A stretch of DNA of 64,000 nucleotides, taken from assembly GCA_943359345.1 (NCBI GenBank), contig CALRHE010000003.1, positions 82-64,081 of the forward strand, in the 5' to 3' direction. The translations under genes and the position numbers were made by a program. The notes under the pieces were generated by a model. That model saw only the letters and a list, made by a program, of their open reading frames with translations, did no database searches and was not told where the DNA came from. Below are positions 1-64,000 of this stretch, one piece after another (positions within the stretch are counted from its first letter, which is position 1; the number at the start of each line of letters is the position of its first letter). This DNA is from Candidatus Uhrbacteria bacterium (lineage in GTDB: Bacteria; Patescibacteriota; Patescibacteriia; UBA9934).

Positions 1-588
1 GTCATCGCGGCTGTTGGTCGTAAACCTAGGCTTGAGGGGCTTAAGCTTGAGCGGGCGGAGATCACGTTTGATGATTATGGCAAACTGAAATTAAGCTCAA
101 GCTTACAGACGAGTAAAGAGCATATTTTTGCGGCTGGAGATGTCAGCTCACATGCTCAATTTACACACGTGGCCGCGCATGAAGGTTACGTTGCTGGTTG
201 GAACGCTGCTCAGGTCAAGCTCAAGGGGCCAACTCTTAAATTAGAAGAAAGGGTTATTCCGAGGATTACTTTTGTTGATCCGGAGGTAGCTTCGGTTGGT
301 TTAACTGTGACTGAGGTTACTAAGGCGAAAAAACATTTTAAAATTTTGCGTTTTCCTTTTTCAGCTCTGGGACGAGCTGCGATAGATGGCAATCGCGACG
401 GTTTACTAAAGGTTTTAATCGAGCCCAAAACCGGACAAATCCTCGGGGCCCACGTCACCGGTGAACGCGCTGGTGAAATTGTGCATGAGCTCGCGCTCGC
501 TATGTACGCGGGTGTACCGCTTCAAACGGTTCAGTCGATGTTACATGCTTATCCTAGCTGGAGCGAAGTTATTCCCGCGGCAAAGTAA
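1..588 (+). CDS. C-terminal part of a pyridine nucleotide-disulfide oxidoreductase (dihydrolipoyl dehydrogenase / mercuric-reductase-like dimerisation domain). The 5' end lies outside the window.
   Basis: The frame is open from position 1. The translation ...FAAGDVSSHAQFTHVAAHEGYVAGWNA...PEVASVGLTE...AYPSWSEV matches the FAD/NAD-linked reductase dimerisation domain. Confidence 0.6.
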   Translation, partial: VIAAVGRKPRLEGLKLERAEITFDDYGKLKLSSSLQTSKEHIFAAGDVSSHAQFTHVAAHEGYVAGWNAAQVKLKGPTLKLEERVIPRITFVDPEVASVGLTVTEVTKAKKHFKILRFPFSALGRAAIDGNRDGLLKVLIEPKTGQILGAHVTGERAGEIVHELALAMYAGVPLQTVQSMLHAYPSWSEVIPAAK

Positions 589-619
589 GCCTTGGATTAA
601 GATCAGCATGATAAAAGAG

Positions 620-654
620 ACGCTCCGACCTGCGCAAGGGCATGGTCGGAGCGT
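620..654 (-). terminator. Intrinsic terminator hairpin between two convergent genes: a 10-bp perfect stem (ACGCTCCGAC / GTCGGAGCGT) with a U-tract on the minus strand.
   Basis: The perfect inverted repeat 620-629 / 645-654 is followed on the minus strand by UCUUUUAU. It lies just downstream of the minus-strand gene 669..944. Confidence 0.6.
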
Positions 655-668
655 TGAAGCAGAGGAGG

Positions 669-944
669 CTAGCGACGCCGTGCCTTGGGCACGAAGTGCT
701 GCTGGTGCTGGTCTTCACTCCGCGGCACTGCGAGTGGACGACGCACCGGCTGCCGCTTTGATGCTGTCGACTCTTTCTCGTCCGTATCGGGATCCCCGAA
801 GCCGTCGAGTATTCCTTCGTCATCGAGCCTTTCGACGATGTCGGAGACCGAGCGATAGCACCTGGGGTAGTCGGTATCGCGCTCCGAGGGGTAGCGCCCA
901 GGGGAGGGGAAGCTGAGGCTTGAGGGGTCGAATCGGCGGGCCAT
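669..944 (-). CDS. Hypothetical small protein (91 aa) in a GC-rich island.
   Basis: A strong SD (GGAAGGAGGA) sits 6 nt upstream of the ATG on the minus strand. The gene has its own terminator. Local GC is about 60-65% versus about 50% in the flanks. Confidence 0.55.
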   Translation of the reverse strand: MARRFDPSSLSFPSPGRYPSERDTDYPRCYRSVSDIVERLDDEGILDGFGDPDTDEKESTASKRQPVRRPLAVPRSEDQHQQHFVPKARRR

Positions 945-1062
945 GGGGATCCTCCTTCCGGTTGTAACCGGAGTCGCCGTTGAAACAGCTGTTCCAACTA
1001 CAAACGACCAGTCTAAAGTATCAAAAACACAGCTTTTGTCAATTTAGGAATAGTGCTAAGCT

Positions 1063-1647
1063 ATGGCGACTATGACCAATGAAGTCGTCCTCGACATCGA
1101 AACTCAAAATACTTTTGATGAAGTGGGAGGGTATTTTACGGATAAATTGAAGGTGTCGCTCGTAGGTGTTTATTATTACGAAACAGATACCTACGAGTCG
1201 TATTTAGAGCACGAGCTACCGCAGCTATTTTCCAGACTCGAACGCTCTGGTCGGATCATCGGTTACAACTCCATCGGTTTTGATATGCCGGTTTTGAATA
1301 ATTATTACGCGGGCGATCTTTTGAAATTACCACAGCTCGATATTTTGGCGGAGATCCAAAAGTCGCTCGGGTATCGTATCAAGCTCGATGCCGTTGCTCA
1401 GAGCACGATTGGCACTAAGAAGTCCGGTCACGGTCTCCAGGCGGTCCAGTGGTGGAAAGAAGGGAATATCGAGGCAATTAGGGAATATTGTCTCCAGGAC
1501 GTGAAGGTTACCAGGGAAGTGTATGAGTACGGTCTTAAGCACAATTGTTTACTCTTTGATGACCGTTCGGGCGAGCGTAAAGCCATTCCGGTAGACTTCA
1601 TTGCCAAGCTACCCACAGCCACCCTGAACCTGACGCTGGGTCTTTAG
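1063..1647 (+). CDS. DEDDy-type 3'-5' exonuclease domain protein.
   Basis: Exo I (VLDIETQ), Exo II (YNSIGFDMPVL) and Exo III (YCLQDVKVT, Y-x3-D) motifs are present in the correct order. Confidence 0.65.
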   Translation: MATMTNEVVLDIETQNTFDEVGGYFTDKLKVSLVGVYYYETDTYESYLEHELPQLFSRLERSGRIIGYNSIGFDMPVLNNYYAGDLLKLPQLDILAEIQKSLGYRIKLDAVAQSTIGTKKSGHGLQAVQWWKEGNIEAIREYCLQDVKVTREVYEYGLKHNCLLFDDRSGERKAIPVDFIAKLPTATLNLTLGL

Positions 1648-1884
1648 GCCGGGGGTGTATACTATCCCGCAAGTACCTTTTACGACTCGAAGTTTTACAA
1701 ATTGGCTGACCTTCGTAAGCCTACGATCGTTATCCACAAACACTCCTTCACCACAACCGGTAGTGGTATACTACCTTTGTTAGGCACAATAGGTTGTGCC
1801 AACCGTCGGTGGTGGAGGCCCCACATCCATCCTCACTTTGACGTCACATAGAACGTCGGACGTGTGGATATTTTTTTCTGAGCT

Positions 1885-2880
1885 ATGTACCAAACGACTT
1901 TACAGACATTCGTCGCACCGGCTACTGGTAAGACTCAAACGCTTTTAACTCCGCGTAAAGTCTATCGCCCTTTTGAATATCCTCATTACTACGAATATTT
2001 CCAAAAACAAAATCAGGCTCACTGGCTACCCATCGAGGTCCCGATGGAGAGCGATATCGCCGATTACCGTTTTCGCATGACCGAGCCGGAGAAGAACCTG
2101 ATTATCCAAATTTTGCGTTTCTTCACTCAAGGTGATCTCGAGGTCAATAATAACTATAATCAGCACCTCATCCCAGCCTTTCCCAAACCAGAAATCAAAA
2201 TGATGCTGTCAGCCTTCGCAGCCATGGAGGGCGTCCATGTTTGGGCCTACTCTTACTTGAATGACTCGCTCGGTCTACCGGAAAAAGAGTACTCAGCTTT
2301 TTTGGAGTACCAATCGATGAGAAACAAATACGATTACCTCCAGCAGTTCAATGTCCACAACATTGAAGAGCTGGCCACTAATTTAGCAGTTTTTGGAGCT
2401 TTCATGGAAGGTGTTAGTTTGTTCTCTTCCTTTGCTATTCTCATGAACTTCCCGCGCATGGGAAAAATGAAGGGTGTAGGACAGATTGTGACTTGGAGTA
2501 TTCGTGATGAGAGTTTGCACAGTAAAGGTGTGTGTCATTTGTTCCGCGACTTGATGGCTGAGAATCGTTACCTCTGGACTCCGGCCTTTCAAAACCTGTT
2601 GTATCAACGTTGCGACGAGATGATTCTGCTCGAAGACGCTTTTATCGACACCTGCTTCTCAATGGGCGAGGTCGCCGGTCTCAAGCCGGCAGATGTAAAG
2701 CAGTACATTCGTTACATCGCTGATCGCCGTTTACATGACATCGGTCTCGACGCTAGATACAACGTTACTAATCCGCTGGAATGGTTGGATATCATGGTCA
2801 ATGCTAAAGAGCACACCAACTTCTTTGAGAATCGAGCCACAGAATACGCTAAAGGCGCCGTCCTCGATGACTGGACCTAA
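1885..2880 (+). CDS. nrdB: Ribonucleotide reductase class I beta (R2) subunit.
   Basis: Ferritin-like di-iron protein of 331 aa with the EGVH / RDESLH motifs and a C-terminal ...DDWT tail, directly upstream of the alpha subunit. Confidence 0.85.
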   Translation: MYQTTLQTFVAPATGKTQTLLTPRKVYRPFEYPHYYEYFQKQNQAHWLPIEVPMESDIADYRFRMTEPEKNLIIQILRFFTQGDLEVNNNYNQHLIPAFPKPEIKMMLSAFAAMEGVHVWAYSYLNDSLGLPEKEYSAFLEYQSMRNKYDYLQQFNVHNIEELATNLAVFGAFMEGVSLFSSFAILMNFPRMGKMKGVGQIVTWSIRDESLHSKGVCHLFRDLMAENRYLWTPAFQNLLYQRCDEMILLEDAFIDTCFSMGEVAGLKPADVKQYIRYIADRRLHDIGLDARYNVTNPLEWLDIMVNAKEHTNFFENRATEYAKGAVLDDWT

Positions 2881-2925
2881 AGTCACCTCTCAAACACCTG
2901 CCTTCGCCCTAGCTGAGGACAGGCA

Positions 2926-2963
2926 ATCCCCTTAACCCCCTCAACCCCATCAACCCCCTTCAC
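2926..2963 (+). repeat. C-rich intercistronic motif (CCCCTTAACCCCCTCAACCCCATCAACCCCCTTCAC). It is a G4-capable G-tract array on the opposite strand.
   Basis: TCAACCCC-type tandem units fill the nrdB-nrdA spacer. The same motif class recurs at 9848, 16475 and 37933. Confidence 0.6.
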
Positions 2964-2967
2964 TCTT

Positions 2968-4869
2968 ATGCCTTACTCGACAGTTATCGAAGCTTTGTCC
3001 GCTAACGATCTTGAAAGTGCCAGCAAAATGTTATTAAACGAGATTTTAGAGGCCACTAAGACTAAAAATAGTTGGGACTGTCCACACTATACAGCTGACA
3101 AAAGCGTGCAGCAGGGCATCAAAATCGACGAGAGTCGTAACGAGTGGTTTACCTATTTTGGACTTGAGAATTTACGTGATCGTTACTTCCTGAAAAACGC
3201 CGCCGGTGAGATTTGCGAAAACCCCCAAACTTTCTACGCTCGAGTAGCCACTGGCATGGCTCGCAATGATGCTGCTCACGCTCAGCAGCTGTACGAGATT
3301 TTAAGTAAGGGTTGGTTTATTGCGGCCACGCCGACGCTCATGAACATCGGGACCAACAAAGGTTTGCCGATCTCGTGTTTTTTGAACACGGTACCCGACA
3401 CGCTGGAAGGTATTTTTGATGTCTTCCGTGAGAACGCTTTCTTGTCCAAGTACGGTGGCGGGATCGGCACTGACTGGTCTCAGCTGCGTGGTCAGAACGC
3501 GCCTTTAAAGGCTAGTGGTCTGAAATCATCGGGCGTGATTCCGTTTTTGAAGATCATGGATTCCGAAACAATCGCAATTTCGCGCAACTCCACCCGTCGT
3601 GGGGCTGCTGCCGCTTACCTGCGTATTGATCACCCTGATATCGAAGACTTTTTGGAGCTGCGTAAGCCTGGCGGCGATCAAGATCGACGTTGCATGAACA
3701 TTAATAACGGTTTGGTGTTAACCGATGCTTTCATGGAAGCTGTCGAGGCAGGGAAGCCCTATCAGCTGGTTGATCCGCACTATGGCACAGTGGCCCGCGA
3801 GCTAGACGCCTTAACCATGTGGCGTAAGATTTTGTCCATGCGGGCTGAAACTGGCGAGCCGTACATGATTTTTATAGATACCGTCAACAAAGCCAGACCC
3901 CAGCATCACAAAGATCTTGGTTTGATGGTGCGTCAGAGTAACTTGTGTACCGAAATTGTTCTACCAACCGATGAAACTAGAACCGCTGTTTGTTGCCTTG
4001 GTAATCTCAACCTTGAGAAGTGGGAAGACTGGAAAGATCACATCGAAGACATAACTTACGTGTGCGTCAAAGCGCTTGATAATAATCTAGAAACTTTTTG
4101 CGACCTGGCCGATCCGGTGGAATTCAAGAAAGCCATCAACTCGGTTAAGCACGAGCGTTCCATTGGTCTCGGGGTCATGGGTTACCATGGCTATCTCATG
4201 TCCAAGAACGTGCCTTTTGAGAGCGTGCTGGCTCGGGCTATCAACAAAGAAATTTTTGGAGCTATTCACAAGCACGCTACGGCTGCGAGTGTGAAGTTGG
4301 GTCAGGAACGGGGTTTGCCACAGGATGGTGGGGTCCAACGTAATAGCTATGTGACTAGTATTCAACCGACTGCCTCAACCGCCTTTATTTGTGGCGAAGC
4401 GTCGCCCTGTGTTGAACCCATCTCTGGAAATGCTTATCTACAAAAAACCTTGTCAGGGAGTTTTCTTGTCAAAAATAAGTTCTTGATACGTTTCTTAGAA
4501 ACTAAGGCCATGAATACATCTGAAGTTTGGAAGCGTATCATTGCTGATAAGGGGAGCGTCATTAATGTTGCGGGGTTGACCGAGGACGAGAAGGCAGTGT
4601 TCCGTACCGGTTACGAGATGAACATGCGCGAAATTGTGCAGCAAGCTGCTGATCGGCAACCGTTTATAGATCAGGCTCAGTCTCTCAACTTGTTCTTTGC
4701 TACGCCAGTGAGCGGTAAGTATCTGAACGAGGTCCACATGCAGGCCTGGAAGTCAGGCTTAAAATCTCTTTACTACCTCCGTTCCGCTGCCCCGATTGAA
4801 GCTGATAGCATTTCGATGCAAACCACAAAACGTGACGTCGCCAGCGAGGAATGTGCTGTCTGTCAATAA
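2968..4869 (+). CDS. nrdA: Ribonucleotide reductase class I alpha (R1) subunit, short form without an N-terminal ATP-cone.
   Basis: 633 aa with the catalytic NLCTEI motif, a C-terminal YYLRS tyrosine pair, and no VxKRDG ATP-cone signature at the N-terminus. Confidence 0.85.
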   Translation: MPYSTVIEALSANDLESASKMLLNEILEATKTKNSWDCPHYTADKSVQQGIKIDESRNEWFTYFGLENLRDRYFLKNAAGEICENPQTFYARVATGMARNDAAHAQQLYEILSKGWFIAATPTLMNIGTNKGLPISCFLNTVPDTLEGIFDVFRENAFLSKYGGGIGTDWSQLRGQNAPLKASGLKSSGVIPFLKIMDSETIAISRNSTRRGAAAAYLRIDHPDIEDFLELRKPGGDQDRRCMNINNGLVLTDAFMEAVEAGKPYQLVDPHYGTVARELDALTMWRKILSMRAETGEPYMIFIDTVNKARPQHHKDLGLMVRQSNLCTEIVLPTDETRTAVCCLGNLNLEKWEDWKDHIEDITYVCVKALDNNLETFCDLADPVEFKKAINSVKHERSIGLGVMGYHGYLMSKNVPFESVLARAINKEIFGAIHKHATAASVKLGQERGLPQDGGVQRNSYVTSIQPTASTAFICGEASPCVEPISGNAYLQKTLSGSFLVKNKFLIRFLETKAMNTSEVWKRIIADKGSVINVAGLTEDEKAVFRTGYEMNMREIVQQAADRQPFIDQAQSLNLFFATPVSGKYLNEVHMQAWKSGLKSLYYLRSAAPIEADSISMQTTKRDVASEECAVCQ

Positions 4870-4900
4870 ACTTAAAATAACGCAAGACCTCATCTTTCAA

Positions 4901-5031
4901 TTAACACAGATTCGTGAGCAGCACGGACAGATTTTACACAGATAGCTAAACGGCCCTACTTGCGTTCGAGGTCGTTTTGGCTTATATCATCTGTGTTAAA
5001 TCTGTAGGCACCGATTAACTATCTGTGTAAA
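4901..5031. repeat. Two interleaved perfect inverted-repeat pairs: TTAACACAGAT / ATCTGTGTTAA and TTTACACAGATAG / CTATCTGTGTAAA.
   Basis: IR-A is 4901-4911 with 4989-4999 (11/11). IR-B is 4933-4945 with 5019-5031 (13/13). The A-B-A'-B' order places four ACACAGAT sites about 33 bp apart, which looks more like protein-binding sites than a simple hairpin. Confidence 0.6.
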
Positions 5032-5106
5032 TCAAAATCAGAGTGAGTGATGGTGTGGAGATTGTGGATAGACCCCCTTCTGTGATAGGTTAAGATTAGT
5101 ATACTG

Positions 5107-5562
5107 ATGCCACTGTTAGTTATTTTTATCGTTATGAAGTTGTCAGCCGCTTTAGACCTGGTCCAAAACGATCTGCCCCTTGTTGTCAGAGACAAAACCT
5201 TTGCTCCGCGAGGCATTGAAGAGGCCAAACTAGAAACCGGGGAGAGCGTCTACTGGGTTTATACCAAGGACGGCATGTGGCTATCCTTTGATCCAGACGG
5301 TGAGGAGATCATTCTCTTTGAAGATATTGACGAAGAGCTTGAGCCAGAGGACGACACAGTTGTGTATCAGGGCGAAGACTACGAGTTTTCGTACGAAGGT
5401 ATTGCCAAGGTGGACGATGATGACGGTGGAACTACGACTAACTTCAAGGATTACGAGAACGGTGATGGTGACTTGGTGCGGATCATGGAAGATGATTCTA
5501 CCGGAGATAAATCATACGCATACGGCATCAAAATTACCGAAGAAGATCTGCAAGAAGCGTAA
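5107..5562 (+). CDS. Hypothetical acidic protein (D/E-rich C-terminal half), probably from a leaderless transcript.
   Basis: A TATACT -10-like hexamer at 5096-5101 ends 6 nt before the ATG and there is no SD. The start could also be the internal Met at 5134. Confidence 0.45.
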   Translation: MPLLVIFIVMKLSAALDLVQNDLPLVVRDKTFAPRGIEEAKLETGESVYWVYTKDGMWLSFDPDGEEIILFEDIDEELEPEDDTVVYQGEDYEFSYEGIAKVDDDDGGTTTNFKDYENGDGDLVRIMEDDSTGDKSYAYGIKITEEDLQEA

Positions 5563-5609
5563 TCCTCATCCTCATCCTTACCATACCTACTCATTTGCCT
5601 CTCAGATCA

Positions 5610-5705
5610 GGACGGATAGAGACGGATAAGCACGGATGCGAATAATCGTAGCGTTCACTGGAATCGACATTACATCCGTCCACATCCGTCTCTATCCGTG
5701 CTTAT
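5610..5705. repeat. Family-1 palindromic element: ACGGAT decamer repeats forming a long imperfect hairpin.
   Basis: ACGGATAGAGACGGAT (5612-5627) is the exact reverse complement of 5684-5699. An inner CGGATG/CATCCG pair and 10-bp-phased GACGGATAGA|GACGGATAAG|CACGGATGCG units are present. Homologous copies lie at 36465 and 32053. Confidence 0.7.
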
Positions 5706-5742
5706 GGAGGAGATATGTAGTTGGTTTGGTAAGCTGTAATCT

Positions 5743-7731
5743 GTGTCTACATTGGAGCGGAGGAATCGAGCTCAAGATAACGGTTGGCGCTTACGCGCTC
5801 TCCGTTTTTTGTTTCTTGCCATAGCCTTGGTTGTCATTGCGCGTTTATTCATGATTCAAATTTGGGACGGCGCCACCTACAAAGCCTTGGCCGAAGGCCA
5901 ATATTCGCTCTATGAACAATTAGTCCCTGAGCGCGGACGAATTTTTGTTAGAGATCACGGTGACGACACTGAGTATCCCGTGGCTACGACTGCGCCTAAA
6001 GCCTTTGTTTACGCCGATCCTCGCCTGGTGACTGATCCAGTGGCGCTGGGTATAGACATTGCTAAAATTTTAAAACTCGAAGGACTAGAGGAGTACGAAC
6101 GTTATGTGACGCTTGAACAATTACGCGCTGCTGGGCGCTTCACTGAAGCCCAGGAGCTAGAAAATCTCATGCGCCAGGACCGGCTCACTAAAGCTGCGGC
6201 TGAAGTTGATGAGCCTACGCCGGAACTAGTTTTAGTCACCGAACCGGTCGTGCTTGATCAAGCAGTCCCCGAAACCGTGGCTGAAGTGGCGCTTGTCGAG
6301 CCGTTCACACTTGACGATAACCCAGTCTTTGCTCTCATAGCTCGCTTGAGCAAACCTAATGACCCGTATGAGCCCGTGGCGCGTAATGTGAGTGATGAGC
6401 AGCTGGATTTGATTAAGACCATCGAGACCGAAGCTCTAGACTACATTGTTGAGGACACTCGTTCTTACACGGAACCTGGATTTGGCGGACAGGTGTTAGG
6501 CTTCTTGGGTAAACAGGACGACGGTCAGCCCATAGGCTTGTATGGGCTCGAGGGTTTTTTTGATGATTTTTTATCTGGCCAGGCCGGTCAGTTGTATTCG
6601 CAGACCGATATTTCCGGCCATTGGATTGGTGTAGGTGATAGACACTTCAAACCGGCTATCGACGGCGGTGACATGTTGTTAACCATTGACCGCACCTTGC
6701 AAGTTGAGGTCTGCAAAATTTTGACGCGTGGGGTTGAAAAGTTTAAGGCTGATACAGGTACTGCAATTGTGCTTGAACCTGCGACCGGTAGAGTTTTAGC
6801 TATGTGTGGTGCTCCTGATTTTTATCCGGCCGAGTATTCTAAGGTTGAAGACGCCTCAGTCTATAACAACACCGCTATCTTTACGGCTTATGAGCCGGGT
6901 TCAGTGTTTAAGCCTGTGACTATGGCGGCAGCTATTGATGTTGACGTGGTCACACCTGAGTCTCGTTTTACGGACCCTGGGTATGTGGAGATAGATGAAT
7001 TTACCATTCACAATGCGGCTGACAAAGTTTTTGGTAATGTTTCAATGATTGAAGTACTTGAAGAATCAATTAACACCGGTATGGTTTGGGTCATGCGACA
7101 AACTGGTCGTGATCGCTTTCAGGATTACGTAGAAAAATTTGGTTTTGGTCAGCTGACAGGTATAGATTTGAAGACTGAAGTGGCGGGTAATACTAGTTTA
7201 CTCGATGAGCGTGCCGAGGTGTATCCTGCGACTGCGTCTTTTGGTCAGGGTATTACTACCACACCCCTTCAGATAGTAAACGCTTACGCGGCTTTGGCGA
7301 ACGGCGGGATGCTCATGAAGCCTTATATCGTGGATGAGCTCCGCTATCCTGACGGCACAGTTGAAAAGGTGCTACCACAAGAAGTTCGCCAGGTGGTCAC
7401 GCCTTCAACGGCTACTACGATTGGTGCCATGTTGGTGTCAGTAGTTGAGTACGGACACGGTAAGCGGGCAGGGGTTCCAGGTTATTACATTGGGGGTAAA
7501 ACCGGTACGGCTCAGATTGCCCGGAACGGCGTTTACTCAGAGACTGAATTTAATGGTACCTTTGCTGGTTATGGGCCTGTTCAAGATCCACGCTTTGCCA
7601 TGATCGTTAAGATTGAGAACCCCAAAGACGGAGTAGTCTATGCGGAAAGTACGGCTGCGCCTATTTTTGGAGAAATCGCCGATTTTCTGCTTGAGTACTA
7701 CGGCGTTGCTCCAGAGCGATCCATCGAGTAG
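5743..7731 (+). CDS. ftsI: Penicillin-binding protein 2 / FtsI-like peptidoglycan transpeptidase.
   Basis: 662 aa with a GTG start, an N-terminal TM helix, and SVFK (SxxK), SIN (SxN) and KTGTA (KTG) motifs. Confidence 0.8.
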   Translation: MSTLERRNRAQDNGWRLRALRFLFLAIALVVIARLFMIQIWDGATYKALAEGQYSLYEQLVPERGRIFVRDHGDDTEYPVATTAPKAFVYADPRLVTDPVALGIDIAKILKLEGLEEYERYVTLEQLRAAGRFTEAQELENLMRQDRLTKAAAEVDEPTPELVLVTEPVVLDQAVPETVAEVALVEPFTLDDNPVFALIARLSKPNDPYEPVARNVSDEQLDLIKTIETEALDYIVEDTRSYTEPGFGGQVLGFLGKQDDGQPIGLYGLEGFFDDFLSGQAGQLYSQTDISGHWIGVGDRHFKPAIDGGDMLLTIDRTLQVEVCKILTRGVEKFKADTGTAIVLEPATGRVLAMCGAPDFYPAEYSKVEDASVYNNTAIFTAYEPGSVFKPVTMAAAIDVDVVTPESRFTDPGYVEIDEFTIHNAADKVFGNVSMIEVLEESINTGMVWVMRQTGRDRFQDYVEKFGFGQLTGIDLKTEVAGNTSLLDERAEVYPATASFGQGITTTPLQIVNAYAALANGGMLMKPYIVDELRYPDGTVEKVLPQEVRQVVTPSTATTIGAMLVSVVEYGHGKRAGVPGYYIGGKTGTAQIARNGVYSETEFNGTFAGYGPVQDPRFAMIVKIENPKDGVVYAESTAAPIFGEIADFLLEYYGVAPERSIE

Positions 7732-7743
7732 TCTATAGATAAT

Positions 7744-9030
7744 ATGAAAAAGCTCGTGATCAAGGCCCTGTCGAGTGTGGCCCGCAGCAAGATCAACAAG
7801 TTTAAGCCGACCATCATTGCGGTTACTGGTTCGGTGGGTAAAACCTCAACTCGTACTGCTATAGCTATCGCCGTTGGGGCCAAGTATCGGGTCCGGAGTG
7901 CACTTAAGAATTACAACAACGAGATCGGCTTGCCGTTAGCGGTGCTCGGCGAGCAAAGTCCTGGTAAGAACGCTTGGGAGTGGTTAAAGCTATTTGCCCG
8001 AGCCTTGAAGACTTCGGACATACCCGAGTATTTAGTGCTCGAATACGGTGTCGACCAGCCGGGTGATATGACGGAGCTTGTAAAGATAGCCAAGCCGGAG
8101 ATTGCGGTTATCACCGCTATCTCGCCGGTTCATGTTGCAAACTATCCGAGTCTCGACGCACTCATTAATGAAAAAGCTGCACTTGGTGAAGCTGTTGAGG
8201 CTGGCGGGCTCGTACTCTTGAATGGTGACGATCCACGAGTGATGGACATGCGCCGCCGCTTTACGGCCCCAGTCAAAACTTACAGCTTAAGCAACGGCGA
8301 TGCTTACGCTACAGACATTCGTCGGGAATATCCCGTTGCAGACAGTTTTGACGTGGGCGAAGTTTTTGTGGTTACTCGGGCGACTTTGAATGTTGGTCAC
8401 GAGAGCGCTGAATTAGTTTTGAATAATTGCGTCACCACCTCGCTAGTATCGTCGGCCTTAGCTGCGGCCGTAGTTGCTGTTCAGGTTGGAGTACCGCTAC
8501 GCGACGCCGCGGCCGCACTCTCGAAGGAGCTTGTGCCTGTTAGCGGTCGTCTGCGACCCTTGGCTGGTATTAAGGGCTCGTTAATTCTTGATGATAGCTA
8601 CAACGCCGCCCCGGCCTCGATGTTAGCCGGCCTCGAAGCCCTTGAGCAATTTACACCGGGTGAAGAATACGATCGTCGGATCGCTGCGCTGGCTGACATG
8701 GCTGAACTCGGACCGTTGTCCGAATCTGAACATCGTGCCTTGGGTGAGCGCGTAGCTAAAGGTGTTGATTTATTTGTAGCTGTCGGTCCTCAGATGCGTT
8801 TTGCTACCGTAGCTGCTGAAGCCGCCGGCATGGATAGAAACAAAATTATCTGGTTTAAGGACTCGGTCGAGGCCGGTAGGTATTTAGATCGAGTCATTGA
8901 AAAGGGCGATGTTGTGCTTGTGAAGGGCTCGCAATCTCAGCGCATGGAAAAGGTCGTTAAAGACATTATGGCTGAGCCTGGTCGAGCATCCGAGTTGCTG
9001 GTAAGACAAGAGGCTAAGTGGTTGACTTGA
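7744..9030 (+). CDS. murF: UDP-N-acetylmuramoyl-tripeptide--D-alanyl-D-alanine ligase.
   Basis: Mur ligase with a P-loop (VTGSVGKTST) and a C-terminal Mur ligase domain. Confidence 0.75.
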   Translation: MKKLVIKALSSVARSKINKFKPTIIAVTGSVGKTSTRTAIAIAVGAKYRVRSALKNYNNEIGLPLAVLGEQSPGKNAWEWLKLFARALKTSDIPEYLVLEYGVDQPGDMTELVKIAKPEIAVITAISPVHVANYPSLDALINEKAALGEAVEAGGLVLLNGDDPRVMDMRRRFTAPVKTYSLSNGDAYATDIRREYPVADSFDVGEVFVVTRATLNVGHESAELVLNNCVTTSLVSSALAAAVVAVQVGVPLRDAAAALSKELVPVSGRLRPLAGIKGSLILDDSYNAAPASMLAGLEALEQFTPGEEYDRRIAALADMAELGPLSESEHRALGERVAKGVDLFVAVGPQMRFATVAAEAAGMDRNKIIWFKDSVEAGRYLDRVIEKGDVVLVKGSQSQRMEKVVKDIMAEPGRASELLVRQEAKWLT

Positions 9031-9071
9031 AAGAAATCAAGTCTTGGCCTACCCTGGCCTGGGAGGTGCAA

Positions 9072-9362
9072 ATGAAACATCACAGTCCGATCGTGCGACC
9101 GACCAGCGTTTTGTGGGGGGTGCTTACAACAGCCATCATCGCCTTCATCATCGCTGCCGGGCTAGGCAGCCTGTTCATCTACACTACTCTGCAGGCTTGG
9201 AACCAGCCGGGGCCGTGGCTAGAGCCTCTGTTGCTTGGGACCCTGCTACTGCTGATCGCCGTATACATGCTCACACTGGCCGGGTACTGTTGGCGACGGC
9301 TGGGACAGATCGAAGCCAGACACGTGGCGGTGACTGGTGATCGGGACACCGAACCCCGGTGA
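9072..9362 (+). CDS. Hypothetical small membrane protein (two TM helices) in a GC-rich island.
   Basis: A GGAGGTG SD precedes the ATG at 9072. Local GC is about 60%. Two hydrophobic helices are present. Confidence 0.5.
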   Translation: MKHHSPIVRPTSVLWGVLTTAIIAFIIAAGLGSLFIYTTLQAWNQPGPWLEPLLLGTLLLLIAVYMLTLAGYCWRRLGQIEARHVAVTGDRDTEPR

Positions 9363-9413
9363 AGTTCACCTACCTTCTCGGTCGTCTGGTTTCAGCTCCT
9401 CGAGCTAGACGAC

Positions 9414-9454
9414 GGGCCCCGCGGACACTCTGTCTGCGGGGCCCACATCCTTTT
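9414..9454 (+). terminator. GC-rich hairpin (9-bp perfect stem, GGGCCCCGC / GCGGGGCCC) followed by a T-run.
   Basis: An exact inverted repeat 9414-9422 / 9436-9444 is followed by CCTTTTAT a few nt downstream. Confidence 0.45.
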
Positions 9455-9476
9455 ATAACTAGCTAAGGCTAAAATT

Positions 9477-9857
9477 ATGTCTGAAGCCAAGGCCCATGAT
9501 CTCACACCGGATCAGTACAACATCTGTTTCATGAAGGGCACCGAGCCGCCATTTAGCGGCAAGTATTACGATCACCATGAGGCGGGGGAGTATATTTGTG
9601 TGAATTGCGGCAAGTCGTTATTTGGGTCAGACACCAAGTTCGATTCTGGTACAGGCTGGCCGAGTTTTTCGGATGTGGTAAACAAGGGTAACGTTCTGAC
9701 CGAGGTCGACAAAACCTTGGGTATGACCAGAACTGAGGTTAAGTGCGCTAATTGCGAGGCCCATCTCGGTCACGTGTTTGAAGACGGTCCAGCACCTACC
9801 GGGCTACGTTATTGCATCAACTCATTGGCGCTCGATTTTAAACCAATCACCCCTTAA
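9477..9857 (+). CDS. msrB: Peptide methionine sulfoxide reductase B.
   Basis: Two CxxC pairs (CVNCGK / CANCEA) and the RYCINS active-site motif. Confidence 0.8.
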
Positions 9858-9893
9858 CACCGTTAACCCCTTCAACCCCTTCATTCACTCACC
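9848..9893 (+). repeat. C-rich intercistronic motif (CACCCCTTAACACCGTTAACCCCTTCAACCCCTTCATTCACTCACC).
   Basis: It overlaps the msrB stop codon and fills the spacer to the next start. It is the same motif class as 2926, 16475 and 37933. Confidence 0.55.
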
Positions 9894-9900
9894 GCCAGGT

Positions 9901-10455
9901 ATGCAAAAACTTTTTCTCGTTTTGGCCCTGTTACTCACTCTTGGTGCTGGTTGCGTATCGTTGTTTGAGGATCCATCCGCACAGCTAGGTGCTAACAAAA
10001 ACAAGCTCGATGAGAATTCGATTTGTCAAAACACTTGCGGCAACGGCACGTGTGAAGACATCGTATGTCAGGGCACTGGTTGTCCGTGCGCTGAGACCGT
10101 AGATAACTGTCCGCAGGATTGCGCCGAGACAAGCATTGAAAATTTGATCGTGGTCACGTCGCCAAACGTAAACGCAAACATAGATAGTCCAGTTACGGTG
10201 CAAGGCCAGGCTCGCGGTCTTTGGTACTTTGAGGCCTCATTTCCGGTTAAGGTTTACGATGCTAACGACGTTCTGCTTGGTACCGGCGTTGCTCAAGCCC
10301 AGTCTGATTGGATGACCGAAGATTTTGTGGAATTTGTGGCCAGCGTAACTTACACCACACCAACCACAGCCACAGGTACGATAGTTCTTGAAAAAGATAA
10401 TCCCTCAGATCTACCAGAACATGACAACTCCTTGAGTATTCCGATTGTGTTTTAG
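9901..10455 (+). CDS. Lipoprotein with a Cys-rich segment and a C-terminal Ig-like domain.
   Basis: Signal peptide with an LGAGC lipobox, then a CxxxCGNGTCEDIVCQGTGCPC cluster. Confidence 0.55.
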   Translation: MQKLFLVLALLLTLGAGCVSLFEDPSAQLGANKNKLDENSICQNTCGNGTCEDIVCQGTGCPCAETVDNCPQDCAETSIENLIVVTSPNVNANIDSPVTVQGQARGLWYFEASFPVKVYDANDVLLGTGVAQAQSDWMTEDFVEFVASVTYTTPTTATGTIVLEKDNPSDLPEHDNSLSIPIVF

Positions 10456-10462
10456 TAGGCTT

Positions 10463-11467
10463 ATGTCTGTTCTGGAAACTGCTAGCACTAACTTGAAGGC
10501 TATTCTTGCCCATGCCATTGATTACACACCCAAGCAGCGGGCAGTGGTGGTTTTTGATACTTACAGCGAGTTATCGACGTTGCTCACCCAGGCTTATCGC
10601 CAAGCGCTTCCAGAGGCGGTGTTTCTTGATTTTGAAACCACTAAACCCGAAGACATTTTAAAGTTGTTTAGCGAGCTTCAAGCCGGAGACCTAGTGGTCC
10701 TGGTTCAGTCCATGAGTTTTCGTTTGAATCAGTTTAGGATTCGTGTTGAGCTTTTCAAGCAGGGCCTAAAAGTGATCGAGCACCCACACCTAGCTCGTAT
10801 GCGGGGTTCTGACGTTCCGGTCTATATCGACTCTTTGGCGTACGACCCTGACTATTACCGCGTCGTTGGCCCCAAGCTGAAGATTTTAATCGACCAAGCC
10901 GAGCAGGCCGTTATAGACAGTGGCGGCTCGATTTTGAAGTATGCGTCTAGATTCGAGGACACTAAATTAAATATCGGCGATTATACCGGCATGAAGAATG
11001 TCGGGGGTCAGTTTCCGATTGGTGAGGTGTTTACAGAGCCTAAGCAGCTCGATGGCGTGAACGGGGAGGTCAAAATTTTCGCTTTCGGAGACACCGATTT
11101 TAGCGTTAACATTCCCGCTCAGCCGATTACGCTAGTGATCGAAAAAGCTCGCGTGATCGGGGTAAAAAATTCCACCCCTGAATTTGATAAAGTCATTGAG
11201 CAGATTAAGGCCGACGAAGAGGTGTGGGTACGCGAGCTCGGTTTTGGCATGAACAAGGCTTTCTCAAGAAATCGCCACGTGCTTGATGTTGGAACTTACG
11301 AACGTATGTGTGGGATACATTTATCTTTAGGTGCCAAGCACTCAATTTACGCCAAACCTGGCATGAAGCGTCGTGAAGGTCATTATCATGTAGATGTGTT
11401 TGCGGTCACTGACAAAGTCTGGCTGGATGATAGATGTGTCTACGAACACGGCGGCTATGTAGTTTAG
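10463..11467 (+). CDS. Putative M29-family (aminopeptidase T/S-like) metallo-aminopeptidase.
   Basis: GEVFTEP and the GHYHVD (HxHxD) metal-binding-like motif. The start was chosen at MSVLET; the ORF is open back to 10445. Confidence 0.4.
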   Translation: MSVLETASTNLKAILAHAIDYTPKQRAVVVFDTYSELSTLLTQAYRQALPEAVFLDFETTKPEDILKLFSELQAGDLVVLVQSMSFRLNQFRIRVELFKQGLKVIEHPHLARMRGSDVPVYIDSLAYDPDYYRVVGPKLKILIDQAEQAVIDSGGSILKYASRFEDTKLNIGDYTGMKNVGGQFPIGEVFTEPKQLDGVNGEVKIFAFGDTDFSVNIPAQPITLVIEKARVIGVKNSTPEFDKVIEQIKADEEVWVRELGFGMNKAFSRNRHVLDVGTYERMCGIHLSLGAKHSIYAKPGMKRREGHYHVDVFAVTDKVWLDDRCVYEHGGYVV

Positions 11468-11488
11468 CGCATGTTATAATCGAGCAAA

Positions 11489-13180
11489 ATGGAGGTTATG
11501 CTCAACGAAGTCTTTTTGGAATTCGCAACGGTGATTGTGTCGGCTGGTGTGCTTTCGATTGTGGCCCACAAATTCCGCCAACCCTTGATTATTGGTTACA
11601 TCATTACGGGCGTGTTTGTTGGTTCTAGCTTTCTTGGCTTTGCACACTCGTTTGAAATTTTTGAGGCGCTGTCGTCTGTCGGTATAGCCTTGCTGTTATT
11701 TATTGTTGGATTAAATTTAAACTGGCGCAATATTCATGACCTTGGTTGGGTGGCTCTGCTGACGGGCCTAGGGCAGGTCGTGATTACCGCGTTGGCCGGT
11801 TTTGGTTTAGCGCAGCTACTCAATTTTAATGTCACAACTAGTTTGTTCCTGGGGCTAGCTCTGGCTTTTTCATCCACGATTATCATAGTTAAACTCTTAA
11901 GCGACCAAGACGATATTGATCGCTTGCACGGTCGGATTTCGGTCGGCATCTTATTAGTCCAGGATTTGATCGCCATGATGATTCTCCTGTGGCTGGCTGC
12001 TTATGCTGACGGAGGTTCGCTGACGACGATGTTAACGGTTTCGGCACTTAAGGGTGTGGCGGCTCTTGTGGGTTTGTGGTTGTTTGCAAAATTTATCATC
12101 CCGCAGCTTTTTCGTTACGCAGCCAGGTCTCAAGAACTTTTGTTTCTGGTGGCTTTAGCGTGGTGCTTCGCAGTTGCGTCCGGCCTACAGTTGCTTGGTT
12201 TTAGTCTTGAGATCGGGGCCTTACTGGCGGGTATTTCACTCGCCGGCACAGGCTTTCAACATGAAATTGAGGCCCGGATTCGACCTTTGCGCGATTTTTT
12301 CTTGATTTTATTTTTCGTGGTACTCGGCACCAACCTAGCTACTGACCAAGTTATTAGTCTAGCCGTGCCGATAGCAATCTTTAGCGTATTTACACTCATC
12401 GTCAAGCCCATTGTGACCATGGTCATTATGCGGCTAATGGGTTATCACCCACGGACTGGTTTCTTAACGGGTACCACCTTGGCGCAGGTAAGCGAATTTT
12501 CGTTTATTCTCATCGCCGGAGGTATTAGCCTTGGCCTGATTGGGACAGACGTTTTGTCTCTAGTCACAGCGGTGGCCTTAATCACCATTGCTTGCTCGTC
12601 ATACATGATTACGATTAACGAGCGAGCTTACGATTGGCTAGCCGCTTTTTGGCCCAGCCTAAAGTTACGAGCTGATGATAACCCCGACAATCAAGGTCCA
12701 GCTCCAGATGTGGTGTTATTAGGCTTGGACAACATGGGCAAGAAAATTTTACCCCAAGTTGCGGCCCTGACAGACAATTATTTGGTTCTCGATTTTAATC
12801 CAGCCGTGATTGAGGAACTTGAACAAGCAGGGGTTAAGGCCGTTTATGGTGACGCTGGCAATGATGAGGTTCTAAAATTTGTCAGAGCTCACACCGCTAA
12901 GTTAACTATTTCCGCTATTCCAGACATGGCTGTCAATGAAGCTATTTTAGACTTCATGAAACAACATAAAGCCAGGGGGACGGTCATTGTGTCAGTCAAA
13001 GCAGCTGCTGATGCTGCTCGTTGTTACGCCCTGGGCGCTACCTTTGTGATTGTACCAACTGAGCTTGGCGGCGAGCATTTTGCTCAACTCTTAAAAAAGC
13101 AAAAAACTTTAAAATCGCAGTGGGGTGGCCTAGGTAAAAAAGCTTGGCACAGACTGGAAGCCGAGCGCGACCAAAGCTAG
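11489..13180 (+). CDS. CPA2-family cation/proton antiporter with a C-terminal RCK/TrkA-N domain.
   Basis: About 12 TM helices followed by a soluble Rossmann-like C-terminal domain. The architecture is Kef-type. Confidence 0.65.
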   Translation: MEVMLNEVFLEFATVIVSAGVLSIVAHKFRQPLIIGYIITGVFVGSSFLGFAHSFEIFEALSSVGIALLLFIVGLNLNWRNIHDLGWVALLTGLGQVVITALAGFGLAQLLNFNVTTSLFLGLALAFSSTIIIVKLLSDQDDIDRLHGRISVGILLVQDLIAMMILLWLAAYADGGSLTTMLTVSALKGVAALVGLWLFAKFIIPQLFRYAARSQELLFLVALAWCFAVASGLQLLGFSLEIGALLAGISLAGTGFQHEIEARIRPLRDFFLILFFVVLGTNLATDQVISLAVPIAIFSVFTLIVKPIVTMVIMRLMGYHPRTGFLTGTTLAQVSEFSFILIAGGISLGLIGTDVLSLVTAVALITIACSSYMITINERAYDWLAAFWPSLKLRADDNPDNQGPAPDVVLLGLDNMGKKILPQVAALTDNYLVLDFNPAVIEELEQAGVKAVYGDAGNDEVLKFVRAHTAKLTISAIPDMAVNEAILDFMKQHKARGTVIVSVKAAADAARCYALGATFVIVPTELGGEHFAQLLKKQKTLKSQWGGLGKKAWHRLEAERDQS

Positions 13181-13194
13181 TTAAAAGACAGCCC

Positions 13195-13234
13195 TTGACA
13201 GGGATTATTAGCAGTCTATAATGTAGACTGCTAA
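13195..13234 (+). promoter_or_regulatory. Sigma-70-type promoter (TTGACA-16-TATAAT) with a CIRCE HrcA operator (TTAGCAGTC-N9-GACTGCTAA) overlapping the -10.
   Basis: A perfect 9-bp inverted repeat with a 9-nt spacer at 13208-13234. The spacer contains TATAAT, and TTGACA lies at 13195-13200. It sits immediately upstream of hrcA. Confidence 0.85.
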
Positions 13235-13248
13235 TTAGTTTTAGGCCT

Positions 13249-13955
13249 ATGAATACTCGCCAGGCACAGATCCTAAAACTGATTGTGGATGAATATATTC
13301 GTTCGGCTGAACCGGTCAGTTCCAAGCAACTGTGTGAGTACTATAAATTACCGTTTTCTTCGGCCACTGTGCGTAATGACATGGCCGTGCTCGAGGATCT
13401 GGGTCTGATTGCCCAACCCCACACTTCCGCTGGTAGAGTTCCAACTGAAAAAGCTTATCGTTTTTATATCCAGCAAGGCCAACCGGCCAAAGTTAATAAG
13501 GGCGTAAGCATAAAAATTACCTTACGGCGAATACCGAGGGCACCAACCCCCGAAGAGCGTTTAGCTCAAGTTGGTCAGGCTGTAGTCCAAGCCTCCGGCG
13601 AGGCCGTCATGTTAGCAACTAATCGGCCATGGAGCACTACACTCGGTCTGGCGAATTTGTTACGTAAGCCAGAGTTTCAGTCTGGCACAGCCATCCTGGT
13701 CCTAGCGGAAAGTCTTGAACGCTTCGACGCTGCCTTTAAAGACTTGCTCGGCACGGCTACTGATGAGGTTACGGTTTTACTCGGTAACGAGAATCCACTT
13801 GGTGACGAGTTGGCCTCGGTGGTTGTGAAAAGTACGCTCGGTAACGGGAGTGAAGGGGTGCTAGGTATCGTCGGACCGCTGCGCATGGATTACAACCGCA
13901 ACATCGCCTTGCTCACTCAGGCCAAAAAAGTTCTTGAACAACCTTTGCTCTCACT

Positions 13956-13959
<4 letters not shown>
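13249..13959 (+). CDS. hrcA: Heat-inducible transcription repressor HrcA (short form, 236 aa).
   Basis: N-terminal winged-helix (RQAQILKLIVDEYIRSAEPVSSKQL) and position at the head of the grpE-dnaK-dnaJ operon behind CIRCE. Confidence 0.75.
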
Positions 13960-16465
<2,506 letters not shown>

Positions 16466-16474
16466 ACCGACATG

Positions 16475-16503
16475 ACCCCTCAACACCATCAGCCCCATTA
16501 ACC
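16475..16503 (+). repeat. C-rich intercistronic motif (GACCCCTCAACACCATCAGCCCCATTAACC).
   Basis: It follows the dnaK stop directly and belongs to the same TCAACCCC class. Confidence 0.5.
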
Positions 16504-16505
16504 TT

Positions 16506-16877
16506 GTGATCCAAAAAGAATACGCCCTGATGTGTGAGTTTGCGACCATGTCGGTTAATGGCATGCAGAGTTATATGCATGTTTTTGATCGGACGATGTT
16601 TCAGGTTGGTACGCCCATGGTTTTACGAGGATTCTTTGCAGCCCGTCTGGTTGGCTTGCCAACTGAGGCCAGCACCGAGATTTACCTAACCGACAGCACG
16701 AACACGCTTGTCGACAAGGGTCAGCTCTTCAAGAACAAACTTAAAGGACCGGGCGCGAACATCGTTATCCGAATTGGCGGGATTAAGGTCCCAAGTGCAG
16801 GAGAGTATAGTGTTTGGGCTCGGGTTGAGGGTGGGGAGCCAATGAAGTTGTGTACTTGGACGGCAGCTGATAAATAA
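16506..16877 (+). CDS. Hypothetical protein inserted between dnaK and dnaJ.
   Basis: ORF of 123 aa starting at GTG/ATG with no recognisable motifs. It occupies the position between dnaK and dnaJ. Confidence 0.4.
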   Translation: MIQKEYALMCEFATMSVNGMQSYMHVFDRTMFQVGTPMVLRGFFAARLVGLPTEASTEIYLTDSTNTLVDKGQLFKNKLKGPGANIVIRIGGIKVPSAGEYSVWARVEGGEPMKLCTWTAADK

Positions 16878-16904
16878 ATACAGTCAACCGTCAACTTTAT
16901 ACTT

Positions 16905-17075
16905 ATGTCTGTGTTCTCAACCTTCATGAAATGGAAACTGCGTTGGACCGCGCTCACGGGCTTTTTCACGCTGATCGTACTTCCGATCTTACGTTTTATG
17001 TTTAAGCCACGAGCCTCAAAGGCCAAGACAACTGAAAGCGTGATCGATGTGCAGGCCGAAGAGATTAAAAAATAA
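16905..17075 (+). CDS. Possible small membrane protein (56 aa).
   Basis: Short ORF with one hydrophobic helix between the orphan ORF and dnaJ. It is not in the supplied ORF track because it is under 60 aa. Confidence 0.25.
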   Translation: MSVFSTFMKWKLRWTALTGFFTLIVLPILRFMFKPRASKAKTTESVIDVQAEEIKK

Positions 17076-17077
17076 AT

Positions 17078-18118
17078 GTGGCCAAAGATTATTATCAAAT
17101 TTTAGGCGTTGATCGTAAAGCCTCACAGGATGAGGTGAAGCGAGCTTTCCGCAAGCTCGCACATGAGCATCATCCAGATAAAGGTGGTAACGAGTCCAAG
17201 TTCAAAGAAATCAACGAGGCTTATCAAGCGCTTGGTGATTCTGAGAAACGGGCCCGTTACGATCAGTTTGGCTCGACCGACGGTTCACAAGGCTTTGGCG
17301 GCGGCGGTTTCCCGGGTGGTTTTGACCCGAATTCTTTTGGTGATCTGGGAGATTTGTTTGGTAACTTTTTCGGTGGCGGTGGTCGCGGTCGAACTCAACG
17401 AGGTCACGATGTTGAGACCGAGTTGTTTCTGAGCTTCAAGGAAGCAATTTTTGGTGTTTCAAAAGACATTCCTCTACACAAAACCAACGCCTGTGCTCGT
17501 TGCGGTGGTCAGGGTGCTGAGCCAGGTACGAAGCTGAAGACTTGCGATACCTGTAAGGGCAAAGGTTTCACGATTGCAACCCAGCGTACCATTCTTGGCT
17601 CGGTTCAGATGCGTGTGGCCTGCTCGGCCTGCGATGGTCGGGGAGAAAAGCCGGATAAGGCTTGTAGCGAGTGTTCCGGGAGCGGTACAACCCGAGGTCG
17701 TAAAGTTTTACGGGTTGATGTTCCGGCTGGGGTTGAAGACAACATGCAAATGCGTGTGCGTGGCGAGGGTGAGAGTATCGGCGCTCATGGCGAACCCGGC
17801 GATCTTTACCTGCGTTTGCGAGTGTCTCCGGATTCACGTTTCACTCGCGAGGGCACGACCATTTATCTAAAGAAGAAAATTGGCTTTAGCCAGGCGGCTC
17901 TTGGCGATACCGTTCAGGTTGACACCGTCGACGGTTTAGTAAGCATGAAGATTCCGCCCGGCACACAAAGCGGTGATGAGCTACGCTTACGGGGTAAGGG
18001 AGTGCCCCATGGTCGCGGCCGAGGGGATCAGATTGTGGTGATTCAGATTTTGACACCAACCAAACTAGATAAAAACACTAAGCGACTTCTAGAGGAGCTG
18101 AATCTCCGAGAAGACTAG
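17078..18118 (+). CDS. dnaJ: Chaperone DnaJ.
   Basis: J-domain (YYQILGV...HPDK), G/F-rich linker and four CxxCxG zinc-finger repeats. The start is GTG. Confidence 0.9.
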   Translation: MAKDYYQILGVDRKASQDEVKRAFRKLAHEHHPDKGGNESKFKEINEAYQALGDSEKRARYDQFGSTDGSQGFGGGGFPGGFDPNSFGDLGDLFGNFFGGGGRGRTQRGHDVETELFLSFKEAIFGVSKDIPLHKTNACARCGGQGAEPGTKLKTCDTCKGKGFTIATQRTILGSVQMRVACSACDGRGEKPDKACSECSGSGTTRGRKVLRVDVPAGVEDNMQMRVRGEGESIGAHGEPGDLYLRLRVSPDSRFTREGTTIYLKKKIGFSQAALGDTVQVDTVDGLVSMKIPPGTQSGDELRLRGKGVPHGRGRGDQIVVIQILTPTKLDKNTKRLLEELNLRED

Positions 18119-18123
18119 ATTTT

Positions 18124-18215
18124 AACCATCCTGAGCGAAGGCGAAGGATCCGGGACCGAGGCTGTTCACGAAATAGCCGTCGAGCTGCTAGTCCTTCGAC
18201 CTTCGTCTCAGGATA
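18124..18215. repeat. Family-3 hairpin element, copy A (AACCATCCTGAG...GAAGGA...CCTTCG...CTCAGGAT).
   Basis: An imperfect inverted repeat of about 21 bp flanks a loop of about 50 nt. Two further copies lie at 33989 and 50512. Confidence 0.7.
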
Positions 18216-18245
18216 GTATACGCAGTTAGGTATACTGTAGGGACT

Positions 18246-18746
18246 ATGCTCGAAGTTGTGACTGACTGGTTTACTGAAGCCCAAACTGGGATTGTTTGGG
18301 ATGCACTTGTGGTAGCAGGAATTTTTGCCGGGAGCGTAGTCTTTGCTTTTACTCTGGGTCGTAAGTCGCTGATCGTAGCTTTTGTAGCCGTGGTGTTTGC
18401 TGGCCTAGTGGTTCAGCTCATGCCCTCAACTGAAAGCATTCCTTACTTAGCTGATTATCCTGAGGCCCAAACAGATGTAGTTCTGTTTATACTGGGGGCG
18501 ATAATCTTTGGTTTGATCTTTCGCCGCAACCGTTTCTTTGAGCCGTACATAGTTCCCACTGGGCTTGAACGCTTTGTGTTCGCGGCTATCTTGGCCGGGT
18601 TAATTGTAGTAATCCTCGGATCTTTTTGGACGGGCGACACCCAAAGTGCTTACGTGGCCAAAATATTTTTTCATCCTGTGGCCCGTTTGGCTTGGCTTCT
18701 AGCTCCGGTTGTCATGCTGGCGATTTTTAGAGGCGATAATACTTAA
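18246..18746 (+). CDS. Hypothetical polytopic membrane protein, probably from a leaderless transcript.
   Basis: Four to five TM helices. A TATACT hexamer at 18231-18236 ends 9 nt before the ATG and there is no SD. Confidence 0.55.
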   Translation: MLEVVTDWFTEAQTGIVWDALVVAGIFAGSVVFAFTLGRKSLIVAFVAVVFAGLVVQLMPSTESIPYLADYPEAQTDVVLFILGAIIFGLIFRRNRFFEPYIVPTGLERFVFAAILAGLIVVILGSFWTGDTQSAYVAKIFFHPVARLAWLLAPVVMLAIFRGDNT

Positions 18747-18818
18747 ATCTTGCCAATCTTGGCGAAGTCGTGTAACCTTAATGCTCGGCAATTCAGCCGA
18801 GATTGATGAGGTGTGCGA

Positions 18819-19505
18819 ATGCAGACAGCGACAGCGGATATCGGCCGATCCGTCCCTTGTGACTCGGCTCAGACTCGAAGCCAGGGCTACCAAGGAGCAC
18901 TGAACGGCGACTTGGACGGCAAGCTCTACTGCGTGGTGTACGGTGATGGGTCGGCGGCTTTCGGGCAGCTTGGTCAGGCTGATGGAAAGCCCTGCCCGAC
19001 GGGCTCTTGGTTGGCCAGCGGCTGGTACGCTGAGGGTTTTTTCCGCAAGGGTGCTGGCGACTCTGGCAAGATCACGCTGCGAGTGGCCGGGAACAAGCCC
19101 GACGTCACTAACATCCAGCCCGTGCGTTGGTTCATGCCGGCCACTGATCAGTGTGACATCGACGCCGTTTGGGCAGATTTCCTGACCAACATCCGCGACC
19201 CCGCGATCAATCACCGCTTGCGTGATGTGACACGTGGTGAGCCCTTTGGTGGGCTCAAAGGTCACGTCGTGGTCATTCACCACGGTCTTCGTACCCTCCT
19301 GCCAGTCGTGGGACTGGTGATGGACGGCAAGAAGATCGGCTACCAGATCGACTTGAGCTTCGTGATTCCTGGCCAGTCCACCGCCCCTGTGGCCGTGGTG
19401 CGCGGCTGGGGCGAGGTTGACAACACCAACAACTGCCGCGTCGTTTACCGTGACGCCAGGCACTCCTTAGATGCCAAGTTCGAGCTTGCGGTGCCGCGCT
19501 TATAG
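18819..19505 (+). CDS. Hypothetical protein in a GC-rich island (about 60% GC).
   Basis: A GAGGTG SD lies 5 nt before the ATG and a terminator hairpin follows. The larger overlapping minus-strand ORF is a high-GC mirror artefact. Confidence 0.55.
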   Translation: MQTATADIGRSVPCDSAQTRSQGYQGALNGDLDGKLYCVVYGDGSAAFGQLGQADGKPCPTGSWLASGWYAEGFFRKGAGDSGKITLRVAGNKPDVTNIQPVRWFMPATDQCDIDAVWADFLTNIRDPAINHRLRDVTRGEPFGGLKGHVVVIHHGLRTLLPVVGLVMDGKKIGYQIDLSFVIPGQSTAPVAVVRGWGEVDNTNNCRVVYRDARHSLDAKFELAVPRL

Positions 19506-19521
19506 CGCGCTCCGGCCTTCC

Positions 19522-19560
19522 GATGCCCGTCTCGCCGTTCTGGTGGGACGGGCATCTTCT
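19522..19560 (+). terminator. Hairpin terminator (10-bp perfect stem, GATGCCCGTC / GACGGGCATC) followed by TTCT.
   Basis: An exact inverted repeat 19522-19531 / 19547-19556 directly after the GC-rich gene. Confidence 0.5.
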
Positions 19561-19649
19561 AATTGACCGTCGTCTGGAGACGATTGAAAACATCCTCACC
19601 GTAGCACCCCTTGAATTGGACACCGTTGTGCTTTACCCTATACCCAACT

Positions 19650-21035
19650 ATGTCTGTGATTACTTTGTTTAATAGCTTAGGGCGTCGTGAGGAAGTTTTT
19701 AAGCCAATCAAGCCCGGGCAGGTGGGCATCTATACTTGTGGTCTGACTGTTTATGATCGCGGTCACATCGGCAATTTCCGGTCGTTTATTTTTGCTGACG
19801 TTTTACGTCGAATGCTGGTAGCCACCGGCTACACGGTGACGCAGGTGACCAATATTACTGATGTCGGCCATCTGGTAAGTGATGCCGATGAGGGTGAAGA
19901 CAAACTTGAAAAAGGTGCTCGTCGCGAGGGCAAGACTGCCTGGCAGGTCGCGGACGAGTACACGCAGCTGTACTTGAGCGACATGAAACGTGTGAATTTG
20001 CTGCCGCCGACTGTCATGCCTAAGGCCACCGATCACATCGCCGAACAGATTGCGATGATCCAGGCTATGGAGGACAAGGGCTTCACTTACACCATTAGCG
20101 ACGGCGTATATTTTGATACCGCAAAATTGCCTGGTTACGGTCGTCTGTCCGGTCAAAAGACGGAGGATAAAGCTGAGGGTGCTCGCGTGGGAGTAAATGA
20201 GGACAAGAAACATCCTTCGGACTTTGCCTTGTGGAAATTTTCGCCAGCGGATGAGCAGCGGCATATGGAATGGGAGTCACCTTGGGGCAAAGGTTTTCCT
20301 GGCTGGCATATTGAGTGTTCAGCCATGGCTGAGAAATATCTTGGTTTGCCGTTTGATGTGCATACCGGCGGGGTTGATCACATTGCGGTGCATCATGAGA
20401 ATGAGATCGCTCAGGCGCAGGCGGCTAGAGACACACTTGAGGCTAATTACTGGCTCCACAATGAATTTTTGTTGATTGATGGTGGCAAGATGAGTAAGTC
20501 ACTAAATAACACCTACAGTCTTGACGATCTGGCTGCGAAAGGGATTTCGCCACTGGCATATCGATACTTGGTGCTCGGTGCTCACTACAAATCGCAACTC
20601 AATTTCACTTGGGAGGCGGCGCAGGGCGCGCAGAACGCTATGAACAAGTTAGTCGACACGGTTCGCTTGTGGGACAAGCCCACTGAGGTCGATCAAGCAC
20701 TTGTTGACGAGTTCATGGAACATGTTCGTAACGATCTCGACACACCGGGGGCTTTGGCGGTCATGTGGAAGCTTATAGGCGACGAGAAACTGCCGAGCAG
20801 TGTGAAAGCGGCTACATTGCTGGCTTTGGATGAGGTGCTCGGTTTAGCTCTTGAAGACGTGGTTGGTCGACCCTTGAAGATTAGCTCCGAGGTTCAGGCT
20901 GTACTTGATGACCGTGAACGTGCGCGTCTGGCTAAAGATTTTGCAGCCTCGGATAAATTACGAGCAGACCTAGCTAAACTGGGATTCTTAGTCGACGATA
21001 CACCTGAGGGCCAGCGCTTACGTGAATTACGTTAA
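19650..21035 (+). CDS. cysS: Cysteinyl-tRNA synthetase.
   Basis: HIGN (HIGH) and KMSKS motifs, a CGLTVYD zinc-site cysteine and CysRS-like overall layout. The start was chosen at MSVITLFN. Confidence 0.85.
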   Translation: MSVITLFNSLGRREEVFKPIKPGQVGIYTCGLTVYDRGHIGNFRSFIFADVLRRMLVATGYTVTQVTNITDVGHLVSDADEGEDKLEKGARREGKTAWQVADEYTQLYLSDMKRVNLLPPTVMPKATDHIAEQIAMIQAMEDKGFTYTISDGVYFDTAKLPGYGRLSGQKTEDKAEGARVGVNEDKKHPSDFALWKFSPADEQRHMEWESPWGKGFPGWHIECSAMAEKYLGLPFDVHTGGVDHIAVHHENEIAQAQAARDTLEANYWLHNEFLLIDGGKMSKSLNNTYSLDDLAAKGISPLAYRYLVLGAHYKSQLNFTWEAAQGAQNAMNKLVDTVRLWDKPTEVDQALVDEFMEHVRNDLDTPGALAVMWKLIGDEKLPSSVKAATLLALDEVLGLALEDVVGRPLKISSEVQAVLDDRERARLAKDFAASDKLRADLAKLGFLVDDTPEGQRLRELR

Positions 21036-21077
21036 CATGCGTGGCCAGTAATCAGAAAAGAGTGTTAAAATAGGGCC

Positions 21078-21584
21078 ATGCACGATGATCTTAGAGAAGG
21101 CGTGAATCTGCTTAGCCCTGAGGCAGGCCCGCGGGCAACCGAGGCGGGTTTTGAAGTTGAAGACGCTGCACCCGAGTCAGCTCCACGACGTGATGAAACT
21201 TCTAGTCTTGATAAGCAGCAGCTGGCAAACGTCAAAGCAACCATCATCTACCAGTCGCCGACAGTTGAGTTACCCAGCAAAGATCCGGTCCTAACTAGAA
21301 TTGAAGATATTTTGGCAGAGAATTTGGGGGAGCTTTACTCACAATTGCCCGAGGACAAGCGTGAAGCTTTTAAACACAAGGGTGAAGAAGTGGCTAGCGC
21401 CATTCACGCCATGATGACTACGGCCCGAGTTAAAGCTCATCAGATTTTAAGGTTGCTCGGGGATTGGCTACACCTGATCCCTGGAGTCAACGTGTATTTT
21501 TTGCAACAGGAAGCCAAGCTTAAGCTGGATAAGGTTATGGACTACGTGGATGAACAAGCTAAGTCATCACAAGACGTCATGTGA
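21078..21584 (+). CDS. Hypothetical protein translationally coupled (ATGA overlap) to the downstream ATPase.
   Basis: ORF of 168 aa with no recognisable motifs and no TM helix. Its stop overlaps the start of the 835-aa ATPase. Confidence 0.45.
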   Translation: MHDDLREGVNLLSPEAGPRATEAGFEVEDAAPESAPRRDETSSLDKQQLANVKATIIYQSPTVELPSKDPVLTRIEDILAENLGELYSQLPEDKREAFKHKGEEVASAIHAMMTTARVKAHQILRLLGDWLHLIPGVNVYFLQQEAKLKLDKVMDYVDEQAKSSQDVM

Positions 21585-24088
21585 TTGGTGCTCAACAACT
21601 CCAAGCTATCTTAATGTCAGTTCTGCCGACGCTCATCATTTTGGGAGTTCTTTTAGTTATTCTCAGTTTGGCTGCTTGGAAGCTGCGCCGGCGCTTTATG
21701 AAGCGAGCCCAAGCCCGTGATGGGGCCAATACCTTGGTTACCTTGCGCATCACGATTCCACGTTTTAAAAATGATGAAGACACCAAGCAGGCTGACAATT
21801 CAAGCAATCAGAAAGATAAGATCGCTGTGGCGGAAACTTTATTCTCGGCTTTGGGTGGACTCAAGCCGGAGCGAGGTTTTTGGAGCTGGTTAGTCGGGCG
21901 CACCGATAACTTTGCGCTTGAGATTGTGGCCCACGAAAAACTTGTGACTTTTTACGTCACAGTACCCCGTCGTTATCAAGAATTTGTAGAACAGCAAATT
22001 CATGCGCAGTGGAGCGACACCTTTGTTGAGCCGGTCGAGGATTACAACATGTTTGCGCCTACTGGCACAGTTGTGGCCGGTTACTTGAAATTTAAGAAAG
22101 AAAACTTATTACCGCTAAAAACTTATAAAGATATTGACGGCGACCCTTTGAACGCACTTACAAACGCCCTGTCTAAGGTGGGGGAGAGTGACGGCCTGGC
22201 CATTCAATACGTATTGCGACCGGCAGCTAGTGGTTGGAGATCGCTCGGTTTGAAGGTCGTCAAAAACATGCAGGCGGGCATGACGTTTAATGAGGCTAAG
22301 CACGGTAAAAAATCACACAGTTGGTTTGCTAACAAGGATACGCTCGAAAAAGACAAGGAAAAAATGCGTGAACGCAAACTTTCGTCCGCCGAAACCAAGA
22401 TGCTTGAAGGTATTGAGAATAAGCTCAGTAAAGCCGCGCTAGAGACCACCATTCGGGTAGTGGCTTCGGCTGGCACCAGCGAGCAAGCCATGATGTATCT
22501 GACTAATGTCTTACAGGCTTTTGGCCAATACAACATTTACGAGTACGGTAATGCTTTTGAGAAGAGTATTCCGTCTTCCAGACACGCCATCATCGAGGGT
22601 TTTATTTTCCGCACGCATAGTTCTAAGCATAGCTTGATTTTGACCACTGAAGAGCTGGCTAGTTTGTGGCACTTGCCGTTGCCCACCACTGAAACCCCGA
22701 ATATTCGCTGGATGAATGCGCGTACAGCGCCGGCACCCACCAACACCCCAACCAGCGGTTTGCACCTGGGTTTCAATGTCTACCGTGGTCGCCAGACCGA
22801 GATTTACATGCAGGACGCTGATCGACGGCGTCACATGTACATGATCGGTAAAACTGGTTCTGGTAAGACTGAGTTAATCAAGAACCTGGCCCTACAAGAT
22901 ATCAAAAATGGTAAAGGCGTAGCTGTGATTGATCCGCACGGTGATTTGGCCGACGACTTGTTGGGCTTGATTCCCAAGGAACGCTTGGATGACGTGATTT
23001 ATTTCAACCCTTCTGACCTAGAGCGTCCGATGGGCTTGAATATGCTTGAGGCGCCTGATGAAAACATGCGAGATTTTGTGGTCCAGGAAATGATCAGTAT
23101 TTTCTACATGTTATTTCCGCCGGAGATGATCGGTCCTATGTTCGAGCACAACATGCGTAACTACATGTTGACACTCATGGCCGACGTGGATAATCCTGGC
23201 ACCATTGTTGAGATCCCGCGCATGATTTCCGATGACGCTTTTCAAAAAGCCTGGGTGGCCAAGGTTAAGGATCCGCTCGTGCGGTCTTTCTGGGAAGACG
23301 AAATGGCTAAAACCTCTGATTATCACAAGAGTGAAATGATGGGCTACCTGGTGTCTAAGGTAGGTCGGTTTGTAGAGAACGAAATGATGCGCAATATCAT
23401 CGGGCAGACTAAGTCTGCTTTCAATTTCAGGGACATCATGGATAACGGCAAGATTTTGTTGGTTAACTTGTCGAAAGGTAAAACTGGTGAAGTTAACGCC
23501 TCACTTCTTGGTTTGATTTTAGTGGCTAAATTACAGATGGCCGCATTCTCTAGAGCCGATGTGCCTGAAGATCAACGACAAGACTTTTATTTGTACATTG
23601 ACGAATTCCAGAACTTCGTGACCCCTTCAATTGCGACCATTCTGTCTGAGGCTCGGAAGTATCGCCTGAATTTAGTGCTTGCTCACCAGTACATGGGGCA
23701 GCTGGTGCGTGATGGCAAGCCAGAAATCCGTGACGCTGTGCTTGGTAACGTCGGTACCATGATGGTGGCCCGGGTTGGTCCTGAGGATATTGAAACACTA
23801 GGTAAAGTGTTCGAACCAACGTTTACCGGGCATGATTTAATGAATACCGACATGTTCACTTGGAACGTGAAGATGATCATCAACAACGCTCAAGCCAAAC
23901 CGTTTACCATGGAAGCTTATCCGCCCACCAAGGCCAGCCGACAGGTGGCCGAGGCCCTTAAGGACATTTCTCGTCTCCAGTACGGGCAGGATAAAGATTC
24001 AGTCGCCAATGACATTTTAGAGCGAGCTGGCTATGCCTCACGTAAGCAGGTTCCTCCCACACCACCGTCGGTACCAACGAGTTTATAG
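21581..24088 (+). CDS. Membrane-anchored VirB4/VirD4-superfamily (TraC/TrbE/TraG-like) type-IV-secretion-type ATPase.
   Basis: N-terminal TM helix. A Walker A (GKTGSGKT) at about residue 425 is followed by a VIDPHGD motif, then Walker B (YIDEFQNF) and an LVLAHQYMGQL (ATQS-like) motif. Confidence 0.55.
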   Translation: MIGAQQLQAILMSVLPTLIILGVLLVILSLAAWKLRRRFMKRAQARDGANTLVTLRITIPRFKNDEDTKQADNSSNQKDKIAVAETLFSALGGLKPERGFWSWLVGRTDNFALEIVAHEKLVTFYVTVPRRYQEFVEQQIHAQWSDTFVEPVEDYNMFAPTGTVVAGYLKFKKENLLPLKTYKDIDGDPLNALTNALSKVGESDGLAIQYVLRPAASGWRSLGLKVVKNMQAGMTFNEAKHGKKSHSWFANKDTLEKDKEKMRERKLSSAETKMLEGIENKLSKAALETTIRVVASAGTSEQAMMYLTNVLQAFGQYNIYEYGNAFEKSIPSSRHAIIEGFIFRTHSSKHSLILTTEELASLWHLPLPTTETPNIRWMNARTAPAPTNTPTSGLHLGFNVYRGRQTEIYMQDADRRRHMYMIGKTGSGKTELIKNLALQDIKNGKGVAVIDPHGDLADDLLGLIPKERLDDVIYFNPSDLERPMGLNMLEAPDENMRDFVVQEMISIFYMLFPPEMIGPMFEHNMRNYMLTLMADVDNPGTIVEIPRMISDDAFQKAWVAKVKDPLVRSFWEDEMAKTSDYHKSEMMGYLVSKVGRFVENEMMRNIIGQTKSAFNFRDIMDNGKILLVNLSKGKTGEVNASLLGLILVAKLQMAAFSRADVPEDQRQDFYLYIDEFQNFVTPSIATILSEARKYRLNLVLAHQYMGQLVRDGKPEIRDAVLGNVGTMMVARVGPEDIETLGKVFEPTFTGHDLMNTDMFTWNVKMIINNAQAKPFTMEAYPPTKASRQVAEALKDISRLQYGQDKDSVANDILERAGYASRKQVPPTPPSVPTSL

Positions 24089-24090
24089 GT

Positions 24091-24207
24091 TTAGAAATTA
24101 CAAAATTAGATATTAGCAGAGAATAGAAAAGAGTACTTAGAATCGTTCCGTTTCAGTCAAATTTCTATTCTCTAATAGCTGCTAATATCTAATTTTGTAA
24201 TTTCTAA
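24091..24207. repeat. Family-2 AT-rich palindromic element, copy 1 (core ATTACAAAATTAGATATTAGCAG in both arms).
   Basis: Inverted repeat of about 40 bp (24091-24129 versus 24162-24207) with a 32-nt loop and one 6-nt indel (CTATTA) between arms. A second copy lies at 30506-30618. Confidence 0.75.
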
Positions 24208-24230
24208 TCCGTAGGGTAATATTCCGCCAT

Positions 24231-25841
24231 ATGGTCGAAGCACTCTATCGTAAATATCGTCCATCAACGTTTGCGGCCGTGGCTGAACAGCAACACGTGG
24301 TGCGGACCGTCTCAAATCAGCTGGCAGCCGGCAAGGTAGCCCATGCTTACTTGTTTGCAGGACCGCGTGGCGTTGGGAAAACCACCATCGCTCGTTTGTT
24401 GGCCAAGGCTTTAAATTGCGAAGGTCGAGCACCTGGCTCAGCTGAACCTTGTAATCAATGTTCAATTTGTATTGATGCCAATGGCGGACGTTTTCTGGAT
24501 ACGGTTGAGATCGACGCCGCTTCGCAAACCAAAGTTGAAGAGACACGTGAAAATATTATCGAGACGGTTCGGTTTGCGCCTTCGCGTGGTAAGTTTAAGG
24601 TTTTCATTATCGATGAGGTTCACATGTTGTCGACCTCGTCCTTTAACGCGCTTTTAAAGACCCTTGAAGAGCCGCCGTCCCACGTGGTGTTTATTTTGGC
24701 CACCACGGAATTGCATAAGATTCCCGCTACGATTATTTCACGTTGCCAACGTTTTGATTTTCATAGGATTCCAGCCAAAGAGATGATTGAACGCTTGCAG
24801 ACTATTGCTACTGCCGAAGGAGTTGAAATTGAGGCCGAGGTCATGGCTGCCATAGCTAGATTATCTGAAGGCTGTTTACGTGATGCTGAGAGTTTACTGG
24901 GTCAGGTGCTGGCGCTTGGTGAGAAAAAAATTACTCTCGAGGTCGCATCTTTGATTATTCCGGCCACTTACGCCGAGGTTGTAACCACTTTAGCTGATGC
25001 CACCACCAAGCGTGATACCACGGCTGTACTTGAGATCGTGAACAAGTTCGTGGAAGACGGTGGTTCAATCCGCCACCTGGTTGACGAATTTATGGAGTTT
25101 ACTCGTTCGCTATTGTTTGCCTCACTCGGGGACACGCATTTTGAGAAATACGATGAAGCCACCCTAAATAAACTCAAAGACTACGCTAAGCGTCTATCAG
25201 CGTCTGAGCTTCAGCAGCTGCTTGATGTGATTTTGACCGCTCGTGGTCGGTCCGCACCCTCCCAATATCCTCAGTTACCCCTTGAGATTGCCCTAGTCGA
25301 GTTTTGCTTGTCCGGGTCTACCCAAGTTCAGCCCCCTGTCGATGACAATTGGGATAACAAGCGTGGCAAAGTAATGGACGACATCTTGCCGCCCTATCGA
25401 CCCACCCCAAAAGTTGAACTGCCTAAGCTACCCGACCTAGCCGTCCTAGCTCCAGCCACACCAGCAGTGAACAGTCAACCGTCAACCTCTCGATTACTTT
25501 CGGGGCAGACGGTCAACGAGTTGGTGACCAACGACGATGTTGCAAGCGTGCGCACTAAATGGGGTCGCTGTGTAGCCATTGTGGGTGAGAAGAATGTGGC
25601 CCTGCCTTTGATTTTGAATAACGCCGAGGTTTTAGGCATCGAAAATGATAAGTTAGTGATTGGTTTTCCTTACCTCATGCACGTGGATAAAATGAACGAG
25701 ATCAAAAATTTACGCCTTATAGAAGAAGCCGTTGAGAGCGTAGTCATGAAAAAGCTTAGCTTAATTTTCGTTCAGCATAAGGCCAAGCAAGACGAAGCTG
25801 TAACCGACCTTCTAGCCGTTTTCGGCGGATCGGTTATCTAG
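24231..25841 (+). CDS. dnaX: DNA polymerase III subunit gamma/tau.
   Basis: AAA+ clamp-loader motifs YRPSTF...GPRGVGKTT, a zinc module CNQCSIC and the SRC motif (ISRCQRF). Confidence 0.85.
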   Translation: MVEALYRKYRPSTFAAVAEQQHVVRTVSNQLAAGKVAHAYLFAGPRGVGKTTIARLLAKALNCEGRAPGSAEPCNQCSICIDANGGRFLDTVEIDAASQTKVEETRENIIETVRFAPSRGKFKVFIIDEVHMLSTSSFNALLKTLEEPPSHVVFILATTELHKIPATIISRCQRFDFHRIPAKEMIERLQTIATAEGVEIEAEVMAAIARLSEGCLRDAESLLGQVLALGEKKITLEVASLIIPATYAEVVTTLADATTKRDTTAVLEIVNKFVEDGGSIRHLVDEFMEFTRSLLFASLGDTHFEKYDEATLNKLKDYAKRLSASELQQLLDVILTARGRSAPSQYPQLPLEIALVEFCLSGSTQVQPPVDDNWDNKRGKVMDDILPPYRPTPKVELPKLPDLAVLAPATPAVNSQPSTSRLLSGQTVNELVTNDDVASVRTKWGRCVAIVGEKNVALPLILNNAEVLGIENDKLVIGFPYLMHVDKMNEIKNLRLIEEAVESVVMKKLSLIFVQHKAKQDEAVTDLLAVFGGSVI

Positions 25842-26051
25842 TCATCGTTGTTTTGCAGGCCTATTTAGACTTGCGGAAAATCATAATTTAAGCTATTCTA
25901 GACCAGGATTTTGCAACGTTTGAAGAGGCGGTGATTTATTTGAGAATAGTTCTAGGAGATGATTGAGTAAGGCCGAGGCGTATATATGAAACGGGGAGGC
26001 CGACGGAAATCGACGACAACGAAATATTCCAAATCAATAATTGCCTAGTAT

Positions 26052-26125
26052 TCCGGGATCGTCTAAAGGCAGGACGAGGGACTCTGAATCCCTTAATCTT
26101 GGTTCGAATCCAAGTCCCGGAACCA
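26052..26125 (+). tRNA. tRNA-Gln (anticodon CUG), with an encoded CCA end.
   Basis: Manual cloverleaf fold. Acceptor TCCGGGA/TCCCGGA (U1:A72 as in bacterial tRNA-Gln), D-stem GTCT/GGAC with a GG loop, anticodon stem AGGGA/TCCCT, loop CT-CTG-AA, T-arm CTTGG-TTCGAAT-CCAAG, discriminator A and CCA. Confidence 0.85.
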
Positions 26126-26166
26126 CAAAAACACCTTTGCTTCGGCGGAGGTGTTTTTGTGGTTCC
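26125..26166 (+). terminator. Long hairpin capped by a UUCG tetraloop, acting as an intrinsic terminator after tRNA-Gln.
   Basis: ACAAAAACACCUUUGC-UUCG-GCGGAGGUGUUUUUGU. The inner GC-rich stem is followed by a U5 tract. Together with the tRNA 3' end it forms a 56-nt palindrome (26115-26170). Confidence 0.6.
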
Positions 26167-26292
26167 GGGACAGAGAAAGCCACCTGCTTGGCTTTCGACG
26201 GATTCGAACGCCGGAGCGATGTGCAGATACCAATCGGCACTGCGAGGCGGTGGCCAGGCCGATGGGAGTGACGGCGACCCGAGAGCCGAGGC

Positions 26293-26313
26293 CGAATCCA
26301 AGTCCCGGAACCA
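26293..26313 (+). repeat. Direct duplicate of the 21-nt 3' end of tRNA-Gln (CGAATCCAAGTCCCGGAACCA), an att-like integration scar.
   Basis: Identical to 26105-26125. There is no upstream D-arm or T-stem partner, so it is a fragment and not a second tRNA. Confidence 0.7.
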
Positions 26314-26385
26314 TCACGACCTGTTCCTACAGACCCACCTTCGCTGATTAGCTTCGGTGGGCAAGCCGGGACAGGGGGTGACCAA

Positions 26386-26420
26386 GAAAACCCGTACTCT
26401 GCATTGAGTACGGGTTTTCG
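26386..26420. terminator. Bidirectional intrinsic terminator (GAAAA-CCCGTACTC-tgcatt-GAGTACGGG-TTTTCG).
   Basis: A 9-bp perfect stem with an A-tract upstream and a U-tract downstream. It lies just past the 3' end of the minus-strand recombinase fragment. Confidence 0.7.
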
Positions 26421-26445
26421 ATTGGATCTAGTGTTCAATGCTCTT

Positions 26446-26736
26446 TTACAAATGAGCGAGATGCTGTTCGAGTTCGCGGATAAACCCCTGATCCACCATA
26501 TCCACGATTGTCCCAAAATCCCTTGCGTTACGGTTCAAGCGATCTGGTGCCCAGGCAAGGATGCCGTCGAACCGCTTCAGCTTTATATCGTCAATGAGAC
26601 GATTGAATTCTGGTCGTTGGCCTGACGCCTTGGCTGAATGGCTTTCACGACGTATCTCGGTGACGAGCAATCCGTCTCGTTCCGCCGTGGCAAGCATCTC
26701 TTTCACCTGTGCTTCGAAGCTCCCTATATTCTCCAT
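26446..26736 (-). pseudogene. Truncated serine recombinase (resolvase/invertase catalytic domain only, 96 aa).
   Basis: IGSFEAQ (catalytic Ser/Gln position), SGQRPEFNRLIDDI and ILAWAPDRLNRNARDF match the resolvase core (RVSTxxQ ... SGxxxxRPxLxxLL ... VVxKLDRLGRS). The ORF stops right after helix D and has no E-helix or HTH domain. Confidence 0.6.
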
Positions 26737-26750
26737 ACGTTCGCCTTGTT

Positions 26751-26776
26751 ATGTGGCATGGACATTAATGCCACAT
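26751..26776. promoter_or_regulatory. 26-bp dyad (ATGTGGCATGGA-CA-TTAATGCCACAT), a candidate recombinase crossover/binding site.
   Basis: The 9-bp perfect arms extend to 12-bp half-sites matching 10 of 12 around a central CA dinucleotide. It lies 15 nt upstream of the recombinase fragment start. hix/gix/res subsites have the same 26-bp size and architecture. Confidence 0.45.
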
Positions 26777-26854
26777 TTGTCCGGGGTGCCTAGTCCGGGG
26801 AGTAGGTAAGTTATATGGAGTAAAAAGGTCGTTTCGTGATAAAATAATTACAAT

Positions 26855-28561
26855 ATGGCTCCTCGAGAATTTCCGCGATCCCCCGAACATCAACAACAAA
26901 GAGATGAGCTCGCTCGATCCGTTAAAGTGGACCGACAAGAACGCGACGAACTTAGACAGGAGTCCAAAACGCTTACAGGGCGGTTGCGGAAAGTTCTTGG
27001 CGGTAAAGATGCAAACGCGTTGGCGGATGTGGCGGCGAGGTCGGCCGATGAAAAACTGGCAGTTGGTCGAAGCGGGCTTGAGACAAAAGAGCGGGCACAT
27101 GAGTGGGATCAACTTGCCTTTACGCTGGAAAAAGCCGAGGAATTCGTTCGGCGAATACCGAGTATCGCAGAAGATGAAACGGAAAAGATGTGGCGAGCCG
27201 TGACTTCTCATCGTTCAGTTTTTGAAGAAGCATTGCAGGATTCGGAACGCGCAGGAGTCGTTCTCAAGCACCTCTCCTGGTTTTCACGTAATGGACGAGG
27301 AGCAAGTGGAAATGAGGCCGAAGCTGAATACTTCACATGGGTTCGTGAGCATCTGCCGTTTGTTGCAAGCTTGGCGGAAAAAGATGACGTAAATGCTCGT
27401 GGTGGATTTGCACGGGCGTTGGTCGACCTTTGGCGAAGGGTTCCCGAATCCCGAGATGAAGTTATCGCAATAATAAATGCGCATATAGATGTTATTGATG
27501 GTCTCGCGCGTACTGCAGAAGCGGATGCGGATTTTGCAGAGGCGCGGTCACTGCTTGGTGTTGTGCTTCGAAAGGGATCAAAAGAGGCAAAGGCTCAGGT
27601 AATGGAAAGTATCGGGTCGGTTTTTCGTCAGAAAGGCCAGCGCGCTGAAGATATTGTACGACTTGTATTTGATTGCGTGGGAGAGAATGTTAAAGATAGT
27701 GATGCGCTTGAACGGTCATTTGTCGCAAAACTTGCCGAAGCCTACGATATGCAGCCCGAGGGCTTGCTTCATGCATGGCGACTGTCACACGATAGAGGCG
27801 CAACGGTAGAACATATGCGATCGCTCTGTCGTCTTGAAGAACAAAGCCCTGGTGCGGCAAAACGTTTGGATGAAGATTTTGGCGTTCGCGCCTTCGCACG
27901 GTATCCTATAGAATTGCTCCTCCGACAAGCAGCCGATGCGGATAAAGGAAAGCCTTATGGCGTAATCATCATGGCGCGTGGCGATCATAACGGGAGTTTT
28001 CATCGACAAGCCTATAAGTGGTCGGATTTATTGAAAGATATAGGCGATACTCACGCTATCCGTATCATCGAAGCAGAAAGTAAGGATGAACTCACTGCGT
28101 ATGTATTAGGCATGTACCAGCGATATCAAGAGGACGGAAAGATATCGTTCGTACACATGAACGGTCACGGAAGTCCAGAGAGCATCAACCTCGGATACGA
28201 ACTCTTGCCATTTCAAGTGGATGAACGATTTGAGTTGCATCGTCTTCCTGGCCGTTTAGAAAAACAGCTCACTAAAAATGATTTATTTGGTGTTGGATAT
28301 CGCGAAGCTATAGGAATTTTTGAAGAGCATCCGACATTTGTACTTTCCTCCTGCTCAACAGGGGCGTCGCTAGGCATCGGACAGGAACTCTCGGCAATGT
28401 ACGGCGCAGAAGTTGTCGCGCCGCGTGATCCGACGAGCTTAGATCATATTCGAGCAAAGGTTGTGGATGGAAGAGTCCAGTTTGACGCCCGTTTCCAGGG
28501 CGGCGATTGGATTACGCGTCACTATGATCGAGGAAGGCTCATCGAGGCCCCTACGGAGTAG
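26855..28561 (+). CDS. Two-domain protein with an N-terminal charged alpha-helical region and a C-terminal caspase/CHAT-like (clan CD, C14-like) peptidase domain.
   Basis: A GVIIMARGDHNGSF beta-strand start leads to ISFVHMNGHG (hydrophobic strand then His-Gly), and about 65 aa later TFVLSSCSTG (hydrophobic strand then Cys). This mirrors the His/Cys dyad arrangement of metacaspase/CHAT domains. The gene is cargo next to the recombinase remnant. Confidence 0.5.
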   Translation: MAPREFPRSPEHQQQRDELARSVKVDRQERDELRQESKTLTGRLRKVLGGKDANALADVAARSADEKLAVGRSGLETKERAHEWDQLAFTLEKAEEFVRRIPSIAEDETEKMWRAVTSHRSVFEEALQDSERAGVVLKHLSWFSRNGRGASGNEAEAEYFTWVREHLPFVASLAEKDDVNARGGFARALVDLWRRVPESRDEVIAIINAHIDVIDGLARTAEADADFAEARSLLGVVLRKGSKEAKAQVMESIGSVFRQKGQRAEDIVRLVFDCVGENVKDSDALERSFVAKLAEAYDMQPEGLLHAWRLSHDRGATVEHMRSLCRLEEQSPGAAKRLDEDFGVRAFARYPIELLLRQAADADKGKPYGVIIMARGDHNGSFHRQAYKWSDLLKDIGDTHAIRIIEAESKDELTAYVLGMYQRYQEDGKISFVHMNGHGSPESINLGYELLPFQVDERFELHRLPGRLEKQLTKNDLFGVGYREAIGIFEEHPTFVLSSCSTGASLGIGQELSAMYGAEVVAPRDPTSLDHIRAKVVDGRVQFDARFQGGDWITRHYDRGRLIEAPTE

Positions 28562-28835
28562 AAACCGGAAGGGTTTTTCAGTGAGACATAGGGAGAAGTT
28601 CATATATCGCAATAATATTCCTGATATTAGCCGTAAATGTTTAAATGAGACGCTGTCTCAATACCCCGTATGTAGTGTCTTATTTGTCTCATTTCACCCC
28701 CAAGCCGTGTTCCACTTTGTGCCAGTTTTAACCCTCAGTTCTATCCGACCGGGACAGGGTTGGCAGGCAGGTAGAAGGGTGCCTCAAAGCCCCCTCATAG
28801 GCTCCAATCTAAACCGGGCCGCAGAACCAGTAAAA

Positions 28836-28864
28836 CCCCCAGACTTCGGTCGTGGGGTTTTATT
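28836..28864 (+). terminator. Intrinsic terminator with a UUCG tetraloop (CCCCAGAC-UUCG-GUCgUGGGG followed by UUUUAUU).
   Basis: An 8-bp stem with a 1-nt bulge is flanked by an A-tract and a U-tract. Confidence 0.6.
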
Positions 28865-28878
28865 GACCAGAGACAGTT

Positions 28879-29259
28879 TTGTCTGTACGCTTGCGGCAGT
28901 TTATGAAGCTTTCTGGCCAAGTGGTCCGCGGACAAGGTTTTGCTACGCTTGCTTTTGGTATCCCAACAGCCAATCTAGAGTTTAACGAAGCGATTACTCT
29001 TAAACCGGGTGCTTATGCGGCTTATACTTATGTAGGATCGGAGCGTTACGCATCAGTGGCTTATACGGGTCCGCAGGGGAGTGAAAAATTTGAGGTGCAT
29101 TTATTTGATTTTTCAGGAGATTTATACGATCAGATGCTTGAGATCGAGGTTTTAAAGATGGTAAGCCCCCATGTAGCCTGGGAAAGTGAGGAGCAAATGA
29201 AGGCTAAGGTGGTGGCTGACGTGGAGCTTGCCAAGGCCTACTTTTCCACAGCAATCTAG
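28879..29259 (+). CDS. ribF: Riboflavin kinase (flavokinase domain, monofunctional).
   Basis: GQVVRGQGFATLAFGIPTANL ... EVHLFDFSGDLYDQMLEIEVLKMV matches the flavokinase core (GxVVxGxGRGxxLGFPTANL ... EvHlldFxgDLYG). The start may be the internal Met at 28903. Confidence 0.65.
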   Translation: MSVRLRQFMKLSGQVVRGQGFATLAFGIPTANLEFNEAITLKPGAYAAYTYVGSERYASVAYTGPQGSEKFEVHLFDFSGDLYDQMLEIEVLKMVSPHVAWESEEQMKAKVVADVELAKAYFSTAI

Positions 29260-29262
29260 CCC

Positions 29263-29496
29263 TTGCCAAAGATTTTTGGGGGTTATAATATACCCACACT
29301 AAATTTTATAGTTACGCGTATGCCCACACCGACGGCGACAGAACTTGAACTCAAAGTCCTAACTCCTGTTTCTTTTATGGACGACTCTGATTCAGATTCT
29401 GACAAGAGTGACGATGAGGAAGTTGATATGGATGAAGAGGGTGACGAAGATGAAGAAGACGATGAAGATGAGGATGAGGAAGACGAGGCTGAGTAG
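29263..29496 (+). CDS. Hypothetical protein with an extremely acidic D/E-rich C-terminal tail.
   Basis: ORF ending in DDSDSDSDKSDDEEVDMDEEGDEDEEDDEDEDEEDEAE. The start is uncertain, possibly the Met at 29320. Confidence 0.3.
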   Translation: MPKIFGGYNIPTLNFIVTRMPTPTATELELKVLTPVSFMDDSDSDSDKSDDEEVDMDEEGDEDEEDDEDEDEEDEAE

Positions 29497-29503
29497 CGGG
29501 ATT

Positions 29504-30478
29504 TTATTTTTGGGCCGCTGACATTTGAACGAGTACCTGTTTTAGCTGGTCGGCTGTCTGAGCTTTCATCAGGGCTTCTTTGAAAGGCTTGAAGTGTGCC
29601 TGACCTTTAAAATACCAGGACAGATGTTTGCGGAAGGTGTTCACGGCCGTCGGACCGTACTGTTCCAGATGAAGGTCTAGATGTCGGTGTACGACGCGCA
29701 TACGTTCCTCAAAGGCCACTGGTAAAACCGTTTGGCCAGCACCGAGTTCGCGAAACTGTTTAAAGATCCAGGGGTTGCCGAGCGCACCGCGCGCAATCAA
29801 AAGTCCATCGCAACCAGACACCTCAAGTGCTTTGGGCATGAGTTCAGATTTATGCACGTCACCGTTTGCGAGTACGGGAATGGAGACGGCCGCCTTGGCT
29901 CGTCGAATCATCTCCCAATCAGCTACACCTGAATAACCCTGGGCCTTGGTACGACCGTGAATGGTAAGCAGATCAGCCCCGGCGTCTTCCAGCACCTTGG
30001 CGAAGGTCAAACACTCAGTTGGGTCACTCCAGCCCAAACGAATTTTAATCGAGAGCGGAACGTCGATCACTGCCTTCATAGCTTTGACGATTTTGGTAGC
30101 TAGCTCAGGTTCACGCATCAGGGCAGCACCATTGAAGTTGTGCACGATTTTATATACTGGACAGCCCATGTTCACATCAAAGCCTTCGGGTTGGTGCTGC
30201 TCGGCAATAATCCTGGCAGCCTCGGCCATAACAGCAGGATCACTGCCAAAGATTTGCTGAACCAAGGGTCGCTCACCCGGATGGATATCGGTCATGTCCA
30301 GGGTTTTGTTATTGCCGCGTACCACGGCCTCAGACGACACCATTTCGCGGAACACGATGGGATATTCTGGCTCACCCGTGACTTCCTTCACCAAACGACA
30401 AAAAGCACTATCCGTCATGTCGGCCATGGGAGATAGGGCGATGATGGGATGGGGTAGAGATTTCCAGTCCAGTTTCAT
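29504..30478 (-). CDS. dus: tRNA-dihydrouridine synthase.
   Basis: TIM-barrel Dus signature (ALSPMADMTDSAFCRL ... catalytic Cys in MGCP) across 324 aa. Confidence 0.8.
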   Translation of the reverse strand: MKLDWKSLPHPIIALSPMADMTDSAFCRLVKEVTGEPEYPIVFREMVSSEAVVRGNNKTLDMTDIHPGERPLVQQIFGSDPAVMAEAARIIAEQHQPEGFDVNMGCPVYKIVHNFNGAALMREPELATKIVKAMKAVIDVPLSIKIRLGWSDPTECLTFAKVLEDAGADLLTIHGRTKAQGYSGVADWEMIRRAKAAVSIPVLANGDVHKSELMPKALEVSGCDGLLIARGALGNPWIFKQFRELGAGQTVLPVAFEERMRVVHRHLDLHLEQYGPTAVNTFRKHLSWYFKGQAHFKPFKEALMKAQTADQLKQVLVQMSAAQK

Positions 30479-30505
30479 AAGAAGAAGCAGAATACATTAA
30501 AGGAT

Positions 30506-30618
30506 CAGAAATTACAAAATTAGATATTAGCAGCTATTAGAGAAGTAGATATTAGACTCCTGATGGATTGGATCTAATTACTATTTTCTATTCTCTGCTA
30601 ATATCTAATTTTGTAATG
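30506..30618. repeat. Family-2 AT-rich palindromic element, copy 2.
   Basis: Left arm GAAATTACAAAATTAGATATTAGCAGCTATTAGAGAAG. The right arm is the reverse complement of CATTACAAAATTAGATATTAGCAGAGAATAGAAA. It sits in the divergent dus / RNase-J-like promoter region. Confidence 0.75.
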
Positions 30619-30663
30619 ACTAATCCTTCAAACTCCACACACCTTGCTATACTTGTATGTGTT

Positions 30664-32034
30664 ATGCGTTTGTCCTTCCATGGTGCCGTTGAAGAGGTGA
30701 CTGGATCATGTTTTTTAGTTGAAACAAAACGGGCTAAAGTTTTAATTGATGCTGGCATGAAGCAGGGTGAACGTATGTGCGTGACGCGCAGCCTGGATCC
30801 ATTTGGTTTTGATGTCACAGAGCTTGATGCTGTACTCGTCACCCATGCTCACTTTGATCATACCGGGCGCTTACCAGAACTCATCAAACTTGGTTATCGG
30901 GGCCCCATTTACATGACCGCTCCTACTAAGGCTCTAGTTGAGATTATTTTGGATGATGCCTTGAAAATCATGGCTGAAAACGCTGAACGCTGCGGTGACC
31001 CTACGCCTTACAGCGCGGATCACAAGCAGCTGGCTATGTCACTCATGCAGGGCCTGGGTTATCACACTGAATTTGAGGCCGCGCCCGGAATCAAGGTCAT
31101 GTTTCATGATGCTGGTCACATTCTGGGGTCATCTTTTGTGTCACTTGACCTTGAAGACTCGTTGACTGAAACAGGTAAACCCAAGCGGATAATTTTTAGC
31201 GGCGACATTGGTAACGATCACATTCCCATTTTGCCGGAGACCGAGTCTATCCATCAAGCTGATGTTGTAGTTTGTGAGTCGACTTATGGAGATTCAATTC
31301 ACGAACCGTCTGAGACCCGTACTTTGAGGCTGGCAGATTTTGCTAGCAAAGTTTTAAAGCGCGGGGGCACGCTGGTAATCCCAGCTTTTTCAATTGAACG
31401 TACTCAGGAACTTTTGCACGAGCTCGATATTATGCTGCTCGAGAAAAAACTTCCGGCTGTACCTATTTATCTAGATAGTCCGATGGCGATTAGAACGACT
31501 GAGGTTTATCGACACTTTAAACATTACTTGCATTTCGATCACCCCGTACTTGGACCTGACCAGGATTTTTTCTCATTTCCGTCTTTGCATGAAACCATGT
31601 CGACCGAGGAATCAAAGCAGATTAACCAAGATAAGCGGGCTAAGATTATTCTTGCCGGCAACGGCATGATGACCGGCGGACGAGTCCTGCATCATCTTAA
31701 ACATCACCTTGAGGATCCTTTAAGCGGGGTCCTGATTGTTGGCTACCAGGCGGCAGGAACGTTGGGACGTAGAATTTTTGATCGTGAAAAAACAGTGCGT
31801 ATTTACCGGGAAGAATATCAAGTCAGGGCCGAGGTTTTGGCTATTGGTGCTTTTTCAGCTCATGCTGACAAAGCTAAGCTGTTACGTTGGTTACACCCAG
31901 AGGAGGGTCAGGTGGCTAAAATCTTTTTGGTCCACGGCGATAATCCCGTGAAAGATGCCTTTGCAAAGTTTTTGAGTAAATCACTGTCGGCCGAGATTAT
32001 CATTCCGCGTTTATCGCAGACGTTTGAACTGTAA
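30664..32034 (+). CDS. Beta-CASP metallo-beta-lactamase-fold ribonuclease (RNase J / CPSF-like).
   Basis: HAHFDHTG (HxHxDH) plus beta-CASP motifs A (ESTYGD), B (SAHAD) and C (LVHGD). The start was set at MRLSFHG, downstream of the family-2 repeat. Confidence 0.75.
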   Translation: MRLSFHGAVEEVTGSCFLVETKRAKVLIDAGMKQGERMCVTRSLDPFGFDVTELDAVLVTHAHFDHTGRLPELIKLGYRGPIYMTAPTKALVEIILDDALKIMAENAERCGDPTPYSADHKQLAMSLMQGLGYHTEFEAAPGIKVMFHDAGHILGSSFVSLDLEDSLTETGKPKRIIFSGDIGNDHIPILPETESIHQADVVVCESTYGDSIHEPSETRTLRLADFASKVLKRGGTLVIPAFSIERTQELLHELDIMLLEKKLPAVPIYLDSPMAIRTTEVYRHFKHYLHFDHPVLGPDQDFFSFPSLHETMSTEESKQINQDKRAKIILAGNGMMTGGRVLHHLKHHLEDPLSGVLIVGYQAAGTLGRRIFDREKTVRIYREEYQVRAEVLAIGAFSAHADKAKLLRWLHPEEGQVAKIFLVHGDNPVKDAFAKFLSKSLSAEIIIPRLSQTFEL

Positions 32035-32052
32035 ACCAATACCTTTAAAAAT

Positions 32053-32084
32053 ATCAGGACGGATGGAGACGGATATGGACAGAG
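32053..32084. repeat. Family-1 half-element (ATCAGGACGGATGGAGACGGATATGGACAGAG) with no inverted partner.
   Basis: It shares the ATCAGGACGGATRGAGACGGATA core with 5604-5630 and 36470-36498. It is followed by a 7-bp hairpin (CAGACCC/GGGTCTG) between convergent genes. Confidence 0.55.
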
Positions 32085-32107
32085 TTTTCCAGACCCTTCA
32101 TATACAT

Positions 32108-32722
32108 TCAGGGTCTGAGACCAGTCCACTCGTAAAAACTTTTCGCAGCGGAGGTTGAGGGATCGAAGGAATTTGTCGAGATCAACGAGCCATCAAAAGT
32201 GTTGAATCGAGAAGTGAGCGAGGCCGTCGGCGTGAAGGCCGGGGTTTTTATTTTACAAGCGTCAGTAGCTAGGGGAGTGACATCAAGCTCATCACGCCAA
32301 CTGTAATGCACAAACTCACAAGCCGAGCCCTTAACTTGAGCAATTAGATTCCGAGCTTTGATGCTCGCTAAGCCATCTACAATCACTCGACCTTGAATTA
32401 GTTCGAGTTGAGTTTCGGTCTGGGCGGCAGGATTACGGTAATAACTTAAGCGCAGCTGCGTATTTTGGTCTAGATATAGATGCGTGCCATCGCAGAGTTC
32501 ATATTCGGCGTAATCATCTGCGCTCGTTGACATGATCTGGCCGCGTCCGACGACGGTGTCTCCGTAGACCAGTGTTGCCTGACATGGCTCGATACCACCA
32601 GAACCACCGGCCCAACGGGCGTCTAAACGTTGACCAACGAGAAGAACGCCAACCGTAATCACGATGAGCACGAGCAAAAAGATTAGGCTAACATTTCGCA
32701 TATTCACAGGCGAGTATGCCAT
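32108..32722 (-). CDS. Hypothetical N-terminally membrane-anchored protein.
   Basis: An N-terminal TM helix (VSLIFLLVLIVITVGVLLV) followed by an extracytoplasmic domain. No motif was recognised. Confidence 0.5.
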   Translation of the reverse strand: MAYSPVNMRNVSLIFLLVLIVITVGVLLVGQRLDARWAGGSGGIEPCQATLVYGDTVVGRGQIMSTSADDYAEYELCDGTHLYLDQNTQLRLSYYRNPAAQTETQLELIQGRVIVDGLASIKARNLIAQVKGSACEFVHYSWRDELDVTPLATDACKIKTPAFTPTASLTSRFNTFDGSLISTNSFDPSTSAAKSFYEWTGLRP

Positions 32723-32811
32723 TACGTTCTCAAAACTCCAAGCTATTCAGATAACGTTTTACGACGCAACTGTATCGGATAAATCAAAGCTAATGGTAAA
32801 CTACAACTTAT

Positions 32812-33078
32812 ATGGCCTTACTTGAGTTCTACGGAGACACCTGCCCACATTGCATTACCATGAAGCCCTTGGTGGCAAAAGTAGAGAAAAAACTTGGAGT
32901 AACCTTTGAAAAGATCGAAGTATGGAACAATGAAGACAACGCTAAGCGTTTGTCAGAAATAGATAAAGGTTTGTGCGGTGGAGTGCCGTTCTTCTTTAAT
33001 ACTGAATCCAAACATTACATTTGTGGTTCGTGTGATGAAGCAGCGCTAAAGGCCTTGGTAGACGGCAGAAGGCCGTGA
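32812..33078 (+). CDS. Thioredoxin/glutaredoxin-like small redox protein.
   Basis: 88 aa with a CPHC (CxxC) active site near the N-terminus. Confidence 0.65.
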   Translation: MALLEFYGDTCPHCITMKPLVAKVEKKLGVTFEKIEVWNNEDNAKRLSEIDKGLCGGVPFFFNTESKHYICGSCDEAALKALVDGRRP

Positions 33079-33980
33079 GTATGAGAAAGTCGATGTTGGG
33101 ATTATCCTTGGCCACGGTGTTAACGCTGGGCGCGGGATGCACTATGCCACAACTGCCGGTATTTTCATTTTTGCCAAAAACTCTCCCGGCCACCGATATC
33201 AACCTGAGTGAGCATGCGAGCATCCAGCTGGAACAAACTGCTATCAATCCGCTTGAACGTCTGAGTAAGCAGCCACAGAGGTTGCTGGATATTCAAGACT
33301 GGGTAGCGGGTGATCGAGTCACCTTCAGCTGGTCGGAAACTTATGAGCGCGAGACGGCGGCCTCGATCGAAGCCCGCTCGGCGGCAGAGCGAGCAACTCC
33401 AGTGGGACAAGAGGCCAATGTTCCTGAGCCTGTGTACGAAACAATTTCGCTGGCGGGTTCGCTTAAGACCCAAGCTCTTGATGACGGTCAGCGCATTCTG
33501 TTGCCGTCTGAGTGGCCCGCGACCGATCACGACCTAACTAGCGAACCGAATACCCTCATCTGGCTCTCCAGGGCTCAGTATGACGAGCTTAGTTCCACCC
33601 GACACACACATTTATCCATCGGTGTGCTTGATGCTGGTTTACAGACAGTCGCGAGTGCAGCTGGGGCTATTCAGGAGTTGATAGCAAAAATTTCTGGCAG
33701 TGACGGTGCCGATTCTGTAGCCGAGCAAGACGTCACCGAGATCGTAGCCGACGCTGAATGGGGGACATACACGCTGATGTATCAGGGCGAAAAAGTGAAA
33801 GTTCAAACTCTTGAGGCTGAAAATAAATTCGCTAGCTATGTCATTTTAGCTAATCCTGAAAATCCCTTAATTCTTGAGGTCGAGCTTAAGTCCTGGGCTT
33901 ACGGGACTGAGGCGCTGGGGCTGATTAGCGAGGACCTCCAAGTGGCCGGTTATTCAGTAAGCAGTATAGCGATACCTTAA
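33075..33980 (+). CDS. Hypothetical lipoprotein.
   Basis: Signal peptide with an LTLGAGC lipobox. Confidence 0.5.
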   Translation: MSMRKSMLGLSLATVLTLGAGCTMPQLPVFSFLPKTLPATDINLSEHASIQLEQTAINPLERLSKQPQRLLDIQDWVAGDRVTFSWSETYERETAASIEARSAAERATPVGQEANVPEPVYETISLAGSLKTQALDDGQRILLPSEWPATDHDLTSEPNTLIWLSRAQYDELSSTRHTHLSIGVLDAGLQTVASAAGAIQELIAKISGSDGADSVAEQDVTEIVADAEWGTYTLMYQGEKVKVQTLEAENKFASYVILANPENPLILEVELKSWAYGTEALGLISEDLQVAGYSVSSIAIP

Positions 33981-33988
33981 AACAGTTA

Positions 33989-34072
33989 AACCATCCTGAG
34001 GCGAATGCCGAAGGATCCGTGACCGAGGCTTTTCAGCCGCGGGGACCCAACCCTTCGTCTAACTCAGGGTGG
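33989..34072. repeat. Family-3 hairpin element, copy B.
   Basis: AACCATCCTGAGGCGAATGCCGAAGGATCCGTGACCGAGGC ... CCCTTCGTCTAACTCAGGGTGG. The arms pair (CCATCCTGAG with CTCAGGGTGG, CGAAGG with CCTTCG). It lies between convergent genes. Confidence 0.7.
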
Positions 34073-34083
34073 TAATTTCGAGC

Positions 34084-34935
34084 TTACTCAAACTTGCCGA
34101 GCCAGTGCGGGTCGGTTTTAACCTCTAGCTCTAGGTAATATTTACGATTGGTAACGGCCTCGAGTTCATTGCGTACGGATTGACCAATTTCTTTGATGCC
34201 TTGTCCACCGCGACCGATGATCATAGGCTTATAACGTTCGGCGTTGGTATAGATGGTGGCTTTAACGTAGACGAGATTTTCGCTGCGCGGTTCGATGGCT
34301 TCGACTTCGACGTGGGTGGTGTAGGGGACCTCTTCGCGGAGGCGCAGGAATAGCTTTTCTCGGATCAGCTCGGCTAGCCAGGTTTCATTGGTTAGGTTTG
34401 TAAATTGGAACTCCGGGTACATCGGTTCGCCCTCAGGCAGCTGTTCAAAAATCCACGCTTCGACAAGATCAGTATTTTTTGCGGTCAGTGCCGATACTTC
34501 AACGTAGTTATCGAACTGATCCTTGAGGTCGCGGTAATAATCGATGTAGTTGCGCGCAGCTTTGTCGTCAATCATGTTGATAACAAGCAACTTGGGTTTA
34601 TCTACACCCTCGATCATTTTTAAAGCTTGTTTTTCCTCGTCGCCCAGGGCGCGAGTAGGGTCAGCCACATAGATAACAGCGTCGACGCCGTGGAGCGACT
34701 CCTTGGCGTAGGCCAGGAGTTTTTGAGTCAAGGGATCCTTGGCCTTTTGCATGATGCCAGGGGTGTCGATGACAACGGCTTGACCCTCTGGTCTGGAAAT
34801 AATTCCAGAAATTGGTAAACGGGTAGTTTGCGGTTTAGGGGTAGTGATAGCGACTTTGGAGCCGACAAGAGTATTTAAAAGTGTCGATTTTCCAACGTTT
34901 GAGCGTCCAATAATAGTGACTAGCCCTGATTTCAT
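34084..34935 (-). CDS. era: GTPase Era.
   Basis: G1 GRSNVGKST, G3 DTPG, G4 NMID/NKID-type motifs and a C-terminal KH domain. Confidence 0.85.
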   Translation of the reverse strand: MKSGLVTIIGRSNVGKSTLLNTLVGSKVAITTPKPQTTRLPISGIISRPEGQAVVIDTPGIMQKAKDPLTQKLLAYAKESLHGVDAVIYVADPTRALGDEEKQALKMIEGVDKPKLLVINMIDDKAARNYIDYYRDLKDQFDNYVEVSALTAKNTDLVEAWIFEQLPEGEPMYPEFQFTNLTNETWLAELIREKLFLRLREEVPYTTHVEVEAIEPRSENLVYVKATIYTNAERYKPMIIGRGGQGIKEIGQSVRNELEAVTNRKYYLELEVKTDPHWLGKFE

Positions 34936-35006
34936 ATGAGGTGATCGAGGTGGTTAAGCTCTAAGCTTAGCAAGATTTAGCAATTAGCGCAAACCTGCCT
35001 GGCCTT

Positions 35007-35300
35007 GACCCGGGCTTAATTTTGTGCTATTTTAGGGCTGTTGCTGAACTCCATCAGCAACCGAGGCCTGAGGAGAGGCGCAAGTCTCTCTATCAATCGC
35101 TCCTCAAAGGGCGGTGAACGTGTAACTCACACGTCAAAAACAGGCTTGTTAAAACCCGAGGAGTTAGTGCTGGACACCAGTCAGCATCCAGTGCGCAAAA
35201 CCCGAGCTGACACCGTCGGCCAGAAATGGCCAGCCCCGAAATTTCCGAGCAGTGCGCCTTCTGGCAATCTGAACGGAGACGTAGGGGCTTTTTCTTTTCT
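35007..35300 (+). ncRNA. Candidate structured non-coding RNA of unknown identity.
   Basis: TTGACC-17-TATTTT promoter-like hexamers at about 35007-35035. Downstream are serial hairpins: GUUGCUGA/UCAGCAAC, ACGUGU/ACACGU and a GGCCA-GAAA-UGGCC GNRA-capped stem, ending in U-rich CUUUUUCUUUUC. No coding potential was recognised. The orientation is not certain. Confidence 0.3.
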
Positions 35301-36447
35301 ATACTTTTTTGACGAGTGCAGTGACTAGCTCTACATGCGGTGTGTGGGGGAACATGTCTATGGCGCGAATATGCTCGACATCATAATATTTTCCGAGTTC
35401 CACCATTTCCCGTGCGAAGTTTTTATAGTTACAGGATACGTAAACGATGCGTGATGGTAGGGCAGCGATGACATCACGCAGAGCTTTGTCGTGCATGCCG
35501 GCACGTGGCGGGTCGAGAATTACCACATCAGCTCCAATTTCCATCCAGTTGTAGTCTTCGGTTTTGGCGTCATGGAAATCGATTGTGACACCATTCAGCT
35601 CAGCGTTTAAGCGAGCGTCTTTGATAGCTTCGGGCACAAGCTCGACGCCGAGAGTTTGCTTAGCATCATTGGCCATTGAGATAGCGAAGAAGCCTGTACC
35701 GCAGTAAAGGTCGAGCAAGGTTTTGTCGGTTAGGTCGCCCGCAAACTCACGGATAGTATCCTGCAAGTAGACAGCTCCAGTTGGATTGGTTTGAAAGAAA
35801 GCGTTTGGTGAAATACGATATTTGTAACCGCCGATGTGTTCTTCGATAGCCCCAGGGCCGTATAAAACTCGCAGCTCATCCCCAATTGAGACATCGGAGA
35901 TGGTGTGGTTAAGCGACCAAACAAGGGTCGTGGGGCCAGCCAGATCGTTGAGTTTCTCGAAAGCTAGTTTAGCGGCGGCTTCTTCGTCAGCATCTTTCGG
36001 CGTGCTGGTCACGATCGTTAACATCGTTTGTCCAAGTGTGGTTGATCGGATGACCGCGTAACGCAAGAAACCGATATTGGCTTTACGATCGTAAAAACTC
36101 AGACCAGCATTTTTAGCCCAGTCACGAGCAGCCGTATATAGAGTATCGATCTGTTCGTCGGCGAGAAAACAAGAGTGATCGTCAATCACGCGCCACCATT
36201 TGCCCTTTTCACGTAGCCCGACGGCACCCTGCCAGTCGATCACAAAGTCCATGCGATTGCGGTAGTGCTCGGTTTTAGGTGCGGGAATAATTTCCTCGAC
36301 TCGGAGGTCGAGTTTTTTGATTTTAAACGAACCGTTAATATCGGAGAGTTTTTGCTGGAGTTGTTTCTGATAGGGAATGTGTGACCAGCCACATGAACCG
36401 CAGACATCAGGTTTGGGGCAAAGCGTTTGCATATTTGAACATTCCAA
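35299..36447 (-). CDS. rlmD: 23S rRNA (uracil-5)-methyltransferase, RlmD/RumA family.
   Basis: N-terminal Cys cluster (CPKPDVCGSCGWS), a SAM site LDLYCGTGFF and a DPPRAG motif. Confidence 0.75.
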   Translation of the reverse strand: MECSNMQTLCPKPDVCGSCGWSHIPYQKQLQQKLSDINGSFKIKKLDLRVEEIIPAPKTEHYRNRMDFVIDWQGAVGLREKGKWWRVIDDHSCFLADEQIDTLYTAARDWAKNAGLSFYDRKANIGFLRYAVIRSTTLGQTMLTIVTSTPKDADEEAAAKLAFEKLNDLAGPTTLVWSLNHTISDVSIGDELRVLYGPGAIEEHIGGYKYRISPNAFFQTNPTGAVYLQDTIREFAGDLTDKTLLDLYCGTGFFAISMANDAKQTLGVELVPEAIKDARLNAELNGVTIDFHDAKTEDYNWMEIGADVVILDPPRAGMHDKALRDVIAALPSRIVYVSCNYKNFAREMVELGKYYDVEHIRAIDMFPHTPHVELVTALVKKV

Positions 36448-36464
36448 CCCAATTTAAATAAACT

Positions 36465-36570
36465 GATTGGGACAGATGGAGACGGATTGGGACGGATGCC
36501 AGACGATGTGGGATAGTGTGACTCGGGCTTATTTTACATCCGTTCATATCCGTCTCCATCTGTTCTTATG
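36465..36570. repeat. Family-1 palindromic element (second full copy).
   Basis: ACAGATGGAGACGGAT (36472-36487) is the exact reverse complement of 36549-36564, and an ACGGATG/CATCCGT extension follows. It sits in the divergent rlmD / trmH-like intergenic region. Confidence 0.7.
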
Positions 36571-36645
36571 GCAGCCTCGGTAGAGTTGGTTTGGTGGTTA
36601 TACCTGAGTACTCGGTAATTGTAAAAATAACCTAAATAAGTTATC

Positions 36646-37095
36646 ATGGCTGCCGTCATGATAGTGATCGCACACAACATTCGCAGTTTGCATAACGTGG
36701 GTTCGATTTTTAGAAATGCGGCCGCTTTTGGCGTTGAGAAACTCTACTTGACTGGCTTTACGGCCACTCCTCCTAGGCAAGAGATCGCTAAAGTGTCTTT
36801 GGGTGCAGAAGATCTTGTTCCCTGGGAAGCTGGTATGATTGATGAAGTGATCGCGAGCCTTAAGGCTGATGGATATACAGTCTTTGGGCTTGAAACCGGT
36901 AGCGATGCTCAAGACATAGCTACGGTTGCCAATCACAAGCTTGCACTTGTACTCGGAAACGAGGTAGCCGGCATAGATCAGTCGACCTTAGCATTACTTG
37001 ATGGCAAGCTTGAGATTCTCATGCACAAGAAACGATCGCTCAATGTTTCAGTTGCTAGTGGCGTAGCGATGCATGTACTTAGTGGGCGGTCATAG
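36646..37095 (+). CDS. SpoU/TrmH-family RNA 2'-O-methyltransferase.
   Basis: SPOUT motifs VLGNEVAGI and SLNVSVASG. Its 3' end overlaps the tRNA-Arg 5' end by 10 nt. Confidence 0.7.
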   Translation: MAAVMIVIAHNIRSLHNVGSIFRNAAAFGVEKLYLTGFTATPPRQEIAKVSLGAEDLVPWEAGMIDEVIASLKADGYTVFGLETGSDAQDIATVANHKLALVLGNEVAGIDQSTLALLDGKLEILMHKKRSLNVSVASGVAMHVLSGRS

Positions 37096-37159
37096 CTCAG
37101 CTGGATAGAGCGTCTCCCTCCGAAGGAGAAGGCCGGACGTTCGAATCGTCCTGATCGCA
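37086..37159 (+). tRNA. tRNA-Arg (anticodon CCG). No CCA is encoded.
   Basis: Manual fold. Acceptor GCGGTCA/TGATCGC (one G:U pair), D-stem GCTC/GAGC, anticodon stem TCTCC/GGAGA, loop CT-CCG-AA, T-arm GGACG-TTCGAAT-CGTCC and discriminator A. Confidence 0.85.
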
Positions 37160-37169
37160 CAGTGCGTAT

Positions 37170-37931
37170 ATGCAAAATCATACTTCAACAGTTTCAATCG
37201 TTATTCCAGCCAAGAATGAAGAACGGTATTTGCCGAGGCTGCTTAAGGATCTACATCAGCAAACCCACGTTCCCGAGCAGATCATTTTAGCCGACGCTCA
37301 GTCGACTGACAGAACCAGAGAGATTGGTGCCGAGCATGGTTGCCTCATTGTTGAGGGTGATATGCCGGGCCCTGGTCGCAATGCCGGAGCCAAAATTGCC
37401 ACCGGCGAGATTCTTTTGTTCTTAGATGCCGATGTGCAAATTCGCAATCGATTTTTTATTGAAGCCGCACTTGAGGAGTTTAATAAACAACACTTCGACT
37501 TGGCAGCGCCTGACATTCATCTGATCGGCGGTAACCGAGCAGATAAATTTGGTCATGATTTTTATAATTTTTACGTACGCCTGTGGGGTGCCAGATGGCC
37601 ACATGCTCCGGGATTTTGTACGTTTATTCGTCGGAGTCTGTTTGAGCAAATCGGTGGGTTCGATCCGTCGGTAATCTTATGTGAAGACCATGAATTGGCT
37701 CAGCGAGCCAGAAAACACGGTAAATTTGGGATCCTAGAGAGTGTTAGTATCGGGGTCACGGATAGACGCTTGCGGCGCGACGGCGGTTTAGTGGTGGCTG
37801 CAAAATATGTGTTAGCTGAGCTGCACATGTTGATTCTGGGCCCAATTCGGCACAACGCTTTTCATTATGATTTTGGATACGATCTAGATAAAGATGGGGT
37901 TAAGGGGGTTGATGAGGTTGATGGTGTATAG
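37170..37931 (+). CDS. Family-2 glycosyltransferase.
   Basis: VSIVIPAKNEE ... ILADAQSTDRT ... LFLDADV (DxD), the GT-A fold signature. Confidence 0.7.
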   Translation: MQNHTSTVSIVIPAKNEERYLPRLLKDLHQQTHVPEQIILADAQSTDRTREIGAEHGCLIVEGDMPGPGRNAGAKIATGEILLFLDADVQIRNRFFIEAALEEFNKQHFDLAAPDIHLIGGNRADKFGHDFYNFYVRLWGARWPHAPGFCTFIRRSLFEQIGGFDPSVILCEDHELAQRARKHGKFGILESVSIGVTDRRLRRDGGLVVAAKYVLAELHMLILGPIRHNAFHYDFGYDLDKDGVKGVDEVDGV

Positions 37932-37932
37932 G

Positions 37933-37965
37933 CACCCCTCAACTCCCTCAACCCCATAAACCCCG
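37933..37965 (+). repeat. C-rich intercistronic motif (CACCCCTCAACTCCCTCAACCCCATAAACCCCG).
   Basis: It follows the GT2 stop directly and belongs to the same TCAACCCC class. Confidence 0.55.
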
Positions 37966-37985
37966 TCGTGTTACAATTACACGGT

Positions 37986-38567
37986 ATGGCTCGCCCCATT
38001 CCGGTTGAGATTATTCCCTCACATGTGCATTTGTCCGAGGCTGATCACTCGCTGCTTTTTGGTCCAGGACATGCCGGGACCATAGCCACCAACTTGTCGC
38101 AATCTGGACAATACGTGTATGCCGAGAGCGTCGAGGTTTTTGGTAAATTAAAACGCGGTCTCGAACTCCGGGTGCTCGGCCCATATCGGCGTACCACCCA
38201 GGTGGAGTTAACACCTACAGAAGCCTTGTACTTGGGAATTTCCGCCCCGCTTGCACGTTCAGGCGATTTAAAACAGGCAGGTGACTGCAGATTGAATGGT
38301 CCTGGTGGGGAAATCAAAGCTGAAGCCGTAGTGATTGTTCCCAAACCTCACCTACACTTATCTGATGTTGAGGCCAAGGCCTTGCGGCTTGAGAATGGCA
38401 AAACTGTTAGTTTAGATATTCTGGGTGATACCGAGCGGATGCTTGAAGATGTGGTGGTCAGAGTCCACCCTACTTATAGGCTGCGTTTACATGTGCATCC
38501 TGATCTGGCGCGACAATTTTGGTTAACCGGAGTTGTACATGCGCGCCTACGTGAAATGAACACCTGA
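37986..38567 (+). CDS. PduL-type phosphotransacylase (phosphate acetyl/propanoyl-transferase).
   Basis: Two repeated PduL half-domains: VEIIPSHVHLSEADHSLLFG and VIVPKPHLHLSDVEAKALRL (the ...HxH...LfG repeats). Confidence 0.6.
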   Translation: MARPIPVEIIPSHVHLSEADHSLLFGPGHAGTIATNLSQSGQYVYAESVEVFGKLKRGLELRVLGPYRRTTQVELTPTEALYLGISAPLARSGDLKQAGDCRLNGPGGEIKAEAVVIVPKPHLHLSDVEAKALRLENGKTVSLDILGDTERMLEDVVVRVHPTYRLRLHVHPDLARQFWLTGVVHARLREMNT

Positions 38568-38569
38568 AT

Positions 38570-39688
38570 ATGCGACACTTACTAACTGTTTGTCTGATCG
38601 CCAGTGGTTTCATAGGGCTTTGGCCGGCGAGTGCGCGGGCCGAATTTATCGATCTAGCAATCACTGCTGATTCGATCCGGTTTTCAGAAGACACTTTGTA
38701 CGCTGACGAGACGGTGCGTATTTACGCTACCATTACAAATTCTGGCGATACCGACTCCATTGCTCAGGTGTTCTTTTATACGAGCGATGTTCTGATTGGA
38801 GAGTCACAACCAATTTCCGTTCTAGCAGGCGGCGGTGATGATGTGTACGTTGATTTTGACCTGCCGGAAGGTTCATTCAACATTCGAGCTGTGATTCAAG
38901 GTGCTGATCCAGAAGACAGCACGCCGGCTAATAACGAAGCCATCACGCCATTATTTAGTACTATTTCAGATAACGATCGTGACGGAGCCTTAAATGATGA
39001 GGATAATTGTCCTGACTCAGACAATTTAGATCAAGCAAATTTAGATGGGGACAATCAAGGTGATGCTTGTGATGAAGATATTGATAATGACGGCGTCACT
39101 AATGATGAGGATGATTTTCCACTCGACCAGAATAAGTCCAACGACGAACCGGCCCCGCTGCCAACTCCGACACCAACTCCATCTCCAGCGCCTGTAGCCG
39201 TGGTCAACGAAACCGTAGCGCTCGCTCCAGAAGCTGCTTCAGCTGAGCTGGCCGGAGTTGCAGTCACAGATGAAGGCGCGGTACTAGCGGAAGCGGTGGC
39301 TATTGCTCTTGATTTATCTGGATTCGGATCCGGCGCGCCCATCAGTTCACCGGCTGCTCATTTTACCTACGAACAAATTAATTGGCGCACTTACGAATTT
39401 GTAGCTAAGCCACCGCTTGGTGGGGACGAACTCACCTTCGCCTGGGATTTTGATGATGGGGCGACTTCGGTTCAAGCCACGATTACACACACCTTTCCAA
39501 CCTTCGGTGTGTATAGCGTTAGCCTGGCAATACTGGCATCAGACGGTACGATTCTTAGTGATTCACAGGATTTGGTCGTATCCTTTTTCCATCTGAGTAA
39601 TCCCTGGCTACTCCTATGCCTTGGGGTATTACTCCTCATCATGGCGGGTTTGACTGTCCTGGTTGTTCGTTTACGTCGGGGTGAATAG
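38570..39688 (+). CDS. Secreted/surface protein with thrombospondin type-3 Ca-binding repeats, a Pro/Thr linker, a beta-domain and a C-terminal TM anchor.
   Basis: Signal peptide. DNDRDGALNDEDNCPDSDNLDQANLDGDNQGDACDEDIDNDGVTNDEDD (DxDxDG repeats), then PTPTPTPSPAP, then a C-terminal hydrophobic helix plus RLRRGE. Confidence 0.6.
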   Translation: MRHLLTVCLIASGFIGLWPASARAEFIDLAITADSIRFSEDTLYADETVRIYATITNSGDTDSIAQVFFYTSDVLIGESQPISVLAGGGDDVYVDFDLPEGSFNIRAVIQGADPEDSTPANNEAITPLFSTISDNDRDGALNDEDNCPDSDNLDQANLDGDNQGDACDEDIDNDGVTNDEDDFPLDQNKSNDEPAPLPTPTPTPSPAPVAVVNETVALAPEAASAELAGVAVTDEGAVLAEAVAIALDLSGFGSGAPISSPAAHFTYEQINWRTYEFVAKPPLGGDELTFAWDFDDGATSVQATITHTFPTFGVYSVSLAILASDGTILSDSQDLVVSFFHLSNPWLLLCLGVLLLIMAGLTVLVVRLRRGE

Positions 39689-39690
39689 GT

Positions 39691-41301
39691 ATGATCAAGC
39701 GTCTGTTCTCCACAACCACCACCTCAGTAGTCAGCGCCGCTGCCATTGTGGCAGGTTTTTCTTTGTTATCTAGACTGGTCGGGTTCGTTCGTGACCGTAT
39801 TTTGGCCGGTATTTTTGGCGCCGGTGACGCACTGGATGTTTATTACACCGCCTTCAGAGTACCTGACTTGGTTTTCCAGCTCATTGTAATCGGCGCCTTA
39901 TCCGCCTGTTTCATTCCGGTTTTCACACGCTACTTTGGCCACGACGATGACAAGGCTTGGAAATACACAAGCAATGTCTTAAATTTACTGACCGCCTTGT
40001 TTTTGGTGATTTCGGCCGTGGGGATTATTTTAGCCCCTGTTTACACCCCTTGGGTGGCGCCTGGTTTTAGCCCAGACAAGCAAGCCCTAGTGGTGGCTGC
40101 TACCCGCGTCATGTTTTTGGGTCAAGCCATGTTTGCCATTTCAATGGTTTTTGGATCAGTTCTTCAGGGGGCCAAACGCTTTATTTTGTACTCGTTTGCG
40201 CCGATCATTAACAACGTTGGGATTTTGTTTGGGGCCGTTTTTTTGGTACCAGTTTTTGGCTTGATGGGTTTGGCCTGGGGTGCAGTCCTGGGGGCTATAT
40301 TACATGCTTTGATTCAAACTGTAGGTGTTTATGCCTTGGGCTACCGTTACACTTTAAGTTTAAATTTTCGTGATCCAGATATTCAGTACACGCTCCGTCA
40401 AATGGGGCCACGGGTGATGGGGATTGGAGTTGGACAGTTAAATTTTTTGTTAATGACTTTACTGGCCACGGGGCTAGCTCATGGCTCTGTCACGATCTTG
40501 CAGTTTGCTTACAACCTTAACTTTTTTCCGATTGGGGTGATCGGTGTGGCCTACGCCATTGCAGCCTTTCCGACTTTTTGCGAGTTTGTAAAAGATGACG
40601 AGCTGAATAAGCTCAGGGAAGCCTTTTCAAATACTGTGCGACAAGTCATGTTCTTGATTATTCCGGGAACGATTGTGTCATTGTTGTTACGCGCTCAAAT
40701 AGTTCGTTTAGTTTTTGGTGCCGGTGTCTTTGACTGGACCGATACGATTGTGACCGCCGACACTTTGGCGATGTTTGCGCTTAGTTTTTTTGCTCAGTGT
40801 TTGGTGTTTGTGATCGTACGGGTCTTTTTTGCCTATGGGGACAGCCGTTCGCCTTTTTTGGCGGGTTTGATTGCGGCTGCTATATCTGCGGTCTGCGGAT
40901 TTTTACTGGCACCTGCTTATGGTGTCCCGGGACTGGCCTGGGCTTTTTCCTTGGCCTCGATGGTACAGTTGGCGGTGCTGTGGGTGCTTTTAAAAGCTAA
41001 ATTAGGATCACTAGATGAAAAGATGATTCTAAAATCAACCGCACTTTTATCTGTAGCTGGGGCAGTCACAGCCGCAGTTACTCAAGCTATGAAGTATTTT
41101 GTGGTTGACTATGTGCATCTGGATACTTTTATGAATGTGTTATTCCAAACCCTGGCTGCAGGCGGCGCTGGACTAGTCATGTATTTTGCTACAGCTTTTT
41201 TGCTAGGCAGCCCAGAAATGGTGGCCTTTGCGGCTGGTCTCCACGCCCGGGTTATTCGTTCAGCTAAGCCGACTGAAATTGTTCAACAAGAGCTTGTCTA
41301 A
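39691..41301 (+). CDS. murJ: Lipid II flippase MurJ.
   Basis: A 14-TM MOP-superfamily protein with the MurJ N-terminus (ILAGIFGAGDALDVYYTAFRVPDL). Confidence 0.8.
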   Translation: MIKRLFSTTTTSVVSAAAIVAGFSLLSRLVGFVRDRILAGIFGAGDALDVYYTAFRVPDLVFQLIVIGALSACFIPVFTRYFGHDDDKAWKYTSNVLNLLTALFLVISAVGIILAPVYTPWVAPGFSPDKQALVVAATRVMFLGQAMFAISMVFGSVLQGAKRFILYSFAPIINNVGILFGAVFLVPVFGLMGLAWGAVLGAILHALIQTVGVYALGYRYTLSLNFRDPDIQYTLRQMGPRVMGIGVGQLNFLLMTLLATGLAHGSVTILQFAYNLNFFPIGVIGVAYAIAAFPTFCEFVKDDELNKLREAFSNTVRQVMFLIIPGTIVSLLLRAQIVRLVFGAGVFDWTDTIVTADTLAMFALSFFAQCLVFVIVRVFFAYGDSRSPFLAGLIAAAISAVCGFLLAPAYGVPGLAWAFSLASMVQLAVLWVLLKAKLGSLDEKMILKSTALLSVAGAVTAAVTQAMKYFVVDYVHLDTFMNVLFQTLAAGGAGLVMYFATAFLLGSPEMVAFAAGLHARVIRSAKPTEIVQQELV

Positions 41302-41372
41302 CAGGGGCCAACAGCTACAGCTTCCAAGCGGGGCGACCCGGGTGCTCTGTAAGAGTGAGTAATGATTTTACA

Positions 41373-41462
41373 AACGCGACACTATCGCGTTGGGTCAAAA
41401 TAATCTTTAAATATATTAGTACATTTACAGATTTATCGTTTATAACGCGACAGTGTCGCGTT
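41373..41462. promoter_or_regulatory. Two copies of an operator-like palindrome AACGCGACA-N-TGTCGCGTT flanking promoter-like hexamers upstream of alaS.
   Basis: 41373-41391 has a 7-bp arm and 5-nt centre. 41444-41462 has a perfect 9-bp arm and 1-nt centre. TTGGGT-16-TATATT lies between them at 41390-41417. Confidence 0.5.
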
Positions 41463-41596
41463 TGATAAAATGCGATTTGTAAATTGAGTATAGATGAGAG
41501 CGAAGACCGAGCATGTATTTGGGTGGTTTTTATCAGCAGAATCAGGTTCAGGATGCCCGTTGCATTTTCATGTGTTTCCAGTAGACTATTGTCAAT

Positions 41597-43375
41597 ATGT
41601 TGACCGCTAACGAACTCCGAAAAAAATACCTGGCCTTCTTTTTGAGTAAGGGCCACGCCGAAATTCAATCAGCCTCGCTTGTGCCCGAAAACGATCCCAC
41701 GGTTTTGTTTACAACCGCGGGTATGCACCCGCTCGTGCCTTACTTGCTTGGTGAGCCGCACCCAATGGGGAAACGTCTGGTTGATTATCAGCGTTGTATT
41801 CGGACGGGTGATATCGACGACGTGGGTGATGACACGCACCTAACGTTTTTTACCATGCTCGGCAATTGGTCGCTTGGTGATTACTTCAAAAAAGACTCGA
41901 TTGAATGGTCGTTTGAGTTTCTGACGAGCTCGGAATGGTTGAATATTCCGCTTGATAAACTTTCTATCACCGTATTTGAGGGTGATGCGAATACGCCGTT
42001 TGATCAAGAATCTTACGATCATTGGATCGGGCTCGGCGTTGCCCCCGGAAGAATCGCCAAACTCGGACTCGAGGATAATTGGTGGCCAGCTGGTGGAAAA
42101 CATACTGGTCCGCAAGGACCGGACACCGAGATCTTTTATTGGGTTGGTGAAGGCGAGCCTGTTGGCAATAAGGGAACTCACTCTAAAGAATGGATGGAGA
42201 TTTGGAATAACGTCTTTATGCAGTTCAGCAAAGGTGCCGATGGCGCCTTGTCTGCACTCGAGCATCAGAACGTCGACACCGGCATGGGACTCGAGCGAAC
42301 GATCGTTGCGCTTCAAGGTCGATCGAACGTTTACGAGACCGAGTTGTTCACGGGAATTCTCAAGAAGCTCGAGGAGCTTTCCAGTTTTGAATATGCTGCG
42401 AGTGCTGAGATAAAGAAATCAATGCGCGTCATCGCCGATCACCTCCGAGCTGCGTCGATCATGTTCATGGATGGGGTTGAACCTAGCAATAAGGACCAAG
42501 GTTATGTTTTACGACGCTTGATTCGTAGAGCTATCCGACACTCCAAGAAAATCGGTATTGAATCTCAAAAACTTGTAGCCCCAATTGTTAACGAGGTCGT
42601 GAGCTCGCTCGGCGAGTCGTACCCGATGCTTGTCGAGAAGCAGGACAAAATTGTCGCCGGCTTGCTTGCCGAAGCTCAGAAGTTTGAAAAGACTCTAGCT
42701 CAAGGCTTGCGCGAATTCTCAAAATTCTGGGAAAAGAACAAGTCTGTCTCCGGCGAAGACGCTTTCAATCTTTATCAGTCTTACGGTTTCCCATTAGAAG
42801 TGACGCATGAGCTCGCTCACGAGCAGGGGCTCGAAGTCGACCGCGAGGCTTTTGCTGCCGAGTTTAAGAAGCATCAAGACTTGTCGCGACAAGGCGCTGA
42901 GAAAAAGTTCGCCGGTGGGCTCGCTGATCACTCAGTCGAAACAACGAAACTCCATACGGCTACACACCTATTGCACCAGGCTCTGCGAGCAGTGCTCGGC
43001 GATCACGTCGAGCAAAAGGGCAGCAACATTACGGCCGAGCGTTTGCGTTTCGATTTCTCCCACGACAAAAAAATGACCCCGGACGAGATTAAACAGGTCG
43101 AGGACATCGTTAATGAACAGATTAAGAGAGATTTGAAGGTTCACTCTGAGCAGCTTACGGTCGAAGAGGCTAAAACTCGTGGCGCCATTGGTTTGTTCGA
43201 AGATAAATACGCCCAGATCGGAGGCAAGATCAACGTTTACTTCATGGGTGACTTTTCAAAAGAAATTTGCGGCGGTCCGCATGTTGAACACACTGGCCAG
43301 CTGGGTGGCATCAAGATCCAGAAAGAAGAGGCCAGCTCGGCGGGTGTGCGACGCATTAAGGCGATTTTGGGCTAG
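41597..43375 (+). CDS. alaS: Alanyl-tRNA synthetase (catalytic and editing domains, lacking the C-terminal C-Ala domain).
   Basis: AlaRS N-terminus (LFTTAGMHP, GNWSFGDYFKK-like) and editing-site HxxxH...CGGPHV. The protein is 592 aa versus the canonical length of about 875. Confidence 0.85.
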   Translation: MLTANELRKKYLAFFLSKGHAEIQSASLVPENDPTVLFTTAGMHPLVPYLLGEPHPMGKRLVDYQRCIRTGDIDDVGDDTHLTFFTMLGNWSLGDYFKKDSIEWSFEFLTSSEWLNIPLDKLSITVFEGDANTPFDQESYDHWIGLGVAPGRIAKLGLEDNWWPAGGKHTGPQGPDTEIFYWVGEGEPVGNKGTHSKEWMEIWNNVFMQFSKGADGALSALEHQNVDTGMGLERTIVALQGRSNVYETELFTGILKKLEELSSFEYAASAEIKKSMRVIADHLRAASIMFMDGVEPSNKDQGYVLRRLIRRAIRHSKKIGIESQKLVAPIVNEVVSSLGESYPMLVEKQDKIVAGLLAEAQKFEKTLAQGLREFSKFWEKNKSVSGEDAFNLYQSYGFPLEVTHELAHEQGLEVDREAFAAEFKKHQDLSRQGAEKKFAGGLADHSVETTKLHTATHLLHQALRAVLGDHVEQKGSNITAERLRFDFSHDKKMTPDEIKQVEDIVNEQIKRDLKVHSEQLTVEEAKTRGAIGLFEDKYAQIGGKINVYFMGDFSKEICGGPHVEHTGQLGGIKIQKEEASSAGVRRIKAILG

Positions 43376-43442
43376 GGGATAACTTTTATGTGTGAGCGAT
43401 GTACGATGCTAAGCTTTTAGCAAAGTTTTAATTATCATTGCT

Positions 43443-43979
43443 ATGGGTGAAGGAATGCGGAATATGGGTAAGACAGCTATGATGGCTGCGGCACTTAACG
43501 CCGGGATGTCTGCCGAGGCGATAGCGGGCGAACGGAAGGACGAGGTTTCTGTGAAGGTGACAACCGAACAGCTCCACAGCATGGAGGGCTACCAGCGCGC
43601 AGACGACGCAAGTCAAGAGATTTTCGACAAGGTCGACAAGGGCGAGTACAAATTCGTAAAAGACGATACTCTTGCACAAACAACTCTTGTTGGGGACGAC
43701 CAAAAAATTTTTGAGTTAGCCAGTCAGCAAAATCTGTGGATTCAGCCAGATTTGGGAAAGATCATTAACCGCGTCACCGGAGAGGGGTTCAGCTGGGACT
43801 CGATTCTTAAGACCAAAGACGGCAAGGTCATCAATGAAACTGATACGGTGGAGATTAGCATCGAGAACGGTACGTTGATAGTGAAAATCTTCAATTCCGA
43901 TAAGAGTCTAGATTTAGTTCATTACGATTCTCACGGCGCTATGGCGTCAGTTGAGCACCTTGAGCTAAACAAGAAATAA
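43443..43979 (+). CDS. Hypothetical protein.
   Basis: ORF of 178 aa with no recognisable motifs. Confidence 0.4.
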   Translation: MGEGMRNMGKTAMMAAALNAGMSAEAIAGERKDEVSVKVTTEQLHSMEGYQRADDASQEIFDKVDKGEYKFVKDDTLAQTTLVGDDQKIFELASQQNLWIQPDLGKIINRVTGEGFSWDSILKTKDGKVINETDTVEISIENGTLIVKIFNSDKSLDLVHYDSHGAMASVEHLELNKK

Positions 43980-44075
43980 CCTAAATTATGCCAATTAAGC
44001 CCATTCCGCCAACACCGCAAAAGTTAGCGTAAGTAAGCCAAATACTCTGTCCTTCAGGATGGGGTATTTGTTTCT

Positions 44076-44105
44076 TGACACCCTTTGATTGAGCTGCTAC
44101 ACTTC
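44076..44105 (+). promoter_or_regulatory. Sigma-70-like promoter (TTGACA-17-TACACT) upstream of infA and the alpha operon.
   Basis: A consensus -35 element with 17-nt spacing to a -10-like hexamer, about 60 nt upstream of infA. Confidence 0.45.
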
Positions 44106-44166
44106 CGTCGCTTTCAATTAACTTGAATTTACAGCAATTCCAGGGATCGTTACACTACGGCCAACT

Positions 44167-44382
44167 ATGGCAGAAAAACAATTTCTAGAAATGCGCGGAG
44201 AAGTGCTTGAGGCACTACCCGCCGGTAGGTTCCGCGTTAAATTGGAAAACGATCTTGAAGTCACAGGGATCCTGGCTGGGAAACTTCGCCAGAACCGTAT
44301 CCGGGTTATGCCTGGAGATGACGTCAAATGTGAGATCTCTCCTTACGATCTCACGAAAGCTCGCATCACGTTCCGCTTCTAG
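44167..44382 (+). CDS. infA: Translation initiation factor IF-1.
   Basis: 71-aa S1-like OB-fold ([46 protein letters not shown]). Confidence 0.9.
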
Positions 44383-44460
44383 CGGTCGAAATGTCGAGCT
44401 TGGTAAGAATCATCCTCGTACTTTGTGTCAGGGTGATTTTGCGTAACTAACGATACTCGT

Positions 44461-44574
44461 ATGAAAGTCCGCTCCTCAGTTAAAGCGATCTGTGCTAGTT
44501 GCCGCGTTATCCGCCGTGAAGGTCGGGTACGGGTTATTTGCAAGGTCCCAAAGCATAAGCAACGTCAGGGCTAA
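44461..44574 (+). CDS. rpmJ: 50S ribosomal protein L36.
   Basis: 37 aa, [37 protein letters not shown]. It falls below the ORF-track length cutoff and was found by reading the sequence. Confidence 0.85.
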
Positions 44575-44600
44575 TCTACTTGTAGTGAGTTTATCGAACT

Positions 44601-44987
44601 ATGGCACGTATTGCTGGAGTTACTATCCCCGCGCAGAAGCGCATCATCATCGGCCTAACCTACATTTATGGGGTTGGTGATGTTCGTGCTGACAAGATTT
44701 TGAAACAAGCCAAAGTGGATGCCAATATCCGCGCCAAGGATTTGACCTTGGAACAGGAAAACGCTATTCGCGTGATCGTAGAAAAAGAATATCGTGTGGA
44801 AGGTGAGTTGCGCCGTGAAGTTCAGGGTAACATCAAGCGTCTTAAGGACATTGGTAGTTACCGTGGTTCACGTCACACTAAGAAATTACCAGTTCGTGGT
44901 CAGCGCACCAAGTCAAACTCGCGTTCCGTCCGTGGCAACGTGCGTAAGACAGCTGGTAGCGGCCGCCGTATGTTGACCAAGACCTAA
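44601..44987 (+). CDS. rpsM: 30S ribosomal protein S13.
   Basis: MARIAGV... S13 signature. Confidence 0.9.
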
Positions 44988-44990
44988 CCT

Positions 44991-45458
44991 ATGAATGAAG
45001 AAATTACCAACACCGAAGACGTCGCAGTTGAGGGCAAGGTGGCAGCTGTAGCTGCCAAGCCTAAGAGCGATAAGCTCGTCACAGCCAAGGGCAAAAAGCG
45101 TACCTTACGCCAAATCCCGCAAGGTCGTGCTTACATTCACGCTAGCTTCAACAACACCATCATTACGGTCACTGACCCTAATGGTAACGTGGTGGCTTGG
45201 GCCAGCGCCGGTAACTGTGGCTTTAAAGGTCCCAAGAAGGCTACTCCATACGCCGCTAGCGTGGTCGTAAAGAAAGTAGCTGATAAGTCAGCTGTCTACG
45301 GGCTGCGCGACTTACATGTGTATGTATCCGGCATCGGCAATGGCCGTGACGGTGCTTTGCGTGCTTTGAACGGTAGTGGCTTCAACGTACTTTCGATGAA
45401 AGATGAAACCCCAGTGCCTCACAACGGTTGCCGACCACGTCGGGCTCGTCGCGTCTAA
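44991..45458 (+). CDS. rpsK: 30S ribosomal protein S11.
   Basis: The S11 core (AHIHASFNNTIITVTD) and gene order. Confidence 0.9.
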   Translation: MNEEITNTEDVAVEGKVAAVAAKPKSDKLVTAKGKKRTLRQIPQGRAYIHASFNNTIITVTDPNGNVVAWASAGNCGFKGPKKATPYAASVVVKKVADKSAVYGLRDLHVYVSGIGNGRDGALRALNGSGFNVLSMKDETPVPHNGCRPRRARRV

Positions 45459-45467
45459 CGCTATTTT

Positions 45468-46091
45468 ATGGGAAAGACATTAAAACCTCTTGGAAAAATG
45501 AGTCGCCGCGAAGGCGTGGCGCTTTCAAACGGTGCCAGCGTGCTTAAGGTCATGCAACGTCGTGCTTACATTCCTGGTGTTCACGGTAAGGCGGGTGGCT
45601 TCGCGCCTAAATTATCAGTTTACGGTACTCAGTTGCGTGAAAAGCAAAAGGCTAAGCGCTTGTACGGTATTATGGAGCGTCAGTTCCGTAACTACTTCAA
45701 GAAAGCGGCTGCCATGTCTGGCAACACCGGTGAACACTTGGCTCGCTTGCTCGAGACTCGTCTCGACAATACCGTTTACCGGTTGGGTCTAGCCAAGACG
45801 CGTCCTCAGGCCCGTCAGATGGTGAGCCACGCCATGTTCTTAGTGAATGGTATCAAGGTGAATATCCCGTCTTATCAAGTTAAGGTTGGCGATATCATTG
45901 AGCTACGTCCCAACAAACAAGCTAAGAAACTTTTTAATGACCTCTCTGACCGTTTGAAGAATCATACGGTTACGAGCTGGTTGCATCGTGAGGAGGACAC
46001 GAAGGGCAAGGTCGTGAGCATGCCGCAAGGCGAAGATCTGAAGGAGGTCTACGATCCTAAGCTCATTGTCGAGTTCTACTCGATGCGCTAA
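45468..46091 (+). CDS. rpsD: 30S ribosomal protein S4.
   Basis: S4 N-terminus and S4-RNA-binding domain (LETRLDNTVYRLGLA). Confidence 0.9.
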   Translation: MGKTLKPLGKMSRREGVALSNGASVLKVMQRRAYIPGVHGKAGGFAPKLSVYGTQLREKQKAKRLYGIMERQFRNYFKKAAAMSGNTGEHLARLLETRLDNTVYRLGLAKTRPQARQMVSHAMFLVNGIKVNIPSYQVKVGDIIELRPNKQAKKLFNDLSDRLKNHTVTSWLHREEDTKGKVVSMPQGEDLKEVYDPKLIVEFYSMR

Positions 46092-46109
46092 GCGCTTAAT
46101 CTATACCGT

Positions 46110-46859
46110 ATGGAGTCAATCTTCTTACCGTCAAAAATGTACTTTACCCCCGGCGACAAGCCGAACGAGGTGTTGCTCACCATTGAGCCACTTCATCATG
46201 GGTACGGTACCACCATTGGTAACGCTTTGCGCCGTGTGTTGTTGTCGTCTCTACCGGGTGCCGCGGTTACTGCTATGAAGGTTAAGGGTGCTCAGCACGA
46301 ATTTTCTGCCCTAAACGGGGTTAAGGAAGATGTGCTAGATATCATGCTTAACCTGAAGAAGCTGCGCTTGAAGGTCCATTCTGAGGAACCGGTGGTACTC
46401 AAGTTGTCAGTTAAAAAAACAGGCGAGGTCACTGCAGCGGATATCGAGGCTAATGCAGACGTCGAAATCATTAACCCTGAGTTAGTGATCGCCACTGTGA
46501 CTGATAAGGCAACCAGTTTTGACTTGGAAATCACTGTGTCACGTGGTCGTGGCTTCTTGCCGACGGAAGAGCGCGAGGAAGCTCCAACGGAAATTGGCGT
46601 GATCGCCATCGACGCCATGTTTTCACCGGTCCGCACCGTTGGCTTGAAGGTTGAGAACACGCGCGTTGGAGAAATTACCAACTACGACAAACTGCTCATG
46701 ACCATTGTGACCGATGGTTCAATCACGCCTCAAGAAGCTGTTGAGCAGGCCACCAAGATTCTGTTGAACCACTTTACCTGGGTTCAGGGACAGCTCCAAC
46801 ACGCTTCCCTCACTGAACAAATCGTTCGCGCCTCGGAGGAGGGTTCTGACAACAAGTAA
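46110..46859 (+). CDS. rpoA: DNA-directed RNA polymerase alpha subunit, N-terminal domain only (no alpha-CTD).
   Basis: 249 aa ending at the NTD boundary. rplQ starts 3 nt after the stop, leaving no room for a separately encoded CTD. Confidence 0.85.
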   Translation: MESIFLPSKMYFTPGDKPNEVLLTIEPLHHGYGTTIGNALRRVLLSSLPGAAVTAMKVKGAQHEFSALNGVKEDVLDIMLNLKKLRLKVHSEEPVVLKLSVKKTGEVTAADIEANADVEIINPELVIATVTDKATSFDLEITVSRGRGFLPTEEREEAPTEIGVIAIDAMFSPVRTVGLKVENTRVGEITNYDKLLMTIVTDGSITPQEAVEQATKILLNHFTWVQGQLQHASLTEQIVRASEEGSDNK

Positions 46860-46861
46860 GT

Positions 46862-47212
46862 ATGCGACACCGTAAGAATAAAAAAACACTGGGACGAAAA
46901 GCCTCAGCTCGGAAGGCGCTATTGCGTGATCTCACGACTGCGCTTTTGACGTACGAGAAGATTGAAACCAGCATGGGACGCGCTAAAGTTGTACGCCCGG
47001 TCGTGGAAAAGATCATCACCACCGCCAAACAGAATAGCTTGGCTGCTCGTCGTCGCTTGCTCGGCTACTTTACTACCGATCAAACAGTCAACAAGTTGTT
47101 CGAGGTTATCGGTCCGCGCTATAAAGAGCGCAACGGTGGTTACACCCGTATGACCAAGCTTGGTCAGCGTCAGGGTGATGCCGCGGAAACCGTGCTCATC
47201 GAACTTGTTTAA
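46862..47212 (+). CDS. rplQ: 50S ribosomal protein L17.
   Basis: MRHRK... L17 signature. Confidence 0.9.
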   Translation: MRHRKNKKTLGRKASARKALLRDLTTALLTYEKIETSMGRAKVVRPVVEKIITTAKQNSLAARRRLLGYFTTDQTVNKLFEVIGPRYKERNGGYTRMTKLGQRQGDAAETVLIELV

Positions 47213-47213
47213 T

Positions 47214-47570
47214 ATGGCAAACATTGAACGTAAAACTTACACTGTCGACGCTGCTGGGAAAATTCTTGGCCGTTTAGCAACGGACATTGCCATGCACCTC
47301 ATGGGCAAGACCAATGTAAATTTCCAGTCACATATTGATGCTGGCGATTTTGTAGTGGTCACCAACGTGGCTGGCATTAAGGTCACGGGTAAAAAGATGG
47401 AACAGAAGGTTTACCATCATCACACCCATTACCCAGGTGGTTTGGTCACCAAGCAATTGGCAGATGTCTGGGCCAAAGATCCAGCTGATGTCTTGCGCCG
47501 AGCGGTGTCTCGTATGCTGCCAAAGACCAAGCACCGCACTGCACGACTTCTTCGCTTGACCATCTCCTAA
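47214..47570 (+). CDS. rplM: 50S ribosomal protein L13.
   Basis: The start was set at MANIERKTY, in frame with the ORF-track call that begins at 47160 inside rplQ. Confidence 0.85.
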   Translation: MANIERKTYTVDAAGKILGRLATDIAMHLMGKTNVNFQSHIDAGDFVVVTNVAGIKVTGKKMEQKVYHHHTHYPGGLVTKQLADVWAKDPADVLRRAVSRMLPKTKHRTARLLRLTIS

Positions 47571-47573
47571 TCT

Positions 47574-47969
47574 ATGGCAGACAAATATTTCCAAGCTCTC
47601 GGTCGACGTAAGACCGCTACCGCCCAGGTCCGCGTGACCGCGGGTGGCAAGGGCGTCATCACTGTTAACGGCAAGCCGATTGAAGATTACTTCAAGACCG
47701 GTGAACTTCGCCGTGTAGTTTCTAGACCCTTGAAAGAGGTGGGTAAGACTGAGTCAGTCGATATCACAGTTAAGGCTTCAGGTGGCGGTATGACCGGCCA
47801 GGCCGATGCTACTAGCCTCGGTATTGCTCGTGCTCTCATGTTGCTTGATGAAAACTACCGTCCAGCCCTCAAGGCCGCCGGCTTAGTTACTCGCGATCAG
47901 CGCAAGAAAGAACGCAAGAAGCCAGGTAAACACGGCGCTCGTCGCTCACCTCAGTGGCGCAAGCGTTAA
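47574..47969 (+). CDS. rpsI: 30S ribosomal protein S9.
   Basis: S9 C-terminal GGGMTGQADA ... RRSPQWRKR. Confidence 0.9.
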   Translation: MADKYFQALGRRKTATAQVRVTAGGKGVITVNGKPIEDYFKTGELRRVVSRPLKEVGKTESVDITVKASGGGMTGQADATSLGIARALMLLDENYRPALKAAGLVTRDQRKKERKKPGKHGARRSPQWRKR

Positions 47970-47985
47970 TCGAATTTCGATCCAG

Positions 47986-48014
47986 AAAACCCTCGACTTT
48001 GTCGAGGGTTTTCT
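47986..48014 (+). terminator. Intrinsic terminator (CCCTCGAC-ttt-GTCGAGGG followed by TTTTC) ending the ribosomal-protein operon.
   Basis: An 8-bp perfect stem preceded by AAAA and followed by a U-tract. Confidence 0.75.
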
Positions 48015-48027
48015 GTATCCTAGCTCC

Positions 48028-49485
48028 ATGTCACAACTCGCTAGAAACACCCTGATGCTGACGGCTGCCTCGATAGGACAGAAGTTAATTGCCTTCCTGT
48101 ACTTTGCCCTAATTGCCCGCACCATCGGTGAGGATTCCTTGGGATCGTATTTCATCGCTCTAGCCATGGTGACGACCATCGGGGTGCTCGATGACGTCGG
48201 TTTGACCTCGGTTACTATCCGCGAGGTCGCCAAGACGCCAGAGCGGGCCAAGGAGCTCATTCGCAACGTGATCGGAATTAAGCTCATCACCATGCCAGTG
48301 ACGATCGGACTGGCTTTTTTGTTGCCTGATTGGCGGGGGTTTGATGGTGAAACAACCATGCTCATACAGATCGCGATTGCGGTCATGTTACTCGATACCT
48401 TGTCGGTTAGTATGTACGGCGTTTTGCGCGGCATGCATCAGCTCAAGTATGAGTCGATAGGAATCTTTGTTGGTCAATCATTGACGGCTATTGTCGGATC
48501 AGTCGCGCTCGTGGTCGGCTCTGGTGACCTGCGTCTGCTCGTAGTCGCCTTGATTGTTGGCAGCGGCTGGAACATGTTGTTCTCGATTTTCCATGTCGTA
48601 CGTCGTTTAGGGCTAGACGCGCTCAAGCCGTCGTGGTCGCAAGCCATGCCGATGCTACGCATGAGTTTCATGTTTTTCTTGGCGGCCGTGTTCGTAAAGG
48701 TCTATTCCTACATCGACTCCTTTATGATCGAAGAGTTTTTGGGGAAGGGGGCAGTGGGAATTTATGCGGTCGCTTACAAATTCACGTATGCGTTTCAGTT
48801 CCTACCCCTAGCCTTCGTCGGTGCTCTGTATCCGACCATGAGTTCGTTCGCAAGTAACCCGATCGAGCTAAACAAGACGCTTATCAAGGCCGAGTGGTAC
48901 CTGATGATGTTAGCCGCGCCGATTGTGTTTGGAATTTTTGCGTTAGCACCTGAGATTATCGATACGGTTTACGGGGCTAAATACGCAGCCGCCGCTCCTG
49001 TGCTCGAGGTTTTGATCTTCGTACTACTGTTAATCTTCCTTGATTTTCCAATCGGCTCACTCTTGAATGCTACTGGCAAGCAAGCGATCAAGACCGGAAT
49101 TATGGGTGGCGCTATGATTATAAACATCGTTGGGAACCTGCTGATGGTACCAGCCTATGGGATTATGGGTGCAGCCCTTGCGGCCTTGTGCACCTTCGTG
49201 TTCCTGTTTGGAGCTGGTTGGCTGGCAGTTATGCGAGTTTCGAAAGCGAGTTTTACCGAACTCGTAACAACGGTTTGGGGTTTCTTTGCTGCCGGTCTGG
49301 TTATGGCGGCGACGGTTATTTTCCTCAAAGAATATATTTATTGGATACTGACTATTCCTGTCGGTGCCTGTGTTTTCATAGGGTTGTCGTTTGCTACCAA
49401 AACCCTGACGGTGAATCACCTCAAGCAGGCTTATAACCTGATTCGTAGACCCGCATATGCCAAGAGTACTCTTACCGACAATTGA
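48028..49485 (+). CDS. Wzx-like polysaccharide/O-unit flippase (MOP superfamily).
   Basis: A 12-14 TM protein of 485 aa at the head of a glycosyltransferase cluster. Confidence 0.65.
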   Translation: MSQLARNTLMLTAASIGQKLIAFLYFALIARTIGEDSLGSYFIALAMVTTIGVLDDVGLTSVTIREVAKTPERAKELIRNVIGIKLITMPVTIGLAFLLPDWRGFDGETTMLIQIAIAVMLLDTLSVSMYGVLRGMHQLKYESIGIFVGQSLTAIVGSVALVVGSGDLRLLVVALIVGSGWNMLFSIFHVVRRLGLDALKPSWSQAMPMLRMSFMFFLAAVFVKVYSYIDSFMIEEFLGKGAVGIYAVAYKFTYAFQFLPLAFVGALYPTMSSFASNPIELNKTLIKAEWYLMMLAAPIVFGIFALAPEIIDTVYGAKYAAAAPVLEVLIFVLLLIFLDFPIGSLLNATGKQAIKTGIMGGAMIINIVGNLLMVPAYGIMGAALAALCTFVFLFGAGWLAVMRVSKASFTELVTTVWGFFAAGLVMAATVIFLKEYIYWILTIPVGACVFIGLSFATKTLTVNHLKQAYNLIRRPAYAKSTLTDN

Positions 49486-50506
49486 TTATCCACCGGCACG
49501 TGGAGGAGTGGCCAGATACATTGGTGCGATTCTAAAAACCTACCCTGACCAGGTTACGCTTTTGACGTTGAAGAAGAAGTTAAAAGTCGGCAATGTCGTT
49601 TTACAATTTTTATTCCGAGCTCGTAGTTACGACAGTATCTGGACGCACCACATTTTGCCAATTGGTACCGCAGCCATGATTGCCAAGGCGTTTACCAAAA
49701 AACCGTACGTAGTTTTTTTGCATGGGCTTGATTTTGATTTGGCCCGTCATCACCTCTGGAAACGAGACGTCGCCAAAAGAGTTTTACAACAGGCTGACCG
49801 CATCGTAACCAACTCAGAAGCCCTAGCGTCGGAGGTCAGAGCTTTCGTACAGTCTGACCGCACACCAATCGTGGTCTATCCCACGCTTGAAGATCAGTTT
49901 ATCGAGGCTGCTACAGCTCCGCGCAAGCTTGGTGAAAAAGTTAACCCTTCCTTACGTCAGGGTCGTGGAGCGGATGAGGCCTCGATACGATTGCTCACCG
50001 TTGCTCGTTTGGTTGAACGCAAGGGTCATCTGAAAGTGCTTGAGGCTCTTAAGGAGCTCCCTGAGGCGACCTATCACATCGTAGGTGACGGGCCGTACTT
50101 TGGAACAATCGCTAAGGCGATTAAAGATCTTGGTCTGCAGGATCGTGTCCGGATCTCTAAGAATGTTAGCGACGAAGAACTGCCAGATGTTTATCGCGAG
50201 GCTGACATTTTTGTGATGCCGACCACCAAAACCCAGACGGATCGCGAAGGTTTCGGGATCGTTTACCTCGAGGCCCAGCTATTCGGTCTGCCAGTCATCG
50301 CGACACGTCATCCAGGCGTTGATGAAGCGATTCGGGACGGGGAAGGGGGCCTATTGATTGGCGATACGCCTCATGAGCTCGTCACAGCCATTCAGCGTTT
50401 GAAGGATCCCGCAGTTAGGAGTAAATTTGCTGCCCGCGGCCGGGCTTGGGTAGAACGTGAGTTTAACCGCGAGCAGCAGATGTATAAACTCCGTGAGTTA
50501 CTATGA
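49457..50506 (+). CDS. Family-4 glycosyltransferase.
   Basis: GT-B EX7E-like region (EGFGIVYLEAQLFGLPVIAT). Confidence 0.7.
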   Translation: MPRVLLPTIDYPPARGGVARYIGAILKTYPDQVTLLTLKKKLKVGNVVLQFLFRARSYDSIWTHHILPIGTAAMIAKAFTKKPYVVFLHGLDFDLARHHLWKRDVAKRVLQQADRIVTNSEALASEVRAFVQSDRTPIVVYPTLEDQFIEAATAPRKLGEKVNPSLRQGRGADEASIRLLTVARLVERKGHLKVLEALKELPEATYHIVGDGPYFGTIAKAIKDLGLQDRVRISKNVSDEELPDVYREADIFVMPTTKTQTDREGFGIVYLEAQLFGLPVIATRHPGVDEAIRDGEGGLLIGDTPHELVTAIQRLKDPAVRSKFAARGRAWVEREFNREQQMYKLRELL

Positions 50507-50511
50507 ATTAA

Positions 50512-50591
50512 AACCATCCTGACGTAAGGAAGGATTAGCAGCCCAGAGGCTATCAGCCGCCGTGACCTAACCCTTCGTAACCTCAGGGTGG
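50512..50591. repeat. Family-3 hairpin element, copy C.
   Basis: AACCATCCTGACGTAAGGAAGGATTAGC ... CCCTTCGTAACCTCAGGGTGG, located between two co-directional GT genes. Confidence 0.7.
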
Positions 50592-50598
50592 CTACCGT

Positions 50599-51306
50599 AT
50601 GCACCCCTTGATATCAGTTGTAATACCTGCCTACCAACACGCCGGTTCATTACCGAAGTGTTTAGCGTCGATTTTTGCGCAAACATATCAGCCGCTCGAA
50701 ATTATTGTTGTCGACGACGGCTCGACAGATAACACGCAGGAGGTGTTGGCGAGCTATGCTGATCGCGTCACGATCGTGAAGCAGGCCAATGCTGGAGCCA
50801 ACCCAGCTCGTAACCGAGGTTTTAAGGAGGCTAAAGGCGAGTACGTCATTTTCTGCGATGCCGACGTCGGCATGAGTCCAAAGATGCTCGAAACGATGTT
50901 TAGTGAGCTCCAAAAGCATCCTGAGGCGAGTTACGCCTACAGCGGCTTCTGGTTTGGCTGGAAGCACTTTAAAGGCATACAGTTTGATGCTCATCGCCTG
51001 CGACAACTGAATTTTGTACATACGAGCTCGCTTGTTCGTCGCGCTGACTTTCCGGGCTTTGATAACACCATTCGTCGCCTTCAAGATTGGGACGTGTGGC
51101 TGACTATGCTCGAACAGGGAAAAGTCGGTACACTGGTTCCAGACACCCTGTTTAGTGTGAGTATCGATGGGGCTTCACGCATTGGCTCGTCCTGGCTGCC
51201 AGCCTTTATCTATCGCTTACCCTGGCATAGGTTTGGCTGGAAGCCGCGACGAGTGAAGAAATATGAGGATGCGCGTGAGGTTATTAGACAGAAACACCAA
51301 CTTTAA
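50599..51306 (+). CDS. Family-2 glycosyltransferase.
   Basis: ISVVIPAYQ ... VDDGSTDNT ... CDADV DxD motif. Confidence 0.7.
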   Translation: MHPLISVVIPAYQHAGSLPKCLASIFAQTYQPLEIIVVDDGSTDNTQEVLASYADRVTIVKQANAGANPARNRGFKEAKGEYVIFCDADVGMSPKMLETMFSELQKHPEASYAYSGFWFGWKHFKGIQFDAHRLRQLNFVHTSSLVRRADFPGFDNTIRRLQDWDVWLTMLEQGKVGTLVPDTLFSVSIDGASRIGSSWLPAFIYRLPWHRFGWKPRRVKKYEDAREVIRQKHQL

Positions 51307-51359
51307 GATATTCGGTCCACTAAGACGCCGATCGGCGTCTTAGTGGACCGAATCGAAAT

Positions 51360-52214
51360 ATGCTCGATCTCTCGATTGTAATCGTCACCTTCAAAGAAGA
51401 CCTTGACGTCTTGCGACGTTGTTTTGAGAGCGTCGCTAAGTCGCAGGGTTTGAGCTACGAGCTGATCGTGGTCGACAACGCTCGTCGTAAGGATACCGAG
51501 CAACTTTTGAGTGAGGTCAGCTCGACCGCGACCTATCTCCCAAACCCACGCAACATGGGCTTTGCCTACGCTGTAAATTGCGGTCTGCGAGCATCGAAGG
51601 CTCGTCACGTTTTATTGTTGAATCCTGATACCGAGTTTAAGCCCGAGGCACTCAAGAACATGGTTGATCATCTCGATGCCGATACAGACGTCGGCATTGC
51701 TAGCTCGATTATTCGCTATCCAAACGGCGACCTCCAAGACAGCATTCGTCGCTTTCCAACTCTGCTCAATCAGCTTGTCATTCTCTTGAAGATACCACAC
51801 GTCTTAAAACGAACTCGAATTATTGATCGTTACATGATGCGCGACGTTGATCCGTACACAACTCAGGATGTTGATTCGATCATGGGGGCTTTCATGTTCA
51901 TTCCGCGTAAGACCTTAGAAAAACTTGGCTTATTTGATGAGCGTTACTTTATTTGGTTCGAGGAGGTTGATTATTGTAAGATGGCTCATGATGCGGGCTT
52001 GAAAATTCGACATTATGCCGACGTCGAAATTTTGCATCACAAAGGCCATTCGTTTAACAAGTTAGCCACCATTAAAAAACAACGTTGGATTCGTCAGAGT
52101 TTGCGCAAGTATATGAAAAAGCACCACGGTGTTTTACCGTGGGTGATACTCTGGGCCTTAACGCCGTTGTTTATACTTCTGGCTTACGGTGCCGCAATCA
52201 TAAAACGCTCATAA
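51360..52214 (+). CDS. Family-2 glycosyltransferase (rhamnosyltransferase-like).
   Basis: LSIVIVTFK ... VVDNA ... LLNPDT GT-A motifs. Confidence 0.65.
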   Translation: MLDLSIVIVTFKEDLDVLRRCFESVAKSQGLSYELIVVDNARRKDTEQLLSEVSSTATYLPNPRNMGFAYAVNCGLRASKARHVLLLNPDTEFKPEALKNMVDHLDADTDVGIASSIIRYPNGDLQDSIRRFPTLLNQLVILLKIPHVLKRTRIIDRYMMRDVDPYTTQDVDSIMGAFMFIPRKTLEKLGLFDERYFIWFEEVDYCKMAHDAGLKIRHYADVEILHHKGHSFNKLATIKKQRWIRQSLRKYMKKHHGVLPWVILWALTPLFILLAYGAAIIKRS

Positions 52215-52233
52215 GACCCTTCGAGACAAAACT

Positions 52234-53826
52234 ATGCTGGACTTCGTCCGTCAATTCTACGACAAGCGTATGTGGTGGGTGTCGGGTGGGCTGGTTTTAA
52301 CCCACGTCATCGCCGCGATCACCCAAGGCTCGGCTTGGGCCTGGGTGCCGCTGCTTGCAATTGGAGTCGGCACGGCTGGTTTGAGTTATTACAGGCTCGA
52401 ATGGGGACTAGCAATCGCTTTTCTTGAGCTCTTCATCGGTGGCCACGGACACTTGATCGATGTCGATGTACGGGGCTTCTCGCTCTCGATCCGCGAAGTT
52501 ATTTTTGCCGCTGTCATGGCCGCCTGGCTAAGCTTATTGCTTTTCAAGCAATTAAAACCTGTATTCGTTCGTCATCGTGATTTGCCATTGGCCTGTATAG
52601 GCTTGGCGATCTTGATTGCTGCCTTGAAGGGCTTGAGCACTAACGAATTCGCTGCAGCTTTTGATGACATGAACGGCTACTTGACCCTGGCATATTTTTT
52701 CCCGATGATTTCGCTTAGCTGGAATGGAGAACGACGACGCTTGTTGTTGCAAGCGCTGGCGCTAGCGGCTGTTTGGATCTCGATTACGACGCTGCTATAT
52801 GTGTACGCCTTTACACACCTTCCAGGGCTCGCTTCGCACGAGCTCTACACTTTTGTGCGCGATGCGCGACTGGCTGAAGTTACCTTACAAACTGCTGGAC
52901 CGGGTATCGATTATCTCGGCAACTCGCCCTGGTATTTTCGCGTCTTCCAGCAATCTCAAGCTATCGTAGCCACCTTCGAGCTCTTGCTCCTGGCAGGGAC
53001 ATTTAGTTTGTGGCGCGACAAGCATGACCAGCTGCCTGGGTTTATCATGGGGCTTCATGTGCTACTGATCTCAACTATTCTGGCGAGTTTGTCGCGCAGC
53101 TTTTGGATCGGTTGCTTGGCGGGCTTGGCCTTGGTGATTGCCTCGGTGTGTTTGACTCGGCCAGTGATAGTTACGCTAATCAAGCGACACCTCCAACTCG
53201 GGCTCCTGAGCCTGGTAGCGGTCGTGGTTTTGTTTGTTGCGATAACTATTCCAATTCCGCCGCGCCCCGACCTGACGGACTCGTCGTTTTACAAGGGTCG
53301 AGATGAGAATACGCGTGAAGTAGCTGTTTCGAGTCGTTGGAATTTATTACGGCCGATGCTCGAAGAAATTTGGCAGGCCCCGATTATTGGTTCTGGATTT
53401 GGTGAAACCGTGACGTTTATTTCTGATGACCCACGCTTACGAGCAGTTAATCCAAGTGGGGAAGTGACCACCTATCGTTTTGAGTGGGGGTATCACGATT
53501 TGTGGTTAAAGATGGGGATACTAGGTCTATTGGGCTTTGGCTGGCTGTTGGTCACGGTTGTGTCCGTCAGCCTGAAGTCCGCACTACGTCGCGACCAGCA
53601 CTTTTGGATTGTGGTCGGCTTAGCTTCAGGGGTAGTTATGTTTTATGCCACGCATATCTTTTCACCCTACCTCAATCACCCCATCGGATTAGGTTTCTTG
53701 ATTTTCGTCTTACCATTCTTACCCTGGAAAGAGTCATCGCCAGTTCAGGCTGAAGCAGTTGGAGCCATCAGTCTGGCGCCGCTCACAATTATTAAACCGG
53801 GCGTTGGTATCGCCCTTAAGCAATAA
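52234..53826 (+). CDS. O-antigen ligase / polymerase-like polytopic membrane protein.
   Basis: About 12 TM helices with a large periplasmic loop. Its position at the end of the glycan cluster supports the call. Confidence 0.5.
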   Translation: MLDFVRQFYDKRMWWVSGGLVLTHVIAAITQGSAWAWVPLLAIGVGTAGLSYYRLEWGLAIAFLELFIGGHGHLIDVDVRGFSLSIREVIFAAVMAAWLSLLLFKQLKPVFVRHRDLPLACIGLAILIAALKGLSTNEFAAAFDDMNGYLTLAYFFPMISLSWNGERRRLLLQALALAAVWISITTLLYVYAFTHLPGLASHELYTFVRDARLAEVTLQTAGPGIDYLGNSPWYFRVFQQSQAIVATFELLLLAGTFSLWRDKHDQLPGFIMGLHVLLISTILASLSRSFWIGCLAGLALVIASVCLTRPVIVTLIKRHLQLGLLSLVAVVVLFVAITIPIPPRPDLTDSSFYKGRDENTREVAVSSRWNLLRPMLEEIWQAPIIGSGFGETVTFISDDPRLRAVNPSGEVTTYRFEWGYHDLWLKMGILGLLGFGWLLVTVVSVSLKSALRRDQHFWIVVGLASGVVMFYATHIFSPYLNHPIGLGFLIFVLPFLPWKESSPVQAEAVGAISLAPLTIIKPGVGIALKQ

Positions 53827-53844
53827 ACTCAGCGTATTATGTGT

Positions 53845-54306
53845 TTAGATTGTTCTTGGGGTGATTGTGTATTCACCCAATTCAGATAAATTCTTGAAAT
53901 GAAATGTGGCATCCAATTTTTGTCCTTCAAGCACTAAGGGTATCCAGAACTTATCGTCAGTCCACATCTCCTGGTACGGGAGCTCGTTGGCCTTAAACCA
54001 TTGCGGGCGCATCTCCTCAGTCTCAATCGGCTCACCAGAGTAGTCGTCACACCAGAAGACCGTACAGTCGATGGTATCGGGTGTAGATTCAAAATCAAAA
54101 TACAGATGGGCGATTTCCTCAAAACTATTACCGACCAAGCCTGATTCCTCAAGGAGCTCTCGTTTAATGCCTTCGAGCTCGGTCTCGCCTGGCTCGATTT
54201 TGCCACCAAAACCGTTCCAGCGTCCCTCACCAAAACCTCGTTTTTTCATGCCTAGCAAAATCTCATGACCGCGACGCACGAATACCAGCGTGGTTATTTT
54301 GTTCAT
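53845..54306 (-). CDS. NUDIX hydrolase (MutT-like).
   Basis: Nudix box GGKIEPGETELEGIKRELLEESGL. Confidence 0.8.
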   Translation of the reverse strand: MNKITTLVFVRRGHEILLGMKKRGFGEGRWNGFGGKIEPGETELEGIKRELLEESGLVGNSFEEIAHLYFDFESTPDTIDCTVFWCDDYSGEPIETEEMRPQWFKANELPYQEMWTDDKFWIPLVLEGQKLDATFHFKNLSELGEYTITPRTI

Positions 54307-55205
54307 ACGTGTCGACCGCGTAAATAATCAGCCGTGCTCATGCGTTTACCGCCAGCTGGCTGAAGCTCAAGAATTTCGAGCGCAGTTGTTGAGGTACCTA
54401 TAAACAAACGATCATTGTCGATTTGCTCGGCCCCTGGGTCAAGTTTGTTATCGCTTGCACGAGCCTTGAAGATCTTGAAGTCTTTGGTCGAGGTTCCAGG
54501 CCAGGGGTAAAAAGCTCGCACTTTACGTTCGATGTTCTCAGCTGACTCTGACCAATCAATGACGCCGTCTTGGCGTGTTAAAAGCTTACAGAAAGTGGCC
54601 TGAGTATGATCCTGCTCTCGAGGCTCGATGTCGCCCGCGACGTAGGCCTTAAGCGTCTGGAGCAACAACGGCACGCCCAGCTCCACAACCTTGCTCGTCA
54701 GCGAGTCTGGGGTCTCAACAGGATCAACGGCGATTTTTTTCTGAGCCAAGATTGGGCCTGCATCCATCCCCTGGACAAGCTTCATGATCGTGACTGCTGT
54801 TTGGTCGTCACCACCTGCGATAGCTGCAATAATCGGTGATGGACCACGATATTTGGGTAGCAGGGAAGGGTGTACGTTTATAAAACCGTGTAGCAAAAGC
54901 TTCATCAGGCTCTCGGGCAGAATGCGACCATAGGCTACGACCACACCGATATCGGCTCCAAATTCTTTGATTTGAGCCTGAAAAGTTTCGTCCTTTAGCT
55001 TTGTGGGTTGAAGCACGGGAAGGTCGCGTGCAAGGGCGAGTTCTTTAACCGGTGGCGCAGTCAAAATCTTTTTACGACCAACCGGCTCATCAGGCTGGGT
55101 GACCACACCGACGACCTCAAAATCCGTGTTGTCAATCAGTCCCTTTAGGAACTCGGCTGCAAAAGTTGGGGTGCCAAAAAAGACAACTTTCATATTTATT
55201 CCCAA
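54303..55205 (-). CDS. fmt: Methionyl-tRNA formyltransferase.
   Basis: N-terminal KVVFFGTP and the formyltransferase core. The start may be the Met at 55193 (MKVVFF). Confidence 0.85.
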   Translation of the reverse strand: MGINMKVVFFGTPTFAAEFLKGLIDNTDFEVVGVVTQPDEPVGRKKILTAPPVKELALARDLPVLQPTKLKDETFQAQIKEFGADIGVVVAYGRILPESLMKLLLHGFINVHPSLLPKYRGPSPIIAAIAGGDDQTAVTIMKLVQGMDAGPILAQKKIAVDPVETPDSLTSKVVELGVPLLLQTLKAYVAGDIEPREQDHTQATFCKLLTRQDGVIDWSESAENIERKVRAFYPWPGTSTKDFKIFKARASDNKLDPGAEQIDNDRLFIGTSTTALEILELQPAGGKRMSTADYLRGRHV

Positions 55206-55675
55206 AGCTCAGAAGCGTGATCGATGAACAGACGGCCATCAAGATGATCGTACTCGTGTTGCAGGATGATCGACAACAAGCCTTCACCCTTGATTTCGAA
55301 CTCTTGACCGTTTTCATCGAGAGCCTTGACGGTTACGGAGCGATGACGACGGGTAGCACCCCATTTACGGTGAGCCTTTTCTCCAGGCACCGACAGACAA
55401 CCTTCTTCGTAGTCAATCACCTTAAACGATTTGACGACAAACTCGGGATTAACAAAAACCTTATTGCCGTCTTTAGTTTCAGCGATGAACATGCGCCAGT
55501 TAATCCCAACTTGAGGTGCGGCAATGCCAACACCTTTTTCGACCTCCATGGTTTTTTCCATGTCCTTGATCAAATCCAAAAATTTCTTTGTACCCAGCTC
55601 CTGGAGCGGTACAGATTCACAAACTTTTCGGAGGATGGGATCGGGTTCACACAGAACCTTCATGGCCTTGGACAT
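55196..55675 (-). CDS. def: Peptide deformylase.
   Basis: Motifs GxGxAAxQ (GVGIAAPQ), EGCLS and HEYDHLDG. Confidence 0.9.
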   Translation of the reverse strand: MSKAMKVLCEPDPILRKVCESVPLQELGTKKFLDLIKDMEKTMEVEKGVGIAAPQVGINWRMFIAETKDGNKVFVNPEFVVKSFKVIDYEEGCLSVPGEKAHRKWGATRRHRSVTVKALDENGQEFEIKGEGLLSIILQHEYDHLDGRLFIDHASELWE

Positions 55676-57401
55676 AGGAACCGTCGTATTGGATTTTTAT
55701 CGAATCAGGCAGAGATTTGAGTTGCTGAGACCTCGTTGAAAGCTCGAGGCTATCACCTCGCTCGATGGCTTGCGACTGAAGCTCTGGTGGCAGCTCCTCG
55801 AGCTTGGCCCCGTGGAGTATAAGGCGCTTGGTGAAGGGCGGGAGCCGGTAACGTTTGCGGAGCTCCAGCTCCGCATCTGTGAAATACTTGAGGTCAAGCA
55901 TTGAGCGCAGGACGTCGGGCAACCACGTTTGAATGAGCACCCGAGCTCCTTGCCGTTGGGCAAAGTTTAGCAGACGATGAAGTTTTCGGGCAGTCTCTTC
56001 GGCGCCTCTGAAATCACTGGCATGCAAAGCGATATCGGCGGCTAGGTCGGCCACCAAGCCAAAACGCTTGGCTGCAAACGGCTCAAGATAGCTCGAAAAG
56101 AAATACTCGGTCGCGACCACGATGTCGGCCGTGGGGTTTTCGAGAGTGTCTTTCTCGATGCGCCCGACTGACTGCTTAGGAAAGAGCTTTTGGAGCGTCG
56201 ACACGAGCTTGGTTCCACCGATGCCGCGCAGGGCTAGCTTTGGCTGGCCGCACGACGGACATTGGTCAGGAATCCACATCTCGGTCTGACAGTTGGCACA
56301 GACTAAGTCGTCATGTCTCACGATAGGGACGTGGCTACAGGTGCCGCACAGCGGAATATGCCCGCATTTACCGCACTGCAGGCGCTTAGCCACCCCTTTA
56401 CGGTTGAGGAAGAGTAGCACTCGTTTTTGGCTATGTAAAGCCGTTTCTATACCTGAGAGGACGCTGTCAGATAAGAGTGGTTCTGTTGTCAGCTCGTCAC
56501 TCGACCCCAGGTTAACGACCGTGTCGTCGTCAAACTGATCGGCGACCGTGATCATGGGCATGGTGACGAGCTCCTCGAGCCGCGGTAGGTTATCGAAGGC
56601 GACAAGGTTAGCGTCATGTTGACGGGCCAAGAGCTTGGCGGCTTCACGAGCATCGAAACGGGGGTTACGACGTTCGTTGATGTGCTCTTCATTGCCGGCC
56701 TCTAGCACAAGTACAGTCGAGAGCTTACTAACCGGAAGCAAGCTCGCGTTCCGGGTTCCGATGAGGGTTTCGAGTTCACCCGTGCGCCAAGCCTCAATAA
56801 TACGAGCGCGATCTTTTGGGGGTGTATGGCCGTGAAGCAGAGCGCTCGAGTCTCCAAGTTTAACGTAACGCGCCAAGAGCTCGGCCTCCCTTTCACGCGG
56901 CAACAAGATCAGCATTTGGCCAGATCGCTTACGTCGTAAGACATGAGCGAGTGCTAATCCCAGGTCCGTGCTCCCGGCAATAGCCAATGACCGATTTAAG
57001 GTAATCTCGCTCAAGCAACGTTCGAGCACGGGGATGTCGAGGGCGCCGATGTGCGAAGATTTAGTGGTCTTAACCACGGGCGCGCGCCCGTCAGCAAAGA
57101 TGGTTGGAAAAACGGTGTGTAGGAGGCTACTTACCGACTGTACCAGATGTTCGGCAATCTGTTCGTAACGGGTGATATCAGCCACGGTGAGGTAATTGGG
57201 CTTAGCCACCGAGTTTACTCGGATAAGCTTTTTAGCTTCTGAGGTCTCTTTAACAGCTTTTACAACGCCTAGCACCTCATGACCCTTAAACGGGACGCGT
57301 ACAAGATCGCCAGCATTTACGGGTAAATCAAAACGCAGATCGTAATCAAAATACGAGCACTTCCTAGGAAGTTTTAGGATCGGATAAACCTCAGCAATCA
57401 T
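55647..57401 (-). CDS. priA: Primosomal protein N' (PriA) homologue with degenerate helicase ATPase motifs.
   Basis: A 3'-DNA-binding N-terminus and a Cys4 zinc module (CGKCGHIPLCGTCS...CANCQ). The Walker A position reads AGSTDLG with no lysine, and the Walker B position reads NEEH instead of DEEH. Confidence 0.7.
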   Translation of the reverse strand: MIAEVYPILKLPRKCSYFDYDLRFDLPVNAGDLVRVPFKGHEVLGVVKAVKETSEAKKLIRVNSVAKPNYLTVADITRYEQIAEHLVQSVSSLLHTVFPTIFADGRAPVVKTTKSSHIGALDIPVLERCLSEITLNRSLAIAGSTDLGLALAHVLRRKRSGQMLILLPREREAELLARYVKLGDSSALLHGHTPPKDRARIIEAWRTGELETLIGTRNASLLPVSKLSTVLVLEAGNEEHINERRNPRFDAREAAKLLARQHDANLVAFDNLPRLEELVTMPMITVADQFDDDTVVNLGSSDELTTEPLLSDSVLSGIETALHSQKRVLLFLNRKGVAKRLQCGKCGHIPLCGTCSHVPIVRHDDLVCANCQTEMWIPDQCPSCGQPKLALRGIGGTKLVSTLQKLFPKQSVGRIEKDTLENPTADIVVATEYFFSSYLEPFAAKRFGLVADLAADIALHASDFRGAEETARKLHRLLNFAQRQGARVLIQTWLPDVLRSMLDLKYFTDAELELRKRYRLPPFTKRLILHGAKLEELPPELQSQAIERGDSLELSTRSQQLKSLPDSIKIQYDGSYVQGHEGSV

Positions 57402-57425
57402 AATTTCCGTTGCATCAGTTCTACA

Positions 57426-58226
57426 CTAGAGTACAAAATTTGTGACGCAATAGCCAACTCCAAAAGGAGCGTCGTAGGACAGCACTGTTGGGGTCGTATA
57501 CATGCCATCAAGTACGCCAAGCAGCATGCAGAGTTGTCGATACGATGTATCGTGCGCGTTTTTAATCAGGCTATCCGGCATCTGGAGTAAACCTGAAGCG
57601 TTATGTTCTTGTAAACATGTCAAAATGGTTTCATCGAAGCGCTTGCCGTCCTTATGCAAGCCAGCCGGAGCAGTTTTGGACAGAGCGTGAGACATATCAC
57701 CGGCCGCGATTACAGCAATTCGTTTGTGACTCTCAAGAATGACGTGCTTCAGCGCCACGCCGATGTTGAAATGAGTTTTGGCGTCCAGTTCGCAGGGTGC
57801 GATTGGTACTACGCGCACGTTGGTCAGGTGGCTAGTGAGTATGTCTAGGGTAACAGTGGTTGCGGCATTCAGCTGTGTATCTGTTGAAAGCGAGACGGGT
57901 AGGTCATGTCTGCGTAGGTGTCTTTGAAGAGTGTCGATCAATGAGAAATCCGGATGATATTGTTTGTGATACCCCAAATCACCAAATTCGGATAGATCAG
58001 CTGTAAACGGATCAGCTAGGCTAATCGAGACCGCCTCCGGATACATGGTCCTGGCCTCCGAGAGAATAATCAGCGTATCCGGATGAGTGGCATAAAGCTC
58101 TTCGGCTAGCTCTTCAAAGGCTGCCCGAGTTTCATGTACCTCACTCATTTTAGCCTCATTTATAGACGGCAATAAGAGTGGCGAGCTGGGCGTGAAGCCA
58201 GCAAAAACCAACATATTACTCCGCAA
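57426..58226 (-). CDS. MEMO1-family protein (AmmeMemoRadiSam system protein B-like).
   Basis: Memo-like core with the C-terminal GVGYCV motif. Confidence 0.6.
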   Translation of the reverse strand: MRSNMLVFAGFTPSSPLLLPSINEAKMSEVHETRAAFEELAEELYATHPDTLIILSEARTMYPEAVSISLADPFTADLSEFGDLGYHKQYHPDFSLIDTLQRHLRRHDLPVSLSTDTQLNAATTVTLDILTSHLTNVRVVPIAPCELDAKTHFNIGVALKHVILESHKRIAVIAAGDMSHALSKTAPAGLHKDGKRFDETILTCLQEHNASGLLQMPDSLIKNAHDTSYRQLCMLLGVLDGMYTTPTVLSYDAPFGVGYCVTNFVL

Positions 58227-59580
58227 TGTCTGCTAGGGCCTCTCCAAGATCATGGAGCCCAAGCACGAATTCAGGGACTACCTGTACATTTTCCCATTTG
58301 TAGCCGTAGCCAAGAAAAGCTGACTCACTCGTAATCAAGCGTAATTGGCCGTCTGAAATAACGTAAACGGCGGGTTCAGTCGCTGAACGTACTAGATAGC
58401 CGTCAGGTAGATTGAGGGGTGAGCTCTCGGCGTATTGTTCGACTTCAACTGGTTCAACAGGGGTGGGGATCACTCCTGGAAAACGGGCGTTTAAAATTGA
58501 GGTGTCAAAAATTGAGTGCCGTTCACCATCAATTACGTAAAACACGGTGTCGGAGTTCGGTAGCTTTAAGAGCTGGCCTTGTGGGTGTGAAGACTCAAGC
58601 GTGATAGGTTCGCCATCTGTGTAGCTCTCAGTGTCTTCACTGCTGACGCTAACGAGTTCATCTTCAGAAAAACCGATGGCTCGAAAAGCTTCCATTGAAG
58701 TGATGTGTCGCAAGCTATCGTCAACTAACAGTGAGATGCGGCCAGTCTCATCGCGCAACAGCGAATAGTTTGGGAAGCTGATCGGATTACCAATCGGGAA
58801 CTGTTCAAGCACGGTGGCGGAAACAGGAATAATCAAATCCGGGTTAAAGCGAGAAGCTAAAGCGCTGGCGCTTGTGATTGGTCTGCGATACCCATGTTCA
58901 ACCAGCCAAACACCATCTTCACCAACAGCTTGGAGCAATGATCCGGACGGATATTCACGTCCAAACCAACCGTTCCAAATATCTACAAAATTTTCATTGC
59001 CATGGAGATGCGGGGTGTAGGCGTACATGGCAGCTGTAGCCGCGTTTAAGGGCGTAACAAGCTCGCCGTCAATAGTGACGGTAATACCTGGTCCATATTT
59101 GCCAGCTGCAACACCGTAAAGATCGATGTCCTGAAGGTAACCCTCGCTGAATTGCAGCGGAGCTGAGTTGACTTGCTTACCAAAGCCCTTCCAACGTTCA
59201 ATGGCTGGATCGTCCATGCTGCAATCGTCGCAAACTGCATAACCGGTGGCCCAATCAAGTTGCTTTTGAGTGGGGTCTTCATCTTCAACCAGGCTTTGTT
59301 CTTTTTGTAGGAGCACCAGGATAAACTTAGGGTTGATACTGTGATCTTGGGCAGCTTTCCAGATGATGTAGGCCGCATCACGCATGCGCCCGGTGTGATC
59401 TTCGGCCCGATAATCAGCTAAATAGCCGCGCTCCAAAAATGCCTGAATTTGGTTTAGATCCATAGCCTGTGAATCCTGCAGCTCTTCATTTGAAAGAATG
59501 TAATCTGGATCAAAGGCCAGAACAGTCTGCAACGGCAGGAAAATCACAGCCAAGACCGCTAATTTAAGCACTAGTTTCAT
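58216..59580 (-). CDS. Secreted hypothetical protein with three C-terminal repeats of about 45 aa.
   Basis: A cleavable signal peptide (MKLVLKLAVLAVIFLPLQTVLA) and repeated G..R.I.S..AF...G motifs. Confidence 0.5.
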   Translation of the reverse strand: MKLVLKLAVLAVIFLPLQTVLAFDPDYILSNEELQDSQAMDLNQIQAFLERGYLADYRAEDHTGRMRDAAYIIWKAAQDHSINPKFILVLLQKEQSLVEDEDPTQKQLDWATGYAVCDDCSMDDPAIERWKGFGKQVNSAPLQFSEGYLQDIDLYGVAAGKYGPGITVTIDGELVTPLNAATAAMYAYTPHLHGNENFVDIWNGWFGREYPSGSLLQAVGEDGVWLVEHGYRRPITSASALASRFNPDLIIPVSATVLEQFPIGNPISFPNYSLLRDETGRISLLVDDSLRHITSMEAFRAIGFSEDELVSVSSEDTESYTDGEPITLESSHPQGQLLKLPNSDTVFYVIDGERHSIFDTSILNARFPGVIPTPVEPVEVEQYAESSPLNLPDGYLVRSATEPAVYVISDGQLRLITSESAFLGYGYKWENVQVVPEFVLGLHDLGEALADIAE

Positions 59581-59670
59581 ACTCAGCTAGTATACCAAGA
59601 TTTAGGCCTGGTGTTGATGGATCTTGTGATTTAAGCTATTCTGCAGACATTAATCGACGACAATATATTT

Positions 59671-60174
59671 ATGTTATCAATCGGATCAGAGGCTCCAGAG
59701 GTTTGTCAGGCTATTATAGAAGTCCCACGTGGTAGTCAGAATAAGTACGAATTCGATCACGAGCAGGGCGTGGTTAAGCTGGACCGTGTCTTATTTGCTC
59801 CGATGTTCTACCCTTGCGATTACGGTTTTTTTCCAGAAACTCTGGGTGGTGATGGCGATCCTCTCGACGTACTTGTTATGGTCACCAATCCTTTGTTTCC
59901 AGGCGTGGCTGTGGACGTGCGTCCAATTGGCGTGCTGGTCATGAGCGACGATAAAGGTCAGGACGAAAAGATTCTTGCCGTCGCCAAGGATGATCCACGC
60001 TTCAAGCACATCAACGATCTTGAAGATATTCCCGAACATACCCGTAACGAAATTGCATTCTTCTTTGAGACTTACAAAGTTCTAGAGAAGAAGGCCACAA
60101 AGATTGAGGGTTGGCAGGGTGCTAAGGAGGCTAAGCGCTTGATCGAAGAGGGAATCAAGAATGCAAAAAAGTAA
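59671..60174 (+). CDS. ppa: Inorganic pyrophosphatase (family I).
   Basis: EVPRGSQNKYEFD ... DGDPLDVLV signature. Confidence 0.9.
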   Translation: MLSIGSEAPEVCQAIIEVPRGSQNKYEFDHEQGVVKLDRVLFAPMFYPCDYGFFPETLGGDGDPLDVLVMVTNPLFPGVAVDVRPIGVLVMSDDKGQDEKILAVAKDDPRFKHINDLEDIPEHTRNEIAFFFETYKVLEKKATKIEGWQGAKEAKRLIEEGIKNAKK

Positions 60175-60182
60175 ATTGCCTC

Positions 60183-62813
60183 TTACTTCACTTTGATCTC
60201 GATCTCGTCCTTTTTTACATCAATTATAGCGGTTGCATCCTCTGGAACTTCACCTTTGATGATTTTCATCGCCAGAGCGTCGAGTATGTCTGTTTGAATT
60301 ACTCGTTTAAGAGGTCGCGCACCAAAACGTGGGTCGTAACCCTTCTTGGCGAGTAACTGCTTAGCTTTATCCGACACTTTGAGTGTCAAATTACGCTGTT
60401 CACGCAAACGTCCAGATACAAGTTTCAGCTGCAGCTCGACAATATCTTCGATCTGCTCAGACTTGAGCGGGTTAAAGACAATGATATCGTCGATACGGTT
60501 CAAGAACTCAGGCCGGAAATGATCGCGTAACATGTCATCGAGCTTCTCTTTGGTGATGACAGGGTCAGACTTGTCGCCTTGGTTAAAGCCGATGCCGCTA
60601 ATCTTGCCCTGCGACAAGATCATATCTGAACCGATGTTGCTAGTCATGATAATGATCGTGTTCTTGAAGTTGACAGTGCGACCCTTGGCATCGGTCAGGC
60701 GTCCGTCATCGAGAATTTGTAGCAACGAGTTGAAAACATCAGGATGTGCTTTTTCGATTTCATCAAAGAGCACCACCGCATAGGGGTGACGACGAATACG
60801 TTCGGTCAACTGACCGCCTTCGTCGTAGCCAATATAGCCCGGCGGGGAACCGATCATCTTGCTGACACTATGCTTTTCCATGTACTCGCTCATGTCCAGA
60901 CGAATCAGTGACTTTTCGTCGTTGAACATGAACTCAGCCAAGGCTTTGGCTAGTTCAGTTTTGCCCACGCCGGTTGGACCCATGAAGATAAATGAGCCGA
61001 TCGGCTTCTTGTCTTCGGAAATGCCAGCTCGTGAGCGTCGCAGCGCATTGCTGACGGCTCCGATAGCTTCGGCTTGACCAACCACACGTTGCTTGAGCTC
61101 GTCTTCCATACGCGCCAGTTTAGCCATCTCGCTTTCAAGCATTTTAGACACAGAAATATGTGTCCAACGTGAAACCACATCAGCGATGTCAGTTTCTGAA
61201 ATGACTTCTTTGAGTAAACCTCTTTCGGCCTGGAATTTCTTGAGCTCGTCTTCATATTTGGCCAGGGCGGTGCGCTGGCCTGGAATTTGCCCATAACGAA
61301 TTTCGGCCACGCGTTCAAGATTGCCACGTCGTTCTTCGTACTCTGCCTCGTTGTTAAATTTATCGATGTCGCTTTTAATCAACCTAATTTTACTGATCAG
61401 GTCTTTTTCGCCCTTCCAGCGCAGTTCAAGCTCACGTGTACGTTCATCAACATCAGCCAAGACTTTTTCGATCTCCTTGAGACGAGCTTTAGAAATTTTA
61501 TCGTCTTCCTTTAACAGGGCCTGCCTTTCAATTTGAAGTCTGGTTTGCTCGCGTTTGAGACGGTCGAGCTCTTCTGGCATTGAGTCAATTTGGAGACGTA
61601 GGGCCGAGGCGGCTTCGTCAATCAGATCGACAGCCTTATCTGGCAGCTGACGATCAGAGATATAGCGGAGCGATAGCTCGACAGCGGCGACGATGGCGTT
61701 ATCGCTAATGCGAACACCGTGATGGATTTCGTAACGTTCCTTGATACCGCGAAGCATGGCAATGGCATCGGTCGCATTTGGCTCCTCTACCAAGATCGGC
61801 TGGAAGCGACGTTCAAGCGCCTGATCTTTTTCGATGTATTTTTGATACTCTTTGGTCGTCGTAGCACCGATGACACGCAGTTCGCCACGTGCGAGAGCTG
61901 GTTTTAAAAGATTAGAAGCATCCATCGGCGATTCGTCACCCTTGCCAGCACCGACGAGCATGTGCAGCTCATCAATAAACAAAACATACTTGCCATCGGC
62001 TTGTTGGACCTCGCGAACAACAGCCTTGAGACGTTCCTCAAACTCACCGCGAAACTTTGTGCCGGCAATGAGAGCACCAAGATCAAGAGCCACGACTTCG
62101 CGGTTCTTCAAGGTTTCAGGTACGTCACCGGCTACAATCCGTTGAGCTAAGCCTTCTACGATCGAGGTTTTGCCCACGCCAGCCTCACCAATCAGTACTG
62201 GATTATTCTTGGTACGACGTGACAAGACTTGCATCACGCGTCGAATTTCCTCGTCACGACCAATTATCGGATCTAGTTTACCGTGACGAGCACGTTCGGT
62301 TAAGTTTGAGCTATATTTTTCTATAGCTTGGTACTTTGATTCTGGTTCCGGCGAGTCGACCTTTTGACTGCCACGTAAGTCCTTAAGCGCAGATACCACC
62401 GCAGCCTCGTCAATGTCATGAGACTTCAAGACATCGCTGAGTAACCGATCGGATAAGAGGCCTAGAAACAGGTGCTCAGTGGAGATATATTCATCACCAA
62501 AGCCGCGCGCCTTCTGCAGGGCAACCTGAAGTGCGTTGGCTAGGGTGGGTGTGAGCATAACTTGTCCCACGCCACCACGATCCAAGTTGGCCTGCCGGGG
62601 TAGGCTGTCCAGAATACGATCAAGATCACCGCGTAGCGCCGGTAAACTGACTTCGAGTTTTTTTAAAACAGACACTACAAAGCTATCTTCCTGACTGACG
62701 AGCGCAGTCAATAGGTGAATGGGCTCAACCCCTTGTTGTCCATTTTCATTGGCTAAGGCTTGGGCTCGTTGGATAGCTTCCTGAGATTTACTCGTGAAAT
62801 TATTGGGGATCAT
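60183..62813 (-). CDS. clpB: Chaperone disaggregase ClpB.
   Basis: 876 aa with two AAA+ modules ([16 protein letters not shown]), a long middle coiled coil and a Clp N-domain. Confidence 0.9.
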
Positions 62814-62873
62814 AGCTGGTGTTGAGGGTAGATAGTAGACGGTAGACAGTCGTGAATAGGCAATGAAGTTTAT

Positions 62874-62931
62874 CTAGCACTCTGAAGTATAGAGTGCTAA
62901 ATTAAGCACGTCAACCCTAGTTTAACACAGA
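62874..62931 (-). promoter_or_regulatory. Second CIRCE element (CTAGCACTC-N9-GAGTGCTAA) with an embedded promoter, read on the minus strand as TTGACG-17-TATACT, upstream of clpB.
   Basis: Canonical CIRCE inverted repeat at 62874-62900. On the minus strand the spacer carries TATACT, and TTGACG lies 17 nt upstream. Confidence 0.8.
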
Positions 62932-63009
62932 CGAATTTATTAAAAACAACGACGCCGCCCACGATTGCCAGCTGGCAGGTGTGGGCGGCGTTGAGCCTTA
63001 GGTCGCGAC

Positions 63010-63543
63010 CTAGGCGTAGGACAGGTCGGGGACTTCCATTGATTTGCTGACGTCGACGATGTCGGTGTGGTCGAGGTTGAGCATCATCGATCGCATGTAT
63101 GCGTTGGTCAAGACCGAGTGCGTCCGGTCAGAGTCGCAGGCCAGTGTCTGCACAGGCGCGTAGAGCTGTGGCAGCGGGTATGGGCGGAAGACGATGCCGT
63201 GAGGCTGAACGAATACCTTGGCCGCGCGCAGCTGCCGTGCGATCGCGTTGGTGAGCTTGTTCCAGACAGGGAAGAGGCTGATCTGGTAGAGCATCAGCCC
63301 TTCATGGCTGGGCAGCGGACCGTGAACGGCGATAGCCGGACCGGCCTGGTTGTGAGCCGTGGCTTCACGCACATCTGCGAGTTCGAACAGCTCTCCCACC
63401 ACCCCTGTCAATCCGTCCCGAGGTTCAAGGTGGCAGATCGGCAGGGACCAGTTCCAGGCCGGTCCATTGGGACTGGTAGAAAGCTGGGATAGCTCGCTGG
63501 CGAATGGGGTTTCTGGTGAAGCAAAACGGGCAACGATGATCAT
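63010..63543 (-). CDS. Hypothetical protein in a GC-rich island (about 60% GC).
   Basis: A CCAGGAG SD lies 5 nt upstream of the ATG on the minus strand. The overlapping plus-strand ORFs are mirror artefacts. Confidence 0.5.
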   Translation of the reverse strand: MIIVARFASPETPFASELSQLSTSPNGPAWNWSLPICHLEPRDGLTGVVGELFELADVREATAHNQAGPAIAVHGPLPSHEGLMLYQISLFPVWNKLTNAIARQLRAAKVFVQPHGIVFRPYPLPQLYAPVQTLACDSDRTHSVLTNAYMRSMMLNLDHTDIVDVSKSMEVPDLSYA

Positions 63544-63627
63544 GCGGACTCCTGGCTGTGGTTGAACAGCGAGCAGATATTAGCTGACTTTACGCCAAAA
63601 GTCAATCGGGCTATACTCTTGACCTGT

Positions 63628-64000
63628 ATGCCAAATTTTAAGCAGGCCGGGTTAAGCATCATTTTTATTCTGGTAGTTCATGTAGTTGCCATTGTGCTCG
63701 GTTGGTACGATGCCATGGAGTGGTTTGATATTCCCATGCATTTTGCTGGGGGTTTTGCCATCGCAATGTTAGCCTTGGCTAGCTGTCAGGCCAGCCTCCA
63801 AAAAATTACTTTCCAAAAAACATTAAAACCAATTTGGCGCGGCCTAGTGCCTTTGGTCGGAGTACTTGGCACGGTGGCTTTAGTCGGTGTAGCCTGGGAA
63901 TGGTACGAGTTTATTTTTGATAGCTTGATGGTCCAATTCAACGTCGGTGACTACCAGGCTCAAATGGGTTTAGGCGACACCTTGGCCGACCTGGCCCTTG
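63628..64000 (+). CDS. Hypothetical membrane protein. The 3' end lies outside the window.
   Basis: Several TM helices from MPNFKQAGLSIIFILVVHVVAIVLGW. The frame is open to the window edge. Confidence 0.45.
   Translation, partial: MPNFKQAGLSIIFILVVHVVAIVLGWYDAMEWFDIPMHFAGGFAIAMLALASCQASLQKITFQKTLKPIWRGLVPLVGVLGTVALVGVAWEWYEFIFDSLMVQFNVGDYQAQMGLGDTLADLAL

What the first reader, a model, noticed from the sequence alone, without database searches (positions are those of the whole stretch)
5610..5705. Family-1 palindromic repeat element built from phased ACGGAT decamers, in three copies (5610, 36465, half-copy 32053)
The loci share the ATCAGGACGGATRGAGACGGATA core. Two form about 100-nt imperfect hairpins with 16-bp perfect stems (ACGGATAGAGACGGAT/ATCCGTCTCTATCCGT at 5612-5627/5684-5699; ACAGATGGAGACGGAT/ATCCGTCTCCATCTGT at 36472-36487/36549-36564) plus an ACGGATG extension. 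The 10-bp phasing of GACGGATNNN units puts the motif on one helical face. All copies are intergenic: upstream of the PBP gene, in the rlmD/trmH divergent region, and at a convergent gene junction. This is a REP/MITE-like element family or a small structured-RNA family not described by any gene call.
Basis: seen in the sequence. Interest (0 to 1): 0.6.

Follow-up and report, generated by a model that had tools for sequence, protein, structure and literature searches.

The report
ACGGAT-decamer inverted-array intergenic repeat element
The reported palindromes are real: they are recent insertions in a candidate-phyla-radiation bacterium, and they belong to an apparently undescribed repeat family, built from inward-facing arrays of a phased ACGGAT decamer, that also occurs in at least six bacterial phyla and in phages.

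Summary
**Observation:** confirmed. Window 5606-5705 and 36466-36569 are imperfect palindromes. Each arm is three 10-bp-phased (G)ACGGAT units. 32053-32083 is a single arm.

**Size:** the elements are larger than reported, about 155-175 nt with conserved caps and TTGGKTTGG tails.

**Host and history:** the host is a Patescibacteria (CPR) bacterium.
- A 99.4%-identical strain carries identical copies.
- Relatives at 74-94% protein identity lack all copies at the orthologous sites.
- Those relatives have no arrays in about 140 kb, so the copies are lineage-specific insertions, not conserved regulators.

**Family:** arms of 3-4 units with consensus KRAC-ACGGAT at 9-10 bp spacing recur in Chloroflexota, Acidobacteriota, Verrucomicrobiota, Omnitrophota, Calditrichota, another CPR genome and real tailed phages.

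**Polarity:** ACGGAT arrays come first, then ATCCGT arrays. In the whole viral collection this order gave 11 loci and the reverse order gave none.

**Conservation pattern:** units are conserved. Inner spacers, loops (3-150 nt) and flanks are not, and many arms are solo.

**Prior description:** no Rfam family, no paper and no cultured phage or plasmid matches it.

**Best reading (0.4):** a non-autonomous mobile element whose ends are arrays of binding sites for an unidentified protein. No transposase and no target duplication was found.

The parts
5577..5733 (.). Copy 1, whole palindrome: tail, cap, 3 units, loop, 3 units, cap, tail. It fills almost all of the gap between the 151-aa ORF (stop at 5562) and the PBP start (GTG at 5743).
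   Evidence: Fold -69.8 kcal/mol, z = -5.75. Arm+tail profile hits 5579-5639(-) and 5672-5731(+). Relatives have only 6, 41 or 19 nt at this position.
5606..5638 (+). Copy 1 left arm: ATCAGG-ACGGAT-AGAG-ACGGAT-AAGC-ACGGAT-G
   Evidence: I6, D3
5639..5672 (.). Copy 1 loop, unrelated in sequence to the loop of copy 2
5673..5705 (+). Copy 1 right arm: C-ATCCGT-CCAC-ATCCGT-CTCT-ATCCGT-GCTTAT
   Evidence: I6
5706..5731 (+). Copy 1 right tail (GG...GTAGTTGGTTTGGT). The left side, 5579-5605, mirrors it.
36442..36596 (.). Copy 2, whole palindrome in the divergent region between the tRNA-U5-methyltransferase-like gene (-) and the SpoU-methylase gene (+). Arms are 36466-36498 and 36537-36569.
   Evidence: (I10). 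Identical in a 99.4%-identical strain and absent in three relatives.
32031..32084 (-). Copy 3: a single arm (two good units and one degenerate unit) plus tail, at a convergent gene junction
   Evidence: (D3, D6, I8). In relatives the convergent genes overlap and have no gap.
32089..32118 (.). Separate G+C-rich hairpin (CCAGACCCT...AGGGTCTG) next to copy 3, where the missing arm would be. It lacks a T run and was not called a terminator.
4906..5027 (.). Possible variant element: mirror-symmetric ACAGAT / ATCTGT units (spacings 21 and 11, then 11 and 22) around a weak hairpin. It sits where relatives have a plain intrinsic terminator after the ribonucleotide reductase gene. The CPR arm profile does not detect it.

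Best explanation
The three loci are copies of a small non-autonomous mobile DNA element, MITE-like in the broad sense.

**Structure.** Each end is an array of 3 (elsewhere 4) head-to-tail decamers with consensus K-R-A-C-ACGGAT, spaced 9-10 bp. Each array is capped on the outside by a short conserved sequence: CCATAAGGAC or ATYRGGAC in CPR, AATAGGAC in Chloroflexota, GGAAACC in several phages. The two arrays always point at each other. What lies between them is free to vary, from 3 nt to about 150 nt, sometimes including an intrinsic terminator.

**Inferred mechanism.** I infer that a sequence-specific DNA-binding protein acting in trans (a transposase or recombinase, or a domesticated relative) binds one monomer per decamer on roughly one face of the helix, pairs the two ends, and moves or copies the unit. 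Phages would carry the family between hosts.

**Side effect.** When transcribed, the unit would also form a long imperfect hairpin, which may secondarily affect mRNA ends.

**What is shown:** the anatomy, polarity, insertion polymorphism, spread and conservation pattern.

**What is inferred:** the protein, the DNA (rather than RNA) level of recognition, and the mobility mechanism.
For: **1. Insertion polymorphism.**
- Copy 1 sits in a 180-nt gap that is 6, 41 or 19 nt in relatives with 81, 77 and 74% identical PBP.
- Copies 2 and 3 are identical in a 99.4%-identical strain. They are absent in three relatives with 90-94% identical Era.
- No arm is found in about 140 kb of relatives.
- Another CPR genome (DnaK 94.5% identical) has a half element after dnaK where the window has none.

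**2. Defined, asymmetric ends with exchangeable content.**
- An Opitutaceae MAG (70% GC) and another MAG (60% GC) share both arms, 32/32 and 33/34 nt, including non-complementary inner spacers. Their loops (94 vs 120 nt) and flanks are unrelated.
- The two full window copies share arms and tails but not loops.

**3. Strict polarity, as expected for transposon ends.**
- In loci fetched from genomes there are 32 compact forward-then-reverse pairs against 7 reverse-then-forward. Five of those 7 are junctions inside one tandem cluster, and two more lie between adjacent elements.
- In the whole viral collection there are 11 loci against 0.

**4. Sequence, not pairing, is conserved.**
- Eight of ten unit positions are constrained over 150 unique arms.
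- Spacers are 57% complementary between arms against 41% in the control, and 14 of 76 differ in length.

**5. Other features typical of mobile repeats.**
- Solo arms are common.
- Tandem clusters occur (L018).
- One phage has 3 copies that are 89-95% identical, loops included.
- Unit number differs between orthologous copies in two related phages.

**6. Carriage by real phages.** These contigs encode a tape measure protein, terminases and Mu-like proteins.

**7. No orientation bias toward gene starts or ends**, by a crude ORF call: 37 against 52.
Against: - **No partner gene.** No transposase, recombinase or other recurrent partner gene was found near arrays in about 86 loci. The only recurrent neighbours are terminases and Mu-like phage proteins. 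In the window the only recombinase is a resolvase fragment, in a strain-variable island.
- **No target-site duplication.** None is visible in the window copies or in three aligned copies of one phage. No empty site with alignable flanks was obtained, so the exact junctions are unknown.
- **Unrelated loops.** Typical MITE bursts give copies similar along their whole length. Here loops are unrelated even within one genome.
- **Compensatory changes.** Outer spacers and caps show compensatory changes between arms: 32 cells against 13.9 in shuffles. This is also what hairpin selection would give, although shared descent of the two ends can produce it too.
- **Bracketed phage genes.** In phages the arrays also bracket ordinary genes such as a prohead-protease-like ORF. 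This fits an RNA or regulatory role as well.
- **Other words, same layout.** Arrays built from other words share the architecture in the same genomes. This hints at a more general process than one transposase.
Confidence: 0.4

Rival explanations
1. REP-like functional RNA or ssDNA hairpin. The unit matters as a long imperfect stem in mRNA, acting as a 3'-end stabiliser, an RNase III-type processing site between cistrons, or an attenuator. It spreads or persists because hosts and phages benefit.
For: - Strong folding: -52 to -70 kcal/mol, z -3.7 to -6.3.
- In phage L151 the elements fill the gaps between co-directional structural genes. They start within about 10 nt of the stop codon and end 15-40 nt before the next ATG.
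- Several loops hold a terminator hairpin with compensatory changes between copies.
- CPR copy L248 has a bidirectional terminator in its loop.
- In the window an ACAGAT-unit palindrome replaces the plain terminator of relatives.
- In the symmetric subset 90% of cells pair, with compensatory changes in the outer spacer and cap.
Against: - Hexamers are invariant across phyla, which a pure structure does not require.
- Inner spacers are mostly unpaired, spacer lengths differ between arms, and overall spacer complementarity is 57% against 41% in the control.
- Most arrays are solo.
- There is no T run after the stem and no terminator call.
- Copy 2 sits between divergent promoters, where no 3' end is expected.
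- The copies are not conserved in relatives.
- No Rfam match.
Confidence: 0.22
2. Operator or roadblock arrays that are not themselves mobile. A host or phage DNA-binding protein oligomerises head-to-tail on phased direct repeats, as OmpR-, MraZ-, ParR- or Xis-type proteins do. It binds the two inward-facing arrays to insulate, silence or terminate transcription around the enclosed segment.
For: - Units are 8/10 conserved with 9-10 bp spacing and 3-4 per array.
- Arms are conserved while spacers, loops and flanks drift.
- Arrays flank terminators or whole genes in phages.
- The strict inward polarity would fit a polar block.
Against: - A regulon would be conserved at orthologous promoters, but the sites are absent from close relatives.
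- There is no consistent orientation to gene starts or ends.
- The same word occurs in six phyla and in unrelated phages, which would need one very widely shared regulator.
- No candidate protein was found.
- Tandem clusters of whole units (L018) look like repeat proliferation.
Confidence: 0.2
3. CsrA/RsmE-type RNA sites. The ACGGAU arm is an array of A(N)GGA sites that titrates or recruits a CsrA-like translational regulator.
For: The unit C-ACGGAU-G is the same string as the RsmE-binding hcnA Shine-Dalgarno RNA, GGGCUUCACGGAUGAAGCCC (PMC13287468). With inward polarity, transcripts from either side meet the ACGGAU arm first.
Against: - ACAGAT and GCAGAT units, which destroy GGA, make up 49 of 500 units, and whole elements are built from them.
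- In a full element the GGA arm is paired with the other arm, whereas Csr proteins need exposed GGA.
- The ATCCGT arm would have no role.
- No CsrA gene was looked for or found.
- This is a resemblance, not a test.
Confidence: 0.05
4. By-product of a general repeat-generating process. Slippage would create short tandem repeats in intergenic DNA, followed by inverted duplication or palindrome revision, with no dedicated machinery. The ACGGAT word would be just one of several.
For: - The same window has inverted arrays of a different 9-mer: GGGGTTGAT x3 / CCCCTCAAC x3 at 37899-37964, plus solo arrays elsewhere.
- Phage and Calditrichaceae loci carry CTCTGTG or ATTCGTG arrays beside ATCCGT arrays.
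- Unit number changes by exactly one unit between related phages.
Against: - A random process would not give the same 8-of-10 consensus, cap and polarity in six phyla and in phages.
- It would not give arms that are identical, spacers included, in genomes of 60% and 70% GC.
Confidence: 0.1

Closest known systems
REP / BIME / REPIN elements with RAYT (TnpA-REP) transposases
   Same: Short, extragenic, imperfect palindromes in many copies. They are often at gene ends, sometimes in tandem clusters of alternating orientation, and can act as mRNA hairpins.
   Different: - REPs are single 20-40-nt stems tagged by GTAG or CGTC, and they are species-specific.
- Here each arm is an array of 3-4 phased decamers, and the same word is shared across phyla and phages.
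- GTAG occurs in only 3 of 7 CPR tails, and not at the stem foot.
- No Y1/RAYT gene was seen.
- Pairing of the spacers is poorly kept.
Bacterial MITEs (e.g. Correia/NEMIS, ERIC, RUP, Nezha)
   Same: Non-coding, 100-200 bp, with terminal inverted repeats. They are intergenic, insertion-polymorphic between relatives, and able to fold as RNA.
   Different: - Known MITEs have simple TIRs derived from a named IS, target-site duplications, and copies similar along their whole length.
- Here the TIRs are internally repetitive.
- No duplication and no parent IS was found.
- The interior is unrelated between copies.
Transposon ends with several transposase-binding sites (Mu attL/attR, Tn7 ends; eukaryotic hAT Ac/Ds AAACGG and En/Spm subterminal repeats) - comparison from my own knowledge
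   Same: Each end carries several copies of a short binding motif in fixed orientation relative to the tip. The left and right ends differ in detail, and the cargo is free.
   Different: - Mu and Tn7 sites are about 22 bp and not spaced one helical turn apart.
- The hAT and CACTA cases are eukaryotic.
- No cognate transposase is known here.
- Membership cannot be claimed.
Phased direct-repeat operators (OmpR F1-F3, MraZ boxes, R1 ParR iterons, lambda Xis sites) - comparison from my own knowledge
   Same: Three to six head-to-tail sites at 10-11 bp spacing, bound by a protein filament or ring on one face of the DNA.
   Different: Those are single-locus regulatory or partition sites conserved at orthologous positions. 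These are multi-copy, lineage-specific and arranged as inward-facing pairs.
RsmE/CsrA binding site of hcnA (PMC13287468)
   Same: Identical 8-mer, CACGGAUG.
   Different: Csr targets expose GGA in loops, singly or in irregular arrays. Here the arms are paired, and GGA-destroying ACAGAT variants are tolerated.

Membership tests
REP/REPIN (RAYT-associated) | Single 20-40-nt imperfect palindrome, in high copy number, extragenic | tested here: inconclusive
   The elements are extragenic and multi-copy. However, they are 100-175 nt with composite arms. Genome-wide copy number is unknown: there are 5 arms in 64 kb.
REP/REPIN (RAYT-associated) | Conserved GTAG (or CGTC) tetranucleotide at the foot of the stem | tested here: not met
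   The caps are ATYRGGAC or CCATAAGGAC. GTAG is seen in only 3 of 7 CPR tails, about 17 nt outside the array. CGTC occurs inside units of the CPR subfamily only, not in GAAC-spaced subfamilies.
REP/REPIN (RAYT-associated) | A RAYT (Y1 HUH) gene flanked by the repeats in the same genome | not testable with these tools
   Only 64 kb of the genome and 8-kb pieces of others are held. None was seen near arrays.
MITE | Terminal inverted repeats with defined ends | tested here: met
   Similarity between copies starts and stops at the caps or tails.
MITE | Presence/absence polymorphism at orthologous sites | tested here: met
MITE | Target-site duplication flanking each copy | tested here: not met
   No direct repeat flanks the window copies or three copies in phage L261. 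The junctions could not be fixed exactly because the empty sites are too diverged.
MITE | TIRs matching those of an autonomous IS that supplies the transposase | not tested
   No IS database was available. No transposase lies between array pairs 0.2-1.3 kb apart.
Structured RNA family (Rfam-type) | Match to a curated covariance model | tested here: not met
   Only tRNAs and one M-box were found at gathering score. At the E-value threshold there were only generic miRNA-hairpin hits, 13-25 bits against thresholds of 62-95.
Structured RNA family (Rfam-type) | Stems kept by compensatory change while sequence varies | tested here: inconclusive
   - The hexamer pairs never vary.
- The outer spacer and cap show compensatory changes: 32 cells against 13.9 in shuffles.
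- The inner spacer is unpaired in 8 of 12 sequences.
- Over all elements, spacer complementarity is 57% against 41% in the control.
- Shared descent of the two ends can give the same signal.
Intrinsic terminator | G+C-rich stem followed by a T run | tested here: not met
   No terminator is called at any copy. In other subfamilies the stem is preceded by a T run and followed by an A run, the reverse of a terminator. Terminators do occur inside some loops.
CsrA/Rsm-binding RNA | Exposed A(N)GGA motifs required for function | tested here: not met
   GGA is lost in 49 of 500 units and in whole ACAGAT elements. The GGA arm is base-paired in full elements.

The most novel reading that the evidence does not exclude
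The ACGGAT decamer arrays are the recognition code of a so far unidentified, very widely distributed DNA-binding or transposition machinery, probably phage-borne. This would define a new superfamily of small mobile elements: ends made of phased binding sites, strictly inward polarity and free cargo. It would be shared by CPR bacteria, Chloroflexota, Acidobacteriota, Verrucomicrobiota, Omnitrophota, Calditrichota and tailed phages.
Probability: 0.3. Interest if true: 0.8.

Novelty: new variant of a known kind. Interest (0 to 1): 0.62.

Why it matters
Small palindromic repeats such as REPs and MITEs are normally species-specific. Here one 8-of-10-nt word, one spacing and one polarity recur in phyla as far apart as Patescibacteria and Chloroflexota, and in tailed phages. 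This implies a shared recognition partner and gene flow between very distant, mostly uncultured lineages.

It also matters for annotation and genome evolution:
- The elements add about 150-180 nt to intergenic gaps in streamlined CPR genomes.
- In one case a variant ACAGAT-unit palindrome sits where relatives have a plain terminator.
- They could be mistaken for riboswitch-like leaders.

If the partner protein were found, the arrays would offer a ready-made, modular DNA-binding code. They would also serve as a marker for phage-host links in uncultured groups.

Tried and rejected
- **Rfam.** Tried at gathering and E-value thresholds on the window and on 18 array-bearing loci. Nothing relevant.
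- **Literature.** Searched for the hexamer with repeat terms, for six explicit decamer strings, and for MITE, CPR and phage terms. No description was found.
- **Cultured phages and plasmids.** BLAST gave no match to a synthetic array or to plasmids. There were only 27-50-nt hits to uncultured gut phage contigs and chance hits in Vibrio and Bacillus phages.
- **HIP1-type cyanobacterial origin.** Rejected: GCGATCGC is at chance level.
- **Conserved PBP leader or riboswitch.** Rejected, because relatives lack the element.
- **Exact insertion junctions and target duplications.** The intergenic DNA of the nearest element-free relatives is unalignable, and three phage copies show no duplication.
- **Partner protein.**
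  - ORFs enclosed by distant forward/reverse array pairs are ordinary phage genes or unknowns.
  - All-against-all clustering of 1583 ORFs near arrays gave only terminases, Mu-like Gp27 and housekeeping genes.
  - The strain-variable island in the window holds only a resolvase fragment.
- **CPR-specific end pattern in viral contigs.** No hit, so there is no direct evidence for a CPR phage vector.
- **Promoter and terminator scans at the copies.** At chance level.
- **Break-healing model.** I considered a telomerase-like or double-strand-break-healing process that adds repeats to both 3' ends, which would explain the polarity. I rejected it for the CPR copies because caps and tails outside the arrays are conserved between copies, and variant units are shared by both arms.
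- **Period-9 arrays in viral contigs.** Set aside as possible coding repeats.

Full report
**1. The observation**

- Reading the three loci confirms the description.
- At 5606-5705 and 36466-36569 there are imperfect palindromes. The left arms carry three (G)AC(G/A)GAT units exactly 10 bp apart, and the right arms carry the three reverse complements.
- The 16-nt perfect stems are as stated. The right stem of copy 2 is at 36548-36563, one base left of the report.
- 32053-32083 is a single arm.
- GACGGATNNNGACGGAT with up to two mismatches occurs 13 times in the window, against 0.22 expected; no shuffle reaches this.
- The repeat finder returns the arms as families D3, I6 and I10.
- As RNA the two full copies fold with z-scores of -3.7 to -6.3.
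- All copies lie between called genes.

**2. True extent of the elements**

- Alignment of all arms of this subfamily shows that similarity continues outward. It runs through a cap (CCATAAGGAC or ATYRGGAC), about 12 variable bases, and a TTGGKTTGG tail on both sides.
- A profile of arm plus tail finds exactly five arms in the window: 5579-5639(-), 5672-5731(+), 36442-36499(-), 36536-36596(+) and 32031-32084(-).
- Copy 1 therefore fills nearly the whole 180-nt gap between the stop of a 151-aa ORF and the GTG start of the PBP gene. It folds at -69.8 kcal/mol.
- The two full copies share arms and tails, but their 36-40-nt loops are unrelated.
- A mirror-symmetric set of ACAGAT / ATCTGT units at 4906-5027 may be a variant element. 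The profile does not detect it.

**3. Host and evolutionary status**

- The window matches an ENA metagenome assembly. The closest named homologues of its PBP and Era proteins are from Patescibacteria / Candidatus Uhrbacteria.
- Syntenic loci from relatives were fetched.
  - Where PBP is 81, 77 and 74% identical, the gap holding copy 1 is only 6, 41 and 19 nt.
  - A strain 99.4% identical in DNA has identical copies 2 and 3.
  - Three relatives with 90-94% identical Era lack them. Their divergent gap is 61-108 nt, and the convergent genes overlap.
- No array or arm is found in about 140 kb of these relatives.
- A second CPR genome, from Hainich groundwater with DnaK 94.5% identical, carries the same subfamily at other places. 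These include a half element after dnaK, where the window has none.
- The copies are therefore lineage-specific insertions, not conserved cis-regulators of the adjacent genes.

**4. A much larger family**

By my own estimate a 16-base pattern gives a few hundred chance hits in 596 Gb, so many of the 119 loci are noise.
- However, 35 of them hold arrays of at least three units. Many show the same layout: an ACGGAT array, a short interval, then an ATCCGT array.
- Record titles place the full elements in these groups:
  - Roseiflexus, Caldilinea, Anaerolineae and other Chloroflexota;
  - Pyrinomonadaceae (Acidobacteriota);
  - Opitutaceae (Verrucomicrobiota);
  - Omnitrophota;
  - Calditrichaceae;
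  - Patescibacteria.
  - One contig, L151, encodes a tape measure protein, tail proteins and a reverse transcriptase. It has five to six elements filling the gaps between co-directional genes.
  - Others encode terminases and Mu-like Gam and Gp27.
- Over 150 unique arms the unit logo is K-R-A-C-ACGGAT.
  - C at -1 is 61-85%.
  - Hexamer counts are ACGGAT 411, GCGGAT 40, ACAGAT 35 and GCAGAT 14.
  - Spacings are mostly 10/10, 9/10 or 10/10/10.
  - Arrays have three or four units.

**5. Polarity**

- Among fetched loci, compact pairs (200 nt or less apart) are forward-then-reverse 32 times and reverse-then-forward 7 times. Five of those 7 are junctions between neighbouring units of one tandem cluster, and two lie between adjacent elements.
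- A clean test on the whole viral collection used two units per arm and a 20-50-nt interval (24 specified bases, so chance expectation is far below one). The results were:
  - forward-then-reverse: 11 loci;
  - reverse-then-forward: 0 loci;
  - forward-then-forward: 6 loci.
- The arrays therefore face each other in one fixed sense.

**6. What is conserved and what is not**

- The hexamers and the AC before them are nearly invariant.
- Spacers between units are only 57% complementary between the two arms, against 41% between unrelated elements. Fourteen of 76 spacer pairs differ in length.
- In the subset with symmetric 10/10 spacing:
  - 90% of cells pair;
  - the outer spacer and cap show compensatory differences between subfamilies (32 cells against 13.9 in shuffles);
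  - the innermost spacer is unpaired in 8 of 12.
- An Opitutaceae MAG (70% GC) and another MAG (60% GC) have arms identical at 32/32 and 33/34 positions, including non-complementary spacers. Their loops and flanks cannot be aligned.
- One phage has three copies that are 89-95% identical, loops included.
- Two related phages differ by exactly one unit in an orthologous copy.
- About 60% of arrays have no partner within 200 nt.
- By a crude ORF call the outer cap faces gene ends 52 times and gene starts 37 times, so there is no clear bias.

**7. Relation to terminators and genes**

- Loops range from 3 to about 150 nt.
- Some loops contain a strong hairpin with a T run: phage L151, CPR L248 (which is bidirectional) and Omnitrophota L085.
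- In the window, relatives have a plain intrinsic terminator after the ribonucleotide reductase gene. The window instead has the ACAGAT-unit palindrome around a weak hairpin.
- The elements themselves are not terminator-like. No T run follows them, and scans are at chance.
- In several phages a forward and a reverse array lie 0.2-1.3 kb apart and bracket ordinary genes, none of which is a transposase.

**8. Interpretation**

- Several features are what the ends of a transposable unit look like when each end carries several binding sites for its protein:
  - defined caps;
  - distinct but conserved left and right arms;
  - fixed inward polarity;
  - free interior;
  - solo arms and tandem clusters;
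  - insertion polymorphism;
  - carriage by phages.
- I therefore favour a non-autonomous mobile element mobilised in trans, with confidence 0.4.
- The weak points are serious:
  - no partner gene;
  - no target duplication;
  - loops unrelated even within a genome;
  - arrays of other words with the same layout in the same genomes.
- The rivals are:
  - an RNA-level, REP-like role (0.22);
  - fixed operator or roadblock arrays (0.2);
  - a general repeat-generating process (0.1);
  - CsrA-type sites (0.05).
- The CsrA idea rests on the identity of CACGGAUG with the RsmE-binding hcnA site. It is weakened by tolerated ACAGAT units and by pairing of the GGA arm.
- An RNA side effect is compatible with the mobile-element reading and may explain why copies persist at gene boundaries.

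**9. Novelty**

- No Rfam family matches.
- No open-access paper holds the decamer strings.
- No cultured phage or plasmid matches.
- The kind of object, a small intergenic palindromic repeat, is known.
- The composite phased-decamer arms, the strict polarity and the spread across phyla and phages are not, as far as these searches reach. I rate it a new variant of a known kind.

Noticed in passing
window 37899-37964; also 2919-2966, 9850-9896, 16467-16505: A second array family built from a 9-mer. GGGGTTGAT x3 is followed by CCCCTCAAC x3 at 37899-37964, which is the same inverted-array architecture with the G-rich arm first. Solo C-rich CCCCTYAAC arrays lie in other intergenic gaps. One abuts the ribonucleotide reductase start at 2968 and one follows dnaK.
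   Followed up: partly
window 24079-24210 and 30497-30635: Two AT-rich palindromes of about 130 nt, each with 83% complementary arms and 85-98% alike, bracket a 6.4-kb segment.
   Followed up: partly
window 25840-29496 (tRNA-Gln at 26052-26125; inverted repeat 26114-26171): Inside the bracketed segment, about 3.6 kb differs from a strain that is otherwise 99.4% identical, which has about 1 kb there. The stretch holds a 96-aa resolvase N-terminal fragment and a 568-aa ORF with no Pfam hit. It sits next to tRNA-Gln, which overlaps a perfect 23-bp inverted repeat. This looks like the remnant of an integrated element.
   Followed up: partly
L144 (2034-6516) and L083 (4726-5025): In a Mu-like phage contig and a Calditrichaceae MAG, ATCCGT arrays sit beside arrays of other words (CTCTGTG, ATTCGTG). 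These have the same 9-10-bp period and the same GGTTAA/GGCTAA + A/T-run cap.
   Followed up: no
L151 11844-13064: The phage contig richest in elements encodes a reverse transcriptase (PHROG 1423, E = 6e-106) next to tail genes, possibly a diversity-generating retroelement. Two elements lie just upstream, at 9992-10416.
   Followed up: no
L021 2226-2362 and L040 2120-2145: In both a Roseiflexus MAG and a CPR MAG the element lies directly downstream of dnaK (HSP70). This may be coincidence or a preference for the ends of highly expressed genes.
   Followed up: no
L102 2782-2815: The 149-nt loop of a Chloroflexia element starts with its own tandem heptamer run (GGATGAG GGATGAG GGATGAG...).
   Followed up: no
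window 5084-5104 and the same place in L121, L122, L124: A conserved motif (T)AGTATACTGA(T/G)GCC lies just upstream of the 151-aa ORF in the window and in three relatives, while the rest of the gap is unalignable. It is probably the promoter -10 region or start of that operon.
   Followed up: no
window 38890-39120: Repeated DNA encoding Asp-rich thrombospondin-type-3-like repeats, inside the PKD-domain protein gene downstream of copy 2.
   Followed up: no

Follow-up and report, generated by a model that had tools for sequence, protein, structure and literature searches.

The 64-kb window analysed here (the whole stretch of DNA, 64,000 nt from a Candidatus Uhrbacteria bacterium) carries three copies of a hairpin element of 80-94 nt, spaced ~16 kb apart among housekeeping genes, a modest density of 3 per 64 kb. 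Copy 1 (18124-18217) is located between dnaJ (17078-18118) and the gene for a 166-aa protein without a Pfam domain (18246-18746). Copy 2 (33989-34073) is situated between the gene for a 301-aa protein, likewise without a Pfam domain (33075-33980, + strand), and era, which faces it (34084-34935, - strand). Copy 3 (50512-50592) separates GT4 (49457-50506) from GT2 (50599-51306). All three copies read on the + strand, are intergenic, and start 4-7 nt past the stop codon of a + strand gene. No ORF of 80 aa or more spans the element. The pattern AACCATCCTGA-N55-85-CTCAGGRT has exactly three matches in the 64 kb (18124-18214, 33989-34070, and 50512-50589, all on the + strand) and none in 100 dinucleotide-preserving shuffles, and each match folds as a long hairpin. 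Both the positions and the flanking genes reported in an earlier, sequence-only reading of this DNA are thereby borne out. In the covariance-model search that the same reading had proposed, the family model, against which copies 1, 2, and 3 score 55 (model R1), 83.6, and 75.8 bits, found no further full copy in the window but did recover additional family copies in relatives, for example at loci L076 and L077.

Folded as one long hairpin, the copies have predicted RNA minimum free energies of -51.1 (copy 1), -39.4 (copy 2), and -32.6 kcal/mol (copy 3), corresponding to z scores of -6.1, -4.2, and -3.8, and no shuffled sequence equalled the native fold; the reverse strand folds about as stably as the + strand. 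The arms CCATCCTGAG and CTCAGGRTGG constitute a 10 bp terminal inverted repeat. Conservation extends well beyond these arms. The proposal that the stems are kept while the loops diverge does not agree with the alignment of the three copies, in which mean column identity is 72% over the entire element and the blocks GAAGGAT, GAGGCT, AGCCG, and GAC are conserved. Immediately outside the hairpin, the left flanks are alike between copies (ATTTTAACC and ATTAAAACC) and the right flanks are unrelated (TATACGCAG versus CTACCG).

Each arm is also a 20-24 nt hairpin in its own right, of the form AUCCU-GA-mini stem-loop-GA-AGGAU, such that the element can be folded either as one long hairpin or with each unit by itself. 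The left unit encloses a mini-stem of 2-3 bp and a tetraloop between its two GA steps. The right unit is of the complementary type, unlike the left one and usually shortened, with the stem ACCCU/AGGGU; the pair of unlike units is a 'heterodimer'. In copy 1, the 5' arm unit (AUCCU-GA-GC.GAAG.GC-GA-AGGAU, 18128-18149, + strand) has a predicted local stability of -8.6 kcal/mol and is followed by a spacer (18150-18190, + strand) that folds into a hairpin of its own (GGCTGTTCACGAAATAGCC) and by a 3' arm unit of the full-length complement type (GUCCU-UCGACCUUCGUCUC-AGGAU, 18191-18214, + strand). The corresponding units of copy 2 are AUCCU-GA-GGC.GAAU.GCC-GA-AGGAU (33993-34016, + strand) and the short type ACCCU-UCGUCUAACUC-AGGGU (34050-34070, + strand), and those of copy 3 are AUCCU-GA-C.GUAA.G-GA-AGGAU (50516-50535, + strand) and ACCCU-UCGUAACCUC-AGGGU (50570-50589, + strand), the end of which, AGGGUGG, lies 7 nt 5' of the GT2 start codon.

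The predicted stability as RNA favors the long hairpin (-33 to -50 kcal/mol, versus -15 to -28 kcal/mol for three local hairpins), and the comparative evidence points to pairing within the arms. On an alignment of 17 family members, RNAalifold picks the two local arm hairpins over the long one. The local hairpins have 95.4% of cells paired, a covariation score reached by only 5 of 500 shuffles, and no systematic mismatch, whereas the long hairpin has 87.8% of cells paired, covariation indistinguishable from that of shuffles, and an A.C at one pair in 16 of the 17 members. Differences between arms had been read as mostly compensatory for the long hairpin and hence as a hint of selection on RNA structure. 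In the long hairpin they are not compensatory, with T:G in place of T:A in P1 and the near-fixed A.C mismatch in the inner helix, and selection on the RNA structure finds no support either in the covariation of that hairpin or in Rfam, where copies 1 and 2 have no match even at E<=10. The U.G of P1 and the A.C of P3 are instead the two halves of one compensated pair within the 3' arm (ACCCU/AGGGU), and since they compensate each other only there, arm-local hairpins are indicated. The asymmetry of G:U versus A:C favors neither strand, with P1 pointing to the + strand and P3 and the outermost pair to the - strand.

Variation across the family follows the local pairing. The 5' arm mini-stem varies with compensation (GAC.GAAG.GUC, GGU.GAAU.ACC, GGC.GAAU.GCC, GC.GAAG.GC, C.GUAA.G, and GU.NNCG.AC), and both variable positions of the 3' arm consensus A(C/U)CCU-...-AGG(G/A)U covary. 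When the motif xCCTTC..CAGGy is tallied over all loci, the paired states T/A (80) and C/G (29) greatly outnumber C/A (4) and T/G (5). None of the elements checked, 15 of them scored and two (L076 and L077) read by hand, has a disrupted 5-bp local stem. The L076 variant carries four coordinated changes (AUCCC/GGGAU and ACCCC/GGGGU), and the L077 variant (AUUCU/AGAAU) keeps the local stem and gives the long hairpin a second A.C. L053 and L055, which look like one site because the upstream flank GTCGATCGTTT is common to both, differ at two compensatory pairs of the mini-stem.

The units are not confined to paired arms. Single units stand alone at L038 (1342-1363 and 1259-1280), L053 (96-117), and L054 (3815-3834), and units nested in or beside one another occur in L062, L077, and L070. 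In L062 (3195-3313), a short 3' arm unit (ACCCTTCG...CTCAGGGT) holds a full-length one (TCCTTCGSCCTTCGCYCAGGAC) in its loop, and in L077 (6914-7030) and L070 (1993-2120), a full-length 3' arm unit is inserted directly before a short one. Within the window, a regular-expression scan and a weak covariance-model match identify a single unit, ACCCUGA-CGUAAG-GAAGGGU (49944-49963, - strand), in the coding sequence of GT4, where it is in frame and encodes PSLRQG on the + strand. Its CGUAAG mini-loop is that of the copy 3 arm, with a C-G in the stem instead of U-A, and the inter-domain linker of GT4 around it bears no relation to that of L073-L075, which is 16 aa longer. This unit is flanked by a 24-nt inverted repeat of 75% complementarity (49900-49923 and 49964-49987), the left arm of which is native coding sequence, and an identical unit is found at L053 482-501 in a different sequence context. 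Two further sequences look like units, and either could be a degenerate unit or have arisen by chance: ACCCTTCGGCAGGCTCAGGGC within the dnaK coding sequence (14856-14876; also in L067), and ACCCTTCATATACATTCAGGGT at 32093-32114, which overlaps the stop codon of a - strand gene and starts just ahead of it.

Syntenic loci of relatives, obtained via homologues of the flanking proteins (59-95% identity), provide both filled and empty versions of the same junctions; the sources of these homologues place the organism in Patescibacteria, near Uhrbacteria. In L073, L074, and L075, the GT4 and GT2 genes overlap as ATGA, the stop and start codons sharing a single ..TATGA.. sequence. At this site the window reads CTATGA, followed by ATTAAAACCATCC...GGGTGGCTACCG and then TATGC, an addition of 91-92 nt. 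Relative to the three empty sites, the target is duplicated on the + strand, with the left copy, TATG(A) (50502-50505), containing the GT4 stop codon TGA and the right copy, TATG(C) (50598-50601), containing the GT2 start codon ATG. This duplication of 4-5 bp, which restores both the GT4 stop and the GT2 start, is the only clean one, and its site is under selection for keeping both codons.

The junction downstream of dnaJ is more variable. It is a 17-nt spacer in L066 and L069, holds textbook intrinsic terminators in L071 and L072 and a different repeat in L070, and contains the element only in the window and in L067, which is 94.7% identical to the window over 17.6 kb and has an identical copy. 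The block present in these two and absent from L066 and L069 (18119-18229, + strand) is bounded by CTAG (18115-18118, including the dnaJ stop codon) and TTAG (18226-18229). Judged from these sequences, the two boundaries could be a target duplication or equally a stop codon and the tail of an older terminator, an ambiguity that arises because L071 and L072 have ...TTTAG GTATACT after their terminators at the same place. The GTATACT box itself (window 18230-18245) is conserved in L066, L069, L070, L071, and L072 whatever precedes it, at a distance of 9-10 nt before the ATG of the 166-aa gene, and could represent a -10-like promoter element from which a nearly leaderless mRNA would start.

At the era junction, L076 has no element, only 13 nt that include a small terminator, and L077 has a related, differently flanked nested element together with a separate bidirectional terminator; CTTA is a candidate duplication at this site, and the comparison with L076 and L077 does not establish one. 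A further orthologous junction is occupied in both orientations, antisense in L016 and L033 and sense in L062, with no target duplication evident in these three loci. Old, orthologous copies exist as well: L076 and L077 each have one upstream of uppS, and another persists between L016 and L033. The comparison of filled and empty sites shows that the copies are lineage-specific insertions into gene junctions.

The element is widely distributed. Scanning one genome per species with the pattern ACCATCCTGA-N4-16-GAAGGAT-N25-55-CCTTCG returned 48 loci, against a chance expectation that we roughly estimate at a handful. At least 26 of the 48 are full hairpin elements with a matching 3' arm, and these come from Alpha- and Gammaproteobacteria, Acidobacteriota, Nitrospirota, Gemmatimonadota, Chloroflexota, Zixibacteria, and Patescibacteria; the other genome matches are coincidences in coding sequence, such as a Lachnospiraceae IS3-type transposase and a glycoside hydrolase-like gene (labels read from the translations). 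At least six or seven bacterial phyla thus have the arm sequence, whose canonical form outside the window is GACCATCCTGAGCTTGTCGAAGGATC or ..CTGAGCGCAGCGAAGGATC. BLAST places unannotated arms in plasmids or chromids of cultured Novosphingobium, Methylobacterium, Comamonas, Microvirga, Variovorax, Rhizobium, and Dolichospermum, and a stricter pattern, run against metagenomes, contributed 13 more loci, most of them from Hainich H41 groundwater. Viral contigs scanned for the pattern gave no matches.

Copies in Patescibacteria have common interior modules, namely a short, variable mini-hairpin after CUGA, the block GGAUYAG-NAG, one of two alternative central hairpins, and GACCUAACCCUUCG. Of 12 family copies at co-directional junctions, about 10 have the orientation of the upstream gene, a bias that could reflect strand-specific selection. 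The outward end, CAGGRTGG, is followed at 3-16 nt by the start of a long ORF in 10 of 20 elements, in either orientation; in the window, GT2 starts 7 nt beyond the Shine-Dalgarno-like AGGGUGG. In the predicted long hairpin, this end is paired with the CCAUCC adjoining the upstream stop codon. The proteobacterial form (L007 5957-6250 and similar loci) has been called as small proteins containing ...DHPELVEGS...PFDKLRADG..., and repeat-derived ORFs of this kind have probably given rise to spurious hypothetical proteins in databases. Neither the arm sequence nor the repeat-encoded peptide strings led to anything relevant in literature searches, and a search on CPR/Patescibacteria together with palindromic repeats or MITEs found no description.

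Several established classes of hairpin were considered as identities for the element. It occupies the slot after the stop codon in which L071 and L072 have canonical intrinsic terminators, and like them it forms a G+C-rich hairpin. This identity was nevertheless rejected, as there is no U-tract on either strand at any copy; the stem is moreover far longer, the sequence belongs to a repeated family, and L077 keeps a separate, real terminator beside its element. Consensus scans of both strands at the three copies detected neither a hairpin with a T-run nor a sigma-70-like promoter. A curated structured RNA family was likewise rejected for want of a covariance-model match: at the gathering threshold, Rfam 15 recognizes only two tRNAs in the window and nothing in 19 related loci, and copies 1 and 2 have no match even at E<=10. 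The resemblance of CUGA...GAA to a hammerhead-like three-way junction fails because the core G8 and A9 are not conserved, and Rfam is silent. Integron attC sites carry the core sites R''(RYYYAAC)...R'(GTTRRRY) at their ends and are found in cassette arrays with an integrase nearby. The element ends in ..AACCATCC and GGRTGGY.. without core sites, there is no integrase in the window, and the copies are 16 kb apart among housekeeping genes. The attC reading, like those of a DGR and of CRISPR, was rejected on anatomy.

The architecture of the element invites comparison with small repeats known from other bacteria. Like REP dimers, BIMEs, and REPINs (Di Nocera et al. 2013, PMC3733652; Bertels & Rainey 2011, PMC3116915), it is built on a 20-24 nt imperfect palindrome that is found singly or as an inverted doublet around a structured spacer; the stems and loops of the partners differ, the doublet folds as two small hairpins or one large one, and copies lie mostly 3' of genes at co-directional or convergent junctions, occasionally within genes, and form mosaics with other modules. 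REP dimers have been described that fold separately or as one large stem-loop, and heterodimers and structured spacers are also on record (PMC3733652). REP superfamilies are defined (PMC3733652) by a conserved, unpaired GTAG or CGTC tag at one end of the unit. The unit found here agrees with the general definition of a REP unit as an imperfect palindrome of 20-40 nt occurring as singlets and inverted doublets, but neither tag is present, the units being preceded by CC/ACC and followed by T/C-A/C-G (TAG, CAG, CCG) or CTAG. It further departs from these systems in the lack of a RAYT in the window, in the 4-5 bp target duplication at one clean site, in its small-genome Patescibacteria host, and in the number of phyla, at least six or seven, that have the arm sequence. 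HUH single-strand (Y1) transposition is not known to leave a target-site duplication, and GT4/GT2, the one clean site, does have one.

Bacterial MITEs that are near-complete palindromes include Correia/NEMIS (Neisseria), ERIC, RUP, and Nezha. With these the element shares a length of 80-110 nt, non-coding character, terminal inverted repeats, a target duplication (here at one clean site), insertion polymorphism, and, as a stable hairpin that would be co-transcribed into mRNA, a potential to alter the expression of its neighbors. It is small and non-coding, is bounded by terminal inverted repeats, and is polymorphic for presence and absence at orthologous sites, as a MITE would be. In contrast to such MITEs, the element could not be matched to a cognate full-length IS sharing its ends, its outermost nucleotides vary between copies and do not form inverted repeats, and each arm is itself a conserved hairpin held by compensatory changes. 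Candidate enzymes were sought as well, a RAYT (Y1 HUH) gene being typically bordered by its REPs. Among the window proteins scanned with Pfam, no transposase, RAYT/HUH, or integrase domain is present, nor does one occur in the Pfam-annotated loci of syntenic relatives. In ~0.9 Mb of retrieved loci there is no cognate IS with the same terminal repeats, and no protein family was found to recur next to the elements across phyla. The genes between two copies in the Novosphingobium locus L044 are ordinary ones (a POT/MFS transporter, a thioesterase, and a DHQ synthase).

We conclude that the element is probably a non-autonomous, non-coding mobile DNA repeat resembling REP dimers, BIMEs, and MITEs. 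The REP-like DNA repeat that the sequence-only reading offered as one of its options is thus the option that has gained support, from the inverted palindromic dimer, its absence from orthologous junctions of relatives, its occurrence in both orientations, and the single, nested, and intragenic units. The element is ordinary in kind, with an arm sequence that is unnamed in Rfam and in the literature searched. It would be copied in trans by an enzyme encoded elsewhere. The duplication at GT4/GT2 suggests staggered cutting, as by a DDE-type transposase, and the unit architecture appears akin to the REP/REPIN substrates of HUH tyrosine transposases; the unlike right-hand outside sequences (TATACGCAG and CTACCG) are awkward for a precise transposase and leave room for template-switch copying.

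There are other accounts of how the element spreads. A specific form of the REP-like reading is that it is a REPIN, a REP doublet copied by a single-copy RAYT (HUH Y1) elsewhere in the genome and inherited vertically with it. The short imperfect palindrome, the singlets and spaced inverted doublets, and the choice of one long or two small hairpins all fit, REP dimers typically combine unlike partners and have structured spacers (PMC3733652), and the orthologous copies in L076/L077 and L016/L033 persist as vertical inheritance would have it; yet the units lack a GTAG or CGTC tag, the window encodes no Y1 transposase, the clean site has a 4-5 bp duplication, which Y1 transposition is not known to make, and a strictly vertical inheritance of REPIN and RAYT is hard to square with near-identical arms in at least six or seven phyla, so that we regard this identity as doubtful, with some weight nonetheless. 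Transposition might also be dispensed with, if the palindromes were seeded locally by replication template switching or by gene conversion between hairpins (quasi-palindrome correction). Such copying would account for the four coordinated changes of L076 that keep both local and long-range pairing, for units nested in the loops of other units, for the inverted repeat around the unit at 49944-49963 with its native left arm, and for the variable, non-inverted nucleotides directly outside the hairpin; on its own it leaves unexplained both the clean TATG(A) duplication at GT4/GT2 and the near-identical 80-nt elements at unlinked sites and in different phyla, and we consider it very improbable indeed. 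A bolder proposal sees in the 20-24 nt unit (AUCCU-GA-mini hairpin-GA-AGGAU) a pan-bacterial mobile module that, even in minimal CPR genomes and without a dedicated transposase, is spread by a conserved host function (replication/repair template switching or a ubiquitous nuclease) and is tolerated or recruited for a self-sequestered Shine-Dalgarno sequence that re-creates translational coupling; this is speculative, and we think it decidedly unlikely to be correct.

A different kind of explanation is that the element is primarily a selected cis-acting RNA, whether an intercistronic stabilizer, a terminator lacking a U-tract, or a translational-coupling device, repeated because a useful module was reused. 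Its RNA hairpins are very stable, all three window copies lie 4-7 nt past a stop codon, their orientation is that of the upstream gene, as it is for ~10 of 12 family copies at co-directional junctions, the element at the dnaJ junction stands in place of the classical intrinsic terminators of L071 and L072, and in half of the copies the Shine-Dalgarno-like outward end is properly spaced for the next gene. Set against these points, the junctions of close relatives manage without the element, with a 4-nt overlap or with spacers of 13-17 nt, L016 and L033 have it antisense at one and the same junction, and one unit lies within coding sequence. The long hairpin shows no covariation beyond that of shuffles and has its fixed A.C mismatch, no Rfam family corresponds to it, no U-tract or terminator consensus is present, and L077 has a bona fide terminator beside its element. 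With neither a U-tract terminator nor a promoter at the copies, the intercistronic stabilizer or terminator RNA put forward by the sequence-only reading is unsupported, and we judge a primary role of this kind improbable.

As a mobile repeat, the element nevertheless plausibly has a secondary effect on mRNA, since it would be co-transcribed and is predicted to be very stable as RNA. Transcription together with the upstream gene is suggested by the lack of a promoter of its own and by its location within operon-like strings of genes. An RNA hairpin of -33 to -50 kcal/mol situated 4-7 nt past a stop codon could protect or define the 3' end of an mRNA, and on the predicted structure, the element probably acts, incidentally, as an mRNA hairpin with a Shine-Dalgarno-like outward end. 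That end (CAGGRUGG) would be sequestered in the basal helix, in which case it would become accessible only when a ribosome terminates translation of the upstream gene. Coupling, which in relatives comes from the ATGA overlap, might then be restored structurally by the hairpin, and this would explain how insertion into the translationally coupled GT4/GT2 pair has been tolerated.

Small palindromic repeats (REPs, BIMEs, and MITEs) are well known in Proteobacteria; the host here is a small, gene-dense genome of the Patescibacteria/CPR. CPR genomes evidently still gain intergenic mobile hairpins, even between translationally coupled genes, and the arm sequence is common to at least five or six phyla besides Patescibacteria. 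Such elements yield spurious small ORFs (e.g., ...HPELVEG.../...FDKLR...) and can pass for regulatory RNAs, and recognizing them averts both errors. How hairpin insertion affects translational coupling could be read from the GT4/GT2 junction, which exists in filled and empty form as a clean natural experiment.

The window also contains other repeats. A second hairpin family, with GGACGGAT-like periods of 8-10 nt (ATCAGGACGGATAGAGACGGAT... / ...CATCCGTCTCTATCCGT), is found at 5606-5705, 32033-32083, and 36446-36571; a piece of this family lies directly beside the element after dnaK in L070, which suggests that the modules combine in mosaics. A third, A+T-rich family of ~130 nt is located at 24083-24210 and 30497-30631, with arms of 48-54 nt that are 83% complementary, and BLAST detects three pieces of it in L067. 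Arrays with a C-rich period of 9 nt (CCCCTCAAC / CCCCTTAAC) are situated just past stop codons at 2919-2966, 9850-9896, 16467-16505, and 37935-37964, the last of which pairs with a G-rich complement at 37893-37924. Two perfect palindromes are present as well, one at 51310-51353, with arms of 22+22 nt and no loop, between two GT2 genes, and one at 26114-26171, with 23-nt arms, which begins within the 3' end of the tRNA at 26052-26122.

Follow-up and report, generated by a model that had tools for sequence, protein, structure and literature searches.

The window, by which we mean the whole stretch of 64,000 nt that was analyzed, carries two long imperfect palindromes of AT-rich DNA. Copy A occupies the space between the stop codon of a gene for an 835-aa TrwB/DUF87-type ATPase and dnaX (24231); the ATPase stop is TAG at 24086-24088, and its last G is the first base of the copy. 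Copy B lies between the divergent dus and beta-CASP/RMMBL RNase genes. Judged by the homologues of dnaX, the organism belongs to the uncultivated Patescibacteria, near Candidatus Uhrbacteria. An earlier sequence-only reading had reported both palindromes in these gene contexts (upstream of dnaX and in the dus/RNase divergent region), and we found them as described. Its boundaries, 24091-24207 and 30506-30618, marked the right loci but were drawn too tightly, as the elements are a few bases wider (24088-24210 and 30502-30626). The arms of copy A (24088-24141/24157-24210) are 54 nt long and those of copy B (30497-30544/30584-30631) are 48 nt long, and in both copies they are 83% complementary. 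The GC content is 27.6% in copy A and 28.8% in copy B, compared with 49.5% in the window. Within the narrower boundaries it is 25.6% and 27.4%, in line with the figure of about 25% in DNA of 50% GC given at first. The features of the two copies are as follows.

24088..24210, minus strand: copy A, full element, 123 bp (inverted repeat I2; hairpin -34.9 kcal/mol, z -11.8; nhmmer E 2e-34)
24097..24119, plus strand: 23-mer core of copy A, ATPase-side arm (exact match)
24142..24156, no strand: central loop/spacer of copy A, with no sequence relationship to the other copies' loops (alignment A4; folds)
24179..24201, minus strand: 23-mer core of copy A, dnaX-side arm (exact match)
30502..30626, plus strand: copy B, full element, 125 bp (inverted repeat I4; hairpin -29.9 kcal/mol, z -9.1; nhmmer E 4e-34)
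30511..30533, plus strand: 23-mer core of copy B, dus-side arm (exact match)
30556..30572, no strand: central loop of copy B (approximate), which varies between copies (alignment A4; fold)
30595..30617, minus strand: 23-mer core of copy B, RNase-side arm (exact match)
30568..30663, plus strand: artefactual 5' extension of the RNase ORF, with a TTG start inside copy B (ORF list)

The 23-mer shared by all four arms, as first claimed, is ATTACAAAATTAGATATTAGCAG. It has four exact matches in the window, one at each site, with 0 expected (100 shuffles), and no additional site was found in the window when up to three mismatches were allowed. Each element consists of two inverted arms of about 55 nt that flank a short loop, which varies by copy. 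The arm reads as a degenerate heptamer array, with TTAG or TTAC closing the units and CAG breaking the series (GGATTAG TCATTAC AAAATTAG ATATTAG CAG CTATTAG ...), and its 23-nt core is near-invariant. The best-conserved stretch is subterminal (the 23-mer) and not at the extreme ends. TTAG is confined to one arm and CTAA to the other; in copy B, ATTAG/CTAAT was observed 8 times against 0.57 expected from composition, strictly segregated by strand.

Since CTATTAG is present in just one arm, the element has an orientation, and the arm that bears it was used to orient each copy (in copy A, the right arm on the + strand). This bears on a CTATTA indel that swaps sides between the two copies, which had been taken as a sign of mobility. 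The difference is real. When copy A is reverse-complemented, however, it is 88% identical to copy B with CTATTA in register, whereas on the same strand the identity is 81% and CTATTA is displaced. The sides are swapped because an asymmetric element sits in opposite orientation in A and B, and this orientation effect is no argument for mobility.

As single-stranded DNA, the two copies fold far better than their shuffles (z -9 to -12; -7 to -12 over the hairpins tested). The lone 55-nt arms and the 23-mer fold no better than shuffles (0 to -0.5 kcal/mol, z +0.3 to +1.1). The proposal that the palindromes are cruciform-forming sites stands as a physical possibility only. We found no compensatory change at the 42 predicted pairs among five distinct copies: each arm substitution breaks a pair, and the covariation term is positive. 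At the low diversity among the copies, this is weak evidence that arm sequence, and not pairing, may be maintained.

The element is non-coding. Stop codons are present in six of six frames, and the open stretches (LLISNFV..., ITKLDIS...) are 10-27 aa. A simple scan called no promoter-like or terminator-like site inside copies A and B, and an intrinsic terminator, which would have a short GC-rich stem and then a T-run, was rejected for these AT-rich 50-bp stems. At the gathering threshold, Rfam returned tRNAs only and no family for the element; the permissive search added only sub-threshold matches to plant miRNA precursors, which are generic long hairpins. As the sequence-only reading had suspected, copy B artefactually extends the RNase ORF. 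The true RNase start is the ATG at 30664, which is conserved in eight to nine related loci (L005, L014-L021; fetched loci are given as L numbers), and two public gene calls carry the false 32-codon extension (488 aa vs 456 aa).

Copies across the genome and the same sites in relatives

We tiled 98,076 bp of the same genome from public assemblies, using window-edge genes and exact-sequence look-ups, and searched this tiling (about 10% of the genome) with a profile built from the full copies. Five family members were found, four full elements (A-D) and one solo arm (E), so A and B are not the only copies. The three members located by the profile search in addition to A and B are listed here.

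L010 2356-2487: copy C, on one side of the UDP-glucose dehydrogenase gene
L010 3782-3905: copy D, on the other side of the UDP-glucose dehydrogenase gene from copy C
L008 about 5078-5133: copy E, solo arm, in a convergent spacer

The copies are dispersed up to 73 kb apart, and a further 17 kb along the source contig (a metagenome contig of 97,863 bp) held no additional copy. If the tiled tenth is representative, the genome-wide copy number might be about 50, which is a guess. Elements of the family are about 123-133 bp long. By comparison of all copies, full elements begin with GGnTTAG and end with CTAAnCC, and the 23-mer is identical in nine of ten arms. Two subtypes, A/B and C/D, are distinguished by the inner part of one arm. 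All five copies are intergenic and nearly fill spacers that are otherwise very short. Their contexts include operon-internal positions, a divergent promoter region, a position after a stop codon, and a convergent spacer; copies A and C lie within probable operons and D at a gene 3' end. The flanking genes are functionally unrelated. The family is thus a dispersed non-coding palindromic repeat that is inserted into short intergenic spacers and has solo-arm derivatives.

The same sites were compared in relatives. At site A, the spacer between the ATPase gene and dnaX is 20-21 nt in L005 and L006 and 142 nt here. These relatives have the same gene order (dnaX 76% and 72% identical), and aligning them leaves one clean gap, about 122-126 bp long, exactly over the element. 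At site B, the dus-RNase spacer is about 75 nt in L021, the closest relative by RNase identity (75%), compared with 186 nt here; L021 is without the element, and so is the corresponding spacer of L014. At sites C and D, the spacers are 44 and 40 nt in a 75% relative (L030), and site D is also empty (49 nt) in an 87% relative (L029). The relatives therefore have short empty spacers at these sites and not unrelated sequence of similar length. No family member was found in about 200 kb of the relatives' DNA.

A sister genome (GCA_943356555.1, with matching ENA contigs) is 94-99% identical in nucleotide sequence over the regions compared and has A, B, C, and E in common with this genome. In its locus L032, site A is occupied and copy B is identical. 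Its site D holds a solo arm only, and the junction is the same as here (stop codon, A, GGATTAG). Because the sites of the relatives are empty and the sister genome shares the insertions, the sequence comparison places the insertions after the split from the relatives of about 75% protein identity and before the two sister genomes diverged. Since the sister genome carries the family at all five sites as well, very recent movement is not in evidence.

The two sister genomes differ within the copies. Of the orthologous D copies, one is a solo arm (L027 1327-1400) and the other a full element (L010 3782-3905). Their outer 32 nt are identical, and the next 18 nt differ by an indel and four substitutions. 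In its inner arm, the solo D is of the type seen in copy B and solo arm E, which makes the pattern mosaic. In addition, the sister copy A differs by clustered changes, one of which swaps AGAAATTAC for AGTCATTAC, a variant known from other copies. From the mosaic D copies and the copy A variant, it is reasonable to suggest that the copies exchange sequence.

The junctions do not depend on one assembly: the same ones were recovered in MEGAHIT assemblies of several samples, a SPAdes-style (NODE_...) ENA assembly, Logan assemblies, and an NCBI MAG. Four contigs from independent assemblies (L002, L027, L028, and L039) start or end inside an arm, and such breaks are typical of a multi-copy repeat.

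Target sites, outside matches and the mobilizing enzyme

The sequence-only reading had called for a check of target-site duplications at the ends. Only one candidate was obtained, at copy A, where the TAG of the ATPase stop forms part of a short direct repeat.

24086..24089, plus strand: TAGG, first half of the only candidate target-site duplication, TAG being the ATPase stop (sequence; alignment with empty sites)
24212..24215, plus strand: TAGG, second half of the candidate duplication at copy A (sequence; alignment with empty sites)

The flanks of copy A can be read as a TAGG (or TA) direct repeat. A duplication-free model fits the spacer length of the relatives equally well, as cutting GG...CC from copy A without a duplication restores the TAG stop and a 19-nt spacer like theirs. 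No duplication was found flanking copies B, C, and D. The relatives that supply the empty sites are too diverged for base-exact junctions. A consistent target duplication was thus not obtained from five copies and four empty sites.

Several likenesses were observed in the flanks. Copies A and B both have GAGTTT(AT/GA)AGG immediately outside the same end (24079-24089 and 30625-30635). At copy A, this motif encodes the conserved Ser-Leu-stop that closes the ATPase gene, and it is not part of the element there because these are conserved C-terminal codons. The dus-RNase spacers of L021 and L014 carry GAGTTTACAGG, which lies on the other side and strand from the GAGTTT motif of the copies. The GAGTTT flank motif may reflect an insertion-site preference or coincidence. 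Other flank likenesses, considered as candidate element ends or target motifs, are CTCG..GCAGG at C and E and TTCGG at C and D, and these too may be a target preference or chance.

We searched for a mobilizing enzyme with Pfam, NCBIfam, and PHROGs on the window ORFs and with the Pfam tables of every fetched locus. In the 98 kb, about 10% of the genome, no gene was found to carry a transposase, integrase, or RAYT/Y1 domain. Similarly, no autonomous element with matching ends was found in the GTDB genomes, JGI metagenomes, or viral contigs.

Matches outside the lineage were sought with an exact scan for an arm 20-mer, which gave none in 185,579 GTDB species genomes and none in viral contigs. Two matches were returned from the JGI metagenomes, both to one arm-like 23-mer in bacterial 23S rRNA. 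The match at L004 8240-8263 (also L003) is 23 nt long, exact to the arm core, and belongs to an unrelated organism of 38% GC. We rejected these matches as family members: the segment lies in a standard, fully paired helix (model positions about 315-400), and the likeness is attributed to chance. The plasmid, phage, and E. coli collections yielded nothing beyond 24 nt that match Enterococcus phage coding genes by chance, and 5,426 complete E. coli genomes, searched by blastn (word size 11) as the test for ERIC, contained no match. The family has no counterpart outside its lineage in the collections searched and, on these comparisons, is a hitherto undescribed family of a familiar type of element.

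Other palindromes in the window and in relatives

The repeat described above is referred to as family 2, and other palindromes of about 100 nt with a like layout were observed alongside it in the window. A second palindromic family (family 1) is built of GACGGAT units, with hairpins at 5606-5705 and 36466-36569 and a solo arm at 32053-32083. Its full hairpins are about 100 nt long (-52 and -57 kcal/mol). The spacer that holds the 5606-5705 hairpin is 180 nt long versus 36 nt in a 75% relative, so this too looks like an insertion. A 99-nt palindrome at 4933-5031 is made of ACACAGAT units; its motif TTTACACAGAT also occurs in a 131-nt palindrome of a more distant Patescibacteria relative (L020 4367-4497), and on this evidence some palindrome families may be older and wider than family 2. 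Another AT-rich palindrome (41366-41469, about 104 nt, arms TTTTACAAACGCGACACTATCGCGTT / AACGCGACAGTGTCGCGTTTGATAAA) lies between murJ (39691-41301) and alaS (41597-43375).

A CCCCTCAAC-like 9-mer is repeated in short tandem runs at gene boundaries (2919-2966, 9850-9896, 16467-16505, and 37899-37964), and at 37899-37964 two such runs face each other as an inverted pair. Two intergenic, GC-richer palindromes at 51310-51353 and 62952-62991 are perfect or near-perfect (22-nt arms without a loop and 26-nt overlapping arms, respectively); they are probably terminators or protein-binding sites unrelated to family 2.

The tRNA gene at 26052-26122 overlaps at its 3' end a perfect hairpin with 23-nt arms (26114-26171), and the last 21 nt of the tRNA gene are repeated at 26293-26313. 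Directly after this repeat lies a segment of about 2.5 kb (26322-28823) that is absent from the sister locus L032. Its 568-aa ORF (26855-28561) has no Pfam, NCBIfam, or PHROG match. The segment resembles a small insertion, specific to this strain, at an attachment site derived from a tRNA.

Uhrbacteria relatives have motif-array palindromes of their own (L015 4149-4245 and 17568-17637; L016 13829-13911), with GGGGGTA and CTTAAG/TTTAG units. In the 87% relative, the spacer that corresponds to copy C (L029 about 1390-1513) holds a hairpin of about 120 nt (z -5.5) with TTAGCC units. The TTAG of this hairpin is in register with family 2 (z 3.7-5.3 over shuffles), and the profile search for family 2 did not detect it. 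The hairpin may be homologous to family 2 and diverged, or it may represent an independent family.

A broader reading, which rests on this TTAGCC hairpin, would take these palindromes together. Uhrbacteria-like CPR bacteria would carry a clade-specific mobile "foldback" class, namely palindromes of about 100-130 nt with arms of short motifs, which would spread without target duplication by a non-canonical enzyme that reads the motif or hairpin, motif and enzyme co-evolving by lineage. The motifs of such a class may be ATTAG here, TTAGCC in the 87% relative, and GACGGAT, ACACAGAT, and GGGGGTA in the other families. We regard this reading as speculative and doubtful. If it were true, the in-register TTAG units amid changed bases would mark the points of protein contact.

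Nature of the element and comparison with known systems

We interpret the family as a small, non-coding, AT-rich dispersed repeat that is a non-autonomous mobile element of the MITE type with a palindrome over its whole length (ERIC, RUP, or Correia-like) in Uhrbacteria-like Patescibacteria, with a probability of roughly 0.72. A MITE was among the options raised by the sequence-only reading, and the five copies and the short empty spacers in relatives support it. A prokaryotic MITE is about 50-800 bp long and has no transposase or coding capacity (PMC11602168). Known MITE properties include the size, terminal inverted repeats, long hairpins, filled and empty sites, co-transcription with neighboring genes, and effects through RNase III or RNase E (PMC10969869, PMC3184786, PMC11602168). 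The terminal repeats expected of a MITE are at least 10-15 bp long, and the arms here have 48-54 nt with a perfect 23-nt core in both. In the strict sense the family is a candidate MITE: the size, terminal repeats, copies, and filled and empty sites fit, and the target duplication, which in a MITE is 2-10 bp long and flanks each copy, is inconsistent between copies.

In this interpretation, a trans-acting protein encoded elsewhere in the genome would move the element by recognizing the TTAG units or the 23-mer. The mover would be a transposase acting in trans or possibly an enzyme specific for single strands or hairpins, the latter being considered because clear target duplications are lacking. 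Solo arms would arise by palindrome-stimulated deletion of one arm, and the copies appear to exchange sequence by gene conversion. The operon-internal copies A and C are presumably co-transcribed and would fold in the RNA into a long hairpin rich in A and U, which would affect mRNA processing incidentally if at all. The element is most likely selfish or neutral DNA and not a regulatory device of the host.

Other readings were weighed against the MITE-type element. The family might be REPIN-like, that is, an inverted doublet hairpin moved without target duplication by a single-copy HUH/Y1 enzyme (RAYT- or IS200/IS605-like), its solo arms being decaying singlets. The two conserved inverted units, a spacer that differs in each copy yet folds, the solo arms (E, and D in the sister genome), the inconsistent target duplication, and the several distinct palindromic families in one genome would all suit this reading. 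However, the short imperfect palindrome that defines a REP is absent from each unit (0 to -0.5 kcal/mol), and we read no GTAG/CGTC tag in the sequence at the unit end (tags per PMC3733652). Furthermore, no gene in the 98 kb has a Y1 transposase domain, and the units are AT-rich and 55 nt long instead of GC-rich and 20-40 nt. We therefore consider a REPIN-like element unlikely. A structure functional for the host is less probable still; the hairpin would then have spread once and been domesticated, being kept as an RNase III site, an mRNA stabilizer or attenuator, a cruciform, or a nucleoid-protein site. In its favor, the hairpins are of high stability (z -7 to -12), copies A and C are in probable operons and D is at a gene 3' end, positions from which Correia and ERIC affect mRNA (PMC10969869, PMC3184786), and the site-C palindrome of the 87% relative keeps a hairpin and in-register TTAG while the bases between differ. 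Nevertheless, none of the 42 pairs shows compensation and the covariation term is positive, neither A nor B has a promoter- or terminator-like site, position and orientation relative to genes vary, the same operons in relatives are without the element, and Rfam has no family for it.

The two remaining explanations we hold to be very improbable. The sequence-only reading had also suggested a shared operator, at which one regulator would bind the palindrome and co-control dnaX, dus, the RNase, and other genes, and a palindrome with an invariant core upstream of several genes is what such a site would look like. This suggestion did not survive: an element of 123-133 bp with 55-nt arms is far above operator size, copies are also present 3' of genes and within a convergent spacer, the flanking genes are unrelated in function, and solo arms persist. 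An operator would keep a fixed place relative to the promoters of its regulon and be conserved along with the regulated genes. Because the contexts vary and relatives of identical gene order lack the element, it is not an operator. An artefact or local duplication, either an assembly chimera or an in-place hairpin copied once nearby, is the least credible explanation. Assemblers do break at these sequences, but five independent assemblies agree on the same junctions, and five copies are spread over distances of up to 73 kb.

Proteobacteria, firmicutes, and cyanobacteria are well known to carry small palindromic mobile repeats. In the parts of the literature that our search covered, we found no description of such repeats in CPR. 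The main text of a 2024 NAR survey of 183,232 genomes mentions neither Patescibacteria nor candidate phyla nor CPR, and the passages of a 2024 review consulted here do not mention Patescibacteria/CPR. CPR genomes are tiny, gene-dense, and usually thought to be streamlined, those of Uhrbacteria-like bacteria being about 1 Mb. In practice, the repeats break metagenome assemblies, as with the four contigs that end inside an arm, and mislead gene callers, as with the RNase that is 32 codons too long in two public assemblies. They also provide strain-level markers for an uncultivated lineage. Should the mobilizing enzyme prove unusual, the family would open a way to study transposition in unculturable organisms; otherwise it is one more MITE family.

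Among known systems, the MITEs that are imperfect palindromes over their whole length (about 100-160 bp) come closest; ERIC (about 127 bp), RUP (107 bp), and Correia elements (104-157 bp) are of similar length (PMC3184786), and the RNA hairpins of Correia and ERIC are substrates of RNase III or expose an RNase E site (PMC10969869, PMC3184786). Like them, this family is 123-133 bp long, non-coding, intergenic, present in both orientations, able to form a long hairpin, and dispersed, with filled and empty sites in related genomes, and it sometimes overlaps or extends ORF ends. Unlike them, it has no consistent TA or other target duplication, and it has no sequence similarity to them, with no match in the E. 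coli genomes, plasmids, and phages searched. Its arms are TTAG heptamer arrays and not a unique terminal repeat plus a core, its best conservation is subterminal, and its host is a CPR bacterium.

REPINs are inverted doublets with a variable spacer, occur with singlets and in several families per genome, and lack target duplication (PMC3337134). The RAYT gene that goes with them, for a Y1 HUH transposase, usually has the repeats on its flanks. This family shares with them the inverted doublet, a copy-specific spacer that still forms a hairpin, the singlets, and the presence of several families. In contrast, its units are longer, AT-rich, and devoid of an internal imperfect palindrome, and RAYT was not seen in the 98 kb. 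Nezha and other cyanobacterial MITEs are 130-170 bp long and form thermodynamically stable hairpins, and their mobility was deduced by comparing filled with empty orthologous sites (PMC3184786). Nezha itself is flanked by direct repeats, and its terminal repeats also occur in a known insertion sequence, ISNpu3. This family is similar to Nezha in its size, stable hairpin, and evidence from empty and filled sites, and it differs in that it has no consistent duplication and no partner insertion sequence was found. The Foldback (FB) elements of eukaryotes are kilobase-scale transposons with long inverted arms of short tandem repeats and a heterogeneous center. The arm arrays and variable center described here resemble theirs, and the resemblance is architectural only.

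Follow-up and report, generated by a model that had tools for sequence, protein, structure and literature searches.

Closest described systems

Genomic islands are known to integrate into tRNA and tmRNA genes at the 3' end. The islet described here belongs to an uncultured Patescibacteria (CPR) bacterium, is found in some strains and missing from others, and was analysed within the window (the whole stretch of DNA under study, 64 kb in length). Like islands of that kind, it lies at a sequence corresponding to the 3' terminus of tRNA-Gln (...CCCGGAACCA), but what was hit is a separate 154-nt element, at its tRNA-like end; an intact example of a tRNA-targeting arrangement is provided by locus L029, where a recombinase gene is located at the CCA end of tRNA-Gln(CUG). 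Islands moved by tyrosine integrases typically carry a duplication of 15-50 bp, compared with 6 bp for the islet.

The elements of large serine recombinases (SCCmec with CcrB/CcrC, the Anabaena element with XisF, and phages with integrases of phrog_95) possess the catalytic-domain subfamily that best matches a fragment in the islet. The likeness extends to a recombinase gene near one end that reads toward the junction, and to junctions with a short common core and a precise empty site. The islet differs in that only about 84 of about 495 residues are kept and the nucleophile is absent, so that no activity is possible, and in the size of the insert, which is only 2.5 kb and holds a single intact gene.

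The cargo gene was compared with clan CD peptidases, including SAVED-CHAT (8tl0), TPR-CHAT/Csx29 (7y83) and the DUF4347 protein Tce1 (9qpe), as well as C11 clostripain-like peptidases, caspases, legumain and gingipain. It shares with the clan a His-Gly after strand 3 and a Cys after strand 4, both invariant, and with TPR-CHAT the order of a helical domain followed by a protease. It differs from the clan in a conserved helical segment that precedes the core, and from the described systems in the absence of associated CRISPR, CBASS or T6SS genes.

Boundaries of the islet and empty site

The islet occupies positions 26314-28829 (2516 bp, including one copy of GAACCA), as delimited by BLASTN breakpoints, by the sequence of an empty site and by independent assemblies. 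The empty site was found in L087, a near-identical strain in which the Dus protein is identical and the flanks are 87-99% identical to the window. The gene order in L087 is dnaX, tRNA-Gln, the 154-nt structured element, a terminator and the flavokinase gene; neither the recombinase fragment nor the 568-aa gene is present. Both the BLASTN breakpoints and the alignment show that window positions 26313 and 28830 are adjacent in L087, with one GAACCA at the join; in the window this hexamer is found as a direct repeat at both junctions (attL core at 26308-26313 and attR core at 28824-28829, both on the forward strand, from a junction alignment of the window left end, the window right end, L087 and L001). 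The occupied arrangement recurs in four independent assemblies (L089, L091, L096 and L097). The islet is also present in L001, where unrelated DNA lies beyond the GAACCA at its left end, which constitutes a third junction.

A reading of this DNA made from the sequence alone (hereafter the sequence-only reading) had proposed an inserted island; the precise empty site in L087 bears this out and shows the islet to be strain-variable. The same reading had the island run from the end of the tRNA gene (26125) to about 28870, i.e. about 2.7 kb, and had suggested that relatives be searched for an empty site at the tRNA end. Such a site does exist, but the break falls after 26313 and not after 26125; because the repeats that flank the island are the 6-bp GAACCA, the island begins at 26314 and not at the tRNA. 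The locus offers a clean set of attB, attL and attR for a serine-integrase element of Patescibacteria, a group whose integrative elements are poorly charted.

On the left, the islet is preceded by an intact tRNA-Gln gene with anticodon CUG and encoded CCA (26052-26125, forward strand; ARAGORN, and Rfam RF00005 at 61.5 bits). The order dnaX then tRNA-Gln is kept across many CPR loci. The repeat search also gave a perfect 23-bp inverted repeat (26114-26171, with arms at 26114-26136 and 26149-26171), the core of which forms a terminator-like hairpin directly 3' of tRNA-Gln, while its outer part pairs the tRNA-Gln 3' end with an inverted 12-nt copy; it is kept in L087 with one mismatch. On the right, the genes that had been taken as core genes are present, namely flavokinase (PF01687 match) followed by Dus. 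An intrinsic-terminator-like hairpin with a UUCG loop lies at 28830-28865 on the forward strand (hairpin 28828-28865; repeat search, L087 sequence and alignment). A UUCG terminator had been noted near 28836 as the boundary of the island: it is present, and at the right edge, but it is part of a host RNA gene. Its equivalent in L087, with a UACG loop, directly trails the structured element, and the hairpin was therefore assigned to the host and not to the island.

The 154-nt structured element

The segment between the tRNA gene and the islet contains a GC-rich structured element of 154 nt (26160-26313, forward strand), which was delimited by folding, by covariation and by its homologues in L037 and L087, and which forms the attB side of the junction. 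It is closed by a 12-bp stem (26160-26171 with 26302-26313), its final 21 nt equal the tRNA-Gln 3' end, and its GC content is 60-62% against about 47% nearby. Its folding energy is -77.6 kcal/mol (z -5.6). The fold is conserved across the three genomes with strong covariation: 92% of the cells of the 55 predicted pairs are paired, and 16 pairs are changed on both sides with pairing retained, compared with 0-2 in slid controls, which indicates selection on the structure.

The exact recurrence of the end of tRNA-Gln (26105-26125) at 26293-26313 on the forward strand had been reported from the sequence and was recovered by the repeat search. The 12-mer GTCCCGGAACCA occurs 3 times in 64 kb where 0.27 would be expected, a count not attained in any of 100 shuffles; the third copy, which had been overlooked, is inverted (26160-26171) and pairs with the tRNA 3' end in a perfect 23-bp hairpin. 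The second 21-nt copy had been seen as a bare scar, whereas it supplies the 3' strand of the stem that closes this conserved structured element.

Searches against Rfam 15 gave only tRNA and chance-level matches for this element (E <= 1 for the window, E <= 10 for L037), and no match to it reached the gathering score in the whole window. ARAGORN predicted no tmRNA in the window. When about 1.3 Mb of CPR loci were scanned with two covariance models, no additional copy appeared, and two conserved motifs of the element had no match in viral contigs. SRP RNA, tmRNA, a retron msr/msd, an FMN riboswitch and a degenerate tRNA were considered as identities and rejected: none had support from Rfam or ARAGORN, and their expected motifs and partner genes were absent when the sequence was read.

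The element, a candidate small RNA, is the integration target: the insertion lies at the end of this undescribed, structured RNA-like gene and not in tRNA-Gln. If it is a real RNA, it would represent a new small RNA in very reduced genomes and an instance in which a gene other than a tRNA was hit at its tRNA-like end. A possible but rather unlikely alternative is that it is not a functional RNA and that it descends from an earlier element targeting tRNA-Gln, either as the end left behind or as a miniature form, so that two integrations would be stacked at the locus. Its identity with the tRNA 3' end over 21 nt and the inverted 12-nt copy at its start fit such an origin, as does its presence in only 3 of about 60 CPR dnaX/tRNA-Gln loci. 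Genomes in which DnaX identity is only 41% moreover share the element at about 75% identity, which suggests horizontal spread, and comparison of the window with L087 shows 3 changes in the 12 positions of the 5' strand but none in the 21-nt 3' strand. Against this origin stand the two-sided changes described above, the 3' end of the L037 element, which matches the local tRNA-Gln(UUG) only over CGAATCC, and the presence, just after the element, of its own terminator (L087) or of a U-run (L037).

The cargo gene

The intact 568-aa cargo gene (26855-28561, forward strand) was characterised from its open reading frame, by dN/dS and by a family search. Its dN/dS relative to L001 is 0.11, i.e. purifying selection. 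The N-terminal domain (about aa 1-289) is all-helical and variable; the C-terminal domain (aa 290-568) is conserved and consists of short helices, then a clan-CD peptidase-like core, which is preceded by the conserved helical segment W..LE..PG..K.L..EFGI..F.RYP.ELL..Q. The candidate catalytic residues, proposed from invariance and secondary structure, are His438 in the motif GHG after the third strand (codon 28166-28168, forward strand) and Cys500 in the motif SCSTG after the fourth strand (codon 28352-28354, forward strand). His438 (H149 of the domain) is invariant in 28 sequences and present in more than 90% of 60 sequences; Cys500 is likewise invariant in the 28, and across 28-60 relatives both motifs show little or no variation.

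The C-terminus had been thought to resemble a caspase or CHAT peptidase, and the structure model, which displays the alpha/beta fold of the caspase-haemoglobinase type, agrees with this: relative to model strands E141-147 and E200-209, His438 and Cys500 are placed as expected for clan CD. According to the model, this is a clan-CD (CHAT/DUF4347/clostripain-like) cysteine-peptidase domain. The Foldseek E-values are weak (2e-3 or worse), and identity with clan CD structures is 8-15% in structural alignments. The profile comparison that had been suggested, with CHAT and Peptidase_C14, gave no sequence-level match: no Pfam model was matched at E <= 1, including PF12770 (CHAT), PF00656 (Peptidase_C14) and PF14252 (DUF4347). 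There was likewise no match in NCBIfam, PADLOC or PHROG. Among 60 relatives of the cargo protein, 3 touched DUF4347 (best E 1e-4). Sequence searches of the PDB retrieved nothing for the C-terminal domain, and for the N-terminal domain no more than designed helical repeats. A word-indexed profile search of the C-terminal domain gave only 4 proteins, so that the AF2 alignment comprised no more than 8 sequences. A full-length AF2 model was poor in the protease domain (pLDDT of 30-50), and its Foldseek matches, which corresponded to helical-repeat/KaiC noise, were discarded.

The cargo is not an orphan, since its family comprises at least 1565 representatives at 50% clustering, the named members seen being CPR bacteria; a caspase-fold family of this size without a curated model merits a Pfam entry. 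The neighbourhood is not conserved among family members, and their contexts include rpsP/trmD and the ribosomal S30AE family. One homologue, P0002, is 78% identical and comes from a more distant genome, where it has the corresponding position beside flavokinase and dus, so the cargo gene may be an old resident lost by L087. Neither the 568-aa protein nor P0002 had a match in metagenome scans. A 158-aa gene lies upstream of P0002; a search with the DnaX C-terminus gave one unrelated short contig.

The cargo protein may be a regulated protease, with the variable helical domain as the part that controls the protease domain or directs it to its target. It is tempting, though on balance doubtful, to go further and see in it a toxin or anti-phage defence effector, i.e. 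a single-gene protease switched on by a helical sensor in the manner of TPR-CHAT or SAVED-CHAT. Its carriage on a strain-variable islet and the pairing of a variable N-terminal domain with a conserved protease domain speak for such a role. PADLOC without a match, the lack of a partner gene in the islet (nuclease, cyclase, gasdermin or immunity gene), the housekeeping genes around family members and a dN/dS value showing no diversifying selection speak against it.

The recombinase fragment and the adjacent dyad

The 96-codon remnant of a large serine recombinase (26446-26736, reverse strand) was identified using PF00239, tblastn, NCBIfam and PHROGs. It had been recognised from the sequence as a decayed serine-recombinase catalytic core, and the match to PF00239 (Resolvase; E 9.1e-11, 42.5 bits for a cut-off of 23.3) confirms this, although it covers only profile positions 15-91 of 145. 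The open reading frame is shortened at both ends, and its ATG has an in-frame TAA 5 codons before it. With the 495-aa enzyme of L029 as a tblastn query, the window aligned at 42% identity over residues 20-103 only; the alignment starts past YARKST, the Y-x-R-x-S nucleophile motif being absent, and no C-terminal recombinase, zinc-ribbon or coiled-coil DNA-binding domain was found in the window. Lacking both the serine nucleophile and the DNA-binding domains, the fragment cannot act, and the islet contains no functional integrase. The invertase/resolvase type that had been proposed gives way to the large serine integrase type, to which the best matches belong (CcrB/CcrC/XisF in NCBIfam; phrog_95 integrase, 2.8e-13). 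The intact relative in L029, which is another CPR genome, has the same relative strand, and the 3' end of its gene directly adjoins the CCA of tRNA-Gln(CUG); the remnant has the orientation of that element and lies 133 nt from the left junction.

The dyad ATGTGGCAT-N8-ATGCCACAT (26751-26776) is located 15 nt upstream of the ATG of the fragment, in a 118-nt divergent intergenic region. Its 26-bp span and position were as the sequence-only reading gave them, but the half-sites are symmetric at 9 of 12 positions only and the spacer is 8 nt. This span, and a partial dyad symmetry beside a serine-recombinase remnant, recall the hix and gix sites of Hin and Gin. The dyad is however a single 9-bp inverted repeat, of which no second copy was found in the 64-kb window even with 3 mismatches allowed. 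With no inverted partner there is no invertible segment, and the recombinase is a dead one of the integrase type and not of the invertase type; the analogy with hix crossover sites is thus unsupported, because a partner site is missing. The dyad is possibly an operator.

Origin of the islet

We consider it likely that the segment 26314-28829 is a decayed large-serine-recombinase element which was inserted at the GAACCA of the tRNA-Gln-like end of the structured element and which carries a clan-CD protease-like cargo. The element would have integrated by site-specific recombination at these last six bases of the tRNA-Gln-like 3' end, splitting the 154-nt structured element from its own terminator, and would then have decayed to the 96-codon integrase piece and one intact cargo gene under purifying selection. 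The islet is presumably no longer self-mobile, and its presence or absence among strains may reflect past integration, excision by a recombinase acting in trans, or homologous recombination of the flanks. The 6-bp identity is short: it suits the core of a serine integrase without proving it, and could also correspond to a microhomology deletion in L087.

Such a deletion is the basis of an improbable alternative, in which nothing was inserted, the 2.5-kb segment is ancestral, L087 lost it by chance between the two GAACCA microhomologies, and the recombinase piece is an unrelated fossil. In its favour, the repeat is only 6 bp long, and P0002 occupies the same position in a more distant relative. 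The different junction of L001 at the exact same GAACCA nevertheless speaks against a chance deletion, as does the join in L087, which restores a sensible unit made of the structured element and its terminator. The position and L029-like orientation of the integrase remnant, and the different genes that distant relatives have between tRNA-Gln and dus, also count against it.

Returning to an inserted element, a broader proposal, to which we give little credence, would join the target and the cargo: the 154-nt element would be a new small-RNA class on which integrases land by preference or as on a decoy, and the cargo a new protease-effector family. If true, tRNA-Gln(CUG) would be spared disruption by integrases targeting tRNA-Gln, the locus would be an active hotspot stacking related elements (L001 showing a second element), and the cargo would stand for single-gene clan-CD effectors, mainly in CPR, used against phages or host cells. 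As it stands, the islet counts among genomic fossils of an ordinary kind, its cargo and target being uncharacterised, and no major paradigm is changed.

The anatomy first suggested, with the 21-nt copies as attL and attR of an island from 26125 to about 28870, is extremely improbable: the repeat is exact and non-random and tRNA 3' ends are classic integration sites, but the islet-free L087 retains both copies with the 167-nt spacer and lacks only 26314-28829, so that this repeat was not created by the island, and the true junction repeats are 6 bp.

Other repeats at the locus

The repeat search also detected a bidirectional terminator-like hairpin with a perfect 14-bp stem (26386-26419), just past the stop codon of the recombinase fragment. 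The 3 copies of the repeat CCGGGACAG in the window (26165, 26366 and 28749) all belong to this locus, and two of them are inside the island in direct orientation.

Genomic context of the tRNA-Gln locus

The best GTDB matches of the window DnaX were found in Magasanikbacteria, Uhrbacteria and Komeilibacteria-type Patescibacteria (CPR) MAGs, at only 34-51% identity over the full length, and the window was therefore assigned to a CPR bacterium lacking any closely related species representative. Across the CPR loci compared, VirB4/DUF87-like ATPase, dnaX and tRNA-Gln widely keep this order; in the window, the VirB4/DUF87/TrwB-like ATPase is located upstream of dnaX (21581-24088) and tRNA-Gln(CUG), confirmed by ARAGORN and Rfam, at 26052-26125. 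The content of the region 3' of the tRNA is lineage-dependent: among more distant genomes, L040 carries an unnamed 169-aa ORF and then dus, and L027 four ORFs of roughly 300-460 aa and then dus. In the window, flavokinase and then dus are found downstream of the islet, as described in the sequence-only reading.

A pair of MITE-like intergenic elements (~125 nt, AT-rich, with a long hairpin) in opposite orientations, at 24085-24210 and 30505-30625, brackets the 6.3-kb dnaX..dus segment. The two copies are 85% identical to each other, with ATTACAAAATTAGATATTAGCAG exact in all four arm copies and an RNA fold of -51.6 kcal/mol (z -10.6), and both are also present in the near-identical strain L087.

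Comparison of occupied and empty sites

Strain L087 (GCA_943356555.1, 34.9-kb contig) was retrieved by exact look-up of the window Dus protein. Its gene order is dus, 79-aa ORF, flavokinase, 443-nt gap, dnaX, VirB4-like ATPase, with neither the resolvase fragment nor the 568-aa gene present. BLASTN aligned L087 11023-11691 with window 29493-28824 (96.7%) and L087 11686-11950 with window 26313-26049 (88.7%, ungapped), the six bases GAACCA being common to both alignments. The L087 sequence comprises tRNA-Gln, a hairpin and a 154-nt element ending ...AAGTCCCGGAACCA, directly followed by a terminator hairpin and flavokinase. On the basis of these alignments and junctions, the insert was delimited as window 26314-28829 (2516 bp), with GAACCA at 26308-26313 and 28824-28829; as aligned, the four-way junction reads as a textbook attL/attR/attB set. 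Assemblies obtained independently from different samples (L089 and L096, ~100% identical; L097 and L091) also show the occupied state; it is not an assembly artefact.

The islet proposed from sequence is thus real, and the insertion polymorphism with its 6-bp repeats was considered as demonstrated, but its boundaries had to be redrawn. The left boundary had been placed at the tRNA, with an empty site expected to end at 26125, whereas L087 joins at 26313 through GAACCA and the islet starts at 26314. Likewise, the 21-nt repeat pair formed with the tRNA end, which had been taken as the att repeats, was not made by this islet, since both copies and the 167-nt spacer exist in the empty-site strain.

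The alternative that L087 lost an ancestral segment has some support, since the position of P0002, a 78%-identical cargo homologue located beside flavokinase in a more distant genome, is conserved. Against it stands a third junction in L001, another islet carrier, which is 97% identical to the window over 2.9 kb with homology starting exactly at the same GAACCA; a recombination site is therefore favoured over chance deletion. The analogy with the recombinase found at tRNA-Gln in L029 (a Buchananbacteria MAG) argues in the same direction. The third junction also suggests a second element in tandem with the islet. To the left of GAACCA, L001 1-199 is unrelated DNA in which a + strand ORF terminates (...FQVENIVG*) and which holds no tRNA. 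This left-junction DNA (...GCGGCCAGA followed by GAACCA) loosely resembles the right end of the islet (...GGGCCGCA followed by GAACCA).

Recombinase remnant

The 96-aa ORF (26446-26736, - strand) matched PF00239 (E 9.1e-11, profile positions 15-91 of 145) and aligns with residues 20-103 of the 495-aa large serine recombinase of L029 at 42% identity; the remainder of the latter was not detectable in the 64-kb window. The YxRxS nucleophile region is missing, because an in-frame TAA is found five codons before the ATG. CcrB, CcrC and XisF are the nearest NCBIfam families, and in PHROGs the fragment falls in an integrase family, its phage matches being annotated as integrases. The reading as a truncated serine recombinase was thus upheld, with the subtype revised to integrase-like: the fragment represents a defunct large serine integrase.

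The intact L029 recombinase (L029 5388-6886, on a contig ending at 7119) lies on the opposite strand to tRNA-Gln(CUG); its 3' end abuts the CCA end of the tRNA, which the ORF overlaps in antisense. It is likely a live relative of an element family targeting the tRNA-Gln 3' end. The window fragment is oriented likewise and lies 133 nt from the left junction, and by analogy both features support the view that it is a remnant of the integrase that brought the islet to a 3' end of the tRNA-Gln type, its ancestor being the presumed catalyst of insertion. As a genomic fossil the islet is of an ordinary kind; its moderate interest lies in the uncharacterised protease family and in the unexplained tRNA-like structured target.

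The dyad upstream of the fragment (26751-26776, perfect 9-bp arms, 8-nt spacer) had been read as a hix-like crossover site, a role for which no support was found; it is unique in the window and may be an operator, as a single site within a 118-nt divergent intergenic region.

Structured integration target

The islet attachment site, as judged from the aligned junctions, is the structured element of 154 nt directly 3' of tRNA-Gln (window 26160-26313; L087 11686-11839, - strand; about 11674-11830 in L037, a more distant locus). Its GC content is 60-62% vs ~47% nearby, and its predicted fold reaches -77.6 kcal/mol (z -5.6). The last 21 nt of tRNA-Gln recur exactly at its 3' end (26293-26313), which confirms the duplication first noticed from the sequence alone. 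The 12-mer GTCCCGGAACCA has three copies in 64 kb vs 0.27 expected; the third, previously overlooked, is inverted (26160-26171), and with it the hairpin after the tRNA is lengthened into a perfect inverted repeat of 23 bp. The 12-bp closing stem of the element is formed by this inverted copy paired with the second direct copy. CCGGGACAG also occurs three times in 64 kb (26165, 26366 and 28749; 0.4 expected), always at the islet locus; the two in-islet copies extend to CCGGGACAGGG in direct orientation, one 52 nt inside the left end of the islet and the other 64 nt short of the right GAACCA core.

The L037 homologue is ~75% identical by BLASTN, although the DnaX of that MAG is only 41% identical, and it is also located immediately 3' of tRNA-Gln, there with anticodon UUG. 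RNAalifold on the three sequences (window, L037, L087) predicted 55 pairs, with 92% of cells pairing and 16 pairs changed on both sides, compared with 0-2 in slid controls; the observed value was reached in 0/500 shuffles. Compensatory covariation across the three genomes is thus strong, and one hairpin is nearly completely rewritten with its ACCA loop kept. The 3' end of the L037 element repeats its local tRNA over CGAATCC only. Between the window and L087, three positions of the 5' strand are different, whereas the 21-nt 3' strand is identical. The tRNA could have kept the latter constant through gene conversion, or recombination could have reset it repeatedly.

No matching family was found in Rfam, no tmRNA by ARAGORN, no further copy with two covariance models in ~1.3 Mb of CPR loci, and neither of two motifs in the viral contigs searched. 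The hairpin with a UUCG loop spans 28828-28865, of which 28830-28865 is the terminator of the host element, as indicated by the L087 sequence and the junction alignment. The conserved element would most simply be the gene of a small RNA, a candidate new one, that has a terminator of its own, and the islet would then have targeted an RNA. The element may alternatively derive from an older mobile element rather than be a host RNA.

Cargo protein

The 568-aa ORF is present as described (26855-28561, + strand). A word-indexed search retrieved three relatives only. When 1.84 billion cluster representatives were scanned in full with HMMER, at least 1565 matched at E <= 1e-3, of which 407 reached E <= 1e-30, and the alignments lie almost without exception over residues about 290-565. 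The members with a name come from Candidatus Levybacteria, where they are annotated as hypothetical proteins. The consensus of the conserved region includes W..LE..PG..K.L..EFGI..F.RYP.ELL..Q, followed by PYG, DHNGAF, GGHG and SCSTGA..GIGQ.LS, in which GHG and C are invariant. The window protein had no match in Pfam, NCBIfam, PADLOC or PHROGs, and its conserved domain none in PDB sequence searches; DUF4347 was weakly touched by 3/60 relatives.

In the full-length AF2 model, the N-terminal half is all-helical and moderately confident (pLDDT mostly 70-90) and the C-terminal part is poor. The domain-only model (8 sequences; pLDDT 81.8, pTM 0.81) places His438 after the third strand and Cys500 after the fourth, as a candidate catalytic pair, and this matches the order expected for the clan CD fold. 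The guess of a caspase/CHAT-like fold was correct on the model. The cargo is an intact, constrained gene with a modelled clan-CD fold, and may encode an active, regulated protease. The protein may act in defence or as a toxin, but neither gene context nor PADLOC supports this.

Compared with L001, the cargo dN/dS is 0.11; of the 66 codons that differ, all but one lie between residues 41 and 263, and the protease half is almost unchanged. Over window 27000-27640, divergence is ~10% across codons 41-263 and near 0% in the rest of the islet. This pattern suggests recombination between strains inside the N-terminal domain. The gene is mosaic and maintained by selection.

Neither the 64-kb window nor a set of ~80 CPR dnaX loci contained a second copy. 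The contexts of the relatives are heterogeneous, including one case each with rpsP and trmD, with an S30AE-family gene just upstream, and with AsmA nearby. In the L095 region 1471-5570, the distant family member P0155 has a VirB4/DUF87/TrwB-like ATPase two genes downstream, of the same kind as that preceding dnaX in the window, and P0155 may be functionally linked to this ATPase.
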